64,000 nucleotides of DNA from Minisyncoccota bacterium (GTDB taxonomy: Bacteria > Patescibacteriota > Minisyncoccia > Phycocordibacterales > UBA9973). The notes below the pieces were generated by a model. It was not told the DNA's origin and did not search any database. It worked only from the letters and a program-made list of their open reading frames with translations. Below are positions 1-64,000 of the stretch, piece by piece. Made by a program: the position numbers and the translations under genes. Numbering within the stretch: the first letter of the stretch is position 1; the number at the start of each line of letters is the position of its first letter. The DNA lies in the NCBI GenBank assembly GCA_041659205.1, contig JBAZYS010000002.1, positions 87,806-151,805 of the forward strand. The letters run 5' to 3'.

Positions 1-24
1 TTATTTTATAAAAATAATTACAAT

Positions 25-312
25 ATGGGCACACTTTGGGAAAATGCTCTCTACAATGGTTATAAAATATATGGCGACGGAATAATAGAGGCTTCTCCAT
101 ACTTTATATCTCCGGGTGATATTAGGGTTCCTTTGCTTAATTGGACTTGGTCTATAAATGATTTTCAAATAGACATAACTGGCCCCAAAAAGAACGTGTT
201 TCCAGTACAAGTACAGCCAGGGGTGTCTGGAAGGTCTACAATAAAATTAAGCATTGAAAATATTTATAAAATTACGGGAGCCATTAGTAAGGAACTTGGT
301 GTAGAATTTTAA
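25..312 (+). CDS. hypothetical small protein (95 aa)
   Basis: ATG-initiated ORF directly upstream of the 318 gene. No recognisable motif. Confidence 0.3.
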   Translation: MGTLWENALYNGYKIYGDGIIEASPYFISPGDIRVPLLNWTWSINDFQIDITGPKKNVFPVQVQPGVSGRSTIKLSIENIYKITGAISKELGVEF

Positions 313-317
313 AATAA

Positions 318-1718
318 ATGAAAAAAATTTTATCATACATTTTAATACTCATTGGACTAATCGGACTGTTTAATCTGCCTGTTCGCGCAGAAGCAGCAGA
401 CCCAATGGGTTCTTGTAAAACTACTATATTTGGTGAAGTAAGAATTTTCCCTGACACACACCCAAACTGTACCGCCCGGGGAGGAGAGTGGAGTGAAACG
501 ACCCAAACATGTCCACCCCCTAAAGTATTAAGCACTACTAGCAACATTTGTGTTGACCCACCGCCAGCATCCGCAGAGCGTTGTTTTGTTAACGGGGTAC
601 AAAAGGAAGGGATATCCACAAAATCTGCTTGTGATGAAATAAATGGAATATGGGCGACCGTACCACCAACGCCAGATGGCCCCCGAGGGACTTGTATTGT
701 AGAAGGAGCTACTTTAAGCGGTTCATGGACAGAGGCAGCTTGTAGGCAACAGCCCAATTTTAAACAATGGTTACCCGAAGCCGCACCAAGAGGAACCTGT
801 ATAATAGGTTCTAGAACTGAACACGATTGGACGAAGGCTGCTTGTGACCTTAGTGGTGGCTCTTGGAGACCAAATCTTGCTGAAGACACAAAATATTATT
901 TTTTGTCTCCTCTGCCTTGTACTGGAACCCCTGAGAGCGGTTGCGTTGATGGAAAACTTAAATCTTTCGACCCTATTGGTGATAATAAATTAGGTGCCTA
1001 TTTAAACCTAATGATAAAGATATTCATCGGTATCTGTGCAGTCTTGGCGGTAATAATGATTGTTATGGGAGGCATTGAATACATGATGACTGAATTAGTC
1101 TCAGGCAAAGAAGCAGGAAGGGAGAGAATAAGAAATGCTTTACTTGGACTTCTTTTAGCTCTTGGTGCATACACTCTACTTAACACAATAAATCCAAATA
1201 TTCTAATAACTGATATACCACTACCAAACCAAGGAATAATAGTAACACTAGAGCCAGAACTTGAATCACCTCAGACAGCCGTTTTGACTGATGAGGGCGC
1301 CCCTTCTGGACCTACTCCTGGTTGTCCAGAAGGAATAGGAAGAACTGCGGGGGGTATATCTGTATGTAATAGTATTGTTGCAAAAGTTAATGATATGATT
1401 ACTGCTGCCAAAAATGCCAATCCTTCTTGTGTATTAACAGGAGGCGGATACAGATCACTCGCGAGACAAGTAGAACTAAGACAGAAAAATTGTCACGGTG
1501 ACACAACAAACAAAAATCCAAACCCTGCATGCAATCCTCCAACTGCACTTCCAGGAAACTCCAGACATCAACAAGGCCTCGCTATTGATTTTCAGAGTAG
1601 CGGACGCTTAATTGAAACAAGAGACAATGTTTGTTTTTTGTGGCTCTCGGCCCATGCAGGACCCACGTTAAAGAACCTGCCTTCGGAACCTTGGCATTGG
1701 TCAATTGATGGAAATTAA
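318..1718 (+). CDS. secreted Cys-rich protein with a central two-helix hydrophobic segment (VirB2/TrbC-pilin-like) and a C-terminal peptidase M15 (VanY-type D-Ala-D-Ala carboxypeptidase) domain
   Basis: N-terminal signal peptide (MKKILSYILILIGLIGLF...VRAEA). About 200 aa with many Cys. Two adjacent hydrophobic helices (IFIGICAVLAVIMIVMGG / LLGLLLALGAYTLL). C-terminal SRHQQGLAIDF matches the M15 SxHxxGxAxD zinc-peptidase motif. Confidence 0.55.
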   Translation: MKKILSYILILIGLIGLFNLPVRAEAADPMGSCKTTIFGEVRIFPDTHPNCTARGGEWSETTQTCPPPKVLSTTSNICVDPPPASAERCFVNGVQKEGISTKSACDEINGIWATVPPTPDGPRGTCIVEGATLSGSWTEAACRQQPNFKQWLPEAAPRGTCIIGSRTEHDWTKAACDLSGGSWRPNLAEDTKYYFLSPLPCTGTPESGCVDGKLKSFDPIGDNKLGAYLNLMIKIFIGICAVLAVIMIVMGGIEYMMTELVSGKEAGRERIRNALLGLLLALGAYTLLNTINPNILITDIPLPNQGIIVTLEPELESPQTAVLTDEGAPSGPTPGCPEGIGRTAGGISVCNSIVAKVNDMITAAKNANPSCVLTGGGYRSLARQVELRQKNCHGDTTNKNPNPACNPPTALPGNSRHQQGLAIDFQSSGRLIETRDNVCFLWLSAHAGPTLKNLPSEPWHWSIDGN

Positions 1719-1730
1719 TAATAATATTTT

Positions 1731-3113
1731 ATGTCAAAAAGAAACTTTATACTTTTAATAATCGTCTTAGTCATCCTCACTCTTGGGGTGTTGGGTTTTC
1801 TGTACCTTCAGCAACCAACTAGCCCGGGAGGGGATAGTACTGGCACAAACTTTGGTTCAAAATTTAATCCCTTTGGAACGAGTGACACAAATAAACCACC
1901 CACTCCACCTCCTCCTGTAGATGTTTCTGGATATGAACCAGCTCCTTCGACTCCAGATGCATTAGTAAAATTAAGAAAAATTTCTAGTATGCCCATAGCT
2001 GGTTTTACGGTATTTTCCAAAGAAAGATTAAAAGATGTAGTTGCCCCGGCAGTAACTCCACTAACAGATACTCCCGCATCCGCAGACGCCCCTGCAGTAA
2101 TTTCTGCCCCGAAGACACCAGCAAAGACAAATACAAAAATAACTAAGCCTACACCACCACTTACAGAATTCATGCCTGCTTTGAGATATGTAGCTCGAGC
2201 TGATGGAAACATTTATCAAACTTTTGCCGACAGGGTTCTTGAACAAAAGTTTTCTGTCACAATAATTCCTAAAATATATGAGGCTTTCTTCGGCAACAAT
2301 GGAAGCTCTGTAATTATGAGATATTTAAAGGGTGATGTTAAAACAGTTGCCACTTTTATCGGAACTCTTCCAAAGGAAATATTGGGCGCAGACACAACGG
2401 TCAGTAATGAAGTAAAGGGAACATTTTTGCCTGATAACATAAAAGACATAAGTCTGCTTCCTGACGGATCTAGCGCTTTTTACTTATTTAATGTCGGAGA
2501 CAATACAATAGGCACTACTCTCAACTTCGTCACAAATAAAAAGGCCCAAATTTTTGACTCATCTTTCAACGAATGGTTATCAGTTTTTTCAAATACCAAA
2601 ACGATTACTTTAACTACTAAACCTTCTTCGGAAGTCCTTGGATATATGTATACATTAAATACTGGTACTAAAAATTTTACTAAAACTCTCGGCGGCATAA
2701 ATGGACTCACGACACTCGCTAGTCCCAGTGGAAACTTGGTTCTTTTTAGTGATAATAATTTATTTCTCAATGTTTATCACACAGACACTAAAACAACAGA
2801 CCCACTCGGGGTGAAAACTCTACCAGAAAAATGTGTCTGGAATAAAACAAGTGACACTGCTTATTGCGGAGTCCCTAAATATATTGCAAGTGGTGGATAT
2901 CCAGACAGCTGGTACCAGGGAGAAGTTTCTTTCTCTGACCAAATCTGGAAAATAGATATCAAAACAGGAAATGCAACAATCATCGCAGATCCAGTAGCTG
3001 TACAGGGGGGAGAAGACACAGACAGCATAAAACTTGCATTAGATGACGGAGAAAATTACTTATTCTTTGTGAACAAAAAAGATTCCTACCTCTGGGAACT
3101 TGGGCTTAAATAA
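1731..3113 (+). CDS. membrane-anchored Pro/Thr-rich hypothetical protein
   Basis: N-terminal TM helix followed by a PPTPPPP-rich linker and a ~350 aa extracytoplasmic domain. No recognisable catalytic motif. Confidence 0.4.
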   Translation: MSKRNFILLIIVLVILTLGVLGFLYLQQPTSPGGDSTGTNFGSKFNPFGTSDTNKPPTPPPPVDVSGYEPAPSTPDALVKLRKISSMPIAGFTVFSKERLKDVVAPAVTPLTDTPASADAPAVISAPKTPAKTNTKITKPTPPLTEFMPALRYVARADGNIYQTFADRVLEQKFSVTIIPKIYEAFFGNNGSSVIMRYLKGDVKTVATFIGTLPKEILGADTTVSNEVKGTFLPDNIKDISLLPDGSSAFYLFNVGDNTIGTTLNFVTNKKAQIFDSSFNEWLSVFSNTKTITLTTKPSSEVLGYMYTLNTGTKNFTKTLGGINGLTTLASPSGNLVLFSDNNLFLNVYHTDTKTTDPLGVKTLPEKCVWNKTSDTAYCGVPKYIASGGYPDSWYQGEVSFSDQIWKIDIKTGNATIIADPVAVQGGEDTDSIKLALDDGENYLFFVNKKDSYLWELGLK

Positions 3114-3130
3114 ATAAATTAATTCATAAA

Positions 3131-3224
3131 AGAAATACTTTAAAAGGGTACAGATTTTTTGAAGCTTAAAAAATCCTGAAGTTTTCGTGTCGCCACACTC
3201 AAAACCCCCTTTTAAAGTATTTCT
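3131..3224 (+). repeat. intergenic palindromic repeat family 1, copy A: conserved core GGTACAGATTTTTTGAAGCTTAAAAAATCCTGAAG...AAAACCCC enclosed by an 18-bp perfect inverted repeat
   Basis: The core at 3149..3206 recurs at 15340, 28910 (reverse complement), 30838 and 31801. Flanks AGAAATACTTTAAAAGGG (3131..3148) and CCCTTTTAAAGTATTTCT (3207..3224) are perfect inverted repeats. It lies between the convergent 3' ends of CDS 1731..3113 and jag. Confidence 0.8.
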
Positions 3225-3235
3225 TTTATTTTCTT

Positions 3236-3724
3236 TTAAACAGAGCCAGTGTATTTAATTACTACTCGGCGGTCACGACCCATGCCAATAGATTCGGTTT
3301 TGAGGTCATTTGCTTCAGATAAAAATTCATGCACAATCCTACGTTCAAAAGCTGACATTGGGTCAACTTCTATATTTGATTTAAAATATCTTGCTCGCTC
3401 TGACATCATATGGGCAACCGCTCGAACACTTTCCACATGTTTCTTTTGAAAACCATTTATATCAATAATGATACCTAAGCCTGAATGATCTTTTTCCCCT
3501 ATCCCTGGGATAGGGGAAGATTTTGACTCAATAATTCTATGAACAAGGTGGCTTAAAGCTTGCAATCCCTCTCCCTCTCTTGAAATAAAGAAATGCGGTT
3601 CACTTACTTCCACTGAAACCCAAATATTTTTAGGACCGTCTTCTACAACAGAAATTCCATTTAACTTTACAGTTGTTTTTTCAATCAACTCTTTTATTAA
3701 ATTTTGAATTTCTTCTTGCTTCAT
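3236..3724 (-). CDS. jag: Jag/KhpB RNA-binding protein (KH + R3H domains)
   Basis: R3H motif FERRIVHEFL. Conserved position next to yidC in the rpmH-rnpA-yidD-yidC-jag cluster. Confidence 0.8.
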   Translation of the reverse strand: MKQEEIQNLIKELIEKTTVKLNGISVVEDGPKNIWVSVEVSEPHFFISREGEGLQALSHLVHRIIESKSSPIPGIGEKDHSGLGIIIDINGFQKKHVESVRAVAHMMSERARYFKSNIEVDPMSAFERRIVHEFLSEANDLKTESIGMGRDRRVVIKYTGSV

Positions 3725-3730
3725 ATTTTT

Positions 3731-4459
3731 TTACTTAATCACTATCTTAAAATTCTTTTCTCTTTTAACATAAATCTGTTGCCCAACCATAAATAAATTA
3801 CTGGTGATCCAATAAAGAGCAACTGCACCTGAAATACTATAAGCAATAAAAGCTATAACAAATGGAAAAATATACTTCATCTGCATACTCATACTCTTAG
3901 AAAAACTGTCTGCAAAAGAAGAAGTGGCTCCCGGGGTAGGGGTAGGAGCTTTCGGCATAAAGTGCGCTTGGAGATATTGAGATACTCCAGCTAATATTGC
4001 TAGAACTAGACTTTTTTGAGTGATATCAAGGAAGCCCAAGAAAAGCATATTCACATGGGCAGGAACGTGAACAAAAGAATAAAGTAACCCCCCATCGAAC
4101 TTTATGCCCTTTAAAAAGACGTAATATAAAGCAAAAATGACAGGAATTTGAATTAAGACGAGCAAGCACCCAGAAAATGGATTAGTATTGTGTTTTTTAT
4201 ATAGCTCAAAAGTGAGACGAGCTTGTTCTTCTTTAGAAGCGCCACTTGTTTTGATTTTATTAATCTCTGGGGTTAAAATATTCATTTCCGCCTGACTTTC
4301 TATGGATTTCTGAGATAATGGGAAAAGAATAATTTTAACAAGGATAGTGAGCACAATAACAGCAAGACCAACGTCTCCACCAGGGATAATAGATACTAAA
4401 AAGGCTAAAGCATTGAGAAGTGGCTGATATAAAATCGTATTCCAAATATTTGAAAGCAT
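3731..4459 (-). CDS. yidC: membrane protein insertase YidC (short form)
   Basis: Multi-TM protein with YidC/Oxa1 core similarity. Conserved position downstream of rnpA/yidD. Confidence 0.8.
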   Translation of the reverse strand: MLSNIWNTILYQPLLNALAFLVSIIPGGDVGLAVIVLTILVKIILFPLSQKSIESQAEMNILTPEINKIKTSGASKEEQARLTFELYKKHNTNPFSGCLLVLIQIPVIFALYYVFLKGIKFDGGLLYSFVHVPAHVNMLFLGFLDITQKSLVLAILAGVSQYLQAHFMPKAPTPTPGATSSFADSFSKSMSMQMKYIFPFVIAFIAYSISGAVALYWITSNLFMVGQQIYVKREKNFKIVIK

Positions 4460-4495
4460 TAGCCTATTCTATATGAAAACCTAAACAATTACAAA

Positions 4496-4711
4496 CTACT
4501 TAACAGGATCTATGTGGTTTTTCTGCCACGGATGACATCGTAAAATACGCAAAAAACCTAAATATATTCCTTTAAAAGGGCCATATTTTTCTATAGCTTG
4601 TTTCGTGTATTCTGAGCAAGTAGGATAAAAAACGCAACTTGGTTTTAAAAAAATTGATATATATTTCTGGTAAAAATTAACGAATTTTACTGAATATTGT
4701 TTTAACTTCAT
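4496..4711 (-). CDS. yidD: membrane protein insertion efficiency factor YidD
   Basis: VFYPTCSEYTKQAIEKYG matches the YidD CxFYPSCSEY motif. It overlaps the rnpA 3' end, as is typical. Confidence 0.85.
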   Translation of the reverse strand: MKLKQYSVKFVNFYQKYISIFLKPSCVFYPTCSEYTKQAIEKYGPFKGIYLGFLRILRCHPWQKNHIDPVK

Positions 4712-5051
4712 TTTCTAAAATAGACACATCTGTTTCGACTTTTTTAAAAATAAAAACACCGCTAAGGGGCGCCGGCAAACTTTCTACATACTTAATAAGT
4801 ATAGAATATAGAAGTCTCCTTAGGGAATTCCTTTTTACTGCGAGTTTAGCAATACTTTTAGGGACGATAACAGAAATACGTGGGGATAAAGAGTTTTGCG
4901 ATGAGCAGCTGGCTTCTGTGTTGCTCATAAAAAACTCTTTAGCCCCATGTATTATATATTTAAAAGTTAAATTGAGAGAATTAATAAACTTACCTTCTTT
5001 AAAGATTTTTTCTACTGCCTTTTTATCGGCCCTATTTTTTTTAGGAAGCAT
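4677..5051 (-). CDS. rnpA: ribonuclease P protein component
   Basis: Basic ~120-aa protein immediately downstream of rpmH. RnpA-like RRLLY/KR-rich signature. Confidence 0.8.
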   Translation of the reverse strand: MLPKKNRADKKAVEKIFKEGKFINSLNLTFKYIIHGAKEFFMSNTEASCSSQNSLSPRISVIVPKSIAKLAVKRNSLRRLLYSILIKYVESLPAPLSGVFIFKKVETDVSILENEVKTIFSKIR

Positions 5052-5070
5052 TTTGTGAACAAAGAGAGAA

Positions 5071-5205
5071 CTATACAGATAATTTCTTTCTACCTTTTTG
5101 GCGTCTTCTTTTTAAGACCTTTTTGCCAGTCTTTATTCTTGATCTAACCAAAAACCCATGGGCTCGGGCTCTTTTTCTCTTTTTAGGTTGGTATGTTTGT
5201 GACAT
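5071..5205 (-). CDS. rpmH: 50S ribosomal protein L34 (44 aa), absent from the ORF track
   Basis: Manual translation of the minus strand gives [44 protein letters not shown], the canonical L34 sequence. It is upstream of rnpA as in most bacteria. Confidence 0.9.
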
Positions 5206-5297
5206 ATAGTAGAGTCTATAATATTATAGGGAATAAATCAAATATAAAAATTTAATCTATAATAAAAAACAGAACCCGTTCTTTAATAGCTTTTCAG

Positions 5298-5317
5298 TTA
5301 TCCACAGCTTATCAACA
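5298..5317 (+). promoter_or_regulatory. DnaA boxes in the rpmH-dnaA intergenic region: consensus TTATCCACA (5298..5306) and TTATCAACA (5309..5317)
   Basis: Exact 9-mer DnaA box consensus followed 2 bp later by a one-mismatch box, about 60 bp upstream of the dnaA start. Classic oriC / dnaA autoregulation position. Confidence 0.7.
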
Positions 5318-5372
5318 GAGTTAGTAAGCTTTTAAAGTGTATTCTATTTACGAAATAGTATAATATGAAACT

Positions 5373-6713
5373 ATGAATACGAAACAGTTGTGGAAAAATT
5401 GTTTGATGAAAATTGAGTCTGGAATGTCTAAAGCAAACTTCAGTACTTGGTTTAAAAATACATCAATTATTAAAGAGGAAACTGGAATTATTTACATCGG
5501 AGTTCCAAATGAGTTTGTCCGCGATTGGTTAATGAATAAATATCACAAACTCATCACTAAAACTATTGCTGAAGCTTATGAGAGTATGCGAGCAGTAGAA
5601 TACACAATTACTAAAATAGAAACTCCGGCCCAAGAAGTAATAACGATCACGGAAAGTGCAGAAAAAGAGCTTCCTTTGAGAGATTTATATATAAACCCAG
5701 GAGACAATCTAAATCCCCGTTACCGTTTCAACTCTTTTATTGTTGGCGCCTTCAACGAGCTCGCTTATGCAGCGTCTCAAGCGATAATAGACTCACCTGG
5801 AACTAAATATAATCCATTTTTTATTTACGGAGGGACTGGTCTTGGAAAAACTCACTTAATCCAAGCAGTAGGTAACTCAATAAAAGACAAGTATCCTGAC
5901 AAAAAAGTGCATTATATGACCTTAGAAAAATTTGCAACTGATTTTATCAACTCCCTTCAGAGCAATAAAGCAAACTCTTTCAAAGAAAAGTATCGTAAAT
6001 ATGATTTATTGATCATCGATGATATCCAATTCATAGGAAAAATGGAAAAAATTCAAGAAGAACTTTTCCATACATTTAATACTTTCTATGAAAACAATAA
6101 ACAAATCATTTTTTCTTCTGATAAACATCCAAACTATATTCCTGAGCTCGCGGACCGTTTAAAGTCACGTTTTGCGGCAGGAATGATAGTAGATATCTCT
6201 GAACCAGAATATGAATCTCGTCTCGCAATCATAAAAGTAAAACTGCGAGAATTAAATATTGTATTAGACGAAGATTTAATAGAATACGTTGCAGGTGCAA
6301 TGCAGGGAAATATCCGAGAGTTGGAGGGGAGCTTAAACCTTATAGTTTGCCAATATCGCTTGAAAAATAAGGCTCCAACCCTTGTAGAAGTAAAAAATTT
6401 ACTTAAAAACAACATGAAGCCAAAGAAAAACATGGCAATAAAAGATGTTGTAAAAATAGTAGCTGAATATTATAAACTAGAAGAAGCTTCTGTTTATGAA
6501 AAAACTAGAAAAAAAGAAATTGTGAAAGCTAGACAAGTTATTATGTATCTACTACGAGAAGATTTTAGTGTTTCTTACCCTTTAATTGGTCAGAAATTGG
6601 GAGGAAAAGACCATACCACAGTCATGCATTCATGTGTAAAAATAAAAGCAGACTTAAAAAATGATTCTCAGTTAATCCAAGAGTTAGAGCAAATAAGAAT
6701 TATGTTTAAATAG
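5373..6713 (+). CDS. dnaA: chromosomal replication initiator DnaA
   Basis: AAA+ Walker A GGTGLGKTHL. C-terminal DNA-binding domain. Conserved rpmH-dnaA-dnaN synteny. Confidence 0.95.
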   Translation: MNTKQLWKNCLMKIESGMSKANFSTWFKNTSIIKEETGIIYIGVPNEFVRDWLMNKYHKLITKTIAEAYESMRAVEYTITKIETPAQEVITITESAEKELPLRDLYINPGDNLNPRYRFNSFIVGAFNELAYAASQAIIDSPGTKYNPFFIYGGTGLGKTHLIQAVGNSIKDKYPDKKVHYMTLEKFATDFINSLQSNKANSFKEKYRKYDLLIIDDIQFIGKMEKIQEELFHTFNTFYENNKQIIFSSDKHPNYIPELADRLKSRFAAGMIVDISEPEYESRLAIIKVKLRELNIVLDEDLIEYVAGAMQGNIRELEGSLNLIVCQYRLKNKAPTLVEVKNLLKNNMKPKKNMAIKDVVKIVAEYYKLEEASVYEKTRKKEIVKARQVIMYLLREDFSVSYPLIGQKLGGKDHTTVMHSCVKIKADLKNDSQLIQELEQIRIMFK

Positions 6714-6951
6714 TTGTTGATAAAGAGTTTAAAACAATACAATAAGTAGTGAAAAGATTGTTAATTAAAAATGATAAAAAATGGTTTTAAATTAAAAAAA
6801 TAATTATTAAAATATTTAAAATAAGTTATTAGTTTTTTAAAAAAAATTAAAACATAAAAAAACATTATAAAATAAGACTTTAAATGTTTATCCACTTATT
6901 AACAGAACTAATATTATTAATAAATTATATATAGAAGATATAAACAAATAC
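6714..6951 (+). promoter_or_regulatory. extremely AT-rich dnaA-dnaN spacer (candidate oriC DNA-unwinding element) with a DnaA box TTATCCACT at 6888..6896
   Basis: About 240 bp at >85% AT with A/T tracts, plus one near-consensus DnaA box. Confidence 0.5.
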
Positions 6952-8049
6952 ATGAAAATAGAATGCTCGACAGAAAAAATAAAAAATGTGATTTCTCAAG
7001 TGGAAAGAATTACTGGTAAAAATTTAACCCTTCCAATTCTAAATTCCATCTTATTAATTGCTTCCGGTAATTCTTTAAAATTTAGATCTACAAATTTAAG
7101 TCTTGGTATAGAGATTGAAATCCCGGCAAAAATTGAGAAAGAAGGGAATCTTGCAATATCTGGTTCTGTTTTAAACGCAGTTTTTTCAAACGTTTCCCAA
7201 AATGAAAATGTATTTCTAGAAGAAAAAGATGGAAATCTTTTGATTAAAACAAAAAAAAGCCAAATAAAGCTTAAAAGTCAGCCTTGTGAAGATTTTCCCA
7301 CAATACCAATGGTTACAGGAAATAGTTTTGAAATAGAATCAAGTAAGTTAATAGATGGGATAAAATCAGTTTATTATAGTTCTTCTGTTTCAGATATTAA
7401 ACCTGAAATATCAAGTGTTTTTCTTTATACAAATGACGAGAATCTTGTTTTTGTTTCCACTGATTCGTTTAGGCTTGCAGAAAAGAAGGTCAAAGTAAAA
7501 GGGTTTGAGGAGATTTTAGGAATTCTTATTCCATATAAAAACATAGGAGAAATATTGAAAGTTTTTGGAGAAGTTAAAGGTGTAATTAAAGTGTGTTTTA
7601 ATAAAAACCAAATTTCTTTTTCTTCTGAAAATACCTACCTTACATCCCGAATAATAGACGGAATATTTCCAGATTACAGACAAATTATTCCAAAAGAATC
7701 CTCAACCGATGTGGTGGTGCTCAAGCAAGATTTATTGAATGCTTTAAAACTTTCAAATATTTTTTCAGATAAGTTTAACCAAGTTAATCTTAAAATTAAC
7801 CCCAAAGAAAAAGTTTTTGAGCTCTCTTCATCAAATAATGATATTGGTGAAAATAAAACATATTTAGATGCTGTGTTGAGAGGGGAGGAAGTAGAACTTG
7901 GGTTTAATTATAAGTATTTTTTAGATTGTTTTCAGTCAATCAATACAGACAGTGTTAACATAAAGTTGTCCGGGGCTTCTCGTCCAATAGTTATCTCTCC
8001 TGTTTCTGATTCATCCTTTACTTATCTCATAATGCCAATGAATAGATAA
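6952..8049 (+). CDS. dnaN: DNA polymerase III beta subunit (sliding clamp)
   Basis: Three-domain ~365 aa protein directly after dnaA with a typical DnaN N-terminus. Confidence 0.9.
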   Translation: MKIECSTEKIKNVISQVERITGKNLTLPILNSILLIASGNSLKFRSTNLSLGIEIEIPAKIEKEGNLAISGSVLNAVFSNVSQNENVFLEEKDGNLLIKTKKSQIKLKSQPCEDFPTIPMVTGNSFEIESSKLIDGIKSVYYSSSVSDIKPEISSVFLYTNDENLVFVSTDSFRLAEKKVKVKGFEEILGILIPYKNIGEILKVFGEVKGVIKVCFNKNQISFSSENTYLTSRIIDGIFPDYRQIIPKESSTDVVVLKQDLLNALKLSNIFSDKFNQVNLKINPKEKVFELSSSNNDIGENKTYLDAVLRGEEVELGFNYKYFLDCFQSINTDSVNIKLSGASRPIVISPVSDSSFTYLIMPMNR

Positions 8050-8050
8050 T

Positions 8051-8308
8051 ATGATAGAAATAAAAGATTTACTTTCTAGGTTTACTAATCTTTTATTACC
8101 CGAGGAAAACAAAAGGGAAACCATTCGAATGGCCATTTCAAGTGTTATTGGGGTAGAAATATCGTCGAAGGATATAAAAATAAAAAATAATATAATATAT
8201 TTAAATATTAAACCTATTTATAAGAATGAAGTCTTCATAAAACAGGAGCAAATTTTTCTAAAATTGAAAGAAACCTTTGGTGAAAAAAGCCCAAAAGATA
8301 TTCGATAA
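8051..8308 (+). CDS. small hypothetical protein downstream of dnaN (possibly DUF721/DciA-like)
   Basis: 85 aa. Position after dnaN is where DUF721 proteins commonly sit. No motif verified. Confidence 0.3.
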   Translation: MIEIKDLLSRFTNLLLPEENKRETIRMAISSVIGVEISSKDIKIKNNIIYLNIKPIYKNEVFIKQEQIFLKLKETFGEKSPKDIR

Positions 8309-8310
8309 TT

Positions 8311-10860
8311 TTATTGTTGATTTATTGTAAAGTTTGTTTTTGTTTCACCTCGGTTAAAAACTGTGTCATAAGAAATTATTTTTAATTCATTAATGTTTTG
8401 TAAATTTTCTATTTCTCTTCCCGTGAAAGAGAAATTAAAAGGTGCTTCTTTTGTTTCTAAATATATATCATTTATAAATATGTCTATTTTTTGTAAAGGA
8501 TAAATTCCAGAATTAGAAATTTTTAAATTTATTTTCTGATCAAGGAAATAATTTGTTGTACTATTTGGTTCAATAATTGTGACCTTTGGTTGATTCGCAC
8601 TAGTATGAACATCATCCATTAAAACAGGCTTTTCGCTCCAGGTTGTTACTGGGTATTTTCCTTTGTTCTGTGCCCACCAATTTTGGACAGGTATTTCCCA
8701 GTGGTTAAATTGAGAATCATTTTCTGGATTAGTTGGTGTAGGTCCTGAAATATCATTTTTATTTACCCAATATAATATTGAGTGGACATTTGTTATTATT
8801 TTTTCTTGCAAGGTTTCTCTAGGAGTAAATTCTGTTGCTAGTTTCCCCGATATTTTATCTATGAAAAAATTTTCACTTCCCAACCACTGTCCGCGAAGGG
8901 ATGGTTTTATTTTTGTTATATCAGTTTCAGTGTCAGGCTTTTCAAAACTTTCATTTGGTAGAGTATTTAGTGCCTCACTAATAAATTTATTCCAAATTGG
9001 ACCTGCAACAGCAGCACCACCTTTCTTCATTGGAGTATTTTCATTATTTCCTGCCCAAACACCGACAACAATAGAAGGTGTGTACCCAATAGTCCAAGCA
9101 TCCTTACTGTTGTTTGTCGTTCCTGTTTTTACTGCAACATTTCTTCCAGCTATATGAAGAACTGAGTTTGCTCCGAAGGTAGGGATTCGCGCACTATTGT
9201 CTGACAAAATATCTGAAATAGTTAGGGCAGAATTTTTTGGCAAAACTTCTTCAGTCCTTGGTTGAAATTCTTCTAAAACTTTTCCGCTTAAATCTTCAAT
9301 TTTTAAAATTCCAGTATATGGATTTCTCGCACCACTATTTGCAAAGACCCCATAAGCGGAAGTCATATCCAAGAGAGATACTTCTCCACCTCCAATAACA
9401 AGAGTCAAACCATATTGCCCGATATTTTTTAAGGTGGTTATTCCCATATCTTCTGCTGTTTTTAAAGAAGCAGGAAGGCCAGCTAAATAGAAAAGTTTTA
9501 CAGCTGGAATATTTATTGATTGAGCGAGTGCATCCCTTAGATTCATTGGACCACGAAACTTTCCATCAAAGTTGTCAGGCATGTAGCAGTCCTTTTGATT
9601 GTGTCCAGGATATGCCTTACCATAAGCGTCGCAGGTGCTCTGAAATTCAGTCGGTAGGTCAAAGAGTACAGTCTCAGGAGTAAACCCCTTATTGAAGGCC
9701 GTAGCGTAAATAAAAGGCTTAAAAGAGGAGCCTGGTTGTCTTGCGGCAGTGGTTATATTGAAATTACCATCAATTGTTTTATCAAAATAATCTCTTGATC
9801 CAACCATTGTTAATATTTGCCCAGTTTTAGGGTCTATTGCAATCAATCCTGCATTTTTTCCATTCCAATCTTTTTCGTTTTTCAGTGCTCCTTCTTTTAC
9901 AATCTGTTCTCCTTTTGCCTGTAAATCTGCATCGATAGTTGTGATAACCTTAAGTCCACCATTGTCCACCATTCCTGTACCATATTTTTGTTCCAAATAA
10001 TCTTTTATAAAAAAAACAAAGTGTGCAGCTTTTATTCCCATCGTTGCTTGGGGAGTGAAAATGACTATTTCCTTTTTTGCTTTGTCGTGTTCTTCTTGGG
10101 TGATGAACTTAAGTTCCAACATTCTTGAAAGGACTAAATTTTTTCTGTTTTCTAGTTTATCTTTATTTTTTCCATACGGAGAAAGCATTGTAGGGGACTG
10201 GGGGATGGCCGCTAAATAGGCTGACTCTGCTAAACTTAGGTCCAGTGCATCTTTGTTAAAGTAAGTTTTACTAGCTGCTTCTATTCCATAAACGTTTCCC
10301 CCATAAGGAACTTCATTTAAATAAGCTTCTAAAATTTTTTCCTTTGACATTGCTCTGTCAATTTTTATTGCAAGAACCCATTCTTTTATTTTTCTGATAT
10401 ATTTAGCCAAACCACTGCTTTGAGTTAAAAGCGTATTTTTTACTAATTGTTGAGTAATTGTTGATCCCCCACCACCAATTCCAAAACCAAATATATTTGA
10501 AAGGAGGGCGCGGACAATAGAAGTTATTCTTATTCCACCATGAGTATAAAATTCAGAATCTTCAATTGCGACAGTGGCGTTTTTTATATTAAAACTCATT
10601 TGTTCAAAAGTAACGTCCGTTCTTTTTGTGTCTTGGTGTATATCATAAAGTAGAATTTTTCCCGTGCGGTCATAAATTTGGGTAGAGTTCACAACTTTTC
10701 TGTCTCCAAAAGAGTGAAAGTCAGGAATTTTTAAAGAAAATAAAAGAACTATAGTAATTCCAAGTGCAAAAATAAAAATACCACTACTTAGTAGTAGTAT
10801 GTTTTTCATCATTTTCTTATTTTTTGAAATATGTTTTAGTTTTTTAAAGGTGTTTCTCAT
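8311..10860 (-). CDS. class A penicillin-binding protein 1A (glycosyltransferase + transpeptidase)
   Basis: N-terminal TM helix. GT51 motifs (EDxxFYxHxG-like, GGSTITQQL). Transpeptidase SSFKPF (SxxK) and KTGTT motifs. Confidence 0.9.
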   Translation of the reverse strand: MRNTFKKLKHISKNKKMMKNILLLSSGIFIFALGITIVLLFSLKIPDFHSFGDRKVVNSTQIYDRTGKILLYDIHQDTKRTDVTFEQMSFNIKNATVAIEDSEFYTHGGIRITSIVRALLSNIFGFGIGGGGSTITQQLVKNTLLTQSSGLAKYIRKIKEWVLAIKIDRAMSKEKILEAYLNEVPYGGNVYGIEAASKTYFNKDALDLSLAESAYLAAIPQSPTMLSPYGKNKDKLENRKNLVLSRMLELKFITQEEHDKAKKEIVIFTPQATMGIKAAHFVFFIKDYLEQKYGTGMVDNGGLKVITTIDADLQAKGEQIVKEGALKNEKDWNGKNAGLIAIDPKTGQILTMVGSRDYFDKTIDGNFNITTAARQPGSSFKPFIYATAFNKGFTPETVLFDLPTEFQSTCDAYGKAYPGHNQKDCYMPDNFDGKFRGPMNLRDALAQSINIPAVKLFYLAGLPASLKTAEDMGITTLKNIGQYGLTLVIGGGEVSLLDMTSAYGVFANSGARNPYTGILKIEDLSGKVLEEFQPRTEEVLPKNSALTISDILSDNSARIPTFGANSVLHIAGRNVAVKTGTTNNSKDAWTIGYTPSIVVGVWAGNNENTPMKKGGAAVAGPIWNKFISEALNTLPNESFEKPDTETDITKIKPSLRGQWLGSENFFIDKISGKLATEFTPRETLQEKIITNVHSILYWVNKNDISGPTPTNPENDSQFNHWEIPVQNWWAQNKGKYPVTTWSEKPVLMDDVHTSANQPKVTIIEPNSTTNYFLDQKINLKISNSGIYPLQKIDIFINDIYLETKEAPFNFSFTGREIENLQNINELKIISYDTVFNRGETKTNFTINQQ

Positions 10861-10898
10861 GTCTCGAATTATAACAGAATATGTGTTATTATTCGAGG

Positions 10899-12095
10899 AT
10901 GAAAAAGCAAGTTGTTATGGATAAAAATAAAATTAAAAACTTACTTGAGAGAGGAGTTGAAAATATATTTGTTAAAGAGAGCCTAGAAAAAAAGCTTTTT
11001 TCTGGCAAAAAACTTAAAGTTTATTTAGGCATAGATCCCACTGGTCCAACTTTACACATGGGGCATGCCATTCCTCTTTTAAAATTAAAACAATTTCAAG
11101 AATTAGGGCACGAAGTGATTCTTTTGATGGGAGATTTTACTGCTATGATTGGAGACCCAACAGATAAAATGGCTGCGAGAAAACAACTTACTCGAAAAGA
11201 AGTTTTGGATAATTTAAAAAAATATAAAAGACAAGCCTCAGTTTTTTTGAATTTTACTGGTGTGAATAAAGCACAATTTAAATTTAATTCTAAATGGCTT
11301 TCAAAAATGAGCTTCGGAGAGGTTTTGAATTTAGCTTCAAATGTCACAGTGGATCAAATGCTAAAGCGTGATATGTTTGCTCGTAGAAATATAGAGGGAA
11401 AACCTATTTTTATTCATGAATTTATGTACCCCCTTATGCAGGGTTATGACAGCGTTGCGATGGATGTCGACGTAGAAGTTGGTGGAAACGATCAAACCTT
11501 TAATATGTTAATGGGAAGAGATTTAGTTTCTCAAATTTTAAAGAAAGATAAGTCTGTTTTAGCAATGAAACTGCTTGAGGACAATACAGGAAAAAAAATG
11601 GGTAAAACAGAAGGTAATATGGTTTCTTTTGAAGATAAACCAGACGAGATGTTCGGGAAAGTAATGAGCTGGGCAGACCCTTTAATATTTAAAGGCTTTG
11701 AGCTTTGTACCTATATAGAGCTTAGCGAAATAAAAGATTTTGAAAAACAAATACAAAATGGGGCTAATCCTAAAGACATAAAAATGAAACTTGCTTTTGA
11801 AATTGTAAAAATTTACCACGGAGAGAAAAAAGCGAAAGAAGCACAAGAAAATTTTGTGAATACTTTTCAAAAAAAAGAAATCCCAGAAGTGGTGGAAGAA
11901 ATAAAAGGGGAAGGGCTACTTACCACAATCCTTTTGGATGTTAAACTTTTTGAGTCAAAGGGAGAAGTACGTCGTTTGTTTGAAGCTGGGGCAATTAAAG
12001 ACATGACAGGTAATAAAAAAATATCAGGAACAGATGTGGTTATTAAAGGGCACGTTTATAAAATTGGAAAACATAAATTCATAAAAATAAAATAA
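10899..12095 (+). CDS. tyrS: tyrosyl-tRNA synthetase
   Basis: Class I HIGH motif (HMGH) and KMGKT (KMSKS) motif. C-terminal S4-like domain. Start set to the internal Met (MKKQVV); the ORF-track start 10881 is also possible. Confidence 0.9.
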   Translation: MKKQVVMDKNKIKNLLERGVENIFVKESLEKKLFSGKKLKVYLGIDPTGPTLHMGHAIPLLKLKQFQELGHEVILLMGDFTAMIGDPTDKMAARKQLTRKEVLDNLKKYKRQASVFLNFTGVNKAQFKFNSKWLSKMSFGEVLNLASNVTVDQMLKRDMFARRNIEGKPIFIHEFMYPLMQGYDSVAMDVDVEVGGNDQTFNMLMGRDLVSQILKKDKSVLAMKLLEDNTGKKMGKTEGNMVSFEDKPDEMFGKVMSWADPLIFKGFELCTYIELSEIKDFEKQIQNGANPKDIKMKLAFEIVKIYHGEKKAKEAQENFVNTFQKKEIPEVVEEIKGEGLLTTILLDVKLFESKGEVRRLFEAGAIKDMTGNKKISGTDVVIKGHVYKIGKHKFIKIK

Positions 12096-12104
12096 ATAAA
12101 AAAA

Positions 12105-12128
12105 CCCACCGATATGGTGGGTTTTTTT
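12105..12128 (+). terminator. rho-independent terminator after tyrS (CCCACC-GATAT-GGTGGG + T7)
   Basis: Perfect 6-bp GC stem, 5-nt loop, run of 7 T. Confidence 0.8.
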
Positions 12129-12129
12129 A

Positions 12130-12258
12130 TTAGCTGTCTTTGTCTGGATCTTCTTCATCGAGACCAAAATCAGTGATTCCTTCAGGAGGAAGATCGAGCT
12201 CGTCGTCGAGATCCATCTTAAAACTCCCTTCCTCTATGTCTTCATCCTCGTCGTGCAT
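12130..12258 (-). CDS. possible small acidic protein (42 aa, MHDEDEDIEEGSFKMDLDDELDLPPEGITDFGLDEEDPDKDS)
   Basis: ATG-initiated ORF not in the track, found by manual translation. Extremely acidic. It starts just after a terminator and has no supporting homology. Confidence 0.2.
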   Translation of the reverse strand: MHDEDEDIEEGSFKMDLDDELDLPPEGITDFGLDEEDPDKDS

Positions 12259-12374
12259 ATTTTTTTTAATTTAAATTTTTAATAAGCGACCAAAAACAAA
12301 CGCTATCTAATTTATTCTTTTGTAACAAAATCCAAAAGGATTGGCAATAGCAAATGTGGATAACCTAACTATAG

Positions 12375-12470
12375 AAATATAGTCTTTTAAAAAGCATTGC
12401 GACCAGCTACCGAGCGAGTATAGCAAATTTTCAGCAGAAAATTATGTGCGGTTTTTAAAAGACTATATTT
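12375..12470 (+). repeat. GC-rich miniature repeat family 2, copy 1, enclosed by a 19-bp perfect inverted repeat
   Basis: Core 12394..12451 (GCATTGCGACCAGCTACCGAGCGAGTATAGCAAATTTTCAGCAGAAAATTATGTGCGG) shares AATTTTTCAGCAGAAAAATAT and a GC-rich hairpin with the copies at 54148 and 62386. Flanks AAATATAGTCTTTTAAAAA and TTTTTAAAAGACTATATTT are perfect inverted repeats; the right one overlaps the ruvC stop. Confidence 0.7.
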
Positions 12471-12958
12471 TTATAGTTTTGCCCTTTTAAATGTGCAAAA
12501 GCTGTAATAGCGATGGCAATAGCATCCAATTCATCGTCTGACTTTTTAGAATTATCTATATCCACTAATATTTTTACCATTTTTATTATTTGTTCTTTAT
12601 TTGCTTTTCCATAACCCGTGGTAGCTATTTTTATTTGAGGGGGGGAGGCTTCAAATATTTTTAATCCAGCATTTGTGGCTTCATAAATTACTACCCCGCG
12701 TGCTTCGGCGACGTGCATGACTGTTTTATGATTAGTAGTTAAAAATAAAGTTTCTATCGAAAGAACATCAGGTTTGTATTTTTTTATTATTTTTTTTACT
12801 TCTTCACCGATTAAAAGTAATCGTTCATTAAATTCTAATTTGGCAGAAGTTTTAAAGCATTCTGAAAAAATTACAGCTTCTTTTTTATCACCTTGTTTTT
12901 TCTCTAAGACCGCGACACCGAGGCGTTCATATCCTGGATCTATTCCTAAAATTATCAT
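12455..12958 (-). CDS. ruvC: crossover junction endodeoxyribonuclease RuvC
   Basis: MIILGIDPGYERLGVAVLE with RNase-H-like fold catalytic Asp/Glu. 167 aa. Confidence 0.9.
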   Translation of the reverse strand: MIILGIDPGYERLGVAVLEKKQGDKKEAVIFSECFKTSAKLEFNERLLLIGEEVKKIIKKYKPDVLSIETLFLTTNHKTVMHVAEARGVVIYEATNAGLKIFEASPPQIKIATTGYGKANKEQIIKMVKILVDIDNSKKSDDELDAIAIAITAFAHLKGQNYKNIVF

Positions 12959-13125
12959 AACTAAAGTTTAACATAATATGTGGATATTTTAATTGACTTT
13001 AGAAATATTAGTGATATATTAAACGTAATTTCCTCTCTGGATGTTTTTCTTTGAGAGGGTGTTCCTTTCAAAGATTCTGGAGATCCACCACAACCAGGGC
13101 CTAAAAGCCCTAAGCAGGAGGATTC

Positions 13126-13275
13126 ATGAAGAAATTCACCGCGCTCATCCCGATCAGCTCGTTCCTGACCCCGGTCATGACGCTGACCTTCGAGCTCCAG
13201 CCCAACGCCCACGGCCAAAGCGGCGCCGTCGGCACGATCTCCATCGGCCACCCCGTCACCCGTAACGGCACTTGA
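13126..13275 (+). CDS. small ORF (49 aa) inside a GC-rich mini-island, preceded by a perfect Shine-Dalgarno
   Basis: AGGAGG at 13116..13121, 4 nt before the ATG. Product MKKFTALIPISSFLTPVMTLTFELQPNAHGQSGAVGTISIGHPVTRNGT. It is antisense to the ruvB-yebC-ruvC transcription direction. Confidence 0.3.
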   Translation: MKKFTALIPISSFLTPVMTLTFELQPNAHGQSGAVGTISIGHPVTRNGT

Positions 13276-13440
13276 ATTAGGGAAAGCATCACGTTGGTGC
13301 TTTCCCAAAAACTCAAACGCCTCCGAAGGAACGGGTTGTTGAAGAAAGGGGAGGCCTCTCACGAGGCCTCCCCCGACTATCAAAAGTCATTAAGATTTTT
13401 TATTTTAAAAAAACACTGGTGGCTTTTTTAATTTGTCTTT

Positions 13441-13977
13441 TTATTCAGCATTAGTATAAACATCCTGCACATCATCATTCTCCTCAATGTCTTCTATGAG
13501 TTTATCTAAAAGTTCTAAGTCTTCATCAGAAAGAGGAATGGAACTATTTGGAACCCAAATAAGTCCTTCTGGGCTTTTTTGTTTAGTAAATGCCCAAGAC
13601 GCAGAACCGATAGCTCCTAAAGTAAAACCATTTTTTGTAAGGATATGTTTTATATCTTGAGCTGTTCTGTTTTTACTATCCGTTAGAGTTTCAATAATAA
13701 TTCCTGCTCCACCCGGGCCATGTGCTTCATAAGTAATGGCATCCATATGGGCAGATGGTTCGCTAGCTTTTTTAACAGCTCTTTCTATAACATCCCCAGA
13801 CATATTTACCTTTTTTGCTTTTTCTATTGCAGCACGAAGTCCAGGAGATTCCTTGCCACCCGAGAGTTTCGCTTCGACAGAAATATAGCGTACAAGCTTA
13901 GAAAAGATTTTGCTTTTCTTCGAGTCAGTAATTGCTTTCTTGTGTTTTATTTGTGCCCATTTATTATGTCCTGACAT
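13441..13977 (-). CDS. yebC: YebC/PmpR-family DNA-binding regulator (short form)
   Basis: N-terminus MSGHNKWAQIKHKKA is the family hallmark. Located between ruvB and ruvC as in many bacteria. Confidence 0.85.
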   Translation of the reverse strand: MSGHNKWAQIKHKKAITDSKKSKIFSKLVRYISVEAKLSGGKESPGLRAAIEKAKKVNMSGDVIERAVKKASEPSAHMDAITYEAHGPGGAGIIIETLTDSKNRTAQDIKHILTKNGFTLGAIGSASWAFTKQKSPEGLIWVPNSSIPLSDEDLELLDKLIEDIEENDDVQDVYTNAE

Positions 13978-13982
13978 ATTTT

Positions 13983-15035
13983 TTATATTAATTTATTTTG
14001 CAAATTTTCTGGTAAGTCGAAATCTAGATGTTCATATGCTTTGCTTGTTGCTACTCTTCCACGCGCTGTACGCTCAAGGAGACCAAGCTGTATTAAATAT
14101 GGCTCTATTACTTCTTCTACGGTAGCTTCTTCTTCGGACATTGCAGCACCAATAGTTTTTAGCCCTACGGGGCCACCCTTGAATTTTTCAATTAATATTT
14201 CTAAGAATTTTCTATCGGAAGAGTTTAACCCAATATCATCAATTGCGAGCATATTTAAGGCTTCTTTTACTGTTTTTTTATCTAAATCTTTTTTGTGTAC
14301 TTGGGCAAAGTCTCGACAACGTTTCAAAAAGTAGTTTGCAGTACGTGGAGTGAAGCGACTTCGTTCCGCAATTTCTTTTAATGCTTCTTCTTCCAGTTTT
14401 ATTTTTAAAAGTTTACTGGACCTTTCGATAATTTTTGCAATTTCTTCATTGGAATAAAATTCTAAACGGAAAACTCCTCCCGAAAAACGAGAACGAAGAG
14501 GGGAGGAAACCATCGCGACACGAGTGGTGGCTGCAATTAATGTGAAGGGAGGTAAGTCGAGTTGAATGGTTCGTGCGGATGGGCCCTTGCCGATAATAAT
14601 ATCTAAAACGCCAGACTCCATCGCAGGGTAGAGAATTTCCTCAACCATTTTATTAAGTCGATGAATTTCATCTATAAAAAGAATATCTCCAGCAGCCAAG
14701 TTTGTGAGAATAGAAGCGAGGTCACCAACTTTTTCTATCGCTGGGCCAGAAGTAATTTTCATTTGTCTGCCAGTTTCTTTTGCAATCAAATGCGCGAGAG
14801 TTGTTTTCCCTAATCCTGGTGGTCCATAGAAAAGAATATGTTCCGGGATGTGTCCGCGCTCTTCGGCCGCTCGCAGTAAGACATTTAGGTTATCTTTTAT
14901 GTGTTTTTGACCGATATATTCGTCCCAGTGGGTAGGGCGGAGAGTTTGATCAAGAAAAGAGTCATCAATACCCCCTTTTTGTTCGATGCTTGAATTGACT
15001 ATTTCTTTAGCTTTTTTACTTGACATTGGTTTCAT
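13983..15035 (-). CDS. ruvB: Holliday junction branch migration helicase RuvB
   Basis: AAA+ Walker A GPPGLGKTTLA, sensor motifs and winged-helix C-terminus. Confidence 0.95.
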   Translation of the reverse strand: MKPMSSKKAKEIVNSSIEQKGGIDDSFLDQTLRPTHWDEYIGQKHIKDNLNVLLRAAEERGHIPEHILFYGPPGLGKTTLAHLIAKETGRQMKITSGPAIEKVGDLASILTNLAAGDILFIDEIHRLNKMVEEILYPAMESGVLDIIIGKGPSARTIQLDLPPFTLIAATTRVAMVSSPLRSRFSGGVFRLEFYSNEEIAKIIERSSKLLKIKLEEEALKEIAERSRFTPRTANYFLKRCRDFAQVHKKDLDKKTVKEALNMLAIDDIGLNSSDRKFLEILIEKFKGGPVGLKTIGAAMSEEEATVEEVIEPYLIQLGLLERTARGRVATSKAYEHLDFDLPENLQNKLI

Positions 15036-15064
15036 TATATGCTATATTGTAAAAGTTGTTCACT

Positions 15065-15095
15065 TATCAACAGGGTATCAACATAGCTATCAACA
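15065..15095 (+). promoter_or_regulatory. three direct TATCAACA repeats (DnaA-box-like) at ~11-bp spacing, 30-60 bp upstream of ruvB
   Basis: cTTATCAACAgg / gTATCAACAta / cTATCAACAtt at 15065, 15076 and 15088. The same TTATCAACA variant occurs next to the consensus DnaA box at oriC (5309). Confidence 0.45.
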
Positions 15096-15318
15096 TTATA
15101 GCATTTGTTGTTCGCCTTATATAGTATAATAGTTTTAAGAGATTAAGCAGAAGGCATTAATCTCTAAGCAATCAGCCACAGGTTATACGAATTTGCATAG
15201 GACGTTTTGGTTACTTTTATTAGTTCACTGGAACCATCCTATAATACTTTGTTACTTTTGGGGCCCAGCTCCGAAAGGATTGTTTAGAGATTAATGCTTT
15301 TTTTATTTGTAAAATTAA

Positions 15319-15420
15319 ACCAAGAATAAAGTTTTTGTCGGTACGGATTTTTTGAAGCTTAAAAAATCCTGAAATTCTCAGCTCGTCAGCTTCGAAACCC
15401 CTTAAAAACTTTTTCTTGGT
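15319..15420 (+). repeat. intergenic palindromic repeat family 1, copy B, enclosed by a 17/18-bp inverted repeat
   Basis: Core 15340..15403 (GGTACGGATTTTTTGAAGCTTAAAAAATCCTGAAATTCTCAGCTCGTCAGCTTCGAAACCCCTTAAAAAC). Flanks ACCAAGAATAAAGTTTTT and AAAAACTTTTTCTTGGT. It sits at the 3' end of pilB. ORF-track ORF 15220..15435 is a translation of this element. Confidence 0.8.
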
Positions 15421-15424
15421 TTTT

Positions 15425-17122
15425 TTACTCTTCATTTAAATCAACGACACTTTGTACTTCTTCGAAAGAAGTAATCCCATTTAGCATTTTTACGAGGCCA
15501 TCTTGGCGCATTGAAAGTATGCCTTGAGCACTCGCTACTTTTTTGATTTCTCTTTCGCTTGGATTTTCTGGCATTATTTTTTCTATAGACTCGTCAGTTT
15601 TTATTGCTTCAAAGATACCAATTCTGCCTTTAAAGCCTGTCATGTTACATTTTTCACAACCAACTGCTGAAAAAAGCTTAAAGGGCACATCTGGATTTAT
15701 ATTATAATTTGAAAGACTTTTTCCTTCAGCTTTAATACTAGCTAAAACACCTCTCATGGTTGCTTCTTCTTCTTTACTTGGAATTTTTTCTTTTTTACAA
15801 AATTGGCAAAGCTTACGGACCAAACGTTGAGCAATAGAAAGTGACAATGCGGAGACTAAAATTTTAGGATTTACACCAAGGTCAATCAGGCGGGGAATAA
15901 CTCCGGCTGCATTGTTTGTATGGAGGGTAGAGAAAACTATGTGACCCGTAAGTGCTGATTGCACCGCAATCTCGGCTGTTTCTTTGTCGCGGATTTCTCC
16001 GACCATTACCACATCTGGGTCCTGACGAAGAGCTGAACGCAAGCCCTCGACGAAAGTGTATCCTTTCTTCATGTCAGTTTGGGTTTGAGTGATACCTACT
16101 AAATGATATTCAACAGGGTCCTCAATCGTTATAATTTTTATTTCTGGGGAATATATTTTTTTCAAAAAGGCATAAAGAGTAGTGGTTTTTCCTGATCCAG
16201 TCGGACCAGTGACGAGAATTAATCCATTTGGTTTTGATATTTCTTGTTGGATAACCGAAAAAAGAAAAGGTTCAATTCCTATTTCTTCAAGTGGCACTTG
16301 GATTGATTTTGGGTCCAAGATTCTCATGACGATTGATTCACCATAAGATCCAGGAATAAGTGAACTACGAATACTTATTTCGTCTTTTCCTTCTGTGATA
16401 CTAAAACGTCCATCCTGTGCTATTTTGGATGTTAATTTCATTCCTGAAAGAAGTTTTATTCTTGAATTTAACAAATGATAAACATCTGAACCGAAAAATA
16501 AAACATCAATCAAAATTCCGTCCAAACGAAGTCTGAGCCTGCCTCTATCTTCCTCAGGTTCAATATGAATATCAGAAGCTTTAATAGCGATAGCCCCAGC
16601 AAGAATTATTTCTAACATCTTTGAAATTTTATGAATTTTATTTTCTTTCAAGGCTTCCGTAATCATTATTTCAATGTCTTTCATTTTGTGAATCTTCTGA
16701 GCTGTTTCTCTTAAAACTTCTCCAGAAATATCTAATCCTCCAATGGTTGAACTTTCTGCCATTGAAATTTCTTTATATCTTTCCCAGACCTTGTTTATAC
16801 TAGCGGAAGATGCCATATAAAAAGTTGGTACGAGGCTGAGCCTTTCCATGTCATCTTTTAGTCTTTTTATCAAATCGTCAGAAGGGGAACGCAAGGCAAT
16901 AAAAATATTTTTTCCGAAAAGTTTAAAAGGGGCAGCATTTAATTCTCTGCAGTCCTTTTCTGAAATTGCACGAAGAGCCTCATTGTCTATCCCTAAACGA
17001 TAGAGATCAATATAAGGGAGACCATATTTTGATTCTGCCAGGGTGGCTACCAGCTGCTCCTCTTCTTGTTTATGCAAATCTTCGAGTTGTCTATTTTGTT
17101 TTTCTTCATCAAATAAAGGCAT
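15425..17122 (-). CDS. pilB: type IV pilus assembly / type II secretion ATPase (PilB/GspE family)
   Basis: GspE N-terminal domain, Walker A LVTGPTGSGKTTTLYA, C-terminal tetracysteine CEKC... Confidence 0.85.
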   Translation of the reverse strand: MPLFDEEKQNRQLEDLHKQEEEQLVATLAESKYGLPYIDLYRLGIDNEALRAISEKDCRELNAAPFKLFGKNIFIALRSPSDDLIKRLKDDMERLSLVPTFYMASSASINKVWERYKEISMAESSTIGGLDISGEVLRETAQKIHKMKDIEIMITEALKENKIHKISKMLEIILAGAIAIKASDIHIEPEEDRGRLRLRLDGILIDVLFFGSDVYHLLNSRIKLLSGMKLTSKIAQDGRFSITEGKDEISIRSSLIPGSYGESIVMRILDPKSIQVPLEEIGIEPFLFSVIQQEISKPNGLILVTGPTGSGKTTTLYAFLKKIYSPEIKIITIEDPVEYHLVGITQTQTDMKKGYTFVEGLRSALRQDPDVVMVGEIRDKETAEIAVQSALTGHIVFSTLHTNNAAGVIPRLIDLGVNPKILVSALSLSIAQRLVRKLCQFCKKEKIPSKEEEATMRGVLASIKAEGKSLSNYNINPDVPFKLFSAVGCEKCNMTGFKGRIGIFEAIKTDESIEKIMPENPSEREIKKVASAQGILSMRQDGLVKMLNGITSFEEVQSVVDLNEE

Positions 17123-17159
17123 TATATTAAAGTATATCTTAAATGGTATAATTTATACA

Positions 17160-19619
17160 ATGCTTGAAGTAAAAAAAGAGAACAAAAAAACATTGGTATT
17201 ACTGGATGCCCATGCAATCATTCATCGTGCTTATCATGCTCTCCCTGAATTTATGTCTAGTAAGGGTGAACCGACTGGCGCACTTTATGGACTTTCTAGT
17301 ATGCTGATGAAAATAATTACTGAGTTGAAGCCCGATTATATTGTTGCTTGTTATGATTTACCCCACAAAACTTTTAGGCATGATGCTTATGAGGGGTACA
17401 AGGCTGGACGTGCAAAAACTGAGGATGCCCTAATTCTACAGCTAAAAAATTCTCGCCAGATTTTCGAGGGTTTTGGTATTCCAATGTATGATGCTATTGG
17501 TTTCGAGGCAGATGATGTTTTGGGAACAATTGTAGAAAAATATAAAAAAGATAAATATTTAAATATTATTATTGCCTCAGGAGATATGGACACGATGCAA
17601 TTAGTCGACGATAAAAAAGTTCAAGTTTATACTTTGAAAAAAGGAATTAACGATACCATTTTATATGACGAAGATGCGGTGGTAAACCGTTTTCATTTTA
17701 AACCTAAATTTTTACCAGACTATAAGGGCCTTCGTGGCGATCCATCGGACAATATTATCGGCATTAAGGGAATAGGGGAAAAGACGGCTGAAATACTAAT
17801 CACAAATTTTGGAACAATAGAAGAAATTTACAAAAAAATCAAAAAAGATGAGGAGGCTTTCAAAAAAGCAGGCATTAGTCCTCGAATGATTGAGTTGCTT
17901 AAAAACAATGAAGAAGAGGCTATGTTTTCAAAAACCCTAGCGACGATTCGAACTGATGCCCCAATTGGCTTTGAAATACCCACAAAGACTTTTTGGGAGA
18001 GTGCGGACTTAAAAAAAATAGAACAAGTTTTCACCACTTTTGAATTTAGGAGTTTGTTCGGACGTCTTAAAAATTTCTTTGGAAATAATACAGAAAAACT
18101 TGAGAAGAAAGATTCTTTGCCCTACGACGGGCTGCAAAATTCTTCTTCTCAAGTTTTTATGGGACCTCATGACGGGTTGCAGAATCTTTCTTCTCAGATT
18201 TCCCCTAAAAAGTTACAAGAAGCGAGTATTGCTTTGTGGTTAATAAATTCGGATATTTCAAATCCAAAATTGGAAGATGTGTTGATGTTTGCAAATACAG
18301 ATTCTTTTGAAGTAGCTTATGATTATATTTTTAAAAAATTAAAAGAAAACAATTTAGAAAAAGTATATGAAGAAATTGAAAAACCCATCATTCCTATAGT
18401 GAGAGAGATGGAAGACTATGGGATTTTGATAGATAAAAAGTATTTTGAAAAACTGTCAAAAGAATATCATACCGAGTTAGATATTTTAACTAAAAGAATA
18501 TACAAGGAGGCGGGCACAGAGTTTAATATTAATTCTCCTAAGCAGTTGGGTGAAGTTATTTTTGGTAAAATGGGGATACTTCCTCCTGGAAAAAGTAAAA
18601 CAAAAAAAAATGCGAGTGGGGGATTTTCTACGAAAGTTTCTGTTTTAGAAGATCTTGAAGAAGATAATCCAATTATAAAAGAAATATTAGCTTATCGAGA
18701 ATTACAAAAATTACTTTCCACCTATATAGATGTTATACCAAAGATGGTGGGAGATGATGGTCGCCTCCATGCTAAATTTTTGCAAAACGGGACAACAACA
18801 GGTAGATTTTCTTCCCAAGATCCCAATTTACAGAATTTACCAATTAAAACAGAGCTTGGTAAAAGAATTCGAGGCGGATTTATCGCTCAAAAGGGTTACA
18901 AGCTTGCTGCTTTTGATTATAGTCAGATTGAGTTGCGAGTGGCCGCAATGCTCTCCGGAGACAAAAAGATGACCCAAATATTTCGCGAGGGAAAAGACAT
19001 TCATGCTGGAGTAGCCTCTTTCGTTTTTAATGTTCCTCTTGAACAGGTTGATTATGAAATGCGTCGGAAAGCAAAAGTAATAAATTTTGGAATTATTTAT
19101 GGTATGGGAGTTTCTGCTTTGCGGAAAAATCTAGGGGGAGCACGTGAAGAAGCCCAAAAGTTTTATGATAATTATTTTAATCAATTTTCAGGTGTTCGGG
19201 ATTATTTAGAAAATGTTAAAAAATATGCGATGCAGCATCATTTTACAGAAACACTTTTTGGCCGAAAGAGATATTTTCCTAATATAAATTCTAGAATTCC
19301 TTTTTTGAAAAATATGGCGGAACGTACTGCCACAAATGCACCCGTTCAAGGTACGGCAACAGCAGATATAATCAAGTTAGCTATAAGGTATGGGGAAGAG
19401 GATTTAAAAAATGCCGGACTTCTGGAAAAGACTCATTTAGTGCTTCAAATTCATGATGAGCTTGTGTATGAAATTGAAGAAAAAGAATTAAAAAAAGCTG
19501 AAAAGATAATAAAAAATGCGATGAACGGAGTTCTAGAGAGGTCTTTTTTACACTACAAAACGGATATTCCGCTTGAAATCCACTCTGGTTCCGGGGACAA
19601 TTTTATGGAAGTTAAGTGA
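17160..19619 (+). CDS. polA: DNA polymerase I (5'-3' exonuclease + polymerase domains)
   Basis: N-terminal 5' nuclease (LLDAHAIIHRAYHAL) and C-terminal pol A family motifs (RRKAKVINFGIIYG, QIHDELV). Start moved to the ATG at 17160 (MLEVKK...); the ORF-track start at 17043 overlaps pilB. Confidence 0.9.
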   Translation: MLEVKKENKKTLVLLDAHAIIHRAYHALPEFMSSKGEPTGALYGLSSMLMKIITELKPDYIVACYDLPHKTFRHDAYEGYKAGRAKTEDALILQLKNSRQIFEGFGIPMYDAIGFEADDVLGTIVEKYKKDKYLNIIIASGDMDTMQLVDDKKVQVYTLKKGINDTILYDEDAVVNRFHFKPKFLPDYKGLRGDPSDNIIGIKGIGEKTAEILITNFGTIEEIYKKIKKDEEAFKKAGISPRMIELLKNNEEEAMFSKTLATIRTDAPIGFEIPTKTFWESADLKKIEQVFTTFEFRSLFGRLKNFFGNNTEKLEKKDSLPYDGLQNSSSQVFMGPHDGLQNLSSQISPKKLQEASIALWLINSDISNPKLEDVLMFANTDSFEVAYDYIFKKLKENNLEKVYEEIEKPIIPIVREMEDYGILIDKKYFEKLSKEYHTELDILTKRIYKEAGTEFNINSPKQLGEVIFGKMGILPPGKSKTKKNASGGFSTKVSVLEDLEEDNPIIKEILAYRELQKLLSTYIDVIPKMVGDDGRLHAKFLQNGTTTGRFSSQDPNLQNLPIKTELGKRIRGGFIAQKGYKLAAFDYSQIELRVAAMLSGDKKMTQIFREGKDIHAGVASFVFNVPLEQVDYEMRRKAKVINFGIIYGMGVSALRKNLGGAREEAQKFYDNYFNQFSGVRDYLENVKKYAMQHHFTETLFGRKRYFPNINSRIPFLKNMAERTATNAPVQGTATADIIKLAIRYGEEDLKNAGLLEKTHLVLQIHDELVYEIEEKELKKAEKIIKNAMNGVLERSFLHYKTDIPLEIHSGSGDNFMEVK
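18099..18197 (+). mobile_element. in-frame palindromic insertion element within the polA inter-domain linker (encodes ...EKKDSLPYDGLQNSSSQVFMGPHDGLQNLSSQ...)
   Basis: A perfect 16-bp inverted repeat TGAGAAGAAAGATTCT (18101..18116) pairs with AGAATCTTTCTTCTCA (18181..18196). The right half is internally duplicated (18117..18153 resembles 18160..18197). A 51-nt stretch (aligned without gaps) is 45/51 identical to uvrA 24768..24822. Confidence 0.7.
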
Positions 19620-20113
19620 GATATTTGTGCTACAATATAGGGATGGAAAGTAGTGACAAAAACAGTATCCCAAAGCATGCTATACATAAAGTTTTAGCTG
19701 ATTCTTATACTGTACATTTTATTTTATTTTTGATCGGGGTAGTTCTCGATTTGATTTTTAATTTTCAATTTTTTAGCAGCACACTAGTAACACCATTTGG
19801 TATTTTCTTTTTAATTTTAGGCACATTTTTGGTTTTTTGGGCACAGAAAACTTCCCGAAATATTAAAAAAGAAAACATAAGTAAAGAGACTTTTTGTAAA
19901 GGGCCTTATTGCTATACGAGAACCCCTACTAATTTTGGGCTTTTGTTTTTAGTATTAGGTTTTGGTTTAATTATTAATGCTTTTTTTGTAGTTTTATCTG
20001 CATTCATATCATTCATTGTTTCAAAGCTTATATTTTTAAAAAAACAAGAAAAAATGTTAGCTTCTAAATATGGTGCACCTTATCTCGAGTATAAAAAAAC
20101 GGTTAAATTTTAG
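19616..20113 (+). CDS. membrane methyltransferase-family protein (ICMT/PEMT-like)
   Basis: Multi-TM protein. KGPYCYTRTPTNFG resembles the isoprenylcysteine/phospholipid methyltransferase GPYxxVRHPxYxG motif. Confidence 0.45.
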   Translation: MRYLCYNIGMESSDKNSIPKHAIHKVLADSYTVHFILFLIGVVLDLIFNFQFFSSTLVTPFGIFFLILGTFLVFWAQKTSRNIKKENISKETFCKGPYCYTRTPTNFGLLFLVLGFGLIINAFFVVLSAFISFIVSKLIFLKKQEKMLASKYGAPYLEYKKTVKF

Positions 20114-20122
20114 TGATTATTT

Positions 20123-20788
20123 ATGTTGTATCTTTTTTCTGGAGACGATTCTAAAAACAAAATTTTAAATTATGAAAAATTTATGAAATCCCTGTCTGCG
20201 CAGGCAGGTATGCCTGCCGAGGCAGAGATTTTTTTTGTAAATCGAAACGATTTTAATCCAATGCAAATTGAGAGTTTTTATTCTGGGGCAAGCCTTTTTT
20301 CTATTTTATCTACAATAGTTTTTCAAAATATTCTTGATTATGAAGAAACAAGAGATTTTGTTTTAGATAGATTAAATCAAATGGGTGAATCTCAAAATTC
20401 TTTTATTTTTCTAGAAAGTAAATTAAATAAACCTATATTAGATGCTTTTAAAAAAGCACGTGCAGAGCTAAATGTTTTTGAAATACCAAAAGAAAAAAAA
20501 GAAAAATTTGATAATTTTTTACTGGCGAACGCTTTCGCAGATAAAAATAAGTTAAATACTTGGATTTATTTTCGTCAGGCAGTAGACCTTGGGGTAGGCA
20601 TGGAAGAGCTTGTGGGTGTTCTTTTCTGGAAAATTAAAGATATGCTTTTAAAGCATAATTTTAGCAAATTCAGCGAAGAACAATTAAAAGGCTTTGCTAC
20701 TAATATTTCTTACCTTTTGCCCGAGGCTCGTAAAAAAGGTCTTGATGCAGAGGCAGTTTTTGAAAAATTTTTACTTGACGCTTTTTAA
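20123..20788 (+). CDS. hypothetical protein (weakly DNA polymerase III delta-like N-terminus)
   Basis: MLYLFSGDD start resembles HolA. 221 aa. No verified motif. Confidence 0.25.
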   Translation: MLYLFSGDDSKNKILNYEKFMKSLSAQAGMPAEAEIFFVNRNDFNPMQIESFYSGASLFSILSTIVFQNILDYEETRDFVLDRLNQMGESQNSFIFLESKLNKPILDAFKKARAELNVFEIPKEKKEKFDNFLLANAFADKNKLNTWIYFRQAVDLGVGMEELVGVLFWKIKDMLLKHNFSKFSEEQLKGFATNISYLLPEARKKGLDAEAVFEKFLLDAF

Positions 20789-20791
20789 TAT

Positions 20792-21079
20792 ATGAAAAAA
20801 GAATTATTTTGCATAATTAGAGGTAGCGTTCAAGGGGTTATGTTTCGAGATTTTGTTCAAAGAAAAGCAGAAGGTTTGAACATTGTCGGCACCGTAAAAA
20901 ATAAGACAGATGGTTCCGTAGAAGTTGTCGCAATAGGGGAAGAGGAAAACTTACAAAAATTACTAAGCTTTCTTAAAAAAGGGCCACTTCTTACTAGAAT
21001 AAAATTAAAAGTCACTAATGTGGAAGTAAGGTTTAGTGAGCCAACAGAAAGTTTTTTAAATTTTAAAATAATATATTAA
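20792..21079 (+). CDS. acyP: acylphosphatase
   Basis: VQGVMFR motif and ~95 aa size typical of AcyP. Confidence 0.8.
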   Translation: MKKELFCIIRGSVQGVMFRDFVQRKAEGLNIVGTVKNKTDGSVEVVAIGEEENLQKLLSFLKKGPLLTRIKLKVTNVEVRFSEPTESFLNFKIIY

Positions 21080-21084
21080 AAGTA

Positions 21085-21783
21085 ATGATTAAAAAAATTG
21101 AGTGTATGGCGATGATAATGGACGGTAATCGTCGCTGGGCGAAAGAAAAAAACCTTCCGACTTTTGAAGGGCATCGTATCGGCTATAATAAAATGAAAGA
21201 AGTGGCAGATTGGTGTATAAAAGAAGAAATACCAAACTTAATTTTGTATGCTTTTTCAATTGAAAACTGGCAACGTACAGAGGAAGAGGTTTCTTATTTA
21301 ATGAATTTAATAAAACAATTAATTAGTAAAGAATTCTCTCTGCTTCAAGAAAAAGGTATAAAAGTAAGCTTTATTGGTGACCTGTCTTTGGTCCCAGAGG
21401 ATATAAAAAAATTAATTAAAAAAACAGAAAATGAGACTGTGCGGTTTCAAAAATTGCACCTTGTTGTGGCTTTTTCCTATGGAGGAAGAAGAGAAATCCT
21501 TAATGCATTAAAAGAAATTTCGAAAGTTAAAAATAAGGAAGAGATTGAAGATCTTACTGAAGAAGGATTTTCAAAATATTTATGGACAAATAAACTTAGG
21601 ATTCCAGATCCTGACTTAGTTCTTCGTACAAGCGGGGAGATGCGTTTGTCTAATTTTTTACCGTGGCAGTCTGTTTATAGTGAACTTTTTTTTATAAAGA
21701 CCTATTGGCCAGATTTTAAAAATGAAGAATTTAAGAAAATCCTCGAAGAGTTTTCTTTAAGGCAAAGGAGGTTGGGGAAGTAG
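21085..21783 (+). CDS. uppS: undecaprenyl diphosphate synthase
   Basis: DGNRRWA motif and cis-prenyltransferase fold signatures (RTSGE..LSNFLPWQ). Confidence 0.9.
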   Translation: MIKKIECMAMIMDGNRRWAKEKNLPTFEGHRIGYNKMKEVADWCIKEEIPNLILYAFSIENWQRTEEEVSYLMNLIKQLISKEFSLLQEKGIKVSFIGDLSLVPEDIKKLIKKTENETVRFQKLHLVVAFSYGGRREILNALKEISKVKNKEEIEDLTEEGFSKYLWTNKLRIPDPDLVLRTSGEMRLSNFLPWQSVYSELFFIKTYWPDFKNEEFKKILEEFSLRQRRLGK

Positions 21784-21788
21784 AATTG

Positions 21789-21861
21789 TGCGCCCGCTCG
21801 GGATCGAACCGAGGACCTTATCCTTAAAAGGGATCTGCTCTACCAGCTGAGCTACGGGCGC
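21789..21861 (-). tRNA. tRNA-Lys (anticodon TTT)
   Basis: 73-nt cloverleaf on the minus strand (GCGCCCGTAGCTCAGCTGGTAGAGCAGATCCCTTTTAAGGATAAGG...GGGCGCA). Anticodon loop CTTTTAA. Confidence 0.85.
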
Positions 21862-21907
21862 ATATTATTTAATTAAATTAAGAACATTCTTTTGTAGTCA
21901 GTTGAAT

Positions 21908-21932
21908 CTGCTACAGCTGAGCTATGGGCGCA
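21908..21932 (-). pseudogene. partial duplicate of the tRNA-Lys 5' region (about 25 nt plus the CATAT(T/A)AT flank)
   Basis: CTGCTACAGCTGAGCTATGGGCGCATATAAT versus tRNA CTGCTCTACCAGCTGAGCTACGGGCGCATATTAT, about 45 bp away. Confidence 0.5.
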
Positions 21933-21979
21933 TATAATCTAACGACTTACCAAAACAGCAACAGACGCTTCAAAAACAC

Positions 21980-24208
21980 ATGTCTTATGATAGTATAAGA
22001 AATATGCTCAAAAATCAAGGAAAACATGAGAATATATTTAAATTACACAACCCCTTTCAACCCGCAGGAGATCAACCCGCAGCTATTTTAGGGCTTGTGG
22101 AGGGACTTAAAAAGGGAATGAAAAAGCAGACATTGCTCGGTGCCACAGGCACAGGGAAGACTTTTACCATGGCAAATGTGATTACCCAATATAACAAACC
22201 GACTCTAGTGATAGCGCACAATAAAACACTTGCAGCTCAGCTTGCTCAAGAGTTCCGTGAATTTTTTCCCGAATCCGCAGTGCATTATTTTGTTTCATAT
22301 TATGATTATTACCAGCCAGAAGCCTACATGCCTGCATCAGATACTTATATTGAAAAAGATGCTTCGATAAACAAAGAGATAGATAGACTTCGACATGCTA
22401 CAACCCAAGCACTCTTAACCAGAAGAGACGTTATAATCGTCGCATCTGTTTCTTGTATTTATGGTTTGGGAAGTCCTGCAGAATATGAAAAAGTAAATCT
22501 TAAATTAGAGCTTGGAATGAAGCTCGATAGACTAACCTTAATGAAAAAGTTAATTGGAATTCATTTTGAACGTACAAATGCAGATTTGAATCCTGGGCAG
22601 TTTAGATCTATCGGTTCAAGGGTAGAATTTATGCCGGTTTCAGAAATTATTATGTATCAAGTGGAATTTTCGGGAACAAAAATTTCTCAAATAACAAAAA
22701 TTGACCCGATTTCTTCACAAATAATTAAACAGGAAGAAAATGTTTTTATTTTCCCTGCAAAACATTTTATTACCGAAGAAGGAAAGAAGAAAAAAGCTTT
22801 GGTGGAAATAAAAAAAGAATTAACAAAGCAATTAAAAAAATTTGAAAAAGAAGGAAAACTTTTAGAAGCTGAGAGAATAAAAAGGCGTACAAACTATGAC
22901 CTCGCAATGATAAAAGAGGTGGGGTATTGCAACGGTATCGAAAATTATTCTCGTCATTTGTCTGGCAAAAAAGAAGGTGAACCACCAGAAACATTATTTT
23001 CTTATTTTCCTCATACGAAAGAAGGAAAAGCAGATTTTTTAACTATCGTTGATGAGTCACACGTAACCTTGCCTCAACTTCAGGGTATGTATGCAGGCGA
23101 TGCTTCTCGTAAAAATACTCTTGTGGAATATGGTTTTCGTTTACCTTCAGCAAAAGATAATAGACCTTTAAAATACGAAGAATTTAGCAAAGTTATTGGT
23201 CCTATAATCTATACAAGTGCGACTCCGAGCGAGCAAGAACGCAGTCAGAGTGAACAAATTGTGGAGCAAATAATTCGTCCTACCGGACTCATTGATCCAG
23301 AGACGATAGTTCGACCAGTGAGTGCTGATAAGGCAAGTGATCAATCTTTTGCTCAGGATCCTGCTTTGCAACGTCACCATTCACAAAAGTCTGCCCCCTT
23401 GTCTTATCCTGGTCAAATTCAAGATTTTATTAAAGAAACAGAACTAACTATCAAAAAAGGTTTTCGAGTCCTTGCCACGACATTGACAAAAAAAATGGCC
23501 GAAGACCTTTCTGTGTATCTAAAAGATAAAAAAATAAAAGCAGAGTATCTACACAGTGATATTAAAACGATGGACCGGATTAAAATTCTTACTCAGTTTC
23601 GAAAAGGGGACTTTGATGTTTTAGTAGGGGTAAATTTACTTCGTGAAGGACTCGATTTGCCAGAGGTGGCATTGATAGGGATCCTCGATGCTGATAAGGC
23701 AGGATTTTTGCGTTCAGAAACGTCATTAATTCAGACCATAGGAAGAGCAGCCCGCAACAGCGAAGGCAAAGTGATTCTTTATGCAGACATCATGACCGAT
23801 GCAATGGAATATGCTTTAAGTGAGACGGCACGTCGCAGAAACATACAAATTGCTTATAATAAAAAAAATGGAATCACTCCGAAAACAATTATCAAAAAAA
23901 TTAAAGACATTACAGAAGAGCTGGAGAGCGAACATGGAAAAGTTGTGAATGCAGAGCTTGCATTAGACGTCGAATTGTTTAAAAAAGCATTTGCTAAAGA
24001 TAAAAGTAATAAAGGAAAAAATGAATCAGACTCAATAAAGAATTTATTATTGTCAGATGAGGAACGCAACCTCGTTGTTTATAAAAAAATAATAACCATC
24101 AAGGAAAAAGAAATGAACAAAGCGGTAAAAGAGTTAGATTTTGAAACTGCTGCAATTCTCCGTGACGAGATAGTAGTACTTAAAACAAGATTGGAAATTA
24201 AAGAATAA
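21980..24208 (+). CDS. uvrB: excinuclease ABC subunit B
   Basis: Walker A GATGTGKTFT. Helicase motifs. C-terminal UVR domain. Contains an extra ~30-aa segment at 23320..23410. Confidence 0.95.
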   Translation: MSYDSIRNMLKNQGKHENIFKLHNPFQPAGDQPAAILGLVEGLKKGMKKQTLLGATGTGKTFTMANVITQYNKPTLVIAHNKTLAAQLAQEFREFFPESAVHYFVSYYDYYQPEAYMPASDTYIEKDASINKEIDRLRHATTQALLTRRDVIIVASVSCIYGLGSPAEYEKVNLKLELGMKLDRLTLMKKLIGIHFERTNADLNPGQFRSIGSRVEFMPVSEIIMYQVEFSGTKISQITKIDPISSQIIKQEENVFIFPAKHFITEEGKKKKALVEIKKELTKQLKKFEKEGKLLEAERIKRRTNYDLAMIKEVGYCNGIENYSRHLSGKKEGEPPETLFSYFPHTKEGKADFLTIVDESHVTLPQLQGMYAGDASRKNTLVEYGFRLPSAKDNRPLKYEEFSKVIGPIIYTSATPSEQERSQSEQIVEQIIRPTGLIDPETIVRPVSADKASDQSFAQDPALQRHHSQKSAPLSYPGQIQDFIKETELTIKKGFRVLATTLTKKMAEDLSVYLKDKKIKAEYLHSDIKTMDRIKILTQFRKGDFDVLVGVNLLREGLDLPEVALIGILDADKAGFLRSETSLIQTIGRAARNSEGKVILYADIMTDAMEYALSETARRRNIQIAYNKKNGITPKTIIKKIKDITEELESEHGKVVNAELALDVELFKKAFAKDKSNKGKNESDSIKNLLLSDEERNLVVYKKIITIKEKEMNKAVKELDFETAAILRDEIVVLKTRLEIKE

Positions 24209-24314
24209 TACAAGACTTTTTAGAGTTTTTGTGGTATAGTGTTGGTAGTTGAATATAGATACACACCCCCTATGAACACGGCGGGGTGTAGTTGTGTTAT
24301 ATAGCTTAATTTTT

Positions 24315-26981
24315 ATGAAAACAGAGAAAAATATAGAAAAAATAACAGTAAAAGGGGCACGGACTCATAACCTAAAGAATATAAACGTCGAAATGCCAAG
24401 GAATAAAATGGTAGTTATTACTGGTGTTTCGGGATCTGGAAAGTCATCCCTTGCTTTCGATACTATTTTTGCGGAGGGACAGCGCAGGTATATAGAGTCT
24501 CTCTCTTCTTATGCGCGACAATTTTTAAACCAAATGCCGAAACCAGACGTGGATGAGATTACGGGGCTTTCGCCAGCAATTTCTATTGACCAAAAATCAC
24601 GTTCCAATAATCCTCGTTCAACAGTAGCAACGATTACAGAGATTTATGATTACCTCCGAGTGATGTATGCCCGTATCGGGCATCCGCATTGCCCCGAGTG
24701 TGGAGAAGAAATTAAAAAACTTTCAAATGAAGAAATTTTAAATTTTGTTTTAGAAAAAATAAAGAATTTAGAGAAGAAGAATTTTTTGCCCTACGACGAT
24801 CTGCAGAATTCCTCTTCTCAAGGTCTTAAGAATGGTAAAAGAAAAATTATGGGGGTGGAGTTTGATGAAACCCAAATTAGTATTTTTTCTCCTATTGTTC
24901 GTGGGCGGAAAGGGGAATATTATCAATTACTTTATGATTTACTTGGAAAAGGTTTTGCGGAAATCCGTCTCGATGGAGTGATAAAGAAACTTCGCGAGCA
25001 AATTACCCTTTCTAAAAACAAAAAACATAATATAGATATAATGGTGGATACTTTTGCGGTACATGAATTTAAGGATAGTCCTGAAGTAAGTCGGATGAGA
25101 CTTTCCGAAGCCTTAGAGCATGCTTTAATTGAGTCCGATGGTTTGGTGACGATTAAAATTGCAGATGATGAATTTATTATGTCCGCAAAGTTTGCTTGTA
25201 AGAATGATGGATTTTCTTTTCCAGAAGTTGAGCCTAGACTTTTTTCTTTCAACTCTCCTTATGGAGCATGTCCGACTTGTAATGGGCTCGGGTCAAAATA
25301 TTTTATGGGTGATGAGCCTTGCGATACTTGTCATGGAGCACGCTTGCGTCCTGAAGCTTTAAATGTTTTTCTGGAGGCAGATGTCGTGGGGGAGAAGGGC
25401 AAAGTCAAAAAGAGTAAAGTAAATATTTTAGACCTTGCTTCACTTTCAATAAAAGACGCACATGATTTCTTCAAGAATTTAAAACTTACAGATCAAGAAA
25501 AAGAAATATCTGTTCCCGTGGTGCGAGAGATTGAAGCTCGGTTACAATTTATGTTAGATGTTGGACTTGATTATTTGCAACTTTCACGCAAAGCCAACAC
25601 TCTCTCTGGAGGAGAAGCGCAGCGTATTCGCCTCGCCTCCCAGCTCGGCTCAAGGCTTGTGGGAGCACTTTACGTGCTTGATGAGCCGACGATAGGGCTT
25701 CATCAGCGAGACAATGATAGACTCATAAAAACCTTACAAAACCTTCGTGATTTAGGGAATACAATATTAATTGTGGAGCATGACGAAGACACGATTTATG
25801 CCTCAGATTATATTGTAGATATTGGACACAAAGCCGGAGTACACGGCGGAGAAGTTATTGTTTCTGGCTACCTTGAAGATTTATTAACGGCAAAAAAGAA
25901 TACAAATAATTCTCGAACGCTTGCCTATTTAAGAGAAGAAGCGAAAATTGAAATTCCTAAAAAGCGACGAGAGGCAAAAGGAGTTCTACGGATTGCTGGT
26001 GGAAATATTTTTAACATAAATAATTTAAATGTAGAAATACCTCTTGGGGTGATGACATCTATCACCGGAGTATCCGGTTCTGGGAAAAGTTCTTTTATGT
26101 ATGAAATTCTTTATAAAAATCTTCAAGCTCGTTATGAAAGAAAATACCGCACTGCCAAAGTTTTTAATTGTTCTTCATTTTCTGGAACCGAATATTTATC
26201 TCGCGCTATTTTAATTGATCAATCACCGATCGGCCGGACTCCTCGTTCCAACGTGGCTACTTATACTGGCGCGTTTACCCATATTCGAGATATCTTTGCT
26301 ACGACCGAGGAAGCAAGACTCCGTGGATGGAAAGCAAATCGTTTTTCTTTTAACGTAAAAGGTGGACGTTGTGAAGCTTGCGAAGGAAATGGAGAAATAG
26401 CGGTAGAGATGCATTTCTTGCCGACCGTTTATGTTACTTGTGATGTTTGTGATGGTAAACGTTTTAATAAAGATACCCTCACTGTAAAATATAAAAAGAA
26501 AAATATTTATGAAGTGCTTCGCATGACCGTAGAAAATGGATTAATCTTTTTTAAAGATATTCCTTCTATTTCAGACAGACTTCAAACACTTATGGATGTA
26601 GGCCTTGGTTATCTTGAGCTTGGACAATCCGCAACCACGCTTTCAGGGGGAGAAGCTCAGAGAGTAAAAATATCTAGTGAACTTTATCGTCCACACTTAG
26701 AGAAAACCATTTACCTTTTGGATGAACCGACGGTTGGTTTACATTATGATGATGTTCATAAACTTTTAGAAGTCTTAAATAAATTAGTTTCTAAAGGGAA
26801 TACCGTTGTACTCATTGAACACAATTTGGACATTGTGAAAAGCTCAGATTATATAATAGATATTGGTCCTGAGGGAGGAGTAAATGGTGGTAATATAGTA
26901 GCTAAGGGGACACCAGAAGAGGTGGCTAATAATGCTAAAAGTTATACTGGAAAATATCTCAAAAAGGTTTTACGCAAATAG
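24315..26981 (+). CDS. uvrA: excinuclease ABC subunit A
   Basis: [12 protein letters not shown]-terminus. Two ABC ATPase modules ([20 protein letters not shown]) and zinc fingers. Start set at ATG 24315 ([19 protein letters not shown]); the ORF track gives 24294. Confidence 0.95.
24768..24822 (+). mobile_element. in-frame palindromic insertion element within uvrA (encodes ...[17 protein letters not shown]...), homologous to the polA insertion
   Basis: GAGAAGAAGAATT (24771..24783) and AATTCCTCTTCTC (24807..24819) form a 12/13-bp inverted repeat around TTTTGCCCTACGACGATCTGCAG. It is near-identical at the nucleotide level to polA 18099..18153. Confidence 0.7.
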
Positions 26982-26985
26982 AAAT

Positions 26986-28329
26986 ATGTCAAATCCATTA
27001 AATATACAATCATATAAAATCGCCTCATCGGCGATCCGCCGTAGAGGCGGAAATTTAAAACTTCCTGACAAGCCCGGTGTGTACTTTTTCTTAAAAAATG
27101 GAGAAATTTTATATATTGGTAAAGCAACATCACTCAAAGATAGAGTAAAAAGTTATCTTGGTAAAGATCTAATAGAAACAAGAGGTCCAATTCTTGTGGA
27201 TATGGTTTTCAAGGCGGATAAAATTGATTGGCAGGAGACTGACAGCGTACTTGAAGCATTGATACTTGAGGCAAATTTAATTAAAAAATATCAGCCTAAA
27301 TACAATACAAAAGAAAAATCAGATAAAAGTTTTAATTATGTTTGCATAACGAAGGAAAAATTACCTAAAGTAATCATTAAGAGAGGGAAAGAGATAAAAA
27401 ACTTTACCAAACAAAAATTTTCTCAGGTCCTCGGAAAAAATCCCCAGACCATTCAAAAATCTTTGTTTGGCAAAGTCTTTGGTCCATACCCTAATAGTTC
27501 TCAACTTCGAGAAGCTTTAAAAATAGTAAGAAGAATTTTCCCGTTCTTGGACGACAAGAGTAAAAATTATCTTGAATTTTACAAACAAATAAATTTAGTA
27601 CCAGATTTGGATGATAAAAAATTGTATTTGCAAAATATTCAAAACATTAAATTGTTTTTTGAAGGTAAAAAGAAAAAAGTTTTAAAAAATTTACAGAAAG
27701 AAATGAATGCATATTCTAAATTGCATGAATTTGAAAAGGCAGGAGAAGTAAAAAGACAAATTTTTGCACTTAAACATATTAATGACGTAGCTTTAATAAA
27801 AAACAGCCCCGCTTCTCATAATTCTTTCTCACTACGTACTGCCAAGCAGAATTCCTCGCTTGAAAAAATTACAAGAAGTGGGGTCTTCCGAATTGAAGCT
27901 TATGACATAGCCCACATGGGTGGTAAAAACATGGTTGGGGTTATGACTGTGGTGGAAGATGGGGAAGTGGCAAAAAGTGAATACAAAAAATTTAAGATAA
28001 GAACCCAAAGTGATGCAAATGATACAGGTGCGTTAAAAGAAGTGTTAGAAAGGCGTCTAACACATACAGAATGGCCTTATCCTAGTTTAATCGTTGTGGA
28101 TGGTGGGATAGCTCAAATAAATGCCACAAAAAAGGTATTGGCTAATTTGAAAATAAATATTCCCATAGTATCAGTCTTAAAAGATGAACGACATAAACCA
28201 AAAGCTATTATGGGAGAGAAGAATTTTGGTTTAAAATATGAGAGAGAGATTTTACTTGCAAATAGTGAAGCGCACAGGTTTGCTATTGCTTATCATAAAA
28301 ATATGCGTAACAGAAACTTTTTAAAATAA
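26986..28329 (+). CDS. uvrC: excinuclease ABC subunit C (short form lacking the C-terminal HhH region)
   Basis: GIY-YIG N-terminus (GVYFFLKNGEILYIGKATSLKDRVKSY). UVR-like helix. RNase-H-like endonuclease region (RIEAYDIAHMGG). Start set to ATG 26986, not the overlapping 26932. Confidence 0.85.
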   Translation: MSNPLNIQSYKIASSAIRRRGGNLKLPDKPGVYFFLKNGEILYIGKATSLKDRVKSYLGKDLIETRGPILVDMVFKADKIDWQETDSVLEALILEANLIKKYQPKYNTKEKSDKSFNYVCITKEKLPKVIIKRGKEIKNFTKQKFSQVLGKNPQTIQKSLFGKVFGPYPNSSQLREALKIVRRIFPFLDDKSKNYLEFYKQINLVPDLDDKKLYLQNIQNIKLFFEGKKKKVLKNLQKEMNAYSKLHEFEKAGEVKRQIFALKHINDVALIKNSPASHNSFSLRTAKQNSSLEKITRSGVFRIEAYDIAHMGGKNMVGVMTVVEDGEVAKSEYKKFKIRTQSDANDTGALKEVLERRLTHTEWPYPSLIVVDGGIAQINATKKVLANLKINIPIVSVLKDERHKPKAIMGEKNFGLKYEREILLANSEAHRFAIAYHKNMRNRNFLK

Positions 28330-28802
28330 TGAAAAAAGAAAACGTTTTAATCTTACATAATATACGAAGCGTCTCCAACGTCGGTGCGATGTTTCGTACG
28401 GCAGACGCAGCCGGAATAAATAAAATTTATTTGACTGGTTACACCCCAGCACCGCTTGATCGTTTCGGTAGGAAAAGAGGAGACTTGGCAAAGTCAGCAC
28501 TCGGTGCTGAAGAATTTGTGCCCTGGGAACAAAAGAAAAGTATTTCTGCACTACTTACTAAATTAAAGAAGGAAAATTTTTTAATTATTGGCATAGAGCA
28601 AGACAAAAAGTCTATTGATTATAAAAAGGTAAAAATTAAACAAAAGAATGCATTCTTGGTGGGTGAAGAGGTGGCTGGAATTTCTAAAGAAAATCTAAAA
28701 AAGTGCGATGTTATTGCTGAAATACCAATGCGTGGGAAAAAAGAATCCTTAAATGTATCTGTGGCGCTGGGGATCGCTTTATTTAGAATATGTAACTTAT
28801 AA
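28329..28802 (+). CDS. SPOUT-superfamily RNA 2'-O-methyltransferase (TrmH/SpoU family)
   Basis: SpoU motifs: LVGEEVAGIS, AEIPMRGKKESLNVSVALGIALF. Confidence 0.8.
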   Translation: MKKENVLILHNIRSVSNVGAMFRTADAAGINKIYLTGYTPAPLDRFGRKRGDLAKSALGAEEFVPWEQKKSISALLTKLKKENFLIIGIEQDKKSIDYKKVKIKQKNAFLVGEEVAGISKENLKKCDVIAEIPMRGKKESLNVSVALGIALFRICNL

Positions 28803-28895
28803 TGTCCGCATAAAATTTTGCTGAATTTTTGCTCAAGACTCGGCCCGTCGGCCTCCGTAGCTATTATAAATTTCATATTCTAAATTATTGGATAA

Positions 28896-28999
28896 GATAA
28901 AGAATAAAGTTTTTAAGGGGTTTCAAAGCTGACGAGCTGAGAATTTCAGGATTTTTTAAGCTTCAAAAAATCCGTACCGACAAAAATTTTATTTTTTAT
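28896..28999 (-). repeat. intergenic palindromic repeat family 1, copy C (reverse-complement orientation)
   Basis: The reverse complement of 28910..28978 reads GGTACGGATTTTTTGAAGCTTAAAAAATCCTGAAATTCTCAGCTCGTCAGCTTTGAAACCCCTTAAAAAC. Imperfect AT-rich inverted flanks. It lies between the convergent 3' ends of trmH-like and mutM. Confidence 0.8.
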
Positions 29000-29001
29000 C
29001 T

Positions 29002-29874
29002 TTACTTCTGATGCACTGAGCAAAAGTGGGCACTACGGCCGTTTACTACTATTCTTTTTATGATGCCCCTACAGCCTATTTTTCTACATTTTTCTCCTGT
29101 GCGTCTGTAGGCTTCGTGGTGCATTTGGAATTTACCTGGCAGGCCATAAATATTTTTATAATCTGACATTGAGTCTCCCCCGAAATCTATACCTTTTTTC
29201 AGTGTTTCTTTTATTGCTTTGAATATTAGTTCTAGCTCCTTTTTGTTGATTTTTGAAACTTTTCGTTCTGGGTGCACACTAGCTCGCCAGAGTATTTCGT
29301 CGGAATAAATATTTCCAATACCAGCGATGATACTCTGATTTATCAGAACTGTTTTTATCTTTCCGTTTGGTTTTTTATTTAATTGCTCATTTAGTTTTTC
29401 TAAAGTGAAATTTTTTTCTAGGGGCTCTGGACCGATATTATTTAGATGTCTTGTGTTATGTGCAGTTTTTGTATCAAGAAGAGTAATCTTTCCAAATTTT
29501 CTTAAATCAGAAAATACTAAATATTTTTTATTAGAAAGGGAAAAAACAACATGGGCAAATTTAATTTTGGGATCCTTCCCATAAAAAAGGTACCCTGTCA
29601 TTTTTAAATGTACGAGTATCGTTTTACTTGCCCCGATATGGCGTGGGCCCCCAGAAAGATTTATCAAAATATTTTTTGCTCGTCTTTCTATAGACAAAAC
29701 TTTTTTCCCTATAATTTCTTTCCTGAATACAGTAAAAAACTTAGGATTAGCAATTGATTCCTTTTGGCGTTTGTCTTTAGTGGACAAATCTGTCCAAACA
29801 TTTGTTATTTTTAGACCTAAAATTGTCTTTTCCAGGCCTCGTTTTGTTGTTTCTACTTCTGGTAATTCTGGCAT
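29002..29874 (-). CDS. mutM: formamidopyrimidine-DNA glycosylase (Fpg/MutM family)
   Basis: N-terminal MPELPEVE catalytic Pro2/Glu3. C-terminal zinc finger CRKIGCRG...C..H. Confidence 0.9.
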   Translation of the reverse strand: MPELPEVETTKRGLEKTILGLKITNVWTDLSTKDKRQKESIANPKFFTVFRKEIIGKKVLSIERRAKNILINLSGGPRHIGASKTILVHLKMTGYLFYGKDPKIKFAHVVFSLSNKKYLVFSDLRKFGKITLLDTKTAHNTRHLNNIGPEPLEKNFTLEKLNEQLNKKPNGKIKTVLINQSIIAGIGNIYSDEILWRASVHPERKVSKINKKELELIFKAIKETLKKGIDFGGDSMSDYKNIYGLPGKFQMHHEAYRRTGEKCRKIGCRGIIKRIVVNGRSAHFCSVHQK

Positions 29875-29956
29875 TCTGTTAATAAATTAAAAATAATAAC
29901 ATTATCTTAGCACGAGTTTGCAGATTTTTTAACGGGACACGTGTTATAATCATTCA

Positions 29957-30817
29957 ATGTTAATGAAAAGATTACGATTTATATTATTTATTTTTTCAAT
30001 ATTTTTCCTGGTGCCTCTTTCAAAGAGCCAAGCTAGTGTTGCCGCGCCTATTAAAATTTTATTAGTTCCAGGGCATGATGATGAAGTTTGGGGAGCAAAA
30101 TATAGGAATGTAAAAGAGGCAGATATGAATTTGGCAGTAGCTACCCAGATTTATAATCTCTTAAAGAAAGATAAAAGATTTGATGTCTATGTTACTCGTG
30201 ACAATAATGGTTATACAAAAGATTTTGCAGATTATTTCCCTGCACAAAGAGATAAAATTTTAGCTTTTGAACAAAATGCTAAAAAAATAATGAATAGTAA
30301 TATTTCTAGTGGTAATTTTGTTCAGAAAGAGAACGCACCACATCACACCGTGAGTGAAGACATTGCCTTACGTTTGTATGGTTTTAATAAATGGGCGAAT
30401 GAAAATAAAATAGATGCAGTAGTTCATTTTCATTTTAATGATTATCCGCGTTCCAATAGCCAAAAAATTGGCAAGTACAAAGGATTTGCCATCTATATGC
30501 CAGATGGGCAATTTGTAAATTCTAGGGAAAGTGGACAGCTCGCCGCTAATATTTTTACCCAGTTGCATAAAAAATATGCATCCAGTGACTGGAAACCAGA
30601 AGCAGGAGGACTTGTACCAGACCAAAAGCTCATTGCTATTGGTGCGAATAATACATTGAATGCTTCCGTGCGCTCTGTTCTAATAGAATATGGATATGTT
30701 TATGAAAAGAAATTTAGAACAAAGGCTGCGCGTCTTTCCGCTTATAAAAACATGGCAAGTCTTACCTCAACAGGAATAAAAAATTATTTTTTCCCCAAAA
30801 AAGTTAGCACAAAATAA
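29957..30817 (+). CDS. secreted N-acetylmuramoyl-L-alanine amidase (Amidase_3 family)
   Basis: Signal peptide. LLVPGHDDEVWGAKY...YVTRDNN matches the amidase_3 zinc-binding core. Confidence 0.8.
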   Translation: MLMKRLRFILFIFSIFFLVPLSKSQASVAAPIKILLVPGHDDEVWGAKYRNVKEADMNLAVATQIYNLLKKDKRFDVYVTRDNNGYTKDFADYFPAQRDKILAFEQNAKKIMNSNISSGNFVQKENAPHHTVSEDIALRLYGFNKWANENKIDAVVHFHFNDYPRSNSQKIGKYKGFAIYMPDGQFVNSRESGQLAANIFTQLHKKYASSDWKPEAGGLVPDQKLIAIGANNTLNASVRSVLIEYGYVYEKKFRTKAARLSAYKNMASLTSTGIKNYFFPKKVSTK

Positions 30818-30923
30818 ATAAAAAGATTTTTGCCGGTACGAATTTTTTGAAGCTTAAAAAATTCTGAAATTCTCGGCTCGTCAGCCTCGAAACCCCTTAA
30901 AAACCTTTTTATTTATTTTGTAC
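30807..30923 (+). repeat. intergenic palindromic repeat family 1, copy D, enclosed by a 19-bp inverted repeat that overlaps both convergent stop codons
   Basis: Core 30838..30904 (GGTACGAATTTTTTGAAGCTTAAAAAATTCTGAAATTCTCGGCTCGTCAGCCTCGAAACCCCTTAAAAAC). Flanks GCACAAAATAAATAAAAAG and CTTTTTATTTATTTTGTAC. The left flank contains the amidase stop and the right flank the ruvA stop. Confidence 0.8.
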
Positions 30924-31479
30924 TTAATATTTTTAGTGCCTCACGGATTCTGGTGTTCATGGTTGCGTCAGGGGAGCACTTCTTTAATGCCTCCCGTGCT
31001 TCGTTTTGAGAATAACCTAGTGATTTTAAAGCCTCGAGTGCATCCAATTCTTCTTTAAGGGAACTTTCTCCTTTATCTTCTCCTATCTTGTCTCGCAACT
31101 CTATCACAATTTTTTCTGCCGTTTTTTTACCTATACCAGATATTTTTGTAAGGTATGAGACGTCTCCAGTCCCAATAGCTTTTTTGAGTGTTTCGATTGA
31201 AGCAATTCCAAGGATTGCGAGAGCCGAGCGTGGCCCAATGCCAGATACATTTATGAGCATTTCAAAGAATTCTAATTCTTCTCGGTCTAGAAAGCCGTAT
31301 AGGTCGAGTGCATCTTCCCGCACTCGGGTATGAATGGAGAGCATTATTTCATCACCGACTTTTTTTACTTTAGATAAAGTGTCTGGAGAGGCACTTATTT
31401 TATAACCAACTCCGCCCGTCTCCACTATTAAGAATTTATCTGTTTTTAATATAATTTTTCCTTTTATGCTTCCGATCAT
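30913..31479 (-). CDS. ruvA: Holliday junction DNA helicase RuvA
   Basis: MIGSIKGKI N-terminal OB domain. Two HhH motifs (GIGPRSALAIL, GIGKKTAEKI). C-terminal RuvB-binding domain. Confidence 0.9.
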   Translation of the reverse strand: MIGSIKGKIILKTDKFLIVETGGVGYKISASPDTLSKVKKVGDEIMLSIHTRVREDALDLYGFLDREELEFFEMLINVSGIGPRSALAILGIASIETLKKAIGTGDVSYLTKISGIGKKTAEKIVIELRDKIGEDKGESSLKEELDALEALKSLGYSQNEAREALKKCSPDATMNTRIREALKILSTK

Positions 31480-31532
31480 CCATTAAGCATAGCATAATTG
31501 CATTTTTTTGGGTTTTTTGCTATATTACATAT

Positions 31533-31784
31533 ATGCCAATAACACAATCAGCTAAAAAAGCAATCCGAAGTTCCCTTCGCAAGAAGGCCTTTAATGATGG
31601 ACGTAAGAAAATAATGAAGGAGGTAATCAAAAAGATTGAGAAAATTGCTAAAACCGACAAGGCTGAAGCTGCAAAAATGCTTTCTTCTGCTTTCCAAGCT
31701 ATAGATAAATCTGCACAAAAAGGTGTTATTAAGAAAAATAACGCTGCTCGTAAGAAATCTCGTTTATCAAAGTTGGTCAAATAA
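31533..31784 (+). CDS. rpsT: 30S ribosomal protein S20
   Basis: MPITQSAKKAIRSSLRKKAFN... Lys/Ala-rich 83 aa typical of S20. Confidence 0.9.
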   Translation: MPITQSAKKAIRSSLRKKAFNDGRKKIMKEVIKKIEKIAKTDKAEAAKMLSSAFQAIDKSAQKGVIKKNNAARKKSRLSKLVK

Positions 31785-31885
31785 AGAATAATATTTTTTT
31801 GGTACAGATTTTTTGAAGCTTAAAAAATCTTGAAGTTTGCTCGCCGTCGCTCGCAAAACCCCTTCAAAATAATATTCTTTATTTT
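31780..31885 (+). repeat. intergenic palindromic repeat family 1, copy E
   Basis: Core 31801..31866 (GGTACAGATTTTTTGAAGCTTAAAAAATCTTGAAGTTTGCTCGCCGTCGCTCGCAAAACCCCTTCAAAAT). Near-perfect inverted flanks AAATAAAGAATAATATTTT and AAAATAATATTCTTTATTTT. The left flank overlaps the rpsT stop. Confidence 0.8.
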
Positions 31886-31894
31886 TATAAATTT

Positions 31895-32158
31895 ATGAAT
31901 CATTTACTTGAATTTTATGGAACTGAGTGCCCACATTGCGTGGATATGCATCAACTCGTGGAGAAGTTAGAAAAAGAAGAAGGAATTAAAGTTGAAGCGA
32001 TAGAAGTTTGGCATAATAAAGAAAATGAAAAGCGTTTACTTGAATTAGACAAGGACCTTTGTGGGGGAGTACCTTTTTTCTATAATACAAAAACAACTAA
32101 ATGGATTTGTGGAGGAGATAGTTACGAAAATCTAAAAGCTTGGGCGCAGGGAAAATAA
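31895..32158 (+). CDS. thioredoxin-fold protein with CPHC active site (glutaredoxin-like)
   Basis: 87 aa. CxxC motif (CPHC) near the N-terminus, typical of small thioredoxin/glutaredoxin-like proteins. Confidence 0.6.
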   Translation: MNHLLEFYGTECPHCVDMHQLVEKLEKEEGIKVEAIEVWHNKENEKRLLELDKDLCGGVPFFYNTKTTKWICGGDSYENLKAWAQGK

Positions 32159-32203
32159 TGCCTTCGGTATTGCTCAGAAAAAAATAAATATACAAAATAA
32201 AAA

Positions 32204-32226
32204 AGCCCCCAGAAGGGGCTTTTTTA
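32204..32226. terminator. bidirectional rho-independent terminator (AGCCCC-CAGAA-GGGGCT flanked by A and T runs) shared by the thioredoxin-like gene and cspA
   Basis: GC stem with A-tract upstream and T-tract downstream, between convergent genes. Confidence 0.8.
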
Positions 32227-32238
32227 TTTGAGTGAATA

Positions 32239-32436
32239 TTACGCGCGTTGTACGTTTGTAGCATTCAATCCTTTTGGTGATTCTTCAGTTTCGAAAGAAA
32301 CAGTATCACCTTCCTTTAACTCGTCAAAAGTTACGCCAACAAGAGAGTTACTGTGGAAGAATAAATCCTTCTGTAGTCCTTCTGCTGTTATAAAGCCGAA
32401 ACCTTTATCAGTGAGTCTTTTTATTGTACCAGTCAT
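32239..32436 (-). CDS. cspA: cold-shock protein (CspA family)
   Basis: GTIKRLTDKGFGFI RNP1 motif and FFH RNP2. 65 aa. Confidence 0.9.
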   Translation of the reverse strand: MTGTIKRLTDKGFGFITAEGLQKDLFFHSNSLVGVTFDELKEGDTVSFETEESPKGLNATNVQRA

Positions 32437-32688
32437 TGATTTTTTTGTTTAAATTATTAAATTACAAATAAAGGATAAATCCTTTAATGCAACATCGTTC
32501 GGACATTATAAATACAATTTGTTTTTATACGCTCCTCACTTGTCGCAGCAAGATTACTTTAGAAATCGACTCTTTTCGCACCTACTTTGTACATAGAGTA
32601 TATACGAATAAAGTCATTTTGTCAACCCCCTGGGTGAATATATCGGAAAAACCTTTCTATTTTGGCTTAAATAGGCTAGTCTGTATAA

Positions 32689-34185
32689 ATGTCTAAAGAA
32701 GTGAAAGAAACAGTAAAAACAGGAGAAACTATAGGTAGATTTGATAATGTCTCATTTGAGTGGGGGGTCAATAAGCCTATTTTAGATGAGGTAAGTTTTA
32801 CCATTAGGCGAGGAGCGAAACTTGCTTTAATGGGGCAAAATGGCGCTGGGAAAAGCACTATTTTTGGACTTATCTCTGGCACCTGTCGTCCAGAGTCTGG
32901 GATTGTTAATATTGTGAAAGGAGTGAGTATCGCTTCTGCTCTACAGGTGATTCCGCGTGACCAACTTGATTTAACTGTTCGAGAATTTTTTGAAAAGTGT
33001 TTTAAGGATAAAGTTTATGATATTGATCCTAAGATTGATGATGTTTTAGAAGTTGTAAATCTAAAAGGTCATACAAAAGTGCACGATAGAATTATTCGCA
33101 CTTTTTCTGGGGGACAGCAAGCACGTTTACTCCTCGCTTCGGGGATTATTCAAAATGCGGATTTACTTTTACTTGATGAACCGACAAATAATTTAGATAG
33201 AGCTGGAATTGAGCACTTAACAAAATTTCTAGTTAATTATCCAAAAACAGTTTTAGTTATTTCCCATGATGCTGAATTTTTAAATGCTTTTACCCACGGA
33301 GTGCTTTATTTAGATGTTTACACAAAAAAAATTGAGCAATATACAGGAAACTATTTTGATGTAGTGAAAGACATTGCTGCGAGAGTAGAAAAAGAAAATA
33401 TGAAGAATGCTCAGTTGCAAAAAGAGATTCAAGCAAAGAAGGAGCAAGCAAATGTCTTCGCATATAAAGGGGGACGACTTCGCTTGGTTGCTAAAAGAAT
33501 GCGAGAAAAAGCAGAAGAACTCGAAGAAGAGATAGTGGATGTCCGAAAAGAAGATAAAGCTATCAGGCCTTTCATCATTCCTTCTCAACCGGACCTCATC
33601 GGCGAGATTTTAAATATTTCTTCTTTCACGACGATGAAAAATGGAAAAATAATAAAACATAAAGCGCATGTTTCTTTAAATAAAAATAAACATTTACTTT
33701 TGCAAGGGCCCAATGGTATTGGCAAGACAACCCTCCTCGAGAGGCTCGCGAGTGGTCATGCAGACGGAGAAAAAGTAAAAGAGGGCATACGTATTGGGTA
33801 TTATAGACAAGATTTTTCTACACTAGATTTTAATGACACTGTTTATAATTCCTTAGCAGATGCTATGCGTGAAGGAGGAGAAAGATTGGATGAAGAGCGT
33901 ATGCGTTCTATCGCGTCTGGTTTTCAAATTACTGGGGAGTTTATTCGGACAAAAATTGGAGACCTGTCTGAGGGACAGAAGGGACTCGTAGCTTTCGCTA
34001 GGTTAGTCCTTCAGAAACCCGGCCTGCTTATATTAGATGAACCTACAAACCACATAAATTTCCGCCATATACCAGTTATTGCAGAGGCACTTCACAAATA
34101 CGCGGGAGCGATGGTTATCGTTTCTCACGTACCTGAATTTATAAAACAAATTAGGATTGACGAAGTATTGGATCTAGAAAAGTAG
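32689..34185 (+). CDS. ABC-F family ATPase (tandem ABC domains, no TM domain; translation-factor type)
   Basis: Two Walker A sites (GQNGAGKST, GPNGIGKTT) and two ABC signatures (FSGGQQARLLLA, LSEGQKGLVAFARL), with a charged inter-domain linker. Confidence 0.85.
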   Translation: MSKEVKETVKTGETIGRFDNVSFEWGVNKPILDEVSFTIRRGAKLALMGQNGAGKSTIFGLISGTCRPESGIVNIVKGVSIASALQVIPRDQLDLTVREFFEKCFKDKVYDIDPKIDDVLEVVNLKGHTKVHDRIIRTFSGGQQARLLLASGIIQNADLLLLDEPTNNLDRAGIEHLTKFLVNYPKTVLVISHDAEFLNAFTHGVLYLDVYTKKIEQYTGNYFDVVKDIAARVEKENMKNAQLQKEIQAKKEQANVFAYKGGRLRLVAKRMREKAEELEEEIVDVRKEDKAIRPFIIPSQPDLIGEILNISSFTTMKNGKIIKHKAHVSLNKNKHLLLQGPNGIGKTTLLERLASGHADGEKVKEGIRIGYYRQDFSTLDFNDTVYNSLADAMREGGERLDEERMRSIASGFQITGEFIRTKIGDLSEGQKGLVAFARLVLQKPGLLILDEPTNHINFRHIPVIAEALHKYAGAMVIVSHVPEFIKQIRIDEVLDLEK

Positions 34186-34879
34186 ATAATTCTTTGCCTA
34201 TAATAGGGCGAAAAGTATTAGGCTTTAGATTACCCAATGTTATATTCATAAATCTCTCACGTTTAAGGTCTGCAACTTCTTGAAAGAGGGCTGAACACAT
34301 TCGGCGGATTTGATGTTTTTTACCTTCGGTTAAGATTATTTTAAAAGTAGAGGGACCCAAGATTTTAACCTTACAAGGTTTGGTTTTATATCCCTCAATA
34401 TTTACTCCTGCTTCCATTTTTTCTTTAAAGTTTGAGCGTAGTTTTTCTTTTGTCCGCACTACGTATTCCTTCTCATGAAAATATTTTGGATTTAAAAGTG
34501 GGTCAGTGATACGTCCATCGTTTGTTAGGATAAGTAGTCCATGAGAATTTTTATCCAGTCTGCCGATAGGGAATACATCCTTGGGAATATTTTTGTTTTT
34601 TATTTCTTCCTTAATGTCTGTCTCATCTCCTTGGGGTGAGTGGGTGATGACATCTATAGGTTTATTGTAAGCGAAATATATATATTCTTTTGCTTTTGCA
34701 CCCTTTACTTCAACGACATCTTTTTCATTTACTTTGCTACCGAGGACGGCTAATTTTTTATTGATGAATACCTTTTTGTTAGCCACGAGCTCATCCGCCC
34801 CTCGTCTGGTAGAGATTTTTTTAAGGGCCAGATATTTGTTTATCCGCATGGGGTATAGGTTTTTTGTTGTTTCCTTCAT
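34151..34879 (-). CDS. pseudouridine synthase, RsuA/RluB family (S4 domain + catalytic domain)
   Basis: S4 RNA-binding N-terminus (RINKYLALKKISTRRGADELV). Catalytic GRLDKNSHGLLILTNDG. The real start may be the internal Met (MRINKY, 34849). Confidence 0.8.
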   Translation of the reverse strand: MKETTKNLYPMRINKYLALKKISTRRGADELVANKKVFINKKLAVLGSKVNEKDVVEVKGAKAKEYIYFAYNKPIDVITHSPQGDETDIKEEIKNKNIPKDVFPIGRLDKNSHGLLILTNDGRITDPLLNPKYFHEKEYVVRTKEKLRSNFKEKMEAGVNIEGYKTKPCKVKILGPSTFKIILTEGKKHQIRRMCSALFQEVADLKRERFMNITLGNLKPNTFRPIIGKELSTFLDPILRQS

Positions 34880-34959
34880 AAATATTAGTTTACCACACTT
34901 GCTAAGCGTATGTGGGGGAGAGTATCATTAGAAGAATTATAAATTAATCATCTTATTAT

Positions 34960-36009
34960 ATGCTAAAACAAAAATTTTATATTGTAATCGTTCTAGTTTT
35001 AACTTTAGCCTTTAGCACAAAAGCTCTTGCATCTTTAACTTTCAGTTCGGCTGCTATCACAGGTACAACAGCTTCTACAATTGATGTGGGTTCTGGGAAT
35101 GCTTTGTCATTACAAACAACAAATGGGGGCAATATTATTACAGGAAGTGGAAATGTTGGTATTGGAATTACTCCAACAAACAAACTAACTGTTTCAGGAA
35201 CTTCAAATTTTACAGGACACATGGCGATTGGGCCGACAGCGCTTGTGGATTCTGGTGGAATATATCCAAATATGTTGGACATAGAAGATACTCTTTCTAT
35301 ATCATCTAACGGTGCGGCGATAGCTATTTATACGATTTACGATCCAACAATAAATGGTTTGGATTATTTTGGTACTGATTCTAATGTTACTATACCTATT
35401 ACAAACAATAAAAATATTTCACAAGTAATAGGAAATAATAATAATGTAATTAGCAATGGAAGCGGGAATATAACAGTATCGATGGAGGGGGGTGATTTTG
35501 CTGCCTATCAATCCGGCACTGGTTCGGTAACTAGTCTTAGGGGTATTAATGCCGAAGCAGTAAATGAAGGATCTTTATCCATTGCAGAGCAATCTTCTAT
35601 AGTTGCACGTGTTTATAATACTAAGGTAGGTAGTACTATTACGAATATTTATGGATTGAGAATTCGTGATATTGTATCAAATGCTGGTACTTTTACAAAT
35701 ACATATGGAATATATATTGGTGACGTTTCTATTGGCACGCAAACGAATTATCCATTTTCCCTATATTCTTCGGACGCAAATTCCTATAACTATTTTGCAG
35801 GGAATGTCGGAGTTGGAGTTACTGCACCCTCACAAAAACTTGAAGTGAATGGTGGAGTTCGTTTGAATACAGTTACTGCTAAGCCTACTTGTGATGTGAC
35901 AGTGCGTGGCACACTATGGACAGCGCAGGGTGGAGCAGGAGTAGCCGATACGGCTGAAATTTGTCGCAAAGGTGCTGCAGATACTTATTCCTGGGTTACG
36001 ATTTACTAA
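34960..36009 (+). CDS. secreted Gly/Thr/Asn-rich protein with tail-fibre-like GNVG(I/V)G(I/V)T..(K)L.V.G repeats
   Basis: Signal peptide. Two copies of GNVGIGITPTNKLTVSG / GNVGVGVTAPSQKLEVNG. Low-complexity beta-rich composition. Confidence 0.5.
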   Translation: MLKQKFYIVIVLVLTLAFSTKALASLTFSSAAITGTTASTIDVGSGNALSLQTTNGGNIITGSGNVGIGITPTNKLTVSGTSNFTGHMAIGPTALVDSGGIYPNMLDIEDTLSISSNGAAIAIYTIYDPTINGLDYFGTDSNVTIPITNNKNISQVIGNNNNVISNGSGNITVSMEGGDFAAYQSGTGSVTSLRGINAEAVNEGSLSIAEQSSIVARVYNTKVGSTITNIYGLRIRDIVSNAGTFTNTYGIYIGDVSIGTQTNYPFSLYSSDANSYNYFAGNVGVGVTAPSQKLEVNGGVRLNTVTAKPTCDVTVRGTLWTAQGGAGVADTAEICRKGAADTYSWVTIY

Positions 36010-36092
36010 TTTTATTTAATAGTAGTTTGAGGTCTAATCTGTACAGACTGCACATTTTCGCTACCAGCTACGTTTAGCTATTTTAATAATAA

Positions 36093-37301
36093 TTATTCGT
36101 ACCTTAAGGCATCGATCGGATTAAGCATTCCTGCTCGACGTGCGGGATAGTATCCAAAAATAATTCCAATACCCGCGGATACACCGAAAGCAAGTAAAAC
36201 AGAAGAGAGCGTCACTGAAGTAGCGAGTATTCCTGTCGAAGTCACGATAAAGGAGATGAGCCAGCCCAAAACAATTCCAAAAAACCCACCGATAAATGTT
36301 AGCATGATTGCTTCAGAAAGAAATTGAATATTTATATCCCCCCTCTTTGCACCGATTGCTTTTCGAAGTCCGATTTCTTTTGTGCGTTCTGTTACAGTAG
36401 TGAGCATCATATTCATAATGCCTATTCCTCCAACTAAGAGTGAGATGGAAGCAATAGCCGCGAGGAAAAGAGTGAAAGTGTCTATCACCGTAGTAAGTGT
36501 TCCTAAAATGTCTTCTTGGGAAATTATTGAAAAATCTGCTTCCGCAATGTGATGTTTATCTAGGAGGGTATTGGTAGCTAATTCTTTGACCAAGGTCATA
36601 TCGTTTTTATCAGCGACAGATACAGCCATCATTGAAAGATAATCCATTCCAGAGAGAATTTTTTGCATTGTAGAAAGGGGAACAAAAATCATATTATCAG
36701 GTCCAGAAAAACCAACTCCACCCTTCGAGACGAGTACCCCAACAACGTTAAAGTTAACCTTATTAATACGAATAGTTTTACCGACGGGGTCAGCATCTTG
36801 GAATAAGTCAGTAGCGACAGTTGCTCCGAGGACTGCTTGTCTACCTATACTTCTATCGTTCGCATCAGAAATAAAGCTTCCGTTTGCAAGGGAAAGGTTG
36901 TGCACATTTAAGTAATCAGAAACTACTCCCGTGATGGTGGTATTAGTATTGTTTCCAGTTGCGACAACTTGAAATCTACTTGAAACTTCTGGAGAAACAG
37001 CAGTGACACCATCAATAGCTTTTATAACAGCGATGTCCTCATTCTTTAATGTTTGAGCTGCTCCACGACCTGAGGAAACTATTCCTCGGCCTGGCTGAAC
37101 GATTCCTGGGATAATGGTCAGAAGATTTGAACCGAGACCTTCAATGCTGGATTGAATAGATTGTTTTGCTCCATTACCAATGGAAACCATTGCAATAACA
37201 GAAGCAATACCGATGACGATACCGAGCATCGTTAAAAGAGAGCGTGCTTTGTTTGCAGTGAGGGAACTATATGTTTCATTTAAGATATCTTTTATTTTCA
37301 T
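36093..37301 (-). CDS. ABC transporter permease, FtsX/MacB family (4 TM + large extracytoplasmic domain)
   Basis: N-terminal TM, ~220-aa periplasmic domain, C-terminal three TM helices with FtsX-like signature. Confidence 0.85.
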   Translation of the reverse strand: MKIKDILNETYSSLTANKARSLLTMLGIVIGIASVIAMVSIGNGAKQSIQSSIEGLGSNLLTIIPGIVQPGRGIVSSGRGAAQTLKNEDIAVIKAIDGVTAVSPEVSSRFQVVATGNNTNTTITGVVSDYLNVHNLSLANGSFISDANDRSIGRQAVLGATVATDLFQDADPVGKTIRINKVNFNVVGVLVSKGGVGFSGPDNMIFVPLSTMQKILSGMDYLSMMAVSVADKNDMTLVKELATNTLLDKHHIAEADFSIISQEDILGTLTTVIDTFTLFLAAIASISLLVGGIGIMNMMLTTVTERTKEIGLRKAIGAKRGDINIQFLSEAIMLTFIGGFFGIVLGWLISFIVTSTGILATSVTLSSVLLAFGVSAGIGIIFGYYPARRAGMLNPIDALRYE

Positions 37302-38002
37302 AGATTTATAATTCTTTTGGTGTGGGTGTTTTGGTCCAAGATCAGTTTTCCGTCTTTGATAAAAAGAATTCTATCTGCATGTTCTGCTATTTCTTGTTCA
37401 TGAGTAATGACGATTATTGTGCGCCCTAATTCTTTATTTAATTTTTGAAAAGTTCCCATCACGATTTCTCCAGTTTTTGAATCCAGGTTTCCCGTAGGTT
37501 CATCCGCTAAGATAAGAGATGGATTGTTCACGAGCGCGCGAGCAATTGCCACGCGCTGAATTTGACCACCAGAGATTTGATTGGAGCGGTGTAAGAAGTG
37601 ACCTTCATCTAGACCTGCAGAGAGCAGGGCTGCTTTTGCTCTTTCTTCTCTCTCAGCACCGTGTATACCTGCGTAAACTAAAGGTAACATTACATTACGC
37701 AAGACAGTAGTTCTTGGTAGGAGATTAAATGCTTGGAAAACGAAACCGATTTTATCTCTACGGATATCTGCCAACTGGTCATCAGATAAAGAAGAAACGT
37801 CTTTATCGTCGAGGAAATATGTTCCATTTGTTGGACTATCGAGAGCACCCAAGATATGCATTAAGGTAGATTTCCCACTTCCTGAAGGTCCCATGATAGC
37901 GACGAATTCTCCGTCAGTAATTGTAAAAGAAACATCATTTAATGCTTGAAATTCTACATCACCAGTCTTGTATGTTTTTGTAATATTTTTAATTTCAATC
38001 AT
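37298..38002 (-). CDS. ABC transporter ATP-binding protein (MacB/LolD-like)
   Basis: Walker A GPSGSGKST, signature ISGGQIQRVAIARAL, Walker B ILADEPTGNLD. Start set to the internal ATG (MIEIKNITKTYK), not the 38071 extension. Confidence 0.85.
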   Translation of the reverse strand: MIEIKNITKTYKTGDVEFQALNDVSFTITDGEFVAIMGPSGSGKSTLMHILGALDSPTNGTYFLDDKDVSSLSDDQLADIRRDKIGFVFQAFNLLPRTTVLRNVMLPLVYAGIHGAEREERAKAALLSAGLDEGHFLHRSNQISGGQIQRVAIARALVNNPSLILADEPTGNLDSKTGEIVMGTFQKLNKELGRTIIVITHEQEIAEHADRILFIKDGKLILDQNTHTKRIINL

Positions 38003-38015
38003 AAAATATGGAAAA

Positions 38016-39707
38016 CTATCTTCCCAACCCTCCTCCACCACCTCCTCTAGTTCCAGTTGAAGGAGAACCAAATAGGCTCGGTGCAGCAGCAGCGGTTTTG
38101 GTGGCTGATGGTAAGATTGTTCTCGTTACAATTTCATCACCTTCCTTAATACCAGAAATAATTTCAGTTTGCGAATCGTTCGAGAGACCAACTTCTATGG
38201 GGATTTTATTTGGAGGAATTTTGGAAATGGAGCCTAGCAGCCCATCAGTTGGTGCAATTGGTGGAGTAGTAAAAATTTCAACATAACTCGTTCCTGACTG
38301 TGATTTTATTGCGCCATTGGGAACTGTTAAAACATCTTGTTTGATGTCTGTAATGATTGCCGCACCAACGCTCATTCCTGGTTTTACTCTTTCATCTTGT
38401 GTATCGAAACTTATTTTTACAATATAGGTCACGACTCCTTGTGAAACCGCACCAATGGTATCGATGTCAGCTACGATTCCTGAAATACTTAAATTAGGAA
38501 TAGCGTCGAAAGTCAGAGTTGTTTTTTGGCCAAGTTTTATTTTTGCTACATCAACTTCGTTGAGAGAGATTTCAGCGAGCTGTTGTTTTGTGACAATAGA
38601 ACCGAGGGCGGCAGAAGATGTCTCTCCTAGTTTTGCATCGACAGTTGCGATGACGCCATCAAAAGGAGCAAAAATATAATAATCAGATAAATCAGATTGA
38701 GCATTTAGTAGATTATCCTGCGCTTGTTTTACGGCAAGTTGTTTTGCTCGTAAATCAAATTCGTCTGGTTGATATAAATCGCGAAGCTTTTTATTGTTTT
38801 GGGCAATCGTAAGGTTCGCAGTATCATTTATTTTTTTCTGATCATCAATTGAGTTTTGATAAGCAGTATTGTTTGCATTGTAAGTAGTAGCAGATTTATT
38901 AGGCAGGGTAATAGTCCAAGTAGGCTGGCTTGAAGAAGTAGTTGCAAATTTTATATATAGTCCAGAGTCACCGATAGGCTGAGGGAGAACAGTAGAAACA
39001 GTCCCAGCCCCATTTACTATTCCAGCCGGTACACTATCGGCACTAAAATATGATCCGCTTCCTGTTGCATATATTTTTATAGAAATAACAACTTCTTGGT
39101 CTTTTATATAGGTTCCAGTAATTGTAGGTGGAGTTTGGGCTTCGGATATATTAATAGATGATGCTGAAATAGAAGTATTTAATAAAACACGATAACTATC
39201 TTTAATTGCTTTTTCTGCGTCGAGTTTTGATGTTTCTGCATCGGCTATCGCTTTTTTTATTTCCAATACTGCCACATCGTCTGGCACACGCTGGAATTTT
39301 TCTAAAGCGAGTTTCACTGTTTCTAAATTTGTCTCGGCATCTCGGACAGCCTTCTTTGCATTTTTTGCATTTAAGCCAAAAAGTGTTTTACCTTTTTTTA
39401 CTATGTCTCCAGGCTTTACTCCAATATAAGTAACTTCTCCTGTGGCTCGAGCTTTTAAGTCGACTTGGTTTGAGGCTGACACTTGACCACTTCCAGAGAT
39501 AGAAGCCACGATTGTGCCTTTTCCTACCTTGGCTGTTAGGTAGCGAGTGTCACCAGCAGTACTGGTAATTTTTCCGTAAACAAAATTTCCAAGAAGTAGC
39601 ATTATTGCGAGTGTAATTATACTAATAATCTTGTGTGCGATGATGTAGGTTTTAATTTTTGTTAAATGTTCTTTCATTTTATTGTATTGGTGTTGGTGCT
39701 TGTTCAA
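38016..39707 (-). CDS. membrane-fusion / periplasmic adaptor protein (HlyD/MacA-like) with an inserted Thr/Ser-rich region and Gly-rich C-terminus
   Basis: N-terminal TM, biotinyl-lipoyl-like segments, long coiled coil (KAVRDAETNLETVKLALEKFQ...), C-terminal GTRGGGGGGLGR. Confidence 0.7.
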   Translation of the reverse strand: MNKHQHQYNKMKEHLTKIKTYIIAHKIISIITLAIMLLLGNFVYGKITSTAGDTRYLTAKVGKGTIVASISGSGQVSASNQVDLKARATGEVTYIGVKPGDIVKKGKTLFGLNAKNAKKAVRDAETNLETVKLALEKFQRVPDDVAVLEIKKAIADAETSKLDAEKAIKDSYRVLLNTSISASSINISEAQTPPTITGTYIKDQEVVISIKIYATGSGSYFSADSVPAGIVNGAGTVSTVLPQPIGDSGLYIKFATTSSSQPTWTITLPNKSATTYNANNTAYQNSIDDQKKINDTANLTIAQNNKKLRDLYQPDEFDLRAKQLAVKQAQDNLLNAQSDLSDYYIFAPFDGVIATVDAKLGETSSAALGSIVTKQQLAEISLNEVDVAKIKLGQKTTLTFDAIPNLSISGIVADIDTIGAVSQGVVTYIVKISFDTQDERVKPGMSVGAAIITDIKQDVLTVPNGAIKSQSGTSYVEIFTTPPIAPTDGLLGSISKIPPNKIPIEVGLSNDSQTEIISGIKEGDEIVTRTILPSATKTAAAAPSLFGSPSTGTRGGGGGGLGR

Positions 39708-40182
39708 AAGGAGGAGGAACAGGCATGCCGAGTGGCATTATTCTGATAAATTTTGCTTCTATCTGTCCTTGTGCGTTGGGGGATCCAATTATTACAACAA
39801 AATCATTGACTGAAAGGTCGCTAGTTTTAACAAGAGACATCATTTCTTGTATTCTTGTGTCATCTTTTATTAAAATTACTTTTTCAGTATTGTCTTTATC
39901 TTGAACGATTATTGTCGGTAATTCTATTTTTATTATTTTACCTATTGCACCACCTGCATTTGGGAAATTATCATTACCAAACATCATTCGATTTGGTTTC
40001 ATTCCAAAATTGCGCTCATAATTGTCACCCCAAGCTCGTCCAAAAGAGGCTTTATGAAAACCTACTTTTACTCCTGCAGAAAATATTAATAATGCGATTA
40101 TTGCTATCCCAATTGTGTACAAAACTCTTGAGGCAGTTTTTGACTCAAAAACCTTTTTTACGTCCTCATATATTTTTTTCAT
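39679..40182 (-). CDS. membrane-anchored hypothetical protein
   Basis: Single N-terminal TM helix. Located between the putative anti-sigma gene and the efflux adaptor. Confidence 0.4.
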   Translation of the reverse strand: MKKIYEDVKKVFESKTASRVLYTIGIAIIALLIFSAGVKVGFHKASFGRAWGDNYERNFGMKPNRMMFGNDNFPNAGGAIGKIIKIELPTIIVQDKDNTEKVILIKDDTRIQEMMSLVKTSDLSVNDFVVIIGSPNAQGQIEAKFIRIMPLGMPVPPPFEQAPTPIQ

Positions 40183-40197
40183 TGATTTTTTAATTAT

Positions 40198-40614
40198 TTA
40201 AAATGATAAGGTTCTTAAACTTACTAATTGACCTTTAGTAAGCTGTCTAGCTACATATTTAATTGATAAAAATAAAGTAAAAATAAGAGAAAGAGATAAA
40301 ATTATGCTCATTGTGGGCAGTGATTCAGTAATAGAAAAAATGAATTCTTTCCAGTAAGACAGGACTGTTGTGCCATCAGAAAATACTAAAGAAAAATATT
40401 CATAAAAACCTGATTGTGCTAAGTCTCCCAATAATATTTTAAAAGCAGGTATTAACCCTGCGATAGAAATTATTCCCAAAAAAGCAGAAGACCATAATTT
40501 AATGTTATTTTTATGATTTTCGCGGATAGTAATTGTTTGCCAAATATTTTCAGCCAAAATGGAGCTACCATCGTACTTAGCTTTTTTAAATACATTTGCT
40601 AATTTATTTTGCAT
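40198..40614 (-). CDS. putative membrane anti-sigma factor (by position)
   Basis: Small protein with C-terminal TM helices immediately downstream of an ECF sigma gene. No sequence motif verified. Confidence 0.35.
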   Translation of the reverse strand: MQNKLANVFKKAKYDGSSILAENIWQTITIRENHKNNIKLWSSAFLGIISIAGLIPAFKILLGDLAQSGFYEYFSLVFSDGTTVLSYWKEFIFSITESLPTMSIILSLSLIFTLFLSIKYVARQLTKGQLVSLRTLSF

Positions 40615-40655
40615 ATAAAGTGTATACGTAACAGAAAGTCATTTGGGTGCAAAAA

Positions 40656-41249
40656 TTAGCTAAGTATTTTTCGTAGTTCGAGGATAGCTCTCCGATGATT
40701 ACTTTTTATTGTGTTTAGTGGTTTATCTAAAATTTTCCCTATTTCTTCAAAAGTCATTTCTTCTTGATAATGAAGAATTAAAACTTCTGCATAGCCCGAC
40801 CTAAGTTCCTTTAATTTCTTATTTAATAGTTCACTGTCTTCTAATTTTTGCACGATTTCTTCAGGTAACAAATTTTCATCTGGGATATTTTCCGCAAAAG
40901 AATCTACATCTTCATCATTTTCTTTCTGAATATCAGAAAACAAAATACTTTTCTTTTTTCTCAAAAAGTCTGTTATTGTATTTTTTGCAATAATAAAAAT
41001 CCAAGTTTTAAAACTTGCCTTACTGGGGTCATATTTTTTTATATTTTTCCAGGCTTTTATAAAAATCTCTTGAACGATATCCGGGGCACTGTTTTTACTA
41101 GCTAGGCGTGCAGAAAAATTATAAAGTGGCGTTATGTAACGATTTATTAGAGTTTTAAACGCTTCTTCATTATCATTTTTGTATAAAACAATGAGTTCTT
41201 CGTCAGTTTCATCAGATAACATATTGTAAATATAACACAAAAACAGCAC
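40656..41249 (-). CDS. RNA polymerase ECF-type sigma-70 factor
   Basis: Sigma-70 region 2 (LINRYITPLYNFSARL...DIVQEIFIKAWK) and region 4 HTH (MTFEEIGKILDKPLNTIKSNHRRAILELRK). Confidence 0.85.
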   Translation of the reverse strand: MLFLCYIYNMLSDETDEELIVLYKNDNEEAFKTLINRYITPLYNFSARLASKNSAPDIVQEIFIKAWKNIKKYDPSKASFKTWIFIIAKNTITDFLRKKKSILFSDIQKENDEDVDSFAENIPDENLLPEEIVQKLEDSELLNKKLKELRSGYAEVLILHYQEEMTFEEIGKILDKPLNTIKSNHRRAILELRKILS

Positions 41250-41294
41250 ATTTTTGTGTGCTGTTTTTGTAATGTTCTTATTTTTTATTACTTT

Positions 41295-44200
41295 TTATTG
41301 TAATGTAGTAGTCGTAGTTTTTTTGCCAGATGGTTGATCAATGACAGTCGTAGTTTTTTTACGGAAAGATTGATCATAGGTGTACTTAGTTAAATATACA
41401 AGTATAAGTACAAGAAGGAGAAGAAGGAGCCATCCGAATAAGTTTGTAGGGAAGAAACCAGCTCCGAAGACATTTGCGCCAAGGAAGTTAAGATTTGTTC
41501 CATCATTCCAAACTTGGGCTGAGACATTTGCACTTACTGATTGAGGCTGACCAGAAGGATCAATATAACTCAAAGTTGCAGGGAAGTTCAAATTTGTTCC
41601 AGCTTTTATGTTATCACGTACTCGTACTCTTACAGTGACTACTCCTTTACCATTTGCTCGAAGAGTTCCGAGGTTGAAGTATAGGGTATTACCAGAGATT
41701 GAGGGATTGCTTGGGTTTGAGAATAGATAATCTACTTCAAGAGGAAGATTCATTTGAAGAGTAAGGTTCGTGATTGAAGCATTCCCGATGTTTTGATAAC
41801 TCACTGTGTAATTTATTTCATCACCCGGTTTTGGCATGGTGTTATCAATCGTAGGAACGATTGGTTGGTTGCGGTCAACAGAAGAGGTGATTAAGACGAG
41901 GGAAGATGGGATAATAGGAGTTCTATTTGTTTGACCACCGACAGTTATTGTCTCAGTATCACTTGCAGAACCGAAAGCATTACTACAAGTTATTTCGTAA
42001 GTCTTACTTGAAGTTAAACTTCCAGTATAGAAGGAGCCTGGACCAATACTTTTTACTCCGGCCCAGCCGACAGATCCGCCTGACGCATTACATGAGGTTG
42101 CATTTGTGGTAATCCAGCGAACAGTTGCAGAACCATTGTAAGCTAGATTTGTTTGATCTGAATAAACTACTACAGTTGGCTGATTACTTATGATTTGTTG
42201 ATTATCTACATTAACAGTTGTAGTAGCATTTGCTTGCTGGCCACTACTGTTTGTACAAGTAATACCGAAGTTTGTTGCATTGGTTAAGTTACCTGTGTAG
42301 AAACTTCCAGAAGTACTTCTGTTTCCAGACCATCCGTTAGTACCATTATTGGCGGAACATGATGTCGCATTTGTAGAATTCCAAATTATTAATGAAGTTC
42401 CATTGTAAGGGACAGAAACTGGATTTGCATACATGGTAACAGTTGGGTATTGAGTTTGGTTGTTTACATATACTGAAGTAGAAGCATTTGCTTGCTGACC
42501 ACTACTATTTGTACAAACGATATCAAAGTTTGTTGTATAGGTTAAGTTTCCAGTATAGAAACTACCGGAAGTACTTTTACTTCCTGCCCATCCGTTTAAT
42601 CCATTTGTACCAGTACAGTAACTTGCGTTTGTAGAATTCCAAGTAACTAAAGAAGTTCCATTATAAGAAATAGAAGCTGGACTTGCGTACATGGTAACAG
42701 TTGGGTTTTGATTTTGATTATTTACATAAACAGTGGCATTGGCACTTGCTGATTGACCAGTGTTGTTTACGCAATTAATAACATATGTAGTTGTACCTTG
42801 TGGTACTACCACTCCTGATCCACTAATTGAGTTACTTCCTGTCCAATAAGCATTACATGAGGTTGCATTTTGGGAAGTCCAAGTAAGAGTAGAGTTACTA
42901 CCTTGCTGAATGCTTGCTGGGTTGGCAGTTAGTTGTACTGTTGGAGCTTGAGTTTGGTTTACGTAAACAGTTGCATTAGCACTTCCTTGCTGGCCAGCAC
43001 TGTTTACACAGTTAATAACATAAGTAGTTGTACCTTGTGGTACTACCACTCCTGATCCAGTAGTGTTTGTATTTGTAGTCCAGTAAGCATTACATGAGGT
43101 TGCATTTTGGGAAGTCCAAGTAAGAGTAGAGTTACTACCTTGCTGAATATTTGTTGGATTAGCAGTTAGTTGAACTGTTGGAGCTTGAGGATTGTAATTG
43201 AAACTAGCATTAACCGTACAATTTGAAGTAATTGCACCTGTGGTAAATGTGTTTCCATTTAAATATCCATTACAACCAGAAACATTATTTATTGAGTATC
43301 CTTGATTTGCAGTTATGTAAAAGGTTGCAGTATTTCCAGAATTAATTTGCTGAGAAGTAGGAGCGATTGATCCACCTGTTCCAGCATTTGTGGAGACGGT
43401 GAAAGTAGTAGGGGCGTTTGGCGCACAGATTGAACCGTTCCAAGAAGAACCATTTGCACATGACGAAGTAGCTGATTTTGTATCTAGAACCGTAGATCCA
43501 TTTCTAAGATTATATATTGTATATGGGTATCCAACATATACTAAAAGAGGGTATGTGTTATTTGCAGCAGTAGAAAGAGTCGCACCTGTGTTTCCATCTA
43601 TCAACATTGGATTTGTAGTATTTGCTGTCGTCCAAGTAGCGCCGGTAACAGTACAAGTGCTTGCACCGGAAGCGATGATACAGCTTGAAGGGGAAATAGT
43701 TAAATTTCCAGTTGCTGGGTTAGGAGGATTTTGTACAAAACTAGCATATACAGTACAAGCAGAATATATCGCGCCAGTATTGTATGTAGTAGCAGTAGTA
43801 ATGTTGTTCAACTGACTACCATTACAACCATAAACTGACCCAGTGTATCCAGAATTTGGAGTTACTGTGAAGTTTGTGGTGTTTCCTGAAACGACTTGCT
43901 GATTTGGGGGAGTAATGTTTCCACCTACGCCTGATCCTGTGGAGGTAACGGTGTAGGTAGAAGGGGCGTTAGGTGTAAAACTAGCATTTACAGTACAGAC
44001 AGCATTTATTGCACCAGTAGTGTATGTCGTAGGAGCTGTAATATTATTTAATGCAATACCATTACATCCAGAAACTGAACCAGTGTATCCGTAGTTTGGA
44101 GTTACTGTGAAGCTTGTAGTACTTCCTGCATTAACGTTCTGAGTTCCTAGGGGAGAGATAGTTCCGTTGTTGCCTGCGTTTGAAGTGACTGCGTAGGTAG

Positions 44201-44567
44201 TAGCCTGACACGTAGGAGTCATAATGCTTCTGATATTTAATGGATTGGTTCCGTAAGCATTTACAATTACCATTCTGAAATAGTAAACAGTGTTTTCGGA
44301 TAGTCCAGTAACAAGCTGTTCAACATGAGATAGAGAATTAAAATGTTGTACGGCTGTATGTATTCCTAATCCTTGTTCGACATTATTATAAGTAGTGTCG
44401 TATTCGAAATGGACATCGAATGGCGGAGTGCCGCTTGTGATGTCACCAGTGAAATAAGCACTATTACAAGTGAGTGCAGATGCGGGAGTCGCAAATGCAA
44501 AAGACCCGAAGAGTGTTACCACACTCAACATTAATCCGACCGACAATAATTTTATTTTGTTATTCAT
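41295..44567 (-). CDS. giant cell-surface protein (1090 aa): signal peptide, tandem Ig/PKD-like Thr/Ser/Asn-rich domains, C-terminal TM anchor
   Basis: Signal peptide. At least two ~95-aa near-identical repeats (APTVQLTANP..IQQGSNSTLTWTSQNATSCNAYWT...TTYVINCVN) and 2-3 repeats of PTVTMYA.P.S..YNGTSL..WNSTNA. C-terminal LLLLLLVLILVYL. Near-identical DNA repeats are present. Confidence 0.7.
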   Translation of the reverse strand: MNNKIKLLSVGLMLSVVTLFGSFAFATPASALTCNSAYFTGDITSGTPPFDVHFEYDTTYNNVEQGLGIHTAVQHFNSLSHVEQLVTGLSENTVYYFRMVIVNAYGTNPLNIRSIMTPTCQATTYAVTSNAGNNGTISPLGTQNVNAGSTTSFTVTPNYGYTGSVSGCNGIALNNITAPTTYTTGAINAVCTVNASFTPNAPSTYTVTSTGSGVGGNITPPNQQVVSGNTTNFTVTPNSGYTGSVYGCNGSQLNNITTATTYNTGAIYSACTVYASFVQNPPNPATGNLTISPSSCIIASGASTCTVTGATWTTANTTNPMLIDGNTGATLSTAANNTYPLLVYVGYPYTIYNLRNGSTVLDTKSATSSCANGSSWNGSICAPNAPTTFTVSTNAGTGGSIAPTSQQINSGNTATFYITANQGYSINNVSGCNGYLNGNTFTTGAITSNCTVNASFNYNPQAPTVQLTANPTNIQQGSNSTLTWTSQNATSCNAYWTTNTNTTGSGVVVPQGTTTYVINCVNSAGQQGSANATVYVNQTQAPTVQLTANPASIQQGSNSTLTWTSQNATSCNAYWTGSNSISGSGVVVPQGTTTYVINCVNNTGQSASANATVYVNNQNQNPTVTMYASPASISYNGTSLVTWNSTNASYCTGTNGLNGWAGSKSTSGSFYTGNLTYTTNFDIVCTNSSGQQANASTSVYVNNQTQYPTVTMYANPVSVPYNGTSLIIWNSTNATSCSANNGTNGWSGNRSTSGSFYTGNLTNATNFGITCTNSSGQQANATTTVNVDNQQIISNQPTVVVYSDQTNLAYNGSATVRWITTNATSCNASGGSVGWAGVKSIGPGSFYTGSLTSSKTYEITCSNAFGSASDTETITVGGQTNRTPIIPSSLVLITSSVDRNQPIVPTIDNTMPKPGDEINYTVSYQNIGNASITNLTLQMNLPLEVDYLFSNPSNPSISGNTLYFNLGTLRANGKGVVTVRVRVRDNIKAGTNLNFPATLSYIDPSGQPQSVSANVSAQVWNDGTNLNFLGANVFGAGFFPTNLFGWLLLLLLVLILVYLTKYTYDQSFRKKTTTVIDQPSGKKTTTTTLQ

Positions 44568-44736
44568 AATTTTTTATACCTCTCTCGAGGTTTATTAATA
44601 ATTAAAAGTAAAAACGACTTCTTACTTTCCGGAATCATGAATCTAAGATATTAATCTATATTCATAACTTTGGAAAGTAGAGGAGGTAAGCGTAAAAAAA
44701 ATACGCGAACCTCCTCCGATTGTGTGGACACGATGT

Positions 44737-45471
44737 TCAGTGCCCGTTGCCGGTGGTTCCTCCACCGATTTGGCCGGAAGGAGCACTGTCTCCTCCACCG
44801 AATGCACGTCCCCCGATGTACGCTGCCGCGAGATGCACGAAGAACGTCTTCCAGGGATGATCCCTCCAGCAGTGGGTGTACCAGTTGCCCTTCGGGGGGA
44901 CAACGGTATTTTCCTTCGGCGGGGGGTTCTTCTTGACGTAAGCCGCGAACGCGGCGTCTAGATCTTCTTTGGTCAGCTGTTGTCTCCCAACGAGGACGTC
45001 CAACTTGCTGTCCATGGAGTCTAGCTTGGCTAATACCAGCTGCATTTCGTTGCAGCTCTTTTCGTACGCCTCCGGGTAGGAGACGATTTTTCCCTTCGGT
45101 TGCCACCCGGTGGTGACAACTTCGTTGCCGCAGACGGCAATCCAGAGGGCGACTTTGGTTTCCTCGTCCACCATGACGAGAACACCAGCGGGAAGAATGC
45201 CCGACGATTCAGTGTTGTTTTCACCCCTGAGGGTGATGATCGGGGAGTCGTGTTCCAAGACGATCCCGATTTCTCTCCGCCAGTTGGGCTTGCGGGGAGA
45301 CAGGTCAATCGGCTTGCCCGCATTTTGCGGGTGCGTATTGAGCCTGAAGTACCTCGCCCCTGACTGTACCTGCGTCGCATGCGTCGGTGTCTGCGCGTTG
45401 GCGATTGAGGCACCAGCGACGAGAAACATTGCCACGGTAATCGTGGCCACTCCTGACAGAATACTTTTCAT
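44737..45471 (-). CDS. GC-rich (~58% GC) putative horizontally acquired secreted protein (244 aa) of unknown function
   Basis: ATG start. Signal peptide MKSILSGVATITVAMFLVAGASIANA. Gly-rich C-terminus. Codon usage (GGC, CCG, AAG) is foreign to the surrounding ~33% GC DNA. A hairpin terminator follows at about 44688..44716. Confidence 0.6.
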   Translation of the reverse strand: MKSILSGVATITVAMFLVAGASIANAQTPTHATQVQSGARYFRLNTHPQNAGKPIDLSPRKPNWRREIGIVLEHDSPIITLRGENNTESSGILPAGVLVMVDEETKVALWIAVCGNEVVTTGWQPKGKIVSYPEAYEKSCNEMQLVLAKLDSMDSKLDVLVGRQQLTKEDLDAAFAAYVKKNPPPKENTVVPPKGNWYTHCWRDHPWKTFFVHLAAAYIGGRAFGGGDSAPSGQIGGGTTGNGH

Positions 45472-45703
45472 GACTGCTCCTATGTGTGATAAAATGAACG
45501 GATTTTTTGGGGAAACCCCCGTTTATGGGGAGCGTCCTCATAAACTTATTTCACCTAGCATTGTATCATACCGGTGTGAAAATGTCAAATACATTATAAA
45601 GGGAGTGAGGTGCTAACTTTTTGAAGTTATTTTTATATTTTTTATTTAATTTGAATTTTCAGAGAAAAACTGTTACTCTAAAATAGTAAAAGAAACATAT
45701 GAG

Positions 45704-45775
45704 GCCCTCATAGTTTAATGGATAGAATGCGAGCTTGCGGAGTTTGCGATGTAGGTTCGATTCCTACTGAGGGCA
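45704..45775 (+). tRNA. tRNA-Arg-like (anticodon loop TTGCGGA, anticodon GCG), close paralogue of tRNA-Arg(TCT) at 52505
   Basis: 72-nt cloverleaf. Acceptor GCCCTCA/TGAGGGC. T-arm GTAGGTTCGATTCCTAC. Anticodon stem has 3 Watson-Crick + 2 G-U pairs, so it may be divergent or a pseudogene. Confidence 0.55.
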
Positions 45776-45811
45776 CTAGCACGAAAGAAGCCAACTGCTT
45801 GGCTTTACGTA

Positions 45812-45900
45812 GGAAGCGAAAAGCTTTTACCTATTTTTTTATAAAAAATGTAAAAGGTATACTGTTCTCGTAGAGAAAGATTTCCTACTGAGGGCACAAA
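45812..45900 (+). repeat. conserved ~85-bp module downstream of tRNA-Arg, ending in a direct repeat of the tRNA 3' end (CCTACTGAGGGCAC)
   Basis: About 85% identical to 52636..52725. Contains AAAAGGTATACTGTTC (-10-like TATACT). The final 14 nt exactly repeat the 3' end of this locus's tRNA. Confidence 0.6.
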
Positions 45901-46407
45901 CTAAAATCCTAGGACTTCCATGATTTTTTCGGAAGCGTGTTCTTTCATCTCTTCTTCTTTAATATTTTTTGAAGTCATCACTGAATGAATATCCCCTGCA
46001 AGTGTTTCATTTATTGGAATGGAGATTATTGGCATGAAAGCTCTTTCCGTATGGATAAAAAATAATGGTTTTAGATAAGCTGGATTGTTTACTTCATTGG
46101 TATTATCCAACTGAACGTAAAAAGATTTAATATTTTCATAAGGATACACCCGGTCATGGATTTTAAACCCAGTTTCATTTAATTCATAGGTGACCATCTC
46201 TGGCTTTTTCATTGCGAAAAATCCGAGGAGCACTCCAGAGAGCAAAAGCAGAGCCGCGAAAAAATAATTTTCAAAAATGATTGAAGCGATGGAGCTCGTC
46301 ACGACAATTATGCCGAGGGCCCAGAACCAATCTTGGCTTCTGTCTTTTTCTTCATATTCCAAAGCGGACCAAACTAGTCTTTCATTTGATCTTTCTATTA
46401 TTTCCAT
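45901..46407 (-). CDS. hypothetical membrane protein (two TM helices, PH-like C-terminal region)
   Basis: Two adjacent TM helices after an acidic N-terminus. No catalytic motif. Confidence 0.4.
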   Translation of the reverse strand: MEIIERSNERLVWSALEYEEKDRSQDWFWALGIIVVTSSIASIIFENYFFAALLLLSGVLLGFFAMKKPEMVTYELNETGFKIHDRVYPYENIKSFYVQLDNTNEVNNPAYLKPLFFIHTERAFMPIISIPINETLAGDIHSVMTSKNIKEEEMKEHASEKIMEVLGF

Positions 46408-46427
46408 GATTTTATTATATCACGTTT

Positions 46428-48056
46428 TTAGTTTTTTCCATGGATAGGAACACCTAGAAATCTCAGTGCATCTTCTGATTTTTTAAAAATTAAACCTTTT
46501 TGTTTCAAGTTTTTATACTTATGAGACAATTCTTCTATTAAGGGAAGATTGCTTGGATTTATTCCTGTTAAAATTGCCTGTTGTCCTCCTTTTTCTATGA
46601 TATCGATGATTTCATCGAGGGCTTCAACTCCATCGGTATCAATAAAATGAACCCTGCGAAGCCTCAGTATAATGTACTTGTATTTTTTTGTATTTGTTTC
46701 AAAGCGTTCCACATGAGCGCGGCTATTTATATAACATAATTCACCCTTAAAAGAATAAAGCAAAACGTCGCCTTCTTTTATGTCATTTAATTTTGTATCT
46801 GAAACAGAATGAATTAATCCTTCGTCAAATTTATTTACTTTTAAGTTAAAATGTCCATGAGAAATCCTATCGACGAAAATAAGAAGAGATATAGAGACAC
46901 CGAGAAGGATGCCTACGATTGGGTCCTTTACGATTGTCACAAGAGCGACAAATAAAGAAACAAAAAATCCAGATTTTTGGTAAGACCACAATTTTTCATA
47001 ATGTTCTTTTTCTACCATTTGAATAGCTACAAAGACTAAAATAGCAGCAATGACTGCGAGAGGAATGTATTTAAAATATCCCAAAAGGAGAAGTGAAATG
47101 AGGGCCACACTAAGGACACTGATGATTGCAGAATATCTACTTGTGGCACCAGTTTTAATATTTAGAGAAGTCCTCGCTAGGGCAGCTGTCGCTGGCATGC
47201 CCCCAACCAGGCCAGAAAAAATATTTGCTAGCCCAAGGCCGAACATTTCTTTTCTTCCGTTGTGTTTTGTGTGAGTCATTCCGTCTGCTATTTTTGCTGA
47301 AAGCATTGTTTCTAAAATGGCGACGAGGGCGACGACCATAGCTGTCTCCAGCATGAATGAAGAAAATTCTAAATGGGGCATTCTAAAAAATTGGAAACTT
47401 ATATCTCCAAACTTGCTACCGAGCGTCTGAAGTGTAAAGGGGATAGTATGCGTTTCACTTAAATAACCAAGCAATATACCTAGGGGAGCAAGTGCAATCG
47501 CACCAGGTATTTTTTGTGTAATTTTTCTAAATAAAATAAGTCCTAGGAGAAAAATTATAAAAACAGCAAAAGTAATCCAAGAAATACTGGAGAAGTGTTT
47601 GATGGACTCTAGTGTGTTGGAAAAGAGATTTTCATGCTGGGGAATGTTTTGTAAACCGAGTGCAAAGTTCATTTGACCAAGTCCAATGATGAAAGCCACT
47701 CCCAGGGTAAAGCCGTGAATGACGCTAGAGGGGATGAGGACGAGGTACCTTTCAAGTTTTAGAACATAAGCAATGAGGATAAAAATTCCAGCGATAAAAG
47801 TGAGCATTGGTAGGCCACTTAGTCCATGTAGTAAAACATAAGTAGCGACTATTCCAGAGAGTGCTCCTGTGGGTCCGACAATATTAAAATTACTTCCACC
47901 GAATATGGCAGCGATGAGTCCCGCCCAAATGGCCGTGATAATGCCGATGACTGGAGTCGCCCCAGAAGCTACAGCTAGGGAGACTGATAAGGGTATTGAA
48001 ATAAGGGAAACTGTAAGGCCAGACTTCAAGTTTTTTTTAATATTTTCTAAAATCAT
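46428..48056 (-). CDS. SulP-family anion permease with C-terminal STAS domain
   Basis: N-terminal SulP signature (SLISIPLSVSLAVASGATPVIGIITAIWAGLIAAIFGGSNFNIVGPTGALS). About 11 TM helices. C-terminal STAS fold. Confidence 0.85.
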   Translation of the reverse strand: MILENIKKNLKSGLTVSLISIPLSVSLAVASGATPVIGIITAIWAGLIAAIFGGSNFNIVGPTGALSGIVATYVLLHGLSGLPMLTFIAGIFILIAYVLKLERYLVLIPSSVIHGFTLGVAFIIGLGQMNFALGLQNIPQHENLFSNTLESIKHFSSISWITFAVFIIFLLGLILFRKITQKIPGAIALAPLGILLGYLSETHTIPFTLQTLGSKFGDISFQFFRMPHLEFSSFMLETAMVVALVAILETMLSAKIADGMTHTKHNGRKEMFGLGLANIFSGLVGGMPATAALARTSLNIKTGATSRYSAIISVLSVALISLLLLGYFKYIPLAVIAAILVFVAIQMVEKEHYEKLWSYQKSGFFVSLFVALVTIVKDPIVGILLGVSISLLIFVDRISHGHFNLKVNKFDEGLIHSVSDTKLNDIKEGDVLLYSFKGELCYINSRAHVERFETNTKKYKYIILRLRRVHFIDTDGVEALDEIIDIIEKGGQQAILTGINPSNLPLIEELSHKYKNLKQKGLIFKKSEDALRFLGVPIHGKN

Positions 48057-48228
48057 AATTTTTTATTTAAACTAGTAATTTATACACGAAAAAAAAGTTC
48101 GGTATTGCTACCGGACAGATACTACTCAACTAGGTGAACAGATCTGCTCTTTATAGTTCTTAGAGAGATAAAATAATCTCGCTTGTTTTCATAATAGCGA
48201 AAATTTAAAAAACAGGCAAATATTTTGT

Positions 48229-48453
48229 TTAGAATTTTAGAAACTCAAGGAGTTTGTATACTAAAAATGCTGGCCAGACGAAAGCTTTAAGAACACCAAG
48301 CACTCCCATCCAGAAAGTATCTGCGTGTTGTATAAAATAAATAAGTGCACCGATTAAACCTAAACCATATGCGGCACTAGACGGCCCGCCCATGTTTTTA
48401 TTTCCACACTTTTTATTGCTAATTGAATCAACTTTTATAGTTTCTTGTTCCAT
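48229..48453 (-). CDS. small membrane protein with a glycine-zipper helix
   Basis: 74 aa. GGPSSAAYGLGLIGALIYF followed by a second TM helix. Confidence 0.35.
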   Translation of the reverse strand: MEQETIKVDSISNKKCGNKNMGGPSSAAYGLGLIGALIYFIQHADTFWMGVLGVLKAFVWPAFLVYKLLEFLKF

Positions 48454-48488
48454 GGTCTAATTTTATCAAACGAGATAAAACAATCAAG

Positions 48489-48573
48489 CGGAGGCGGTGA
48501 GATTCGAACTCACGGTGGGTTGCCCCACTCCTGTTTTCAAGACAGGTGCACTAAGCCTCTATGCGACGCCTCC
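48489..48573 (-). tRNA. tRNA-Ser (anticodon TGA), type II with long variable arm
   Basis: 85-nt cloverleaf: acceptor GGAGGCG, anticodon stem-loop CCTGT-CTTGAAA-ACAGG, variable arm GTGGGGCAACCCAC, T-arm GTGAGTTCGAATCTCAC. Confidence 0.85.
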
Positions 48574-48684
48574 AATATTTAATTACTGACGAACCTATTT
48601 GTAACCTTACTTTATTTTAAGGCTTTTCTCAAGTCAGATTATCTTTTGAATATTAAAATACCCCTTTCGGGGTATTTTAGATTT

Positions 48685-48948
48685 TTATTTAACTGGTAGT
48701 TCTGGTTGCTTTTCTCTTTTTAGAATTTCCTCTATATCAGCCCATTTCTTTTTTGCTACATAGAAAATATATACAAGCTCTAAGATTCCAGCGGTGTTAA
48801 GCACAAGGAGTGCTAAGAACCATCCTTTTTTGTCATTTTTTGACGCTATCCACAATGCACAACCTTTCCAAAACAAAGACCATATTGCTATTAATAAAAA
48901 AGTCAAACCCCAGCTACTACTCATAAACAATGGATTAAATTGGTTCAT
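48685..48948 (-). CDS. small two-TM membrane protein, hypothetical
   Basis: 87 aa with two hydrophobic helices and a Lys-rich C-terminus. Confidence 0.35.
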   Translation of the reverse strand: MNQFNPLFMSSSWGLTFLLIAIWSLFWKGCALWIASKNDKKGWFLALLVLNTAGILELVYIFYVAKKKWADIEEILKREKQPELPVK

Positions 48949-48993
48949 ACTTATATTATACTATAGATAAATTTCTATGCTAGTATTCTATAT

Positions 48994-49443
48994 ATGAGAT
49001 TTTTAGGTATAGATTATGGGACGAAAAGGATTGGGATAGCTATTTCAGACGAGAATGGCACCCTTGCTTTCCCTAAAGAGATTGTTTTAAACGATGCAAG
49101 TACCTTCAAAAGGATTGGTGATCTTCTTAAAAAAGAAAATATAAAAGAAATCATAGTCGGAGAGTCAGTAGATTTTTCAGGTAAGTTAAACGTCCTCTCT
49201 GGCAGGATTGAAGTCTTTATTCTAGAATTGAAAGAGAAGTTTAAATTGCCAGTCCATAAACAAAAAGAATTTCTAACTTCAGTCGAAGCCCGCAAGATGG
49301 GAAGTAGTAAAAAAGATTTCAACCAAGGTCAGTCGCACAGTAAAGTAAAACAGATAAAATCTGGCCGAGTAGACGCATCAGCCGCCGCACTTATTTTGCA
49401 AAGATATTTAGACAAAATAAATAAAAATGACTTGTCCCGTTAG
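48994..49443 (+). CDS. ruvX: Holliday-junction-resolvase-like / pre-16S rRNA nuclease YqgF (RuvX)
   Basis: MRFLGIDYGTKRIGIAISD N-terminus with RNase-H-like fold. Confidence 0.85.
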   Translation: MRFLGIDYGTKRIGIAISDENGTLAFPKEIVLNDASTFKRIGDLLKKENIKEIIVGESVDFSGKLNVLSGRIEVFILELKEKFKLPVHKQKEFLTSVEARKMGSSKKDFNQGQSHSKVKQIKSGRVDASAAALILQRYLDKINKNDLSR

Positions 49444-49473
49444 ATTTTTTACTAATTTTTAATAAAAATAATT

Positions 49474-49854
49474 ATGCAAGAAGAAGATAAAAATAAAGAA
49501 GAGGTTAGTATCAAAAAATCTAATGGGATTAACATAGAAGATTTTAAAAAAGTTAATATCGTCGTTGGGCAGATACTGTCTGCAGAAAAAGTTCCTGAGA
49601 CGGACAAATTATTGAAACTCTCTGTTGATTTAGGAGAGGTGATTCCCAGACAAATTGTTTCTGGCATTTCACTTTATTTCCCAGACTGCTCAGTGCTAGT
49701 GGGGAAAAAATGTATGTTTGTCGCTAATTTAGAGCCAAGGATGATCCGAGGTATTGAAAGTAACGGAATGATATTGGCAGTCTCTACCGAAGATGGAAAA
49801 TTCTCTTTACTCTCACCCAATGACGAAATTCCCGTAGGGGCCACTGCAAAATAA
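49474..49854 (+). CDS. tRNA-binding (Myf/EMAP/CsaA-like) domain protein
   Basis: DFKKVNIVVGQILSAEKVPETDKLLKLSVDLGE...IVSGI matches the OB-fold tRNA-binding domain found at MetRS/PheT C-termini and in CsaA. Confidence 0.75.
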   Translation: MQEEDKNKEEVSIKKSNGINIEDFKKVNIVVGQILSAEKVPETDKLLKLSVDLGEVIPRQIVSGISLYFPDCSVLVGKKCMFVANLEPRMIRGIESNGMILAVSTEDGKFSLLSPNDEIPVGATAK

Positions 49855-49891
49855 TGGCGATAAAAAGATGAATATCGTATAATATTGTTAT

Positions 49892-50986
49892 ATGTTTGGT
49901 AATTCATTTAATAAACTTTTTCTCAAACTTTTTCCTACACCTAAATTTTTATCAGAACCTTTTTTTGGTTTGGATATTTCTGACGAATCATTGAAATATG
50001 TAGAACTTATTACGACGAAGGACGGCATTAAGACTGGACGATATGGAGAACGAAGTATTCCACCAGGGGTTATTGAGTCTGGAAAAATTAAAGATTCAAA
50101 GAAGATGGAGGAAATTTTACTGAAGTTGAAAAAAGAAGAAGGAGTGAAGTTTGTGCGTGTTTCTTTGCCGGAAGAGCAAGTTTATCTTTTTGCTTTAAAA
50201 TTAGAAAAATTAGGTTTGAAAAATATTCGTGAAGGGATTGAGCTTGCTCTCGAGGACCATATCCCAATAGCAGCCCAAGATACTATTTTTGACTATGAGT
50301 TAGTCAGCGAAAGTACTCAAAATTTGGAGGTGCAAGTCACCGCTATCCCCAAAAATATAATTGAGAATTATTTATTGATTTTTCAACATTCTGAAATAAC
50401 TGTTAAAGCTTTTGAGCTGGAAGCACAAGCAGTTTCTCGAGCTGTTATAGAAAAAGGAGATATGGATACTTATATGGTTGTGGATTTTGGTAAAAAAAGG
50501 ACTGGTATTTTTATTGTTTCAAAAGGGATTGTTGTTTTCACCTTCACTCTAGATTTGGGGGGAATAATGTTGACCAAAATGATTCAAAAAAACTTCAATA
50601 CAACTTTTGAGGAAGCAGAAAAAATGAAAGAAGAGTATGGGCTAGAAAGAAATACTGACAATAAAGAAATCTTTGCTGTGCTTTTAAATAGTGTTTCAGT
50701 ATTGCGCGACGAGATTGTTAAACATTTTATGTTTTGGCAAACACATAAAGATGAAGATGGTAAAAATAATCCTCCGATAAAAAAGATAATTCTTTGCGGA
50801 GGGGATTCAAACTTAATAGGACTTGCTGATTATATTTCAGTTAGCATGAAAAGTACGGTGGAGATGGGGAATGTTTGGACTAATATATTAAATAGAGAGG
50901 ATTCTGTTCCAGATATGACTTTCCGAAAATCACTTGCATTCGCGACAGCCGTGGGCTTAGCTTTAGGGGATTTAAATAATAGATAA
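49892..50986 (+). CDS. pilM: type IV pilus assembly protein PilM (actin-like ATPase fold)
   Basis: FFGLDISDESLKYVEL N-terminal motif. Followed by pilN/pilO-like genes. Confidence 0.8.
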   Translation: MFGNSFNKLFLKLFPTPKFLSEPFFGLDISDESLKYVELITTKDGIKTGRYGERSIPPGVIESGKIKDSKKMEEILLKLKKEEGVKFVRVSLPEEQVYLFALKLEKLGLKNIREGIELALEDHIPIAAQDTIFDYELVSESTQNLEVQVTAIPKNIIENYLLIFQHSEITVKAFELEAQAVSRAVIEKGDMDTYMVVDFGKKRTGIFIVSKGIVVFTFTLDLGGIMLTKMIQKNFNTTFEEAEKMKEEYGLERNTDNKEIFAVLLNSVSVLRDEIVKHFMFWQTHKDEDGKNNPPIKKIILCGGDSNLIGLADYISVSMKSTVEMGNVWTNILNREDSVPDMTFRKSLAFATAVGLALGDLNNR

Positions 50987-50987
50987 T

Positions 50988-51530
50988 ATGATAAATTTAA
51001 TACCAAAAGAAGAGAAGAAAAAGATGACCATGGGTTTTTATTTTAAACTCGGTATATTGTTCTTTTTTATGGTAGATTTCTGTATTTTAGTTGCATTCTT
51101 TTCTTTTCTTCCATCATATTTTATTTCCTCAGTGAAATATTCTCTTATTGGTGAAAAGCTCGAAGCCCAAAAACTTGAACCATTGCCACCACTTGGTGAA
51201 CAATCCCTTGCTCTTGTTAAAGATATAAATTCTAAGCTTGATCTAATTGAAAAATTTGAAAAGAATAGATTTCTTGTCTCTGGTAAAGTTATTAACTCAA
51301 TACTTTTAAAGAAAAGGTCTGATATTAAAATTACTCAAATTTTATATGAAAACAGTGAGGCAAAAGGTAAAAAAATTAGCATTACTGGCTCAGCTCCTTC
51401 TCGTGAAGTTTTGCTTTTATTTCGCCAGGCCCTAGAAGATAGCCCAAATTTTAAAAATATTGATTTACCCGTTTCAAATTTTGTGAAAGGAAGTAATATT
51501 AGTTTTTATTTAACCTTAATTCCTTCCTAG
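50988..51530 (+). CDS. pilN: type IV pilus assembly protein PilN-like (N-terminal TM + coiled coil)
   Basis: Bitopic protein downstream of pilM, with coupled start/stop. Confidence 0.6.
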   Translation: MINLIPKEEKKKMTMGFYFKLGILFFFMVDFCILVAFFSFLPSYFISSVKYSLIGEKLEAQKLEPLPPLGEQSLALVKDINSKLDLIEKFEKNRFLVSGKVINSILLKKRSDIKITQILYENSEAKGKKISITGSAPSREVLLLFRQALEDSPNFKNIDLPVSNFVKGSNISFYLTLIPS

Positions 51531-51531
51531 T

Positions 51532-52071
51532 ATGAAAAATAACTTTCAAAAAATATTACTGGCTATCTCCGCAATGCTTTTATTAGTTTGTTCTTTTGCT
51601 TTCATTTTTTTATTTAATAAAATAAATGACAATAATCAAAAAATTGAGCAGGATACTATAAATTTACAAACGGAAGCACGTAGGCGTGAAGACATGTTGT
51701 CTCTCAACAGATCATTACAGAAGATTGTTGACGACAGAGCCTTGCTGGAAAGTCACTTTATAAAAAGTTCCGATGTTGTTCCATTTTTAAACATGATTGA
51801 AAAATTAGCACAAGATGCTGGCGTCTCGGCGCAAATTGATTCTGTTAATTCAAAAACAAATAACCAGGAATTAACAGTGGAGCTAAGAGCTTCAGGTGTA
51901 TTTGAAACAGTCTATAAATTTTTAATCCTTTTAGAAAATTCTCCTTATGAAATTGATTTTTTATTAACAGACATACATAGGACTTCATCTTCAGTCGTTG
52001 TTGGTAAAATTCCCGAGGTTTCAAAGTGGGAGGCAATTTTTAAAATACAACTAATAAGCTACATACCATAA
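51532..52071 (+). CDS. pilO: type IV pilus assembly protein PilO-like
   Basis: N-terminal TM, coiled coil, C-terminal ferredoxin-like region. Operon position after pilN. Confidence 0.55.
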   Translation: MKNNFQKILLAISAMLLLVCSFAFIFLFNKINDNNQKIEQDTINLQTEARRREDMLSLNRSLQKIVDDRALLESHFIKSSDVVPFLNMIEKLAQDAGVSAQIDSVNSKTNNQELTVELRASGVFETVYKFLILLENSPYEIDFLLTDIHRTSSSVVVGKIPEVSKWEAIFKIQLISYIP

Positions 52072-52072
52072 T

Positions 52073-52381
52073 ATGAAAATAGAATTCTTTAAAAAAGAAA
52101 ATAATTTTAAGAAAAAAGATTTTAATCTCAACCCCAATTTTTATTGGAAAATAGCTGTTATTTTTACATTTTTATGCATGGCTCTCATTTTCTTTTTTGC
52201 TTATCGTCTTTTTAGTCAAATAGAGGGAGAATCTGTTTTGCCAATTGCGAGTATCAATGGACAGATTCCAATGGTAAAGGAAAGTCGTATGCATAACGCA
52301 CTTTTTTACTTTACAGAGAAAGAACAAAAATCAGCAGAAATTTTAATTGCTCCATTTGCCATCGTTGACCCTTCTCTTTAA
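52073..52381 (+). CDS. small membrane protein, last gene of the pilMNO operon (PilP-like position)
   Basis: Single TM. Translationally coupled to pilO. Confidence 0.35.
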   Translation: MKIEFFKKENNFKKKDFNLNPNFYWKIAVIFTFLCMALIFFFAYRLFSQIEGESVLPIASINGQIPMVKESRMHNALFYFTEKEQKSAEILIAPFAIVDPSL

Positions 52382-52418
52382 AAATGCTAATTTGAATATG
52401 TTCTACGTTATATATTTT

Positions 52419-52494
52419 GCGCGGTTAGCTCAGTTGGTAGAGCAACCCGTTTACACCGGGAAGGTCGCAGGTTCGAGTCCTGCACCGCGCACCA
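52419..52494 (+). tRNA. tRNA-Val (anticodon TAC), CCA encoded
   Basis: GCGCGGTTAGCTCAGTTGGTAGAGCAACCCGTTTACACCGGGAAGGTCGCAGGTTCGAGTCCTGCACCGCGCACCA. Confidence 0.9.
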
Positions 52495-52504
52495 GTCTTC
52501 CATT

Positions 52505-52576
52505 GCCCTTGTAGTTCAATGGATAGAACGAAGCTCTTCTAAGGCTTTGATGTAGGTTCGATTCCTACCAAGGGCA
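52505..52576 (+). tRNA. tRNA-Arg (anticodon TCT)
   Basis: GCCCTTGTAGTTCAATGGATAGAACGAAGCTCTTCTAAGGCTTTGATGTAGGTTCGATTCCTACCAAGGGCA. Anticodon loop CTTCTAA. Confidence 0.85.
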
Positions 52577-52635
52577 CAAAATAAACGAAGTGTATTTCGG
52601 GCCCGAGAACAAGCAAATTTATTTGCTTGTGTGTA

Positions 52636-52725
52636 GAAATCGAAAAGCTTTTCCTTATTTTTTTTAAAAAAATGGAAAAGGTATACTGTTCCTGTAAGGA
52701 AAGATTACCCTACCAAGGGCACAAA
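52636..52725 (+). repeat. conserved ~85-bp module downstream of tRNA-Arg(TCT), ending in a 19-nt exact repeat of the tRNA 3' end (CCTACCAAGGGCACAAAAT)
   Basis: Homologous to 45812..45900. Contains AAAAGGTATACTGTTC. It is followed by two mutually exclusive hairpins (GTAAAGCA-AGTAAAC-TGCTTTAC or GCAAGTAA-ACTGCT-TTACTTGC) before the rluA-family gene. Confidence 0.6.
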
Positions 52726-52768
52726 ATGCGTAAAGCAAGTAAACTGCTTTACTTGCGACCTAAAATTT

Positions 52769-53497
52769 ATGACAACTAAAATAAAAATTTTATTTGAAGA
52801 TTCTAATATTCTAGCTATTGATAAGCCAGCGGGTATTTCTGTGCACGGGGATGGTAGGAGTAAAGATAAAACAATTGCTGATTGGGTACTAAAAAATTAC
52901 CCAAAAATGAAAAATGTTGGCGAGCCAATGTTTTTTGACAACAAAGGCGAAAGACTTGAAATAAAAAGGCCGGGCATTGTTCATAGACTAGACCGAGATA
53001 CTTCTGGTGTTCTGCTTTTGGCAAAAAACAAGAAAGCTTATGAATTTCTGAAGAGTCAATTTCAAAATAGAGAAATTAAAAAAACCTATGTCACAATTGT
53101 TTCTGGTTTTATAAAAGACGATAGGGGAGTAATAAATAAGCCAATTGGCCGAAGTCCTGCAGATTTTCGTCGATATCTCTCTGGCCGGGGAGTTCGTGGG
53201 GAAACAAGAGAAGCCGTTACTCAGTATAAAGTCTTAAAGAGATTCGAGGCCCCAACCAAGTTTACATATTTAGAAGTCTATCCTAAGACTGGTCGGACGC
53301 ACCAGATTCGAGTTCATATGAAATACTTAAATCATCCAGTTGTTTGTGATGAGCTCTATAACCCTGGCGCCCCTTGTCCCAAAGAGATAAAACGCATGGC
53401 CCTCCATGCTAAATCTATTGAATTTAAAGATTTGAAAGGAAAGACCATAAAAGTGGAATCACCTTTGCCTTTAATGTTTAGAAAAGTAATAGCTTAG
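52769..53497 (+). CDS. RluA-family pseudouridine synthase
   Basis: ILAIDKPAGISVHG and HRLDRDTSGVLLLAKN catalytic Asp motif. Confidence 0.85.
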   Translation: MTTKIKILFEDSNILAIDKPAGISVHGDGRSKDKTIADWVLKNYPKMKNVGEPMFFDNKGERLEIKRPGIVHRLDRDTSGVLLLAKNKKAYEFLKSQFQNREIKKTYVTIVSGFIKDDRGVINKPIGRSPADFRRYLSGRGVRGETREAVTQYKVLKRFEAPTKFTYLEVYPKTGRTHQIRVHMKYLNHPVVCDELYNPGAPCPKEIKRMALHAKSIEFKDLKGKTIKVESPLPLMFRKVIA

Positions 53498-53552
53498 TAT
53501 TTTTTGTTTATTGATTGCCTTTAAAAATCTTTTGTGTTAAAGTGCCTTTACT

Positions 53553-53975
53553 ATGGCAGGAAATAAAATTAATAAAATAAAATTTAGTCCAGTAGATATT
53601 GAAGAGCGAAAAAAGCTTGATTTCAAGGCTGGAGACACAGTTTCTGTATCATCAAAGATTATTGATGAAAAGGGCAAGTCTCGTTTTCAGGTTTTCGAAG
53701 GTATTGTCCTTGCTCGCAAGCATGGAGGAGAGGCAGGAGCTACTTTTACCGTTAGGAAAATCGCTTCCGGTGTTGGAGTTGAAAGAATCTTCCCTTTATA
53801 TTCTCCAATGATAGGAGAAATTAAAATAACCAAAAGAGCTCGTGCCCGCAGAAGTAAACTCTACTATATCCGTACAAAAGCTGTAAAAGATGTCCGCCGC
53901 AAGATGCGTTCTGTCGCAAACCAAATAGAAGGAGAGCCGGATGTTGCAGAAGTAGTAGAAAAGGCAGCAGAATAA
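53553..53975 (+). CDS. rplS: 50S ribosomal protein L19
   Basis: FKAGDTVSV...FQVFEGIV...ERIFPLYSP matches L19. Confidence 0.9.
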   Translation: MAGNKINKIKFSPVDIEERKKLDFKAGDTVSVSSKIIDEKGKSRFQVFEGIVLARKHGGEAGATFTVRKIASGVGVERIFPLYSPMIGEIKITKRARARRSKLYYIRTKAVKDVRRKMRSVANQIEGEPDVAEVVEKAAE

Positions 53976-53993
53976 AAATAAACAAACAAAAAA

Positions 53994-54020
53994 ATCCATT
54001 TCACAAAAGTGGATTTTTTT
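53994..54020 (+). terminator. rho-independent terminator after rplS (ATCCA-TTTCACAAAAG-TGGAT + T7)
   Basis: Stem-loop followed by TTTTTTT. Confidence 0.7.
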
Positions 54021-54046
54021 GTTAGAGTTTGTTTGGTGTTGTTTTT

Positions 54047-54128
54047 GCCCAGGTGGAGAAACTGGTAGACTTACTACCTTGAGGTGGTAGCGCCGAAAGG
54101 CATGGGGGTTCGAGTCCCCCCCTGGGCA
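54047..54128 (+). tRNA. tRNA-Leu (anticodon GAG), long variable arm
   Basis: GCCCAGGTGGAGAAACTGGTAGACTTACTACCTTGAGGTGGTAGCGCCGAAAGGCATGGGGGTTCGAGTCCCCCCTGGGCA. Confidence 0.85.
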
Positions 54129-54147
54129 CAAAAGCGAAGCTTTTGTG

Positions 54148-54213
54148 AGTCCGCAGCGCGACGGCGCGAGGAGCGGGCCGCGAAATTTTTCAGCAGAAAA
54201 ATATTTGCGACCC
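54148..54213 (+). repeat. GC-rich miniature repeat family 2, copy 2
   Basis: AGTCCGCAGCGCGACGGCGCGAGGAGCGGGCCGCGAAATTTTTCAGCAGAAAAATATTTGCGACCC. The hairpin GCGC-GACG-GCGC covaries with GCCC-GACG-GGGC in copy 3. It sits between tRNA-Leu and tRNA-His. Confidence 0.7.
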
Positions 54214-54260
54214 AAATGATTAGCATTTTTATGCTTTTTTTGTTATAACTATTCATACAT

Positions 54261-54336
54261 GGTGCCTATGGTGTAATGGTTAGCACTAGAGCTTGTGGAG
54301 CTCTTAGTCAGGGTTCGAATCCCTGTAGGCACCCCA
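54261..54336 (+). tRNA. tRNA-His (anticodon GTG) with encoded G-1 and CCA
   Basis: G-GTGCCTATGGTGTAATGGTTAGCACTAGAGCTTGTGGAGCTCTTAGTCAGGGTTCGAATCCCTGTAGGCACCCCA. Anticodon loop TTGTGGA. Confidence 0.85.
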
Positions 54337-55283
54337 TGAAAAAGGTCAAAAAAGAAAAAGTTCCTAAATACGACACTCGCAAAGTACTTTTTGTATGTAA
54401 CGGAAATATTTTTAGAAGTTTTTCAGCAGAGACTTTGTTAAAACACTATCTTAGTAAACATAAAATAAAAGGATGGGAAGTTTTTTCGGCGGGGGTGATA
54501 GCAAAAAAAGAGGCAGTTGATAAAGAAGTCATCGCTGATCTTAAAAGTTTCGGGGTGAAAGATTTAAGACACAAACAACATAAATTAAATAAAAAAATGT
54601 TAAAGGATTTTGATTTGGTTATTGCGGTAGCGCAAGACCAAGTCGATTTTATTAAAAATAAATTTAATTATAACCACACAGTTTTATTTAATGAGCTTGT
54701 AAAAGATGAAAGAAGTTCAATTTTAGATACTGATACAGTAAAAAATTATGAAACTAATCGAAAAGGAGTTGAACGTAAAATAGATGAAACTGTAAAATAT
54801 ATACATGACAGTATACCAAAACTTGTGGATGGAATTAACGAACGAGTGTACCTTTTTTCTGATTTTGCTAAAGGTTTACAAACAAGAAAACATTTTAATG
54901 GTTTTCCTTTTATAAAATTGCACGAAACTCCCAATACCCTCGCTTTCATGTCAGTAAGTATTCCTTCTAAAGAAGATGGCCATATTCTTATTATTCCCAA
55001 GAAGAGATATGTATTTTTCCATGAAATACCGTCAAAAATTTTAAATGAGCTTTTCTTATCACTCCAAAAAATTGGAGGAGTTTTAGAACGAGACCATGGG
55101 GGATACAATGTACTTCTGAATAACGGTAGGGCGGCAGGGCAATATATTTTTCATGCGCATTTTCATCTCTTACCTCGGGATAATAATGATCAGATAAATC
55201 TTAATGGTTGGATAAATAAAAAAATGACTTCCGCACAGTTTGTGGACTTTAATATGAAGCTTAAAGATAAAATAAACTCCTAA
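54336..55283 (+). CDS. fusion protein: N-terminal low-molecular-weight phosphotyrosine phosphatase (CX5R) + C-terminal HIT-family (histidine triad) hydrolase
   Basis: VLFVCNGNIFRS P-loop (C-X5-R) at the N-terminus. HAHFHLLPR histidine triad near the C-terminus. Start moved to ATG 54336 because the ORF-track N-terminal extension overlaps tRNA-His. Confidence 0.7.
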   Translation: MKKVKKEKVPKYDTRKVLFVCNGNIFRSFSAETLLKHYLSKHKIKGWEVFSAGVIAKKEAVDKEVIADLKSFGVKDLRHKQHKLNKKMLKDFDLVIAVAQDQVDFIKNKFNYNHTVLFNELVKDERSSILDTDTVKNYETNRKGVERKIDETVKYIHDSIPKLVDGINERVYLFSDFAKGLQTRKHFNGFPFIKLHETPNTLAFMSVSIPSKEDGHILIIPKKRYVFFHEIPSKILNELFLSLQKIGGVLERDHGGYNVLLNNGRAAGQYIFHAHFHLLPRDNNDQINLNGWINKKMTSAQFVDFNMKLKDKINS

Positions 55284-55288
55284 AATAT

Positions 55289-55696
55289 TTATTGGAGATT
55301 TGTGTTTGGGTGGTTTTCTTCTACCTCTTTATCTATGTGTTCTAGTTTTTTCTCTAGTCTGTTTAGGGTACTCTGTAAGCTCTTGAGCTGCATTTCTTCT
55401 GTCTGGAGTTCCTCCTCTTCTTTTTCTGCTATTTTTTTCTCCCCGACAAGTCCAGAGATAATAAGTTGGTTTCCGATGAAAGAAGATACAAATACACCTG
55501 TGATTATAAGTATTACTACTCCGATGATTACTGAGATGGTTGAACCCATATTCATTTCATCTGCTGTATGCCAAACTCCACGCCAAAATAGAACAACACC
55601 AATACCCCCTATGAATGCATAAAGAATGGGGTAGTGGCTTAATTTCCCTCTTATTTTTCTTTCTAATCTATCAAAAAATTTTAGAATATTTTGCAT
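55289..55696 (-). CDS. hypothetical membrane protein with C-terminal coiled coil
   Basis: Two TM helices followed by EEEEL..LKSLQSTLNRLEKKLEHIDKEVEE heptad-like region. Confidence 0.4.
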   Translation of the reverse strand: MQNILKFFDRLERKIRGKLSHYPILYAFIGGIGVVLFWRGVWHTADEMNMGSTISVIIGVVILIITGVFVSSFIGNQLIISGLVGEKKIAEKEEEELQTEEMQLKSLQSTLNRLEKKLEHIDKEVEENHPNTNLQ

Positions 55697-55750
55697 TTTT
55701 TTATTTTATTATACTTGTCGTAATAATACACTAAGAGTACAATAATTTCC

Positions 55751-56329
55751 ATGATAAGGAATGATCTAAACTTGATTAGAGTTTTGGAAGAAAATGGGGT
55801 CGTGGTGATGCCTACAGATACTTTGTATGGAATAGTGGGTAGGGCACAAGAGGCCTCAGTTGTTAATCGTATTTATGATCTTAAAAAAAGAACATCTCTT
55901 AAGCCTTGTATAATATTAATTGGTGATATAAGTGAGCTTGAAAAATTTTCCATTACTCTTAACAGAGAGCAAAGAAAAATTATAGAAAAATATTGGTCTT
56001 TTAATTTTACTCAAGATAAGACAGAGCCTGTGTCTATCGTCTTAGATTGCCCCAATGATTCATTTGCTTATCTTCACCGGGGAACAAGGACACTCGCTTT
56101 TCGAGTCCCTACGTTTAAACCATTTAGAGAATTCCTATTAAATGTTGGCCCACTCTTAGCGCCTTCAGCAAATCCAGAAGGATTACCTCCAGCCAAGGAT
56201 ATTTTTGAAGCAAAAGACTATTTCGGAGATAAGGTTGATTTATATGTAGATGGGGGGATTATCACAGGCAAGGCTTCAAGGTTAGTTAAATTATATAGAG
56301 ATGGCTCCGAGGCTATTTTGAGGATATAG
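55751..56329 (+). CDS. tsaC: L-threonylcarbamoyladenylate synthase (YrdC/TsaC family, tRNA t6A)
   Basis: VVMPTDTLYGIVG and KPCIILIGD motifs of the YrdC fold. Confidence 0.85.
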   Translation: MIRNDLNLIRVLEENGVVVMPTDTLYGIVGRAQEASVVNRIYDLKKRTSLKPCIILIGDISELEKFSITLNREQRKIIEKYWSFNFTQDKTEPVSIVLDCPNDSFAYLHRGTRTLAFRVPTFKPFREFLLNVGPLLAPSANPEGLPPAKDIFEAKDYFGDKVDLYVDGGIITGKASRLVKLYRDGSEAILRI

Positions 56330-56333
56330 ACTA

Positions 56334-56362
56334 TTGACAATAATGCTTGCTAGGTGTATAAT
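56334..56362 (+). promoter_or_regulatory. perfect sigma-70 consensus promoter TTGACA-17 bp-TATAAT upstream of the GC-rich ORF
   Basis: TTGACA at 56334..56339, 17-nt spacer, TATAAT at 56357..56362. A 7-bp GC hairpin TGACGGC-ACTC-GCCGTCA abuts the ATG at 56418. Confidence 0.7.
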
Positions 56363-56417
56363 ACAGAAGGTATAAATACTAAGTTCCTCAAATCTTTGAC
56401 GGCACTCGCCGTCATCA

Positions 56418-56993
56418 ATGTGGCCAAAAGGCCCAAAAGGAGACCTCGTGTCCGAAAATACTAAGCCGGAAGAACTCGAAGTGATCGAGGAGATCGAAGA
56501 TCTTCTCGTTATCGTGGACAGAAGCAAGGTCAAGCTTCTTCCAGCGACAAAGGGTGTTGAGAAGTTTCACACCCTCGTTGAAGGCGGGCAGATTTGCCTC
56601 AACCCGTCGCAAGTGTGGCCGGAGGAATTTCCGGTCTCGGTGGAGTTCCTGGAAGAGAGCGAAGGGAAAGAAACTCCCGAAGTCCTGATTATCGGCCACC
56701 GGATTGCCGCCGGGTCGGGGACCCTTCCGGAAGTTTTCTCCTTCCAAAAGGAGGTATTCGAGAAGGGCACTCTGGTGGACGAACAGATCATCATGTTCTG
56801 CCGGAAGTTTCCGGATGAGCTGAGGTCGAAGAACCTCTTCCCCATGAAGGAGGGGGAAGAAGAGTTCGTCGTCGTTCTGTATCGGAATGAACAAAACCTG
56901 GTCGTCAAAGAGAAGTATTCACTGAAGGCCCCAAGGTTGTTCACGCCGCAGGATTGCCTGTTGGTTTGGATTTCCTACAAGATCACGACCTAG
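56418..56993 (+). CDS. GC-rich (~52% GC) putative horizontally acquired acidic protein (191 aa), function unknown
   Basis: Long ATG ORF in a compositionally foreign ~650-bp island. Own consensus promoter upstream and two hairpins downstream (ACGACCTAG-TCTC-CTAGGTCGT overlapping the stop, then a terminator). Confidence 0.55.
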   Translation: MWPKGPKGDLVSENTKPEELEVIEEIEDLLVIVDRSKVKLLPATKGVEKFHTLVEGGQICLNPSQVWPEEFPVSVEFLEESEGKETPEVLIIGHRIAAGSGTLPEVFSFQKEVFEKGTLVDEQIIMFCRKFPDELRSKNLFPMKEGEEEFVVVLYRNEQNLVVKEKYSLKAPRLFTPQDCLLVWISYKITT

Positions 56994-57030
56994 TCTCTAG
57001 GTCGTTTCATCAAAAACCGTTTTCTCAAGG

Positions 57031-57059
57031 AAAAAACCACCCTGAGGAGGCGGTTTTTT
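57031..57059 (+). terminator. rho-independent terminator (A6-CCACC-CTGAGGAG-GCGG-T6)
   Basis: Stem-loop flanked by A6 and T6. Confidence 0.6.
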
Positions 57060-57092
57060 CTTTTTATATTAAAACTTTTATACTCCTCCTTC

Positions 57093-58481
57093 TTGTGTCA
57101 TACTAAAAGGATGAAAAAAGGGATTTTAGAAAAACTTTTTAGCGCTCCTGCAGAAATACTAGAAAAGAGTGTAGAAGTCGGGCGCGGGATAGAAACAGGT
57201 ATCGCAAATGAAAAACCAGTAAAAGCTGCTATAGACTATTGGAAGAAATTGGGCCCAGGGCTAATCACAGGGGCGGCAGATGATGATCCTTCTGGGATTG
57301 CTACTTATTCTCAAATGGGTGCATCTCAAGGTTTCGGACTTATTTGGTTGTCACTTTTTTCTTTTCCTCTCATGGCGACGATTCAGGAAATGTGTGCTCG
57401 CATCGGACTCGCTACTGGAGTCGGACTCGCTGCAAACATTAGAAAATATTATTCCAAAAAACTTCTTTATTTATGTACAGCACTTTTGCTTTTCGCAAAT
57501 GTTTTCAACATTGGAGCAGACTTGGGTGCGATGGCGAAAGGAACTCAACTCATATTTCCGGCCTTAAATTTTATTTTTCTAATTTTTATTTTTGCAATAG
57601 TTTCTTTATTTCTCCAGATTTTTATTTCTTATAAGAAATATGCCAAATATTTAAAGTATCTTACTTTTGTTCTTTTTGCTTATGTTATTTCTGCTTTTTC
57701 AGTGAAAATAAATTGGGGGGAAGTTTTTCAAAACACCGTCATTCCTAGTTTTCATTTTTCTAAGGACATAATCATACTTATCACTGCGGCCCTCGGGACT
57801 ACCATCAGTCCATATTTATTTTTCTGGCAATCTTCCCAAGAAGTCGAGGAGCAAATTTTACATGGAGAAAAAACGGAGGCTATTCGTCGGGCGAGTACTA
57901 CCGGGGTAGATATAAAAAATATGCGAATTGATGTCTGGTCAGGGATGTTTGTTTCGAATATGATAATGTTTTTTATTATCGCAGCTTGTGCTGCGACGCT
58001 GTTTTCAAATGGAATTACGAACATTGCGACTGCTTCTGATGCCGCCCTGGCCCTTCGTCCTTTTGCTGGGAATTTTGCTTTTGTTCTTTTCGCTTTAGGT
58101 ATTTTGGGTACTGGACTGCTCGCTATACCTGTACTCGCTGGTTCGGCATCATATGCGATCTCAGAATCTTTCGGTTGGAAGACGGGGCTTTATCGAAAAC
58201 TAAAACAGGCTACGAGCTTTTATGGGATTATAATCATTGCAATGGCCCTCGGAATAATATTAAATTTTGTCGGTCTAGACCCAATCAAAGCACTTATTTA
58301 TTCAGCTGTTTTGAACGGTATTATCTCTCCATTTATGATTTTTTTCATTGTTCATTTAAGTGGAGATGAAAGTGTTATGGGTAATTTTAAAAACAAGAAA
58401 ACGGGTAATATTTTTGGGTGGATAACTTTCGTTTTGATTTCACTTGTTAGTATTGGGGCACTTATCTCTATCTTTTTATAA
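57093..58481 (+). CDS. NRAMP-family divalent metal cation transporter (MntH-like)
   Basis: GPGLITGAADDDPSGIATYSQ matches the NRAMP GPG...DPGN consensus region. About 11 TM helices. The true start may be the internal Met (MKKGILEKLF). Confidence 0.75.
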   Translation: MCHTKRMKKGILEKLFSAPAEILEKSVEVGRGIETGIANEKPVKAAIDYWKKLGPGLITGAADDDPSGIATYSQMGASQGFGLIWLSLFSFPLMATIQEMCARIGLATGVGLAANIRKYYSKKLLYLCTALLLFANVFNIGADLGAMAKGTQLIFPALNFIFLIFIFAIVSLFLQIFISYKKYAKYLKYLTFVLFAYVISAFSVKINWGEVFQNTVIPSFHFSKDIIILITAALGTTISPYLFFWQSSQEVEEQILHGEKTEAIRRASTTGVDIKNMRIDVWSGMFVSNMIMFFIIAACAATLFSNGITNIATASDAALALRPFAGNFAFVLFALGILGTGLLAIPVLAGSASYAISESFGWKTGLYRKLKQATSFYGIIIIAMALGIILNFVGLDPIKALIYSAVLNGIISPFMIFFIVHLSGDESVMGNFKNKKTGNIFGWITFVLISLVSIGALISIFL

Positions 58482-58482
58482 A

Positions 58483-59562
58483 ATGCAGATACAAGAAAAT
58501 TACAATTTAGCTAAATTAAATACTTTCGGCATAAATGCAGTTTCTAAATTTTTTGCAGAGATAAATTCCGAAGAGGAATTAAAAGAACTTTTTACTAATT
58601 CTGTGTTTGTAGAAAATAAGAAATTTTTCTTAGGAGGTGGAAGTAACATTCTATTCGTTAAAGATTTTGATGGGATTGTTGTTAAAATTTCAATGCGTGG
58701 GAAGAAAGTTTTAGAAGAAAATGAAAAAAGTGTTTTGCTTGAGGTTTGCGCAGGAGAGAACTGGCATGATTTAGTCACCTATGCTGTCGACAACAACTGG
58801 GGCGGTATAGAAAATCTTGCTTTTATCCCTGGGACCATGGGAGCAGCCCCCGTACAGAACATTGCCGCTTATGGAGAAAATTTTTCAGATGTTTTTGAAT
58901 ATCTTGAGGCATTTAATATTGAAACAGGGAAGATTGAAAAATTTAATAAAATAGAATGTAATTTTGGTTATCGGGATAGTATTTTTAAAAAGGAATTGAA
59001 GGGTAAATATATAATATTAAAAGTTGTAATTCGACTTTCAAAAAATCCTCAAATTGAAACTTCTTATTATCAGATTGGTATAGTTCGTGATTCTATAAAA
59101 GAAGAATTACAAAAAATAGCAACACCACCTTTTACTATTAAAGACGTGTATCAAGCAGTAGTAAATATTCGAAAAAGAAAACTTCCAGACCCAGCAAAGA
59201 TGCCTACCGTCGGTAGTTTTTTCTTAAATTCAGTTGTGAGTAAAGAAAAATATGAAGAATTAAAAAGAGAAGTAACAGAATTGCAGTGTTATCCTGTTGA
59301 CCATTTACACTATGAAAATCTAAGCAGCCCTGAGTTGCAAAAAGAAGATTTTGTAAAAGTTGCTACGGGGAGGCTTTTGCAAGAGTTGGGATGGCTCGGA
59401 AAATGGATAGGAAACGTGGGGATACACGACAAGCACGCATTAATAATTGTAACCAATGGTAAAGCTACAGGGGAGGAAGTAGTAGATTTTGCAGAAACAG
59501 TTAAAAAAAGCTATTTCGATCGTTATGGAATAAAACTAGAAACTGAAGTGAATTTGATTTAG
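58483..59562 (+). CDS. murB: UDP-N-acetylenolpyruvoylglucosamine reductase
   Basis: NTFGINAVSKFFAEINSEEEL...FLGGGSNILF FAD-binding N-terminus typical of MurB. Start set to ATG 58483 (MQIQENY). Confidence 0.8.
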   Translation: MQIQENYNLAKLNTFGINAVSKFFAEINSEEELKELFTNSVFVENKKFFLGGGSNILFVKDFDGIVVKISMRGKKVLEENEKSVLLEVCAGENWHDLVTYAVDNNWGGIENLAFIPGTMGAAPVQNIAAYGENFSDVFEYLEAFNIETGKIEKFNKIECNFGYRDSIFKKELKGKYIILKVVIRLSKNPQIETSYYQIGIVRDSIKEELQKIATPPFTIKDVYQAVVNIRKRKLPDPAKMPTVGSFFLNSVVSKEKYEELKREVTELQCYPVDHLHYENLSSPELQKEDFVKVATGRLLQELGWLGKWIGNVGIHDKHALIIVTNGKATGEEVVDFAETVKKSYFDRYGIKLETEVNLI

Positions 59563-59660
59563 AGCTTTTTATTGCTATAATGAGTTTATTATAAGTATTA
59601 AATAACCAAGCACCGCGCCACAACGGACGGTCGCACGGCGTGATTTTGTAAAATCAAATT

Positions 59661-60152
59661 ATGGAAAATAAAAAAAGTATGAATATAGTTTTAGCAGTTG
59701 TAATAGTCTTAGCACTGGTGGGAGTTTTAGTTTTTATTAGCATAAAGAATAAAGCAAATATGGCTTCAAATAATGTAGTAAACAATGTTCCTAGTGATAC
59801 AGTAGGAGGAGAAAACGTAGCACCAAGTGACAACAATGTTGTTGCCCCTTCAGCAAAAGTTGCTAAGGTGGGAGATACTGTTGCGATGAATTACACTGGG
59901 CGATTAGAAAATGGCACGGTTTTTGATTCAAACGTAGATCCTAAATTCAAACACGTAGAACCTTTCGTCTTTAATTTGGGAGCTGGTCAAGTAATTGCTG
60001 GCTGGGATAAAGGAATCGTGGGGATGAAAGTCGGGGAAAAGAAAACTCTTACAATATTACCAGCTGATGGTTATGGAGCAGCTGGAGCTGGTGGAGTTAT
60101 CCCTCCTAATGCGACATTAATATTTGAGGTTCAATTATTAGGAATTAAATAA
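59661..60152 (+). CDS. FKBP-type peptidyl-prolyl cis-trans isomerase (membrane-anchored)
   Basis: N-terminal TM. FKBP domain GDTVAMNYTGRLENGTVFDSN...GAGQVIAGWDKGIVGMKVGEKKTLTILPADGYG. Confidence 0.85.
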   Translation: MENKKSMNIVLAVVIVLALVGVLVFISIKNKANMASNNVVNNVPSDTVGGENVAPSDNNVVAPSAKVAKVGDTVAMNYTGRLENGTVFDSNVDPKFKHVEPFVFNLGAGQVIAGWDKGIVGMKVGEKKTLTILPADGYGAAGAGGVIPPNATLIFEVQLLGIK

Positions 60153-60194
60153 TCCCAGTAGTAGAGCGAAGCTCACTACAGGACAAGCAATATT

Positions 60195-60998
60195 ATGATT
60201 GAAATATCAACAAATGAAAAATCTAAGTTAGTGAAATTGATCTTCGGGTTTTTGGTTATAGTGTCTTTATACTTTCTAGTAAAGACATTTTCTGAAGTTA
60301 AAAATTATAACAATATGCCAGGTGGTTCTATTGCTTTAAACACCATTTCTTTTGAAGGAAAGGGTGAAGTAAGTGCAGCCCCTGACCTCGCGACTGTAAG
60401 TTTTACAATTCGTGAAAATACTAAAGAAGTAAAAGATGCTCAAGATAAAGTAACCGCAAAGGAGTCTGTCGTATTAGCTTTTCTAGATAAATCTGGGATT
60501 GCAAAGAAAGACATAAAAACAGAAAGCTATAACACTTATCCAAAATATGATTACGGAAGACCTTGTTATGGAGGGTATGGAATGCCTTGCCCACAAGCAG
60601 AACCAAAAATAATTGGTTACGAAGTTTCAGAATATATTTCTGTAAAAATTCATGACCTTACTAAAGCTGGGGAAGTAGTGAAGGGAATTACTGCTGTTGG
60701 AATTACTGAAATGAGTGGTCCTTCTTTTTCAATTGAAAAAGAAGATGATTTAAAGAATCAGGCCCGTAAGATAGCCATAGATGAGGCAAAAGCAAAAGCG
60801 GAAGCCCTTTCTAAAGATCTCGGTGTGCATTTAGTTAGAATTGTAAATTTCTCTGAAAATGGAAATTATCCAATGCCTATGTATGCAAAGGGGATGATGG
60901 CGGACAGTGTATCAAGTGCTCCTTCTCCTACACCAGAACTTCCTACTGGAGAAAACAAAATCACTTCAAATGTCACAATAACCTACGAAATAAGGTAA
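60195..60998 (+). CDS. SIMPL-domain (DUF541) protein, membrane-anchored
   Basis: N-terminal TM. SIMPL fold signature regions (VSFTIRENTKEVKDAQDKV..., KIAIDEAKAKAEALSKDLGV). Confidence 0.7.
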   Translation: MIEISTNEKSKLVKLIFGFLVIVSLYFLVKTFSEVKNYNNMPGGSIALNTISFEGKGEVSAAPDLATVSFTIRENTKEVKDAQDKVTAKESVVLAFLDKSGIAKKDIKTESYNTYPKYDYGRPCYGGYGMPCPQAEPKIIGYEVSEYISVKIHDLTKAGEVVKGITAVGITEMSGPSFSIEKEDDLKNQARKIAIDEAKAKAEALSKDLGVHLVRIVNFSENGNYPMPMYAKGMMADSVSSAPSPTPELPTGENKITSNVTITYEIR

Positions 60999-61032
60999 AT
61001 TGACTTTTTAGAAAAAAAGAGTACTATTAAAA

Positions 61033-61056
61033 GAGCCCTTGAAAGGGGGCTTTTTT
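61033..61056 (+). terminator. rho-independent terminator after the SIMPL gene (AGCCC-TTGAAAG-GGGGCT + T6)
   Basis: GC stem followed by TTTTTT. Confidence 0.7.
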
Positions 61057-61125
61057 AAAAGGTTTAATAAAAAGTGTCGCATTTTAGTGAAGGGTTGTGC
61101 GATGTCTTTCGCAAAATAAAAAATT

Positions 61126-61311
61126 ATGTCAAAAATTACCCAATATTTCGAAGAAACAAAGACGGAATTGAAGCATGTTATTTGGCCATCAAGGAGCCAG
61201 ACTTTGTACTATACGGCAATAGTTATTCTTTTATCTATTGTAATATCATATTATTTAGGTATTTTTGATTTTATTTTTTCTTTGGTCTTACAGAAAATAA
61301 TTCATATCTAA
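61126..61311 (+). CDS. secE: preprotein translocase subunit SecE
   Basis: 61 aa. KTELKHVIWPSRSQTLYYTAIVILLSIV single TM. Upstream of nusG-rplK as in the conserved operon. Confidence 0.85.
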   Translation: MSKITQYFEETKTELKHVIWPSRSQTLYYTAIVILLSIVISYYLGIFDFIFSLVLQKIIHI

Positions 61312-61324
61312 AGTTTTAAAATTT

Positions 61325-61870
61325 ATGTCAAAACAAGAAACACAAGGGGTAAGAAATTGGTATGCGATACACACTTATGCAGGATATGAGAACGTTGTTC
61401 TTCGTAATTTGAAACAGCGCATAGACTCTCTTGGAATGAACGATAAGATTTTTAATGTTATTGTTCCTGTTGAAAAGAAAATAAAAATTAAAGCTGGAAA
61501 AAGAGCAGAAGTAGAAGAAAAGATTTATCCAGGTTATGTATTGGTAGATATGATTGTGACAGACGATTCCTGGTATGTTGTCCGTAATACTCCACGTGTG
61601 ACTGGATTCGTTGGTGCTGGAGTAAATCCTGTTCCACTTAAAAAAGAAGAAGTAGACTTCCTCTTCAAGAAGATGGACTCTGGAACCCTTAAACATAATA
61701 TTGATATGACCGTCGGAGAGACAGTTCGGATCAATGATGGTCCATTTAAAGACTTAGAAGGTAAAGTAAGTTCAGTAGATCAGGATCGTGGTAAGGTAAA
61801 AGTTCTAGTTTCAATGTTCGGTCGTGAAACTCCAGTTGAACTCGATTTCTTGCAAATTAAGAAAATTTAA
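61325..61870 (+). CDS. nusG: transcription termination/antitermination factor NusG
   Basis: NGN domain (WYAIHTYAGYENVV) and C-terminal KOW (GETVRINDGPFKDLEGKV). Confidence 0.9.
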   Translation: MSKQETQGVRNWYAIHTYAGYENVVLRNLKQRIDSLGMNDKIFNVIVPVEKKIKIKAGKRAEVEEKIYPGYVLVDMIVTDDSWYVVRNTPRVTGFVGAGVNPVPLKKEEVDFLFKKMDSGTLKHNIDMTVGETVRINDGPFKDLEGKVSSVDQDRGKVKVLVSMFGRETPVELDFLQIKKI

Positions 61871-61958
61871 GGAGCAGAGCGACTATAAATTTCTGTATGC
61901 TGACTCGTCGGCGAAGAAAATTGCAATTATAAGTATTCTATAGTAATCTAAAAAAAGT

Positions 61959-62381
61959 ATGGCAAAGAAAATAACTAAAAAAATTAAATTACAAATCCAG
62001 GCCGCAAAGGCAACCCCTGCGCCCCCTTTAGGGCCCGCACTCGGTCAAGCTGGTATTAACATTGGTGATTTCGTTACTAAGTTTAACGCTGCAACAGCTA
62101 AGATGGCTGGAGACAAAGTTGGAGTTTCTATCACTGTTTACGAAGACCGAAGTTATGATTTCGTTATTAAGACTCCTCCCGTTACAGGACTTATCCTTAA
62201 AGCAGCTGGTATAGAGAAAGGTTCAGGTAAAAACGCTTCTACAAAAGTTGGTAAAATAACTAAAGCTCAGGCTCTAGAAATTGCTAACAAGAAACGCGCA
62301 GACTTGAATGCCAAGGACGACCAAGGTGCGATCAACATCGTCGCCGGCTCCGCTCGAAGCATGGGGGTAGAAGTAATATAA
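61959..62381 (+). CDS. rplK: 50S ribosomal protein L11
   Basis: [35 protein letters not shown] is the canonical L11 N-terminus. Confidence 0.95.
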
Positions 62382-62473
62382 ATTACTTATACCGGCCGGA
62401 GCCCGACGGGGCGAGGCGTGCCCAGACAATTTTTCAGTAGAAAAATATGTGTGGGTAGAAGTAATATAAATTA
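62366..62473 (+). mobile_element. GC-rich miniature repeat family 2, copy 3: a 68-bp insert flanked by 20-bp direct repeats GGTAGAAGTAATATAAATTA (target-site-duplication-like) that include the rplK stop
   Basis: DR1 at 62366..62385 covers rplK codons GVEVI*. The insert 62386..62453 is CTTATACCGGCCGGAGCCCGACGGGGCGAGGCGTGCCCAGACAATTTTTCAGTAGAAAAATATGTGTG. DR2 is at 62454..62473. Confidence 0.7.
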
Positions 62474-62501
62474 GTAATATAAATTAATTTTTACACTAAA
62501 A

Positions 62502-62529
62502 AGCCAACGGTCCGACCGTTGGCTTTTTT
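62502..62529 (+). terminator. rho-independent terminator after rplK (AGCCAACGG-TCCGA-CCGTTGGCT + T6)
   Basis: Perfect 9-bp stem followed by TTTTTT. Confidence 0.85.
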
Positions 62530-62554
62530 CGTTTTCAGGGAGTATATTTAAGAG

Positions 62555-63061
62555 GTGAAAAAATTTAAAGATAAAAATATTAAACACAAAAGACCCAGCT
62601 GGGACGAGTATTTTATTGGAATGGCGGACTATGTGGGGACTAGGGGGACTTGTGATAGAGGGAAGAGTGGCTGCATAATCGTTAAAGACAAAAGAGTCAT
62701 TTCTACTGGTTACGTCGGTTCACCTCCTGGGTTACCTCATTGTGACGATGTAGGCCACGAAATGCATACTGTCGTAAATGAAGATGGGTCAAAGTCGCAA
62801 CACTGCATTAGAACTGCGCACGCAGAACAAAATGCTATTTCTCAAGCAGCTAGATTTGGAATTGCTGTAGACGGAAGTATTTTATATTGTCGTATGACAC
62901 CTTGTTATTCTTGTGCAAAAAGTATAATCACTGCAGGGATAAAAAGAGTAGTAGCCGAGAGAGATTATCATGCATCCAAGAGAAGTAAAGAAATTTTTAA
63001 AAAAGCCGGACTAAAATTAGAAATTATAAATAAAGAAGTGCAAAAATATTCTAAGCAATAA
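62555..63061 (+). CDS. dCMP deaminase (ComEB/cytidine-deaminase-like zinc enzyme)
   Basis: HAEQNAI (zinc His and catalytic Glu) and PCYSCAKSI (zinc Cys pair). 168 aa. Confidence 0.85.
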   Translation: MKKFKDKNIKHKRPSWDEYFIGMADYVGTRGTCDRGKSGCIIVKDKRVISTGYVGSPPGLPHCDDVGHEMHTVVNEDGSKSQHCIRTAHAEQNAISQAARFGIAVDGSILYCRMTPCYSCAKSIITAGIKRVVAERDYHASKRSKEIFKKAGLKLEIINKEVQKYSKQ

Positions 63062-63065
63062 TTTT

Positions 63066-63395
63066 ATGATTGACCTTAAGGAATTACAAAAAGAGGTGAT
63101 GAGAAATAAGATAGAGAAGGGTTTCAATGTAAGCGACACTGCGCTAGAATTTTGCCGTGCTCATGAGGAGCTATCTGAGGCTTTTTCTAAATATAATAGA
63201 AATCAATCTGGGGTAGCAGAGGAATTTGCAGATGTAATGATATTTATTTTAGGGATGTGTGAAAATATGGGTTTCGATTTGGAAAAAGAATTACTTCGAA
63301 AAATTGAGATAAATAAAAAAAGAGTTTATAAAAAATCTAAATCCCCAGAAGGGAAAGATGTCTTTACAAGAGTGAAGACAGATGAGGATCCTTAA
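63066..63395 (+). CDS. MazG-like nucleoside triphosphate pyrophosphohydrolase (all-alpha NTP-PPase)
   Basis: EExxExxE-type acidic metal-binding helices (ELSEAFSKY...VAEEFADVMIFIL) and ~110 aa size typical of small MazG-family proteins. Confidence 0.6.
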   Translation: MIDLKELQKEVMRNKIEKGFNVSDTALEFCRAHEELSEAFSKYNRNQSGVAEEFADVMIFILGMCENMGFDLEKELLRKIEINKKRVYKKSKSPEGKDVFTRVKTDEDP

Positions 63396-63396
63396 T

Positions 63397-64000
63397 TTAT
63401 TTCATCACAATATCATGCTCTCCGCGTTTGATATCAAATCTATCTATTTCGCTGTCTAAGTGCATCACTAAGCCGAATTTACTGAAAAGGTCTGAAAGAG
63501 TTTCAGCTAGCATCTTTGCCTTTCTGCGTAATGTTGGGTGCACGAAACGAGTAGCTCGTAATTCTGCCAAGTAAACTAAGGCCGGAATGTTCCCCGTTAG
63601 TCTATTTGAGGTATTATATCCCATTGCTAAATAGTACTGTTTCTCTTCCTTTGAAATATTTAATTTATTTATTTTTTCTTCTTGTTCTTTAATAAAAGAT
63701 TTTGCTCTTGCTCTGTGTTCTTCGGGCAGTTCATTTATATACCATTTTTCGAACCCTATCTCAGTTGTAATTAGTGGCATTCTTTGAGTCACTGCGCGAT
63801 GTCTCTGTAAGTCACGGAAAGAACCAAAATCAAGAATAAATTCTAATTGCAAAGTTCCAGCTTCCGCAATGTGTTTAGGTACTTCTGTTTTTGGTGGTCT
63901 TTTTTCTAAGACTTCTTTTGGTAAAAGTTTTGTATTTATAGAATTATTTACAACTTTAAAGTCTGGGCAATTTTTGTCATGATAGTAATAATCATTTTTC
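63397..64000 (-). CDS. thyX: flavin-dependent thymidylate synthase ThyX (5' end truncated by the window edge)
   Basis: ThyX RHR motif (LQRHRAVTQRM). The reading frame stays open upstream of the ORF-track TTG start to the end of the window. Confidence 0.75.
   Translation of the reverse strand, partial: KNDYYYHDKNCPDFKVVNNSINTKLLPKEVLEKRPPKTEVPKHIAEAGTLQLEFILDFGSFRDLQRHRAVTQRMPLITTEIGFEKWYINELPEEHRARAKSFIKEQEEKINKLNISKEEKQYYLAMGYNTSNRLTGNIPALVYLAELRATRFVHPTLRRKAKMLAETLSDLFSKFGLVMHLDSEIDRFDIKRGEHDIVMK

Follow-up and report, generated by a model that had tools for sequence, protein, structure and literature searches.

The window, that is, the whole 64-kb stretch of source sequence read in this study, belongs to a Paceibacterota (Patescibacteria) genome assembled from a metagenome. 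It contains, on the + strand, polA (17160–19619), encoding an 819-aa DNA polymerase I with 5'-nuclease and polymerase domains, and uvrA (24315–26981), encoding the 888-aa subunit A of excinuclease ABC. The window PolA is identical at 819/819 residues to P0121, a protein named 'DNA polymerase [Candidatus Paceibacterota bacterium]' that has the Pfam domains 5_3_exonuc_N, 5_3_exonuc and DNA_pol_A, and the window UvrA is identical at 888/888 residues to P0001; PDB structures of Pol I and of UvrA align to the respective proteins. Both genes are hosts of a palindromic repeat, here called T1, and both ORFs remain full length despite it.

The T1 unit is about 54 nt long and consists of purine-rich, GAGAAGAAGAATTCT-type arms around a 19-nt G+C-rich core. 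The inverted terminal arms GAGAAGAAGAATTCT and AGAATTCTTCTTCTC are common to the T1 copies and correspond to the terminal inverted repeats of MITEs. The first polA unit (18099–18153, + strand; nhmmer match 18097–18156, 72 bits) is made up of the left arm CTTGAGAAGAAAGATTCT (18099–18116), the core TTGCCCTACGACGGGCTGC (18117–18135) and the right arm AAAATTCTTCTTCTCAAG (18136–18153), and it reads in the polA frame as LEKKDSLPYDGLQNSSSQ. It is followed by a spacer and a partial second unit (18154–18197, + strand; partial nhmmer match 18169–18200, model positions 29–60) with a diverged core, GGGACCTCATGACGGGTTGC, and the right arm AGAATCTTTCTTCTCA; the PolA orthologue P0123 likewise has two units. 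The uvrA unit (24768–24822, + strand, 66 bits) has an 18-aa reading in the same frame as in polA. The window thus holds 2.5 T1 units per 64 kb, and polA has one and a half of these.

A preliminary description of this DNA had proposed that the arms TGAGAAGAAAGATTCT (18101–18116) and AGAATCTTTCTTCTCA (18181–18196) form a palindrome, and indeed they pair at 16/16 positions, the second right arm in polA complementing the left arm perfectly over 16 nt. The in-frame readings it gave, EKKDSLPYDGLQNSSSQ and a further PHDGLQNLSSQ in polA and a 17-aa peptide in uvrA, were also confirmed. It put the identity of the two copies at 45/51 bases; the near-match is real, with the figure being 44/51 over the span claimed and 46/55 for the complete units (18099–18153 against 24768–24822). 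As background, no unrelated 51-mer of the 64-kb window matches at more than 28/51. A 37-nt degenerate T1 pattern matched only the polA and uvrA places within the window, and a looser core pattern gave three matches, the third being the polA half unit; shuffled sequence gave about 0 matches.

The T1 segments are extra relative to the solved UvrA and Pol I structures and to many close orthologues, in keeping with their being insertions. In PolA the insert (residues 309–345) lies between two folded domains as low-confidence coil (pLDDT below 50) in the structure model, which agrees with the surface-loop location suggested beforehand. The UvrA insert lies within aa 148–180, where the UvrB-binding domain begins, and no solved UvrA structure has this segment; this placement comes from alignment to solved structures, the AlphaFold UvrA model having a mean pLDDT of only 38.6.

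Two other genes of the window carry in-frame hairpins. In uvrC (26932–28329) a hairpin of a second family, T3, occupies 27401–27476 on the + strand (21-bp stem, z = -4.9), matches the T3 model with E = 9e-13 and reads in frame as NFTKQKFSQVLGKNPQTIQKSLFGKV. T3 is found elsewhere in polA of L011, L012 and L015 and, reversed, in uvrC of L014 and L010 (L numbers denote the loci compared). In rnpA (4677–5051, - strand) there is a hairpin insert at 4881–4947, - strand, with a 17-bp stem and a G+C-rich loop (z = -7.2); Pfam Ribonuclease_P aligns 110 residues of the product to 95 profile positions, and no second copy of this hairpin was found. Hence three of the four in-ORF hairpins of the window are in polA, uvrA and uvrC, among about 61 genes of which 11 are for DNA metabolism. 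The hand-computed hypergeometric p for this distribution is about 0.016, for a region that was chosen for these genes and is the only one sampled in the relatives.

Hairpin folding, arm pairing and distribution of copies

Hairpin formation was examined by computed folding, each z-score comparing a hairpin with shuffled sequence. The first polA unit with its outer arms (18091–18161) folds into a stem of 19 bp with a single mismatch (z = -6.0), the uvrA unit folds less strongly (z = -2.3), and the orthologous polA copy of L002 forms a perfect 25-bp stem (z = -10.2). When the T1 copies were aligned, 88% of the cells were paired, versus 41–59% when the partners were slid, and changes on both sides were found at eight pairs. 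Among the polA copies, GGAGAAAC/GTTTCTCC, AAAGAAAC/GTTTCTTT and AGAAAAAC/GTTTTTAT interchange as arm pairs, and pairing is kept even where a silent change pairs with an amino-acid change. The outer arms are copy-specific, yet mutually complementary. The arms of each copy therefore stay complementary through paired changes, and, judging from the aligned sequences, the constraint on T1 is one that acts on nucleic acid, with conservation following DNA pairing and not codons.

The relatives were read as stretches of about 20 kb each in the polA/uvr neighbourhood. In all, the sequence searched came to about 280 kb from some dozen related genomes and contained eight full T1 copies, with scores of 60–72 bits, which is a low copy number. 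T1 is in polA in the window, L002, L006 and L010, in uvrA in the window, L010 and L011, and once outside genes, in the amidase/ruvA spacer of L010. Because the window and L010 are close relatives, their shared pattern of T1 in both polA and uvrA counts as one event. Other families are similarly spread: T3 and T4 each have polA, uvrB and uvrC as hosts, T5 is found in uvrA, uvrC and intergenic DNA, and T6 is found in polA, uvrA and uvrC, all in one genome (L019). Families occur in either reading orientation, T2 being T3 reversed and T4r being T4 reversed; T4 has two open forward frames, and the proteins show only the hydrophilic one. The T4 copies in uvrB and uvrC of L012 are 99% identical, and same-site copies from different genomes are 72–85% identical. 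In 28 contigs with both polA and uvrA, the element type was shared between the two genes beyond permuted pairing (p ~0.002–0.01). These comparisons show that elements have recently been copied from one locus to another within genomes.

In the stretches sampled the hairpins cluster in the polA–uvrB–uvrA–uvrC neighbourhood, and many copies have near-perfect stems of 17–27 bp. Intergenic copies adjoin the 3' ends of convergent genes. The arms of the amidase/ruvA hairpin of the window extend into both convergent genes, and so both genes end in STK*. In an exact-pattern T1 scan of genome and metagenome collections, which misses diverged copies and did not include the source genome, only the polA orthologues L002 (= L007) and L006 look genuine. 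The remaining hits, L001, L004 and L008 (Rhizobiales intergenic) together with L003, L005 and L009, are probably chance matches. The T1, T4 and T3 cores gave 0 matches in viral contigs.

Turnover at the insert sites

The PolA and UvrA insert sites were compared in 120 close orthologues of each protein and both proved hypervariable, with 43 of the 120 UvrA orthologues having no insert at the uvrA site. The T1 peptide is present in 4/120 UvrA and about 7/120 PolA proteins, the others having an unrelated insert or none; sites without T1 elsewhere hold unrelated hairpin families (T3 to T6) that are also found in uvrB, uvrC and intergenic DNA. The differences extend to very similar proteins. UvrA P0054, with an empty site, and P0006, with T5, are 98.2% identical outside the site, and PolA P0136, with a T1-like insert, and P0145, with a different insert, are 98.8% identical outside the site. 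The genes of L021 and L020 are 93% identical as DNA apart from a 75-nt insert that distinguishes the two. The filled/empty junction of this pair is the purine run AAGAAG|AAGAAC, in which a short direct repeat is indistinguishable from low complexity, and for that reason a clear target-site duplication is not seen. Permissive sites are found in the linker of polA, where the UvrB-binding domain of uvrA begins, at two places in uvrC and one in uvrB, and in the spacer between amidase and ruvA. Since these sites are empty or differently filled in very close relatives, turnover must be fast.

The preliminary description had raised the alternative that the peptide is a docking motif. A selected interaction module, LPYDGLQNSSSQ, added to two repair enzymes would explain why a single frame is used in both genes and why both products are excision-repair proteins. 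Near-identical orthologues lack the peptide or have unrelated peptides in its place, however, and the few T1 peptides seen among the orthologues include internal residue changes (LPCDGL, LPYDDL). Further, the untranslated intergenic copy of L010 is as conserved as the translated copies, and the PolA insert is predicted to be unstructured. We regard the docking motif as the least probable of the explanations considered here. The best reading is that the T1 peptide is a passive by-product of translation, variable and located in an unstructured linker. In searches with the peptide, the 33-aa insert matched only an unrelated repeat protein in an exhaustive search of protein representatives, and a 42-aa construct of two T1 readings gave no candidates in a word-index protein search.

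Three other kinds of origin were considered and rejected. The T1 core has PstI and EcoRI sites, as might an assembly or adapter artefact, but the segment recurs in frame, in varied form, across independent NCBI, JGI, ENA and Logan assemblies. The differences between copies are indels and whole-core swaps, not the adenine-specific substitutions of a diversity-generating retroelement target. An intein or intron remnant does not fit a segment that is far too short and is without matching motifs.

Origin and persistence of the repeats

We consider it probable that the segment is a non-autonomous, putatively mobile palindromic hairpin repeat of DNA, resembling RPEs and REPs and being one of several such families in Paceibacterota. 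The earlier proposal of a short palindromic element tolerated in frame was supported, given copies in the non-homologous polA and uvrA and in a spacer, the hairpin, and the covarying arms. Counting against this reading are the low number of T1 copies in the sequence searched, the exact-pattern scans, which added only polA orthologues and probable chance matches, and the negative results on a transposase gene in the window and on a clear target-site duplication. Copies are duplicated from locus to locus within a genome and persist where they are harmless: within genes, as in-frame insertions with an open, hydrophilic reading in unstructured linkers or surface loops, and between genes, beside the 3' ends of convergent genes. 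The complementarity of the arms and the copy-specific outer arms would result from DNA-level processes acting on hairpins, and the same processes might account for core inversion and inter-locus copying. Candidate processes are template switching during replication and, for elements with arms in common, short-patch conversion from one to another. A dedicated transposase may be encoded elsewhere in the source genome; a Pfam scan of the 50 window ORFs found no transposase or RAYT-like (IS200-like tyrosine transposase) gene, and no parent insertion sequence with matching ends was found within the window or the fetched loci of relatives.

It is possible, though we doubt it, that the hairpins spread and renew themselves without any transposase, with elements that have purine-rich arms in common exchanging, inverting and copying their cores between distant loci. 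Template switching or short-patch conversion would then move the G+C-rich cores, and an arm would lengthen when one flank is copied onto the other, with the coding sequence there being overwritten. The STK* ends of both convergent genes and the variable residues flanking the inserts would be examples of such overwriting. If this were true, the 'cassette sites' in polA, uvrA, uvrB and uvrC would be self-sustaining, repair-linked mobile DNA in Patescibacteria, and the scheme might bear on the palindromic repeats inside excision-repair genes of several phyla.

The paired arm changes could also be explained by selection for a functional hairpin, with dispersal being secondary. The roles proposed include pausing or attenuation of transcription or translation between domains, mRNA protection, and regulation of repair genes by protein binding. 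Such a role would suit the arms that stay complementary even where a silent change is paired with an amino-acid change, the many near-perfect stems, the intergenic copies at convergent 3' ends, which is the usual terminator position, and the clustering in the polA–uvrB–uvrA–uvrC neighbourhood. We think it unlikely nevertheless. With the uvrA site so often empty, and with filled sites holding unrelated hairpins of varied lengths, no specific structure can be required there. Moreover, the T1 units are not terminator-like in a consensus scan, Rfam gave no family at the gathering threshold and only noise up to E = 10, and template switching yields the same paired changes without selection (PMC8794818).

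Two further accounts dispense with a dispersed repeat family or with transfer between loci, and we judge both very improbable. One is that polA and uvrA of this lineage underwent a single ectopic exchange, by gene conversion or recombination. The two copies lie on one strand at a distance of 6.7 kb, their purine-rich flanks are shared, and T1 within the window is restricted to these two genes, all of which favours such an event. A single exchange does not account for T1 in the intergenic spacer of L010, nor for L011, which has T1 in uvrA but T3 in polA, nor for the L006 contig, which has T1 in polA but T7 in uvrA (P0037), and four further families are likewise spread over several genes. The other account, given equally little weight, is that palindromes arise locally at each site by template switching. 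Outer arms that are unique to each copy yet complementary, a second right arm in polA that perfectly complements the diverged left arm, and window arms that reach into the convergent amidase and ruvA genes, both ending in STK*, are all in accord with local genesis, which cannot, however, yield the shared cores of 19 nt to 62 nt across genes (T1 at 46/55 bases, T4 at 99%). Template switching probably acts on the arms but leaves the shared cores unexplained.

Reports of in-frame palindromic repeats come mainly from Rickettsia and, as REPs, from Proteobacteria and a few further phyla. A literature search found no report for the Candidate Phyla Radiation, and T1 would extend such repeats to that group. 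The repeats account for the varying lengths of core repair enzymes in these genomes and for their odd low-complexity inserts, and both annotators and modellers of structure should expect them. The filled, empty and swapped alleles form a natural series on the insertion tolerance of PolA and UvrA. With its swapped inserts, copy-specific arms and 99% identical copies, the system is suited to testing transposase against replication template switching, and also to asking why excision-repair genes recur as hosts.

Comparison with known palindromic repeats

The Rickettsia palindromic elements (RPE families; Ogata et al., summarised in PMC10969869) are palindromic repeats located in frame in housekeeping genes. 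T1 resembles them in being a palindrome present at several places and in frame in unrelated, intact genes (polA and uvrA for T1; uvrB, uvrC and rnpA for other families), in encoding a peptide that sits where the fold tolerates it, and in occurring in a reduced genome; no transposase is known for RPEs either. The likeness to Rickettsia elements that was claimed in advance therefore stands for behaviour but not for membership of the RPE families, the resemblance being one of description, not sequence, between Patescibacteria and Rickettsia. T1 at about 54 nt is shorter than RPEs (about 100–150 bp), and RPEs have tens of copies per genome, compared with a T1 count of 2.5 units that covers only the 64-kb window. 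Unlike RPEs, several families here compete for a few sites and replace one another among near-identical genes, and each copy has complementary outer arms of its own.

REPs provide a second comparison. GTAG- and CGTC-tagged REPs are mostly downstream of genes (Di Nocera, De Gregorio and Rocco 2013, PMC3733652), but some are inside ORFs, notably uvrA, uvrB, uvrD, polA, recBCD and dnaE, in several phyla, and different REPs can occupy roughly the same site of orthologous genes, as in recB in Xanthomonas (PMC3733652). They are 20–40 bp long, with an 8–9 bp stem, a 4–5 nt loop and an unpaired terminal tetranucleotide tag (PMC3733652), and T1, with arms of 15–25 bp and a 19-nt core, departs from these unit, stem and loop sizes. 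Read on the other strand, the T1 core (GCCCGTCGTAGGGC) includes CGTC as well as GTAG, the two REP tetranucleotides, but those of T1 (CGTCGTAG, reverse complement) are inside the loop and REP tags are unpaired and terminal. The T4 core and intergenic families also have CGTC; T3, T5 and T6 do not. GTAG-type REPs are associated with a RAYT, a domain that the Pfam scan of 50 window ORFs did not find, and CGTC-type REPs are without a dedicated transposase (PMC3733652).

As with bacterial MITEs and REPINs (for example Correia/NEMIS, ERIC, RUP; REPINs, PMC3116915), the elements are non-autonomous inverted-repeat hairpins that form families within a genome and differ in presence or absence from strain to strain. 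Unlike MITEs and REPINs, they came with neither a cognate insertion sequence nor a RAYT in the window and fetched loci, and with no clear target-site duplication; T1 is also smaller than typical MITEs (70–300 bp). Finally, template switching is known to homogenise the arms of inverted repeats, to lengthen them, and to flip the spacers between them (PMC8794818, PMC8604942, PMC13100816). Such quasipalindrome mutagenesis accounts for the paired arm changes, the growth of arms into flanks and the inversion of spacers, also in coding sequence, but it is a mutational process, not an element, and alone it moves no core to another gene. In sum, because repeats in uvrA, uvrB and polA have already been reported in other phyla, T1 is a further case of a known phenomenon.

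T1 in polA and uvrA

The polA reading frame starts at 17160, and its product of 819 aa is identical to a database protein named as the DNA polymerase from a Candidatus Paceibacterota metagenome genome; the uvrA frame from 24315 encodes 888 aa, identical to UvrA of the same 163-kb contig. Both genes carry T1, a hairpin repeat of ~54 nt. In polA the left arm, CTTGAGAAGAAAGATTCT (18099-18116), is followed by a 19-nt G+C-rich core, TTGCCCTACGACGGGCTGC, and by the right arm, AAAATTCTTCTTCTCAAG, ending at 18153; after a spacer comes a diverged T1 half unit that ends in AGAATCTTTCTTCTCA (18181-18196), which complements the left arm perfectly. The sequence here reads exactly as the preliminary description had it. 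A single unit is present in uvrA (24768-24822). The two units agree at 46 of the 55 positions, or at 44 of the 51 in the span first described; among unrelated 51-mers of the window, whose G+C content is 36%, the closest match is 28 of 51. Degenerate T1 patterns matched these places only in the window, and nothing in shuffled sequence. Compared with shuffles, the polA unit folds far better (z = -6.0) and the uvrA unit modestly better (z = -2.3). The observation that polA and uvrA share an in-frame element is thereby confirmed.

Alignment to solved UvrA chains stops at the helix after the first zinc-finger CxxC and restarts with the UvrB-binding domain's first strand, with residues 148-180 lacking a counterpart. 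For PolA, the alignment to solved Pol I chains covers the 5'-nuclease domain as far as FEFRSLFGRL and picks up again ~90 residues on. In the AlphaFold model of PolA (mean pLDDT 71.8), residues 309-345, exactly those encoded by the element, have pLDDT below 50 and no secondary structure, and lie between two folded parts. The T1 segment is an insertion and sits where it is tolerated, a hairpin repeat kept in frame at unstructured positions.

Turnover of inserts and sharing among loci

For UvrA and for PolA, 120 orthologues each were aligned, with identities of 85-94% and 77-85% respectively. The UvrA site has no insert in 43 of the 120; filled sites hold, among others, the recurrent types T1 (LPYDGLQNSSSQ), T5 (GLLQPSAGTFPVQNSSS), T6 (GLTLPGVPGGTHTVQNSSS), T7 and types rich in G+C. 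In PolA the linker ranges from 17 to 57 residues and contains T1, T2, T3, T4 and others. Leaving the site aside, the UvrA proteins P0054, which has no insert, and P0006, which has T5, share 98.2% identity, and the PolA proteins P0136 (T1-like) and P0145 (an unrelated insert) 98.8%. Both sites are hypervariable, with fast turnover. At the DNA level, the uvrA genes of two contigs from other genomes, L021 and L020, are 93% identical and are separated by a 75-nt hairpin insert, whose junction sits in a purine run that would mask any target-site duplication. The same pair has a second indel (alignment columns 1089-1127), 39 nt, A+T-rich and without a hairpin; palindromes do not account for all length variation in these genes.

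Syntenic loci (polA, uvrB, uvrA, uvrC, spoU, fpg, amidase and ruvA) were taken from a dozen related genomes, and family distribution was determined by profile searches and by clustering of all hairpins. T1 was found in polA (window, L002, L006, L010), in uvrA (window, L010, L011) and in the amidase/ruvA spacer of L010, whose uvrA has an additional diverged, reversed unit. T4, with a 62-nt core, occurs in polA, uvrB and uvrC; T6 in polA, uvrA and uvrC, all in one genome (L019); T5 in uvrA, uvrC and one intergenic site; and T3 in polA, uvrB and uvrC (27401-27476 in the window). Reversed T3 is T2, and reversed T4 is T4r. The proteins show open, hydrophilic readings only, the open but hydrophobic frame of T4 being unused. 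T4 copies at the same site in different genomes are 72-85% identical, and those in uvrB and uvrC of L012 99%. On 3 of the 28 contigs with both genes (window, L010, L019), polA and uvrA carry the same type, above permuted pairings at p about 0.002-0.01, two of the three cases being independent. The multi-locus families, the L012 copies and this type sharing together indicate that sequence moves from one locus of a genome to another, by transposition or conversion.

Other hairpins in the neighbourhood

The content of the amidase/ruvA spacer differs among genomes: it can be T1, a copy of a ~113-nt family or one of a third family, and the spacer can also lack an element. The window's palindrome (30806-30924) has arms that overlap the 3' ends of the convergent amidase (29957-30817) and ruvA (30913-31479, minus strand) genes, which gives both proteins the ending STK*; the usual RuvA ending is GGK*, as in L010, L015 and L020. 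Possibly one flank was copied over the other. The ~113-nt intergenic family lies at 3124-3236, 15317-15429, 28894-29002 (reverse), 30806-30924 and 31778-31890, and also in L011, L014 and L016, between genes in every case. Its core is gccggtacggattttttgaagcttaaaaaatcctgaa...gctcgccgtcgctcgc...aaaccccttaaaaac, with copy-specific complementary outer arms of 13-26 nt, and a whole-window scan gave no Rfam match to it at the gathering threshold. A second intergenic family (12367-12478, 28779-28887 and 62379-62468; L011 16756-16856) has the common motif aattttc(a/t)gc(a/t)gaaaat, some copies also having ctcggcccgtcggcctccgtagc; a GGCC-CGTC-GGCC mini-hairpin of its kind is also inside the L014 polA insert.

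The rnpA gene (RNase P protein) has its own in-frame hairpin insert (4881-4947, minus strand) with a 17-bp stem and a folding z of -7.2; it reads GAKEFFMSNTEASCSSQNSLSPR, and the window and fetched loci yielded no further copy of it. At a second uvrC site, 27800-27870 encodes NSFSLRTAKQNSSLEK, has an arm-like motif, AGAATTCCTC, and folds weakly; intact hairpins are found there in L010, L012, L014, L016, L019 and L020, and the window's segment may be a decayed element. A replication-origin neighbourhood spans 4677-8049 (rnpA, yidC, an R3H (Jag-like) protein, dnaA at 5373-6713, dnaN at 6952-8049), which puts the hairpin-rich polA-uvrABC cluster within about 10-25 kb of the likely origin. The gene at 41295-44567 (minus strand) encodes 1089 aa, including DUF11 and InlB B-repeat-like domains, and contains DNA repeats of ~237-258 nt in tandem (families D2-D5) that are 77-86% identical.

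Pairing, mechanism and known systems

The preliminary description offered as an alternative that the peptide is a docking motif. Aligning eight T1 copies gave 88% paired cells, versus 41-59% with partners slid, and eight pairs, mostly in the outer arms, have changes on both sides. Outer arms across four polA orthologues read GGAGAAAC/GTTTCTCC, AAAGAAAC/GTTTCTTT and AGAAAAAC/GTTTTTAT; here a Ser-to-Phe change on the right accompanies a silent GAG-to-GAA change on the left. Outside the family consensus every copy has its own complementary outer arms, and those of T3 and T4 show little or no likeness between copies. The intergenic copy of L010, which is not translated, shows the same degree of conservation as the translated copies. 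The constraint acts on pairing, not on the peptide, and a docking motif is not supported. T1 is a hairpin repeat duplicated between loci, with rapid turnover and covarying arms.

Replication template switching on inverted repeats is known to produce arm maintenance, arm growth and spacer inversion (PMC8794818, PMC8604942, PMC13100816), and it could produce the arm maintenance, arm growth and core inversion of the present elements. The purine-rich arms that they have in common might provide homology for exchange of cores between loci. No transposase domain was found in the 50 window ORFs scanned, no transposase is annotated in the fetched loci of relatives, and neither a RAYT (REP-associated transposase) nor a parent insertion sequence for T1 was seen in either.

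Rfam has no family for T1, and literature searches returned no report of such elements in Patescibacteria. A 26-nt match to its right half, GACGGCTTGCAGAATTCTTCTTCTCA, occurs in Rhizobiales contigs (L001 2856-2881, L004 213-238, L008 875-900); it is intergenic, adjoins a terminator-like hairpin and lacks the left arm, and about one such match is expected by chance.

Rickettsia palindromic elements (RPEs) insert in frame in many genes (PMC10969869), and T1 behaves like them in this respect; the main interpretation first put forward, an RPE-like palindromic mobile or recombining element tolerated in frame, is supported. RPEs are 100-150 bp long, however, versus ~54 nt for T1. Tagged REPs (short palindromic repeats) have an 8-9 bp stem, a 4-5 nt loop and a terminal tag. 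T1 has neither such a stem nor such a loop, and its possible tag, CGTCGTAG on the core's reverse complement, lies inside the loop. Membership in both groups thus fails on their defining features. For an element of this kind, T1 is unusual in its cassette-like sites, in the arms peculiar to each copy and in having no visible transposase; this leaves room for a transposase-free, more novel mechanism, which we consider unlikely. In behaviour T1 comes closer still to the intragenic REPs described by Di Nocera et al., which lie within uvrA, uvrB, uvrD, polA, recBCD and dnaE in several phyla, orthologous recB genes having different REPs at about the same site (PMC3733652). In sum, T1 is a known kind of element in a new phylum.

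Follow-up and report, generated by a model that had tools for sequence, protein, structure and literature searches.

A short in-frame palindromic repeat in uvrA of a Minisyncoccota bacterium and its dispersed copies in and beside repair genes

Results

The uvrA gene and its palindromic element

The DNA analysed here, called the window, is a stretch of 64,000 nt (positions 87,806 to 151,805 of contig JBAZYS010000002.1, assembly GCA_041659205.1) from a Minisyncoccota bacterium. It contains a uvrA gene whose product is 100% identical to protein P0001 and matches UvrA chains of the PDB with E = 0. The protein is a class I UvrA comprising two ABC modules, zinc modules and the UvrB-binding domain; the insertion domain of approximately 115 aa is absent. 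The following features were located in the gene:

24315..26981, + strand, uvrA host gene; annotated product of 888 aa, open reading frame from GTG at 24294 of 895 aa
24690..24701, + strand, first CxxC of the N-terminal zinc module (TGC CCC GAG TGT, C133/C136), intact
24756..24854, + strand, 33 extra codons (aa 155-187 of the open reading frame), made up of the element and a Lys-rich linker specific to the clade
24768..24822, + strand, 55-nt palindromic element, uvrA copy, delimited by an nhmmer profile of the nine-copy alignment; translated as 18 residues
24771..24783, + strand, left arm GAGAAGAAGAATT, 13 nt
24777..24782, + strand, direct repeat AAGAAT, first copy, with its partner 51 nt downstream
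24784..24806, + strand, loop TTTTGCCCTACGACGATCTGCAG, 23 nt between the arms
24807..24819, + strand, right arm AATTCCTCTTCTC, pairing with the left arm at 12 of 13 positions
24828..24833, + strand, direct repeat AAGAAT, second copy, read from the sequence

The initial annotation had proposed a palindromic element at 24768-24822. Its 13-nt arms, with 12 of 13 positions paired and 23 nt between them, were recovered, and the whole segment is read through in the uvrA frame as had been claimed. The bare inverted repeat is at chance level: when pairs of 13-nt arms were counted that had no more than one mismatch and enclosed a loop of 3-60 nt, block-shuffled copies of the window contained about six such repeats each. 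The RNA fold of the uvrA copy is weak as well (-17.2 kcal/mol, z = -1.7, with 11 of 200 shuffles equally stable), and an inner 4-bp stem, GCCC/GGGC, which occurs in the loops of the sister copies, is broken (GATC) in this loop. We regard the element as real because homologous copies exist, not because of the inverted repeat as such. A profile built from the nine known copies, one of which is the uvrA copy itself, matched 24768-24822 with E = 1e-18.

An origin from vector DNA was suggested by adjoining CTGCAG and GAATTC motifs in the loop and arm. It was rejected, since the reading frame continues through the element, its sequence is variable, and independent JGI, ENA, NCBI and Logan assemblies contain it. 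An intein, an intron and a programmed frameshift were ruled out by the size of the segment and by the uninterrupted frame.

Copies in polA and in related genomes

A blastn search within the window revealed that 52 nt of polA (18102-18153) are 86.5% identical to the uvrA element (E = 1e-8). This copy, 6.7 kb away from that in uvrA, is followed by a partial one:

18094..18158, + strand, polA sister copy with core 18099-18153; encodes EKLEKKDSLPYDGLQNSSSQ
18162..18198, + strand, tandem partial copy (loop and right arm) after the polA copy; encodes GPHDGLQNLSSQ

The stem of the polA copy is lengthened by the polA-specific complementary flanks AAAAA/TTTTT, and its fold reaches -30.2 kcal/mol (z = -5.9). 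The partial copy was matched by the profile at 18169-18197 (E = 3e-4). Degenerate patterns of 26 nt and 22 nt had matches only at the uvrA and polA sites, with none expected.

Altogether nine distinct copies were found, two in uvrA and polA of the window and seven in related metagenome contigs, namely in uvrA of L001, L007 and L008, in polA of L010, and in polA, uvrA and an intergenic region of L003. They derive from at least five genomes and align without gaps. The loop GCCCTACGACGGGC is almost invariant in all nine, and the terminal inverted repeats of the family are CTTGAGAAGAAGAATT and AATTCTTCTTCTCAAG. In L003, L007 and L008 the uvrA copy is adjoined by a diverged copy in the opposite orientation. 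Stems of the sister copies extend up to 25-28 pairs, with -30 to -47 kcal/mol. The element is thus a dispersed repeat, carried within the frames of polA and uvrA and with one further site in a spacer beside ruvA; every site known lies within a repair gene or next to one.

Scans with exact patterns, which degenerate copies would escape, yielded one locus in 185,579 species genomes, three loci in metagenome contigs and no match in viral contigs. At the protein level, 28 clusters out of 5.8 billion proteins shared 5-mers with the element peptide (54-aa concatenated query), but in the search for host proteins of LEKKNSLPYDGLQNSSSQ none of these 28 candidates was retained at E <= 10. The peptide is rare, which is all that this search demonstrates.

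Position of the insert in the UvrA protein

Residues 155-187 have no counterpart in the solved chains 9gxk and 2r6f, in which the segments aligned on the two sides of the insert are directly adjacent, and in 9ga5 (3zqj-type) and 3pih the alignment picks up again only past the insert. The peptide is therefore extra to canonical UvrA, in agreement with the initial annotation. An insertion of about 20 aa had been given there; compared with the nearest empty alleles, the hairpin-associated part amounts to 16 codons (48 nt), while the remaining approximately 17 extra residues form a Lys-rich linker common to the whole clade. The insert had also been placed near the zinc finger. The first CxxC indeed lies 19 residues upstream, but the site itself is inside the UvrB-binding domain. 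Its flanks match 3fpn_A, a 'UvrA interaction domain', and alignment to PDB chains places a helix on one side of the insert and a strand on the other, both belonging to this domain. An AlphaFold2 model computed with 26 close homologues had a mean pLDDT of 35 and was unusable; the position therefore relies on the alignment. The insertion site is hypervariable and, judged from sequence, a linker of the UvrB-binding domain. That the ABC and zinc modules are left intact holds for their sequence motifs (CxxC, CPTC and both Walker A).

Presence and absence among UvrA relatives

The suggested length polymorphism of the loop was borne out: in 120 sequences of 85-100% identity, the span from NF to MGVEW varied from 22 to 62 aa. 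Among 119 UvrA clusters (85-94% identity), 43 had no insert, 13 a short one and 60 other hairpins, 34 of which bear the same arm signature; three contained the element of the window. Relative to both close relatives and canonical UvrA, the element is an insertion. Deletion between the two AAGAAT repeats would yield the EKKN-GKRK empty alleles of relatives such as P0053, P0056 and P0094. The element occupies the same sites in genomes that have diverged almost to saturation at silent positions, and L001 has the element in uvrA and a different family in polA.

Stem pairing and conservation

The stems are kept complementary through paired changes. Comparison of the nine copies showed both partners altered in 15 of 29 stem pairs, a number not reached in any of 500 shuffles, and 87% of the stem cells are paired versus 38-60% when the partner was slid. 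Mismatches were of the G.U type in 12 and of the A.C type in 14 cases. Although these numbers are small, the lack of a sense-strand bias argues against selection on an mRNA structure, which is thus unsupported. The uvrA copy of the window is the most decayed member: 17 of its 29 Watson-Crick pairs are left (23-28 in the other copies), 12 are lost (7 if G.U is counted as a pair), and the inner stem is gone.

The encoded peptide is poorly conserved; amino acids differ at 4 of 18 positions in the uvrA copy compared to 3.6-9.6% across the rest of the gene. At the nucleotide level, codons for the same amino acid differ within the element in only 1/14, 3/14, 3/14 and 2/18 cases, as against 35-55% elsewhere in the host genes, and only 2-11 nt are different over the 55-nt core, against a divergence of 44-67% at 4-fold sites. 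Under vertical inheritance a neutral passenger would be expected to decay; hence either the copies are younger than the divergence of their hosts, or they have been homogenised, or they are constrained in sequence. A long recombination tract around the element was not seen, identity being elevated only at the element and the adjoining approximately 60 nt.

Sister hairpin families

Other in-frame hairpin families occur in polA, uvrB and uvrC, and the element hence belongs to a wider set of mini-hairpins in polA, uvrA, uvrB and uvrC of a Paceibacteria/Nomurabacteria-like clade. In L004, uvrB and uvrC have 80 nt in common at 98.75% identity, and in L005 two uvrC sites share 46 nt at 91%. These copies point to recent activity of the sister in-frame families, and we counted them in favour of the reading preferred below. 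Downstream of rpsT, the window has an insertion that is specific to it and belongs to a sister intergenic family. Its right arm is an inverted copy of the left arm, and by eye the left arm can be likened to the native spacer found in relatives, the MAFFT alignment being unreliable downstream. In the amidase/ruvA spacer of the window and L003, the arms include each genome's own amidase stop region. The arm-only and filled alleles of uvrA likewise fit template switching.

Discussion

Comparison with known systems

Palindromic elements of Rickettsia have been described as families RPE-1 to RPE-10 (Ogata et al. 2000, to the extent summarised in PMC10969869). Like these, the hairpins studied here are dispersed palindromes in frame in unrelated housekeeping genes whose proteins are not disrupted, and they belong to several families per genome of a small-genome, host-dependent bacterium. 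RPEs measure approximately 100-150 bp, are present in tens of copies per genome and encode a conserved peptide, whereas our element spans about 55 nt, of which 48 nt are inserted, and is present in very few copies; its peptide is not conserved, and it resides in Patescibacteria instead of Rickettsiales. Several copies per genome were found, albeit at low number, in the window (uvrA, polA and the partial copy) and in L003 (polA, uvrA with two in opposite orientations, and intergenic). The copies are palindromic with hairpin potential, though that of the uvrA copy in the window is weak; neither the uvrA nor the polA frame is interrupted, and 43 of 120 orthologues are empty. The element thus behaves like an RPE, yet it is not a member of RPE-1 to RPE-10, from which it is set apart by size and host. 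We know of no report of RPEs in which a single site harbors different cores across genomes or in which the stems reach into locus-specific flanks.

Bacterial MITEs (Correia/NEMIS, ERIC, BOX; PMC10969869) are also short and non-coding with terminal inverted repeats, which our family possesses, and they are at times intragenic, where in-frame fusions are possible. The element is smaller, local flanking sequence supplies part of its arms, and neither a consistent direct target-site duplication nor, among 20 open reading frames of the window, a matching parent IS was found. REPs are extragenic, high-copy sequences tied to a RAYT gene, and REP/BIME and REPIN elements are mobilised by RAYT transposases. 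They resemble the element in their hairpins of 20-40 nt and in the occurrence of inverted pairs, as in uvrA of L003, L007 and L008, but the element is mostly intragenic and low-copy and differs from REPs and REPINs in these respects; a RAYT gene was not seen in the DNA examined (the window and the fetched loci). In Nematomorpha, too, stringent inverted repeats are retained in translated genes of a reduced genome. There amino-acid selection acts on the conserved protein regions that the two arms encode, whereas in our case the arms encode a dispensable, variable linker.

In template-switch mutations, a single event yields the inverted copy of an adjacent flank. Such mutations are documented to generate inverted repeats, to make their arms uniform and to lengthen them (PMC10710096, PMC8604942, PMC13100816); quasipalindrome correction is a related process (PMC7202029). 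By homogenising and expanding the arms, template switching gives rise to paired changes without selection, and it appears to match both the complementary flanks, which are specific to each locus, and the covariation of the element. Alone, it leaves unexplained that the same non-palindromic loop is found in polA, uvrA and the spacer, and in the polA copy the inner arms arrived together with the element. An additional, ectopic copying step is therefore needed.

Origin of the uvrA segment

With a probability of roughly 55%, we consider the uvrA segment to be an old copy, by now in partial decay, of a lineage-specific palindromic repeat of about 55 nt, which is an RPE-like, low-copy passenger maintained and extended by template switching. 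The hairpin would be a feature of the DNA that was copied from one site to another nearby. Template switching during replication, i.e. snap-back copying of the flank, may lengthen its arms and make them uniform again, and slippage between short direct repeats would remove the element. In uvrA it would persist only through a length that is a multiple of three, a stop-free reading in the used frame and the dispensability of the linker of the UvrB-binding domain. It would be a passenger in a putative surface linker and probably no functional part of UvrA. Against this reading stand the conservation of silent sites in the element, the very low copy number and the fact that the family was seen in uvrA, polA and one spacer beside ruvA only.

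More tentatively, the hairpins might constitute an undescribed class of elements of about 50-80 nt in this clade of Patescibacteria, spread without a transposase by template switching between sites and lineages. Each insertion would then duplicate the target flank in inverted instead of direct orientation, successive generations would nest onion-like within locus-specific arms, and the same permissive linkers of polA, uvrA, uvrB and uvrC would be refilled in frame. Cores would be conserved at silent sites, with the uvrA copy as a member in decay. In the literature on CPR/Patescibacteria, we found no description of such elements.

It is rather unlikely that the element is a functional DNA or RNA cis-element common to repair genes, for example a co-regulatory binding or processing site or the site of a homing recombinase, its in-frame state being the price of an intragenic position. 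Such a role would agree with nucleotide conservation exceeding that of silent sites in the host genes, with the near-invariant loop in nine copies from at least five genomes, with stems preserved through paired changes and with the same sites being filled despite near-saturated silent sites between the genomes. Every known site (uvrA, polA, ruvA spacer) is in or beside a repair gene; since repair genes are clustered in this region, local copying alone would give the same association. Against a cis-element speak the 43 of 120 close relatives without an insert at the uvrA site and the 60 with unrelated loops there, the replacement by another family in polA of L001, the loss of 12 of 29 Watson-Crick pairs and of the inner stem in the uvrA copy, and mismatches without sense-strand bias. 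Moreover, an Rfam scan of the window returned seven tRNAs only and no match to the element, and a simple terminator scan flagged neither the uvrA nor the polA copy.

We attach even less weight to a classical non-autonomous transposon of the MITE, RPE or REP type, mobilised in trans and with the arms as terminal inverted repeats. The inverted termini of 13-25 bp, the presence at unrelated loci in both orientations with one intergenic copy, the near-identical sister-family copies in two genes and the possible 6-nt AAGAAT direct repeats around the uvrA copy would suit a transposon, and RPEs are a precedent for in-frame insertion (PMC10969869). On the other hand, no consistent target-site duplication was seen over the copies; in those other than the uvrA copy of the window the flanks are inverted complements (AAAAA/TTTTT, AT/AT, GGGAGAAAC/GTTTCTCCC) and not direct repeats. 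Beyond the common core the arms are locus-specific and derived from local sequence, the copy number is very low, and about 55 nt is under the usual size of MITEs. Among 20 non-syntenic open reading frames of the 64-kb window no transposase was detected, and the fetched loci of relatives disclosed none but one weak Transposase_mut match in L013.

Finally, a low-complexity, lineage-specific UvrA linker with a chance inverted repeat, as the six such repeats expected and the fold z-score of only -1.7 could suggest, is already refuted by the 52-nt polA homology at 86.5% identity, the gap-free alignment of nine copies and the strong covariation, and the presence/absence polymorphism in close relatives speaks against it as well.

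Implications

To our knowledge, in-frame palindromic 'selfish' DNA has been a matter largely of Rickettsia and of some organelles. The system in Patescibacteria is comparable, though much smaller than the RPEs, and if our reading is true, unrelated lineages with reduced genomes tolerate, and perhaps generate, hairpin DNA in essential genes. The hairpins explain why UvrA, UvrB, UvrC and PolA of CPR bacteria vary in length between near-identical relatives, a variation that affects annotation, alignments, phylogenies and structure prediction. They may provide a natural test case for the birth and upkeep of palindromes by template switching and for the entry of peptides into conserved proteins. 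The conservation of their silent sites leaves room for a regulatory or recombinational role of the hairpins in repair genes.

The inverted repeat in uvrA

The palindromic segment at positions 24768-24822 lies in frame within a gene whose product matched solved UvrA chains with E = 0 and was 100% identical to the excinuclease ABC subunit UvrA of a Candidatus Paceibacterota MAG.

Genes and repeat sequences of the uvrA region
about 17160-19619: polA
18094-18198: polA copy of the repeat and a tandem partial copy; best-preserved copy of the window, with a perfect outer stem of 16 bp
21980-24208: uvrB, flanking uvrA
24294 (annotated start 24315) to 26981: uvrA, whose frame holds the palindrome
24771-24783: left arm, GAGAAGAAGAATT
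24807-24819: right arm, AATTCCTCTTCTC, complementary to the left arm at 12/13 positions
between the arms: loop, TTTTGCCCTACGACGATCTGCAG
26932-28329: uvrC, flanking uvrA

Both the 12/13 inverted repeat and the translation quoted in the initial annotation were confirmed. Taken alone the repeat is unremarkable, since about six comparable ones (13-nt arms, at most one mismatch, loop of 3-60 nt) are expected by shuffling the window and its fold is weak (-17.2 kcal/mol, z = -1.7).

Insertion site in UvrA

With HMMER, solved UvrA chains (9gxk, 2r6f, 3zqj-type, 3pih) aligned to the query only up to residue ~151-154 (residue 154 for 9gxk, ~151 for 2r6f) and again from residues 188-193. As the stretches bordering the insert are contiguous in 9gxk and 2r6f, 33 UvrA residues (nt 24756-24854) lack a counterpart in the solved chains, which agrees with the extra segment claimed relative to canonical UvrA. 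Its proposed length of about 20 aa held in part: compared with empty alleles, i.e., linkers without the hairpin, the insertion comprises 48 nt (16 codons), and the other ~17 extra residues belong to a Lys-rich linker found throughout the clade. The sequence downstream matches 3fpn_A ('UvrA interaction domain'), which places the site, as judged by homology, inside the UvrB-binding domain, 19 residues past the first CxxC (C133/C136). The earlier placement near the N-terminal zinc finger is thereby refined. The ABC and zinc modules, expected to be undisturbed, appear intact, with both their CxxC pairs and their Walker A motifs preserved. Like all 119 close homologues, the same protein lacks the insertion domain of ~115 residues that solved class I UvrAs possess (~25296-25300, aa 335/336); its residues 335 and 336 correspond to residues 305 and 421 of 9gxk, and the gap from CPTC to CDTC is just 11 residues.

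The initial annotation had proposed looking for length polymorphism of the loop among relatives, and this was found. The stretch bounded by NF and MGVEW ranged from 22 to 62 aa in 120 UvrA sequences of 85-100% identity; 43 sequences had no insert, 13 a short one, 60 other long inserts and four, including the query, the LPYDGL type, named after its peptide. Filled alleles, i.e., those with the hairpin, and empty ones were intermixed on a neighbour-joining tree built without the segment; this tree has little depth, and its resolution is probably poor. The DNA sequences of the window and related loci (L001-L013) form a series of alleles: the site is empty in L011 and L004, L013 and L012 contain the arms alone as a perfect short palindrome, and further loci possess homologous arms around differing cores (LPYDGL in the window, L001, L003, L007 and L008; SGLLQP... 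in L005; SGLTLPG... in L006). The uvrA site is a linker within the UvrB-binding domain and is hypervariable. The interpretation given in the initial annotation is supported, subject to the refinements above.

Copies of the repeat

A search within the window disclosed a second copy in polA (18102-18153, 52 nt), which matches the uvrA copy at 86.5% identity (E = 1e-8). Degenerate patterns of 26 nt and 22 nt matched only these two sites in the window, with 0 matches expected. The polA copy folds strongly (-30.2 kcal/mol, z = -5.9) and is trailed by the partial copy (18162-18198; 45-nt period), which encodes LPYDGLQNSSSQVFMGPHDGLQNLSSQ. A T5 run follows the polA hairpin, still within the gene.

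Copies were gathered from syntenic loci of UvrA homologues and by two large pattern scans. Nine distinct copies are known, which align without gaps: they reside in uvrA (window, L001, L003, L007, L008), in polA (window, L003, L010) and, in L003 only, in an intergenic region. The latter copy (16413-16489) is located directly past the amidase stop in the convergent amidase/ruvA spacer and is bordered by an A-run on one side and a T-run on the other, an arrangement that looks like a bidirectional terminator. The same spacer of the window holds a different element. The uvrA site of L003, L007 and L008 consists of two hairpins, the first of which is a diverged family member in reverse orientation according to a profile search. 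The family is rare: the pattern scans matched once among 185,579 species genomes, three times in the metagenome contigs and not at all in viral contigs, and only 28 of 5.8 billion protein clusters had 5-mers in common with the peptide. No known paralogous copy is more than a few kb away from the others. By its sequence, the uvrA segment is evidently a copy of a dispersed repeat family.

Other hairpin families

Orthologous genes of the window were aligned with those of five syntenic relatives. In this small sample of genes at 15-35 kb, polA, uvrB, uvrA and uvrC each exhibited two to six in-frame indel blocks, T2SSE, ABC-F, SpoU, amidase and other genes had none, and small blocks with no evident hairpin potential numbered one or two in Fpg and in a 221-aa protein. 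The concentration in the four repair/replication genes may reflect tolerance, expression level or local copying. The in-frame hairpin phenomenon is general in these genomes, and several inserts are common to different genes.

Further inserts and hairpins of the window
23333-23401: uvrB insert, aa 452-474, 23 aa in frame, ASDQSFAQDPALQRHHSQKSAPL
27397-27480: uvrC hairpin of another family, aa 156-183, in frame, KNFTKQKFSQVLGKNPQTIQKSLFGKVF; 25-nt arms 88% complementary
3126-3229, 15325-15412, 28897-28999 (minus strand), 30809-30921, 31779-31884: five copies of an intergenic family
12367-12478, 28781-28885: possible further copies of the intergenic family

Both L003 and L004 have the HTRRHSHSVLEGKDLSGRSKDSSEYV insert in uvrC, and L004 has it in uvrB as well. 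Within L004, the in-frame elements of uvrB (8696-8775) and uvrC (13000-13079) share 98.75% identity across 80 nt, a sign of recent copying. In uvrC it is flanked by perfectly complementary arms of 20 nt (L004) and 22 nt (L003), the sequences of which differ. uvrC also contains the FSQVLGKNPQTIQKSLFG insert, at 27397-27480 in the window and at a second site in L005. At the exact site of the window's LPYDGL copy, polA of L001, L004 and L005 harbors an AEFSQVLG... insert, related to the window's uvrC insert by peptide similarity only. The 23-aa uvrB insert is present in L003 and absent in L001, L004, L005 and L006; its hairpin potential is moderate (-23 kcal/mol in the window; -30.6 kcal/mol, z = -4.2, in L003).

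A hairpin scan of the window yielded 15 strong inverted repeats versus 0-1 in shuffles, none of them with an Rfam match. They include the intergenic family, also present in L001, which has a conserved core of ~60 nt (GGTACGGATTTTTTGAAGCTTAAAAAATCCTGAA...AAACCCCTT) bordered by locus-specific inverted repeats of 19-27 bp; in the four of five copies checked, these repeats measure 19-23 bp and overlap gene ends. An in-frame hairpin with 23-nt arms (91% complementary) was also seen in rnpA (4875-4953, minus strand, aa 33-59), where the Pfam alignment points to about 15 additional residues in the RNase P protein. Other repeats of the window are tandem ~250-nt units (42213-43189, 43737-44128) in a 1090-aa ORF (41295-44567, minus strand) and a 93-nt segment (84% identity) downstream of two tRNA-Arg genes (45809-45900 and 52633-52725).

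Paired changes and silent-site conservation

A 29-pair structure mapped onto the nine-copy alignment showed that the stems are actively maintained. Both sides had changed in 15 pairs, a number reached in 0/500 shuffles, and 87% of the cells were paired compared with 38-60% after sliding the partner by 1-3 columns. Examples are polA, with AAAAACTTGAGAAG / CTTCTCAAGTTTTT in the window and GAGAAACCTGCGAAG / CTTCGCAGGTTTCTC in L010, and GAATAAG / CTTATTC in uvrA of L008. Complementary flanks outside the common 55-nt core are locus-specific. Of the mismatches, 12 would form G.U pairs in the sense RNA and 14 in the antisense strand only; in this small sample, the symmetry seems to belong to the DNA rather than to the mRNA. 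The window's uvrA copy is the most decayed of the nine, retaining 17 of 29 Watson-Crick pairs versus 23-28 in the other copies and having lost the inner GCCC/GGGC stem.

Divergence at 4-fold sites and differences in the 55-nt core
Window vs L003, uvrA: divergence 0.44, 6 differences
Window vs L003, polA: divergence 0.59, 2 differences
Window vs L001, uvrA: divergence 0.67, 8 differences

At the 4-fold rate, so few core differences have a binomial P of 1e-7 to 1e-18. Codons for the same amino acid differed in 1/14, 3/14, 3/14 and 2/18 cases within the element versus 35-55% in the gene remainder. Since silent changes are few and 4/18 amino acids of the uvrA copy are changed (3.6-9.6% elsewhere), the nucleotides are conserved and the peptide is not. 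This does not fit a neutral passenger. Possibly the copies arose after the hosts had diverged, each site having been refilled by re-insertion or by exchange of short tracts; they may be homogenised continually; or the DNA or RNA sequence may be constrained. A long recombination tract around the element was not visible. That the hairpin is a functional cis-element we consider improbable; it is retained as an alternative because the silent-site conservation is left unexplained by a neutral passenger.

Origin and relationship to known elements

Downstream of rpsT, the window contains an intergenic copy (31779-31884) found in no other genome compared. Since the MAFFT alignment was wrong farther downstream, this copy was compared by eye: its left arm is similar to the native L003 spacer at ~14/19 positions, and its right arm is an inverted copy of the left one. 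In the amidase/ruvA spacer the cores differ between the window and L003, and the arms of each contain the amidase stop region of their own genome and its complement. Such arms, apparently built from the local flank, look like the signature of template-switch mutation. Template switching creates perfect hairpins in a single event and homogenises and expands the arms of inverted repeats (PMC10710096, PMC8604942, PMC13100816, PMC7202029), so paired changes can arise without structural selection. It is insufficient alone to account for the same non-palindromic loop in polA, uvrA and the spacer; for the loop to reach three loci, a presumed ectopic copying step would have to be added, which may have been gene conversion, transposition or a template switch from one hairpin to another close by. 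We favor, with a probability of roughly 55%, a joint mechanism in which the hairpin would be copied and its arms extended and homogenised through template switching at the DNA level, slippage would remove it, and selection would sieve the outcomes by frame and tolerated position.

Rickettsia palindromic elements (RPEs), which occur in frame in unrelated genes (PMC10969869), are the closest functional analogue, likewise being in-frame palindromic repeats. Their size of ~100-150 bp, compared with about 55 nt here, the very low copy number and the different phylum exclude membership in those families. REP/REPIN membership is ruled out by location and copy number. MITE membership is made unlikely by the lack of a consistent direct target duplication among the copies and of a parent transposase among 20 window ORFs. 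The coding palindromes of Nematomorpha mitochondria are also stringent hairpins within translated sequence, but their arms encode conserved protein (PMC6649704), unlike those of the uvrA/polA element. In a literature search, no account of palindromic elements inserted in frame in CPR/Patescibacteria turned up. The uvrA segment belongs to a lineage-specific, RPE-like kind of in-frame hairpin repeat that exists in few copies, and this copy is decaying. Its significance rests less on the uvrA copy itself than on the wider hairpin phenomenon and the unexplained silent-site conservation.

Follow-up and report, generated by a model that had tools for sequence, protein, structure and literature searches.

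A dispersed gene-end palindrome with a conserved three-way-junction core in Patescibacteria, and its copy between converging amidase and ruvA genes

The 64-kb window (the whole stretch of DNA analyzed here) contains an amidase gene and ruvA, which converge and whose stop codons both lie in the arms of a long palindrome closing over a folded core. This palindrome is one copy, copy D, of a repeat that we call family 1, and the searches and alignments described below firmly establish family 1 as a new, widespread and structured repeat without a match in Rfam. With moderate confidence, and on the basis of sequence comparison, we propose that copy D is a Paceibacteria-specific dispersed element of ~110-130 nt that was acquired between back-to-back stop codons and may act as a bidirectional transcript-end hairpin.

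Structure of copy D

The amidase ORF (29957-30817, plus strand, TAA at 30815-30817) has a Pfam Amidase_3 domain (E 5.7e-17), and the ruvA ORF (30913-31479, minus strand, stop at 30913-30915) has the domains RuvA_N, HHH_5 and RuvA_C. Copy D is made up of the following parts, given as they read on the plus strand.

30807-30825, plus strand: left outer arm, GCACAAAATAAATAAAAAG, holding the amidase TAA and last codons (S T K)
30826-30834, plus strand: left inner arm, A30826, TTTTTG and CC, partner of 30897-30904
30835-30896, plus strand: core, a three-way junction, in the order GG, TAC, P2, TGAAA, P3, ACC
30840-30864, plus strand: P2 hairpin, GAATTTTTT-GAAGCTT-AAAAAATTC
30870-30891, plus strand: P3 hairpin, TTC-TC-GGCT-CGTC-AGCC-TC-GAA
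30897-30904, plus strand: right inner arm, TTAAAAAC
30905-30923, plus strand: right outer arm, CTTTTTATTTATTTTGTAC, holding the complement of the ruvA stop and last codons (S T K)

The original prediction described two 19-bp arms that contain both stop codons and pair around a loop of ~80 nt, the conserved core. The arms proved to be as described: they are complementary at 18 of 19 positions, and the sole exception, C30808 versus A30922, becomes a G.U pair when read on the minus strand. A conserved core is also present, but it is shorter than was thought; folding showed that the inner segments TTTTTG and TAAAAA pair as well, so that the unpaired centre is the 62-nt stretch 30835-30896, in which GG closes on the CC at 30895-96. 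A30826 stands opposite C30904, an A.C mismatch conserved in the subfamily to which copy D belongs. With a repeat finder the inverted repeat was extended further outward, to 35-nt arms of 86% complementarity (30797-30831 with 30899-30933). The stem is A/U-rich, 79 nt lie between its outer arms, and the sequence past the right arm, TTAATATTTTT, is not a clean U tract.

Structure prediction of the 117-nt region gave folds far better than those of shuffled sequences for both strands, at -31.9 kcal/mol for the plus strand (z -5.96) and -42.1 kcal/mol for the minus strand (z -7.32), with 0 of 200 shuffles as good in either case. Furthermore, inverted repeats of this quality (19-nt arms with at most 1 mismatch and a loop of 20-120) formed 6 clusters in the window and 0 in 10 block shuffles. 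Together, the fold z-scores and the shuffle test rule out chance pairing in A/T-rich DNA as the source of the arms.

Copies in the window and distribution among genomes

That copy D belongs to a repeat family, as had been noted from the sequence, was borne out with the covariance model R1, which scores five window copies of the same architecture at 91-99 bits.

3124-3236, plus strand: copy A, between a 460-aa gene (plus) and an R3H-domain gene (minus), which converge
15317-15429, plus strand: copy B, right after the stop of a type II/IV secretion ATPase gene (15425-17122, minus)
28890-29005, minus strand: copy E, beginning at the stop of fpg (MutM)
30807-30923, plus strand: copy D, between the amidase and ruvA stops
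31778-31890, plus strand: copy C, between rpsT and a small thioredoxin-like gene (trx), which are co-directional; the left arm holds the rpsT stop

The cores of copies E and B differ at 1 position, and the density of family 1 in the window is ~1 per 13 kb. A search of species-representative genomes with a 28-nt core pattern returned more than 115 matches, which is a lower bound; all of those listed are Patescibacteria (Paceibacterota, Nomura-, Yanofsky-, Vogel- and Yonathbacteria), and family 1 is present in dozens of species-level genomes. The closest genome locus among the matches listed is in a Paceibacterota assembly (L014), where RuvA shares 89% identity across the 117 residues that the locus contains and the thioredoxin-like protein is 95% identical. 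Some third-party assemblies with family matches bear the label 'Saccharibacteria', and one assembly so labelled encodes proteins 57-69% identical to two window genes. The core pattern was unmatched in the viral contigs of IMG/VR, and a viral origin of family 1 was dropped for this reason. A scan of the whole window against Rfam 15 at the gathering threshold returned 7 tRNAs and nothing else; permissive scans (E up to 10 or 1) of copy D, an extended copy and a family-2 copy returned no relevant family, and at most generic plant microRNA hairpin models far under threshold. Similarly, we found no description of family 1 in the literature on this bacterial group, terminators, repeats, structured RNAs or the core sequence.

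Conservation and covariation of the core

The core is 62 nt long in 109 of 117 copies, and in an alignment of 116 family-1 copies (A2) its consensus order is GG-UAC, P2, the junction UGAAR, P3 and ACC-CC, with invariant junction nucleotides. The consensus of P2, GGAUUUUUU-GAAGCUU-AAAAAAUCC, is a near-invariant A/U stem with a palindromic AAGCUU loop. P2 was held constant in the pattern search, and variants of it were found afterwards with model R1; these keep their pairing (UUUUUC-GAAGCUU-GAAAAA in L027 and L008, U7-AAGCUU-A7 in L063). At the base of P2, copy D itself has a change from G-C to A-U that is compensatory relative to most copies. The internal loop of P3 is 2x2, with UC/UC on this strand and GA/GA on its complement, and a CGNC loop caps the hairpin. 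P3 has nine modelled pair positions, all of which covary across the family. For example, pair 50-73 is UA in 105 copies and CG in 10, pair 51-72 is UA in 100 and GC in 15, pair 52-71 is CG in 65, UA in 32 and GC in 13, pair 57-65 is GC in 64 and CG in 45, and pair 58-64 is CG in 57 and UA in 54. Core cells with both sides changed number 297, versus 105 +/- 15 in shuffles, and the modelled register stands out as a clear peak against slid registers. In some copies model R1 also revealed extra hairpins inserted at fixed points, namely the P2 loop, the P2/P3 junction and the P3 loop. Inspection of the core by eye for an internal promoter showed no convincing -35/-10 arrangement. The near-invariance of the junction and of the P2 loop suggests a conserved partner, either a protein or copying machinery.

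Closing stem, arm subfamilies and sister families

The stem that closes the core has a median of 27 Watson-Crick pairs in a stricter arm alignment and at least 17 in the first, more permissive one. Its sequence varies from copy to copy while pairing is always kept; among ~120 copies checked we found neither a core without arms nor, in relatives, arms that fail to complement each other, either of which the original prediction had named as grounds for giving it up. Family-wide sequence conservation fades within ~17 nt of the core, the outer arm positions have no conserved bases, and the arms of the five window copies differ from one another. Arms are shared within subfamilies, with 56 pairs at 16 or more of 22 matches versus 6 expected. 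One extended subfamily has a conserved internal loop and a 17-bp outer helix, TTTGAATTACGAAACTC.

Two sister families, 1b and 2, have the P3 module in common with family 1; an example of P2 in family 2 is CUGGCGAAGCUUCGCCAG. Beside the five copies of family 1, the window contains four copies of family 1b.

~12380-12478, minus strand: family 1b copy
~28790-28877, plus strand: family 1b copy
~54133-54223, minus strand: family 1b copy
~62377-62469, minus strand: family 1b copy

A different palindromic repeat occurs at 18071-18159 and 24740-24828, in frame inside polA and uvrA.

Gene context and terminator-like features

Family-1 copies sit at gene 3′ ends and were classified by the strand of their neighbours, '+' meaning a neighbour encoded on the GGTAC strand. 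The counts were 37 for +E+, 27 for +E-, 10 for -E- and 7 for -E+, and small ORFs falsely account for part of the last class, since the classification was ORF-based and, for example, lost rpsT to a shadow ORF. Of 80 genes to the left of an element, 42 have their stop codon in an arm, as do 26 of the 48 to the right, and among 27 converging pairs there are 8 in which both stops are so placed. Because about half of the adjacent stops lie in arms, this trait of copy D is typical of the family. The gap from the element to the next gene is 11-60 nt. Base composition in the outer arms is symmetrical family-wide, with A enriched in the 5′ arm and T in the 3′ arm. Of 118 copies, 63 have five or more consecutive T on the right side and 55 have five or more consecutive A on the left.

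These features are shared with bidirectional intrinsic terminators, which also lie between converging stops, may overlap stop codons and have a palindromic stem bordered by A-rich sequence on its 5′ side and T-rich sequence on its 3′ side. Such A stretches and T stretches have been described at the flanks of bidirectional terminators (PMC1852404). With this layout, transcription of either strand would yield a hairpin with a U tract behind it. Strong terminators can be built from very long stems, and in a tested system resistance to antitermination was set by stem length, the length of the loop not being critical (PMC10325885). In contrast to the 5-14-bp, G+C-rich stems of bidirectional terminators, however, the stem of family 1 is ~27-35 bp and A/U-rich, and what would be the loop is a conserved, folded 62-nt three-way junction in more than 115 matches. 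The short G+C-rich stem with a 3-8-nt loop that marks intrinsic terminators was not seen in the family copies, and a consensus scan that located a canonical terminator at 32195-32229 picked up no family copy. The compact bidirectional terminator originally envisaged is therefore plausible with respect to its position at gene 3′ ends and between converging stops and to its symmetric A-/T-rich arms, but its long A/U-rich stem departs from the canonical short G+C-rich form.

Presence, absence and orientation at orthologous junctions

The amidase-ruvA junction was compared among relatives. A family-1 element directly follows ruvA in only 2 of 80 metagenomic ruvA loci (L116 and L137); it is oriented as in the window in L116 and reversed in L137, as it is in the genome locus L079. 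The two stops are 0-10 nt apart in L118, L132, L133, L134, L135 and L141, and a short natural palindrome (GGAAAATAG/TTATTTTCC in L135, for example) exists there because both proteins end in G-K-stop. Plain, unrelated G+C hairpins occupy the junction in L117, L120, L130 and L069, and a family-2 element occupies it in L146. The element, with its own ~20-bp arms, is present or absent as a whole, and an insertion/absence polymorphism of family 1 is firmly shown. It had been suggested as an option that the element was inserted into the loop of a pre-existing terminator. The relatives contradict this, since the stops, usually 0-10 nt apart there, leave no loop available; an element that is absent, present in either orientation or replaced by other hairpins at orthologous junctions indicates acquisition between the stops. 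The opposite orientations further imply that it was gained there more than once or with inversion.

The rpsT and trx genes are separated by only 2-13 nt, without a hairpin, in ten relatives; family 1 occupies this junction in seven genomes, in one orientation throughout, and elsewhere family 1b, family 2 (once inverted) or plain hairpins are found. In the 7 orthologous family-1 copies the arms stay paired through two-sided changes in 12-16 pairs. Loci of this junction whose cores belong to different families nevertheless have similar outer arms (AAGTTnGAATTT...), a pattern that suggests that cores were exchanged while the arms persisted. An orientation flip was also seen at trmH-fpg, where the window and L063 differ from L005. 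Comparison of filled and empty rpsT-trx and amidase-ruvA junctions for target-site duplications or sharp insertion borders revealed no consistent direct repeat.

In the window, the amidase and RuvA end alike in S-T-K-stop (AGC ACA AAA TAA and AGT ACA AAA TAA), and these endings are encoded by the two arms of copy D. In relatives with an amidase gene converging on ruvA, RuvA nearly always ends in ...EALKILGGK-stop and the amidase in ...NYFF(G/S/A)K-stop; among the amidase-ruvA junctions compared, the window alone has S-T-K-stop tails on both. From this shared tail we infer that the stem of copy D was extended later into both genes, and it seems to have grown outward into the amidase and ruvA reading frames. 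Copy D would then show, in an actual example, how a nucleic-acid structure can remodel the C-termini of two proteins (GGK-stop to STK-stop in RuvA).

Strand preference of folding

In co-directional contexts the GGTAC strand is co-oriented with the genes 37:10 (p ~1e-4). Local GC skew follows gene direction, so that a replication-strand cause of this orientation is not separable from transcription direction; converging contexts have no clear bias (16 vs 11). Several observations bear on which strand folds. The pair at the base of P2 (20-44) is G-C in 90 copies, A-U in 6, A.C in 19 and G.U in 0, and A.C in the place of G.U is the pattern expected if the complementary strand folds. The inner helix of one subfamily is closed by a conserved A.C, and isolated arm mismatches are A.C in 64 cases versus G.U in 25, an excess that is weakly significant after removal of the conserved position. 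On the complementary strand the internal loop of P3 is a tandem GA/GA, which also favours that strand. In 103 of 119 copies the complementary RNA gains ~4.5 kcal/mol in stability, mainly through the core that the copies share, and the consensus fold of the rpsT-trx orthologous copies reaches -25.7 kcal/mol on the complementary strand versus -13.2 kcal/mol. The wobble asymmetry is independent of gene direction. Evidence of this wobble type favours folding of the strand that is antisense to most co-directional neighbour genes.

Comparison with other palindromic elements

REP/BIME/REPIN sequences, Correia (NEMIS), ERIC and RUP/BOX elements and the Rickettsia palindromic elements resemble family 1 in being short, non-coding and multi-copy, in lying between genes or at 3′ ends, in giving long transcript hairpins and in their patchy occurrence among relatives; the Rickettsia elements, like family 1, are found in reduced genomes. 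However, all these repeats conserve their arms or termini and vary in the centre, whereas family 1 has a conserved centre and largely copy-specific arms that are kept paired by compensation. It also differs from these repeats in having no GTAG-type motif, no terminal inverted-repeat consensus and no target duplication, and no associated transposase was seen. Specifically, the 5′ GTAG-type tetranucleotide of REP/REPIN was absent from the arms, conserved terminal inverted repeats of the MITE/Correia kind were not common to all copies (arms are shared in subfamilies only), and target-site duplication was not apparent at filled versus empty rpsT-trx and amidase-ruvA junctions. Rickettsia palindromic elements have a consensus over their entire length and can sit in frame inside genes; family 1 was found to overlap the last codons of genes only, and it is the different repeat at 18071-18159 and 24740-24828 that lies in frame within genes.

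Integron attC sites are, like family 1, imperfect palindromes of conserved structure and variable sequence that lie right after gene ends in a fixed orientation to the gene, and their best-folding strand is likewise the complement of the gene's sense strand. In attC, however, the outer R boxes (RYYYAAC/GTTRRRY) are conserved and the middle varies, which is the reverse of family 1; the outer core sites RYYYAAC...GTTRRRY are not found in family 1, whose outer arms have no conserved bases. Furthermore, family 1 is flanked by housekeeping genes in conserved synteny rather than by cassettes, and no integrase context was seen. In its order of parts the core also resembles a type III hammerhead ribozyme, with a closing stem, a short junction, a hairpin, a CUGAA-containing junction, a hairpin and an AA-containing junction. 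The hammerhead reading of the CUGAA...GAAAC junction was rejected because catalytic positions vary or covary (column 49 A/G, column 50 U/C): the equivalent of G8 is A or G, A9 is U and the base in the place of G12 is paired and covaries. Column 71, the G that precedes AAAC, changes together with column 52 (CG 65, UA 32, GC 13), unlike the invariant hammerhead core CUGANGA...GAAA...UH around three stems, and there was no hammerhead model among the Rfam matches with E up to 10. Family 1 therefore lacks the short G+C-rich stem of canonical terminators, the conserved termini and target duplications of Correia-type elements and the outer core sites of attC, probably differs in kind from REP and Rickettsia elements as well, and is a dispersed gene-end palindrome with an inverted conservation logic.

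Models for the function and spread of family 1

To our knowledge, almost nothing is known of transcript ends or of the spread of repeats in the tiny genomes of the candidate phyla radiation. The best reading of the comparisons above is probably a bidirectional terminator or 3′-end hairpin borne by a mobile repeat; spread of the element as a unit and outward growth of its stem into coding sequence are both inferred. We propose that the element, together with its own arms, was gained between the converging amidase and ruvA stops and that its stem then extended into both frames, replacing the ...GGK-stop tail of RuvA and giving S-T-K-stop twice. When RNA polymerase leaves either gene, P2 and P3 would fold first, and their folding would close the junction and bring the distant arms together. 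The U-rich 3′ arm could then zip up with its A-rich 5′ counterpart into a helix of ~27-35 bp with the U tract at its end, and this long helix would terminate transcription and/or leave a nuclease-resistant 3′ end. With palindromic arms and both hairpins also folding on the complementary strand, the same events would be expected for the converging gene. As a terminator module, family 1 would represent a new build in which a folded core nucleates a very long A/U stem, and stops inside that stem would imply that the ribosome does not follow the polymerase closely and that transcription and translation are uncoupled. Several points count against the terminator reading. The stem, A/U-rich and with ~90 nt between its strands, is unlike that of canonical terminators; a simple hairpin would be enough for termination, which leaves the conserved core unaccounted for; the wobble evidence favours the strand antisense to the neighbour gene in most co-directional contexts; and the patchy presence, orientation flips and shared-arm subfamilies fit a selfish mobile repeat equally well.

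Such a selfish repeat, the main rival, would be a non-autonomous palindromic DNA element comparable to Rickettsia palindromic elements or MITEs, or one that a hairpin-recognizing enzyme moves via single-stranded DNA, and any terminator activity would be incidental. P2 and P3 would then serve for recognition, as hairpins formed in DNA by the strand opposite GGTAC, and the element would settle at gene ends because insertions there are harmless. We consider this somewhat unlikely as the whole explanation, although much of the evidence is in accord with it: family 1 is present or absent, and occurs in both orientations, at the same orthologous junctions; copies B and E share a P3 core variant (AGCT/AGCT) absent from the other genomes examined; subfamilies share arms across loci and genomes (the 56 pairs versus 6 expected); cores of different families lie inside similar outer arms at rpsT-trx; another palindromic repeat of the window sits in frame in polA and uvrA; and the wobble asymmetry does not depend on gene direction. 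However, no transposase or other partner was found, filled versus empty sites showed neither target-site duplication nor conserved termini, viral contigs had no match, and the arms are mostly copy-specific, unlike transposon ends. The extreme conservation of the core over many genera, with invariant junction nucleotides, and the orientation with flanking genes, 37:10 overall and maintained at rpsT-trx in 7 genomes, likewise argue against a purely selfish element. If mobile, family 1 would be an unusual repeat in that its centre is conserved rather than its ends.

A broader and more doubtful proposal is that families 1, 1b and 2 form a Paceibacteria-wide superfamily of modular three-way-junction 'gene-end cassettes' whose active form is antisense-folded, as either single-stranded DNA or antisense RNA. 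The single-stranded DNA version would call for an unknown recombinase or transposase and would follow attC logic with the conserved and variable parts swapped; in the RNA version, a protein conserved in these bacteria would bind the element as a domain of antisense RNA. In either version, cores would swap inside persisting arms and the stem would grow outward, rewriting the C-termini of flanking proteins.

Family 1 is also a candidate RNA motif with clear covariation that is absent from Rfam and the searchable literature. It could function primarily as a cis-acting structured domain of 3′ UTRs or as an antisense small RNA, with termination secondary. The junction and the AAGCUU loop might be binding sites for a conserved protein or, through loop-loop kissing, for another copy, and thereby control mRNA stability, processing (such as RNase III cutting of the long stem) or pairing between transcripts. 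The family does evolve like an RNA, with covarying helices, an invariant junction and optional extra stems; one strand has purine-rich internal loops, including tandem GA, and the palindromic hexaloop is identical on both strands. Long perfect RNA helices are RNase III-type substrates, and the closing stem is such a helix. We nevertheless think a primary RNA function improbable, given that no Rfam family matched, that the better-folding strand is usually antisense to the neighbour gene with no room for a promoter in the 11-60 nt to the next gene, and that the scattered occurrence of the element at orthologous sites speaks against an essential role tied to a particular gene.

Known uptake signals occur at ~1 per kb. 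Uptake sequences have been co-opted in terminators (PMC1852404). In Neisseria and Haemophilus such sequences are embedded in terminators, and the core of family 1 might similarly be a double-stranded DNA signal, for DNA uptake or protein binding, embedded in terminators; the invariant palindrome TTTTTTGAAGCTTAAAAAA with A/T tracts at its flanks and the type II/IV secretion ATPase encoded in the window would fit, but this is very improbable, as a density of ~1 per 13 kb is far below that of known uptake signals, the conserved part here lies in the loop and not in the stem, and the covarying pairs of P3 and of the P2 base reflect selection for pairing within a strand rather than for a fixed duplex sequence.

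Related element families and an extended form of family 1

In other lineages, the rpsT-trx and amidase-ruvA junctions are filled by family 2, a larger relative of family 1 (~140 nt), which is inverted in one case. Its P2 hairpin, CUGGCGAAGCUUCGCCAG, has the AAGCUU loop of family 1 but a G+C stem, and one further hairpin is present.

Family 2 elements at rpsT-trx or amidase-ruvA junctions of relatives (L numbers denote their loci)
L069, 2876-3025: family 2 element
L120, L131, L134, L136 and L146: family 2 elements

A sister family, 1b, is represented four times in the window itself.

Family 1b copies in the window
~12380-12478, minus strand
28790-28877, plus strand
54133-54223, minus strand
62377-62469, minus strand

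Families 1 and 1b have in common a P3-like hairpin, CUCG-NNNN-CGUC-NNNN-CUC, whereas the A/U hairpin differs, its loop being UGC or UAC in 1b. Long copy-specific arms are found in two or three of the four copies, and the terminal part of an ORF (12455-12958) lies within the 12380-12478 copy.

In an extended form of family 1, seen at the loci L080, L081, L096 and L115, a 17-bp outer helix (TTTGAATTACGAAACTC / GAGTTTCGTAATTCAAA) and a 6x6 internal loop are both conserved. The resulting hairpins span ~150-190 nt and tend to occupy the larger intergenic regions.

Many of the third-party assemblies that bear the family 1 element (those of L001, L002, L004 and L010, among others) are labeled 'MAG TPA_asm: uncultured Candidatus Saccharibacteria'. 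L010 encodes counterparts of two genes of the window at 57-69% protein identity, and so do Paceibacterota/Nomurabacteria assemblies; the Saccharibacteria label looks generic or wrong.

A canonical terminator, and -10 boxes next to elements

A canonical bidirectional terminator separates the thioredoxin-like gene from a short ORF that converges on it; ordinary terminators are therefore also in use in this genome.

32195-32229: terminator, AAATAAAAAAGCCCC-TTCT-GGGGCTTTTTTATTT
32239-32436, minus strand: 65-aa ORF

A gene that closely follows an element often has an extended -10 box, TGNTATAAT, only ~7 nt 5′ of its ATG (examples are the right flanks of elements at L012, L031, L049 and L100, and window positions 31880-31897). 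This spacing suggests that mRNAs in the element-bearing bacteria are leaderless or have a very short leader.

Other repeats in the window

A palindromic repeat distinct from family 1 occurs in frame within two genes.

18071-18159: copy within polA, in the stretch that separates the exonuclease domain from the polymerase domain
24740-24828: copy within uvrA

The arms of this repeat read AAAAACTTGAGAAGAAAGA / TTCTTCTTCTCAAGTTTTT, GCCC-TACGAC-GGGC forms the inner hairpin, and the encoded peptide is ...LEKK(D/N)(S/F)LPYD(G/D)LQNSSSQ...; polA has an additional, partial copy. The repeat resembles the in-frame type of Rickettsia palindromic elements.

Two further sets of repeats were found.

45809-45885 and 52633-52709: 77-nt repeat, two copies, 84% identical
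42198-44145: several tandem repeats of ~240-258 nt, 77-86% identical

In the 77-nt copies there is an A/T palindrome as well as a TATACT box; these copies follow two tRNA genes (45704-45775 and 52505-52576) at a short distance. The tandem repeats are enclosed by a 1090-aa ORF (41295-44567, minus strand), whose product is presumably a repeat-domain surface protein.
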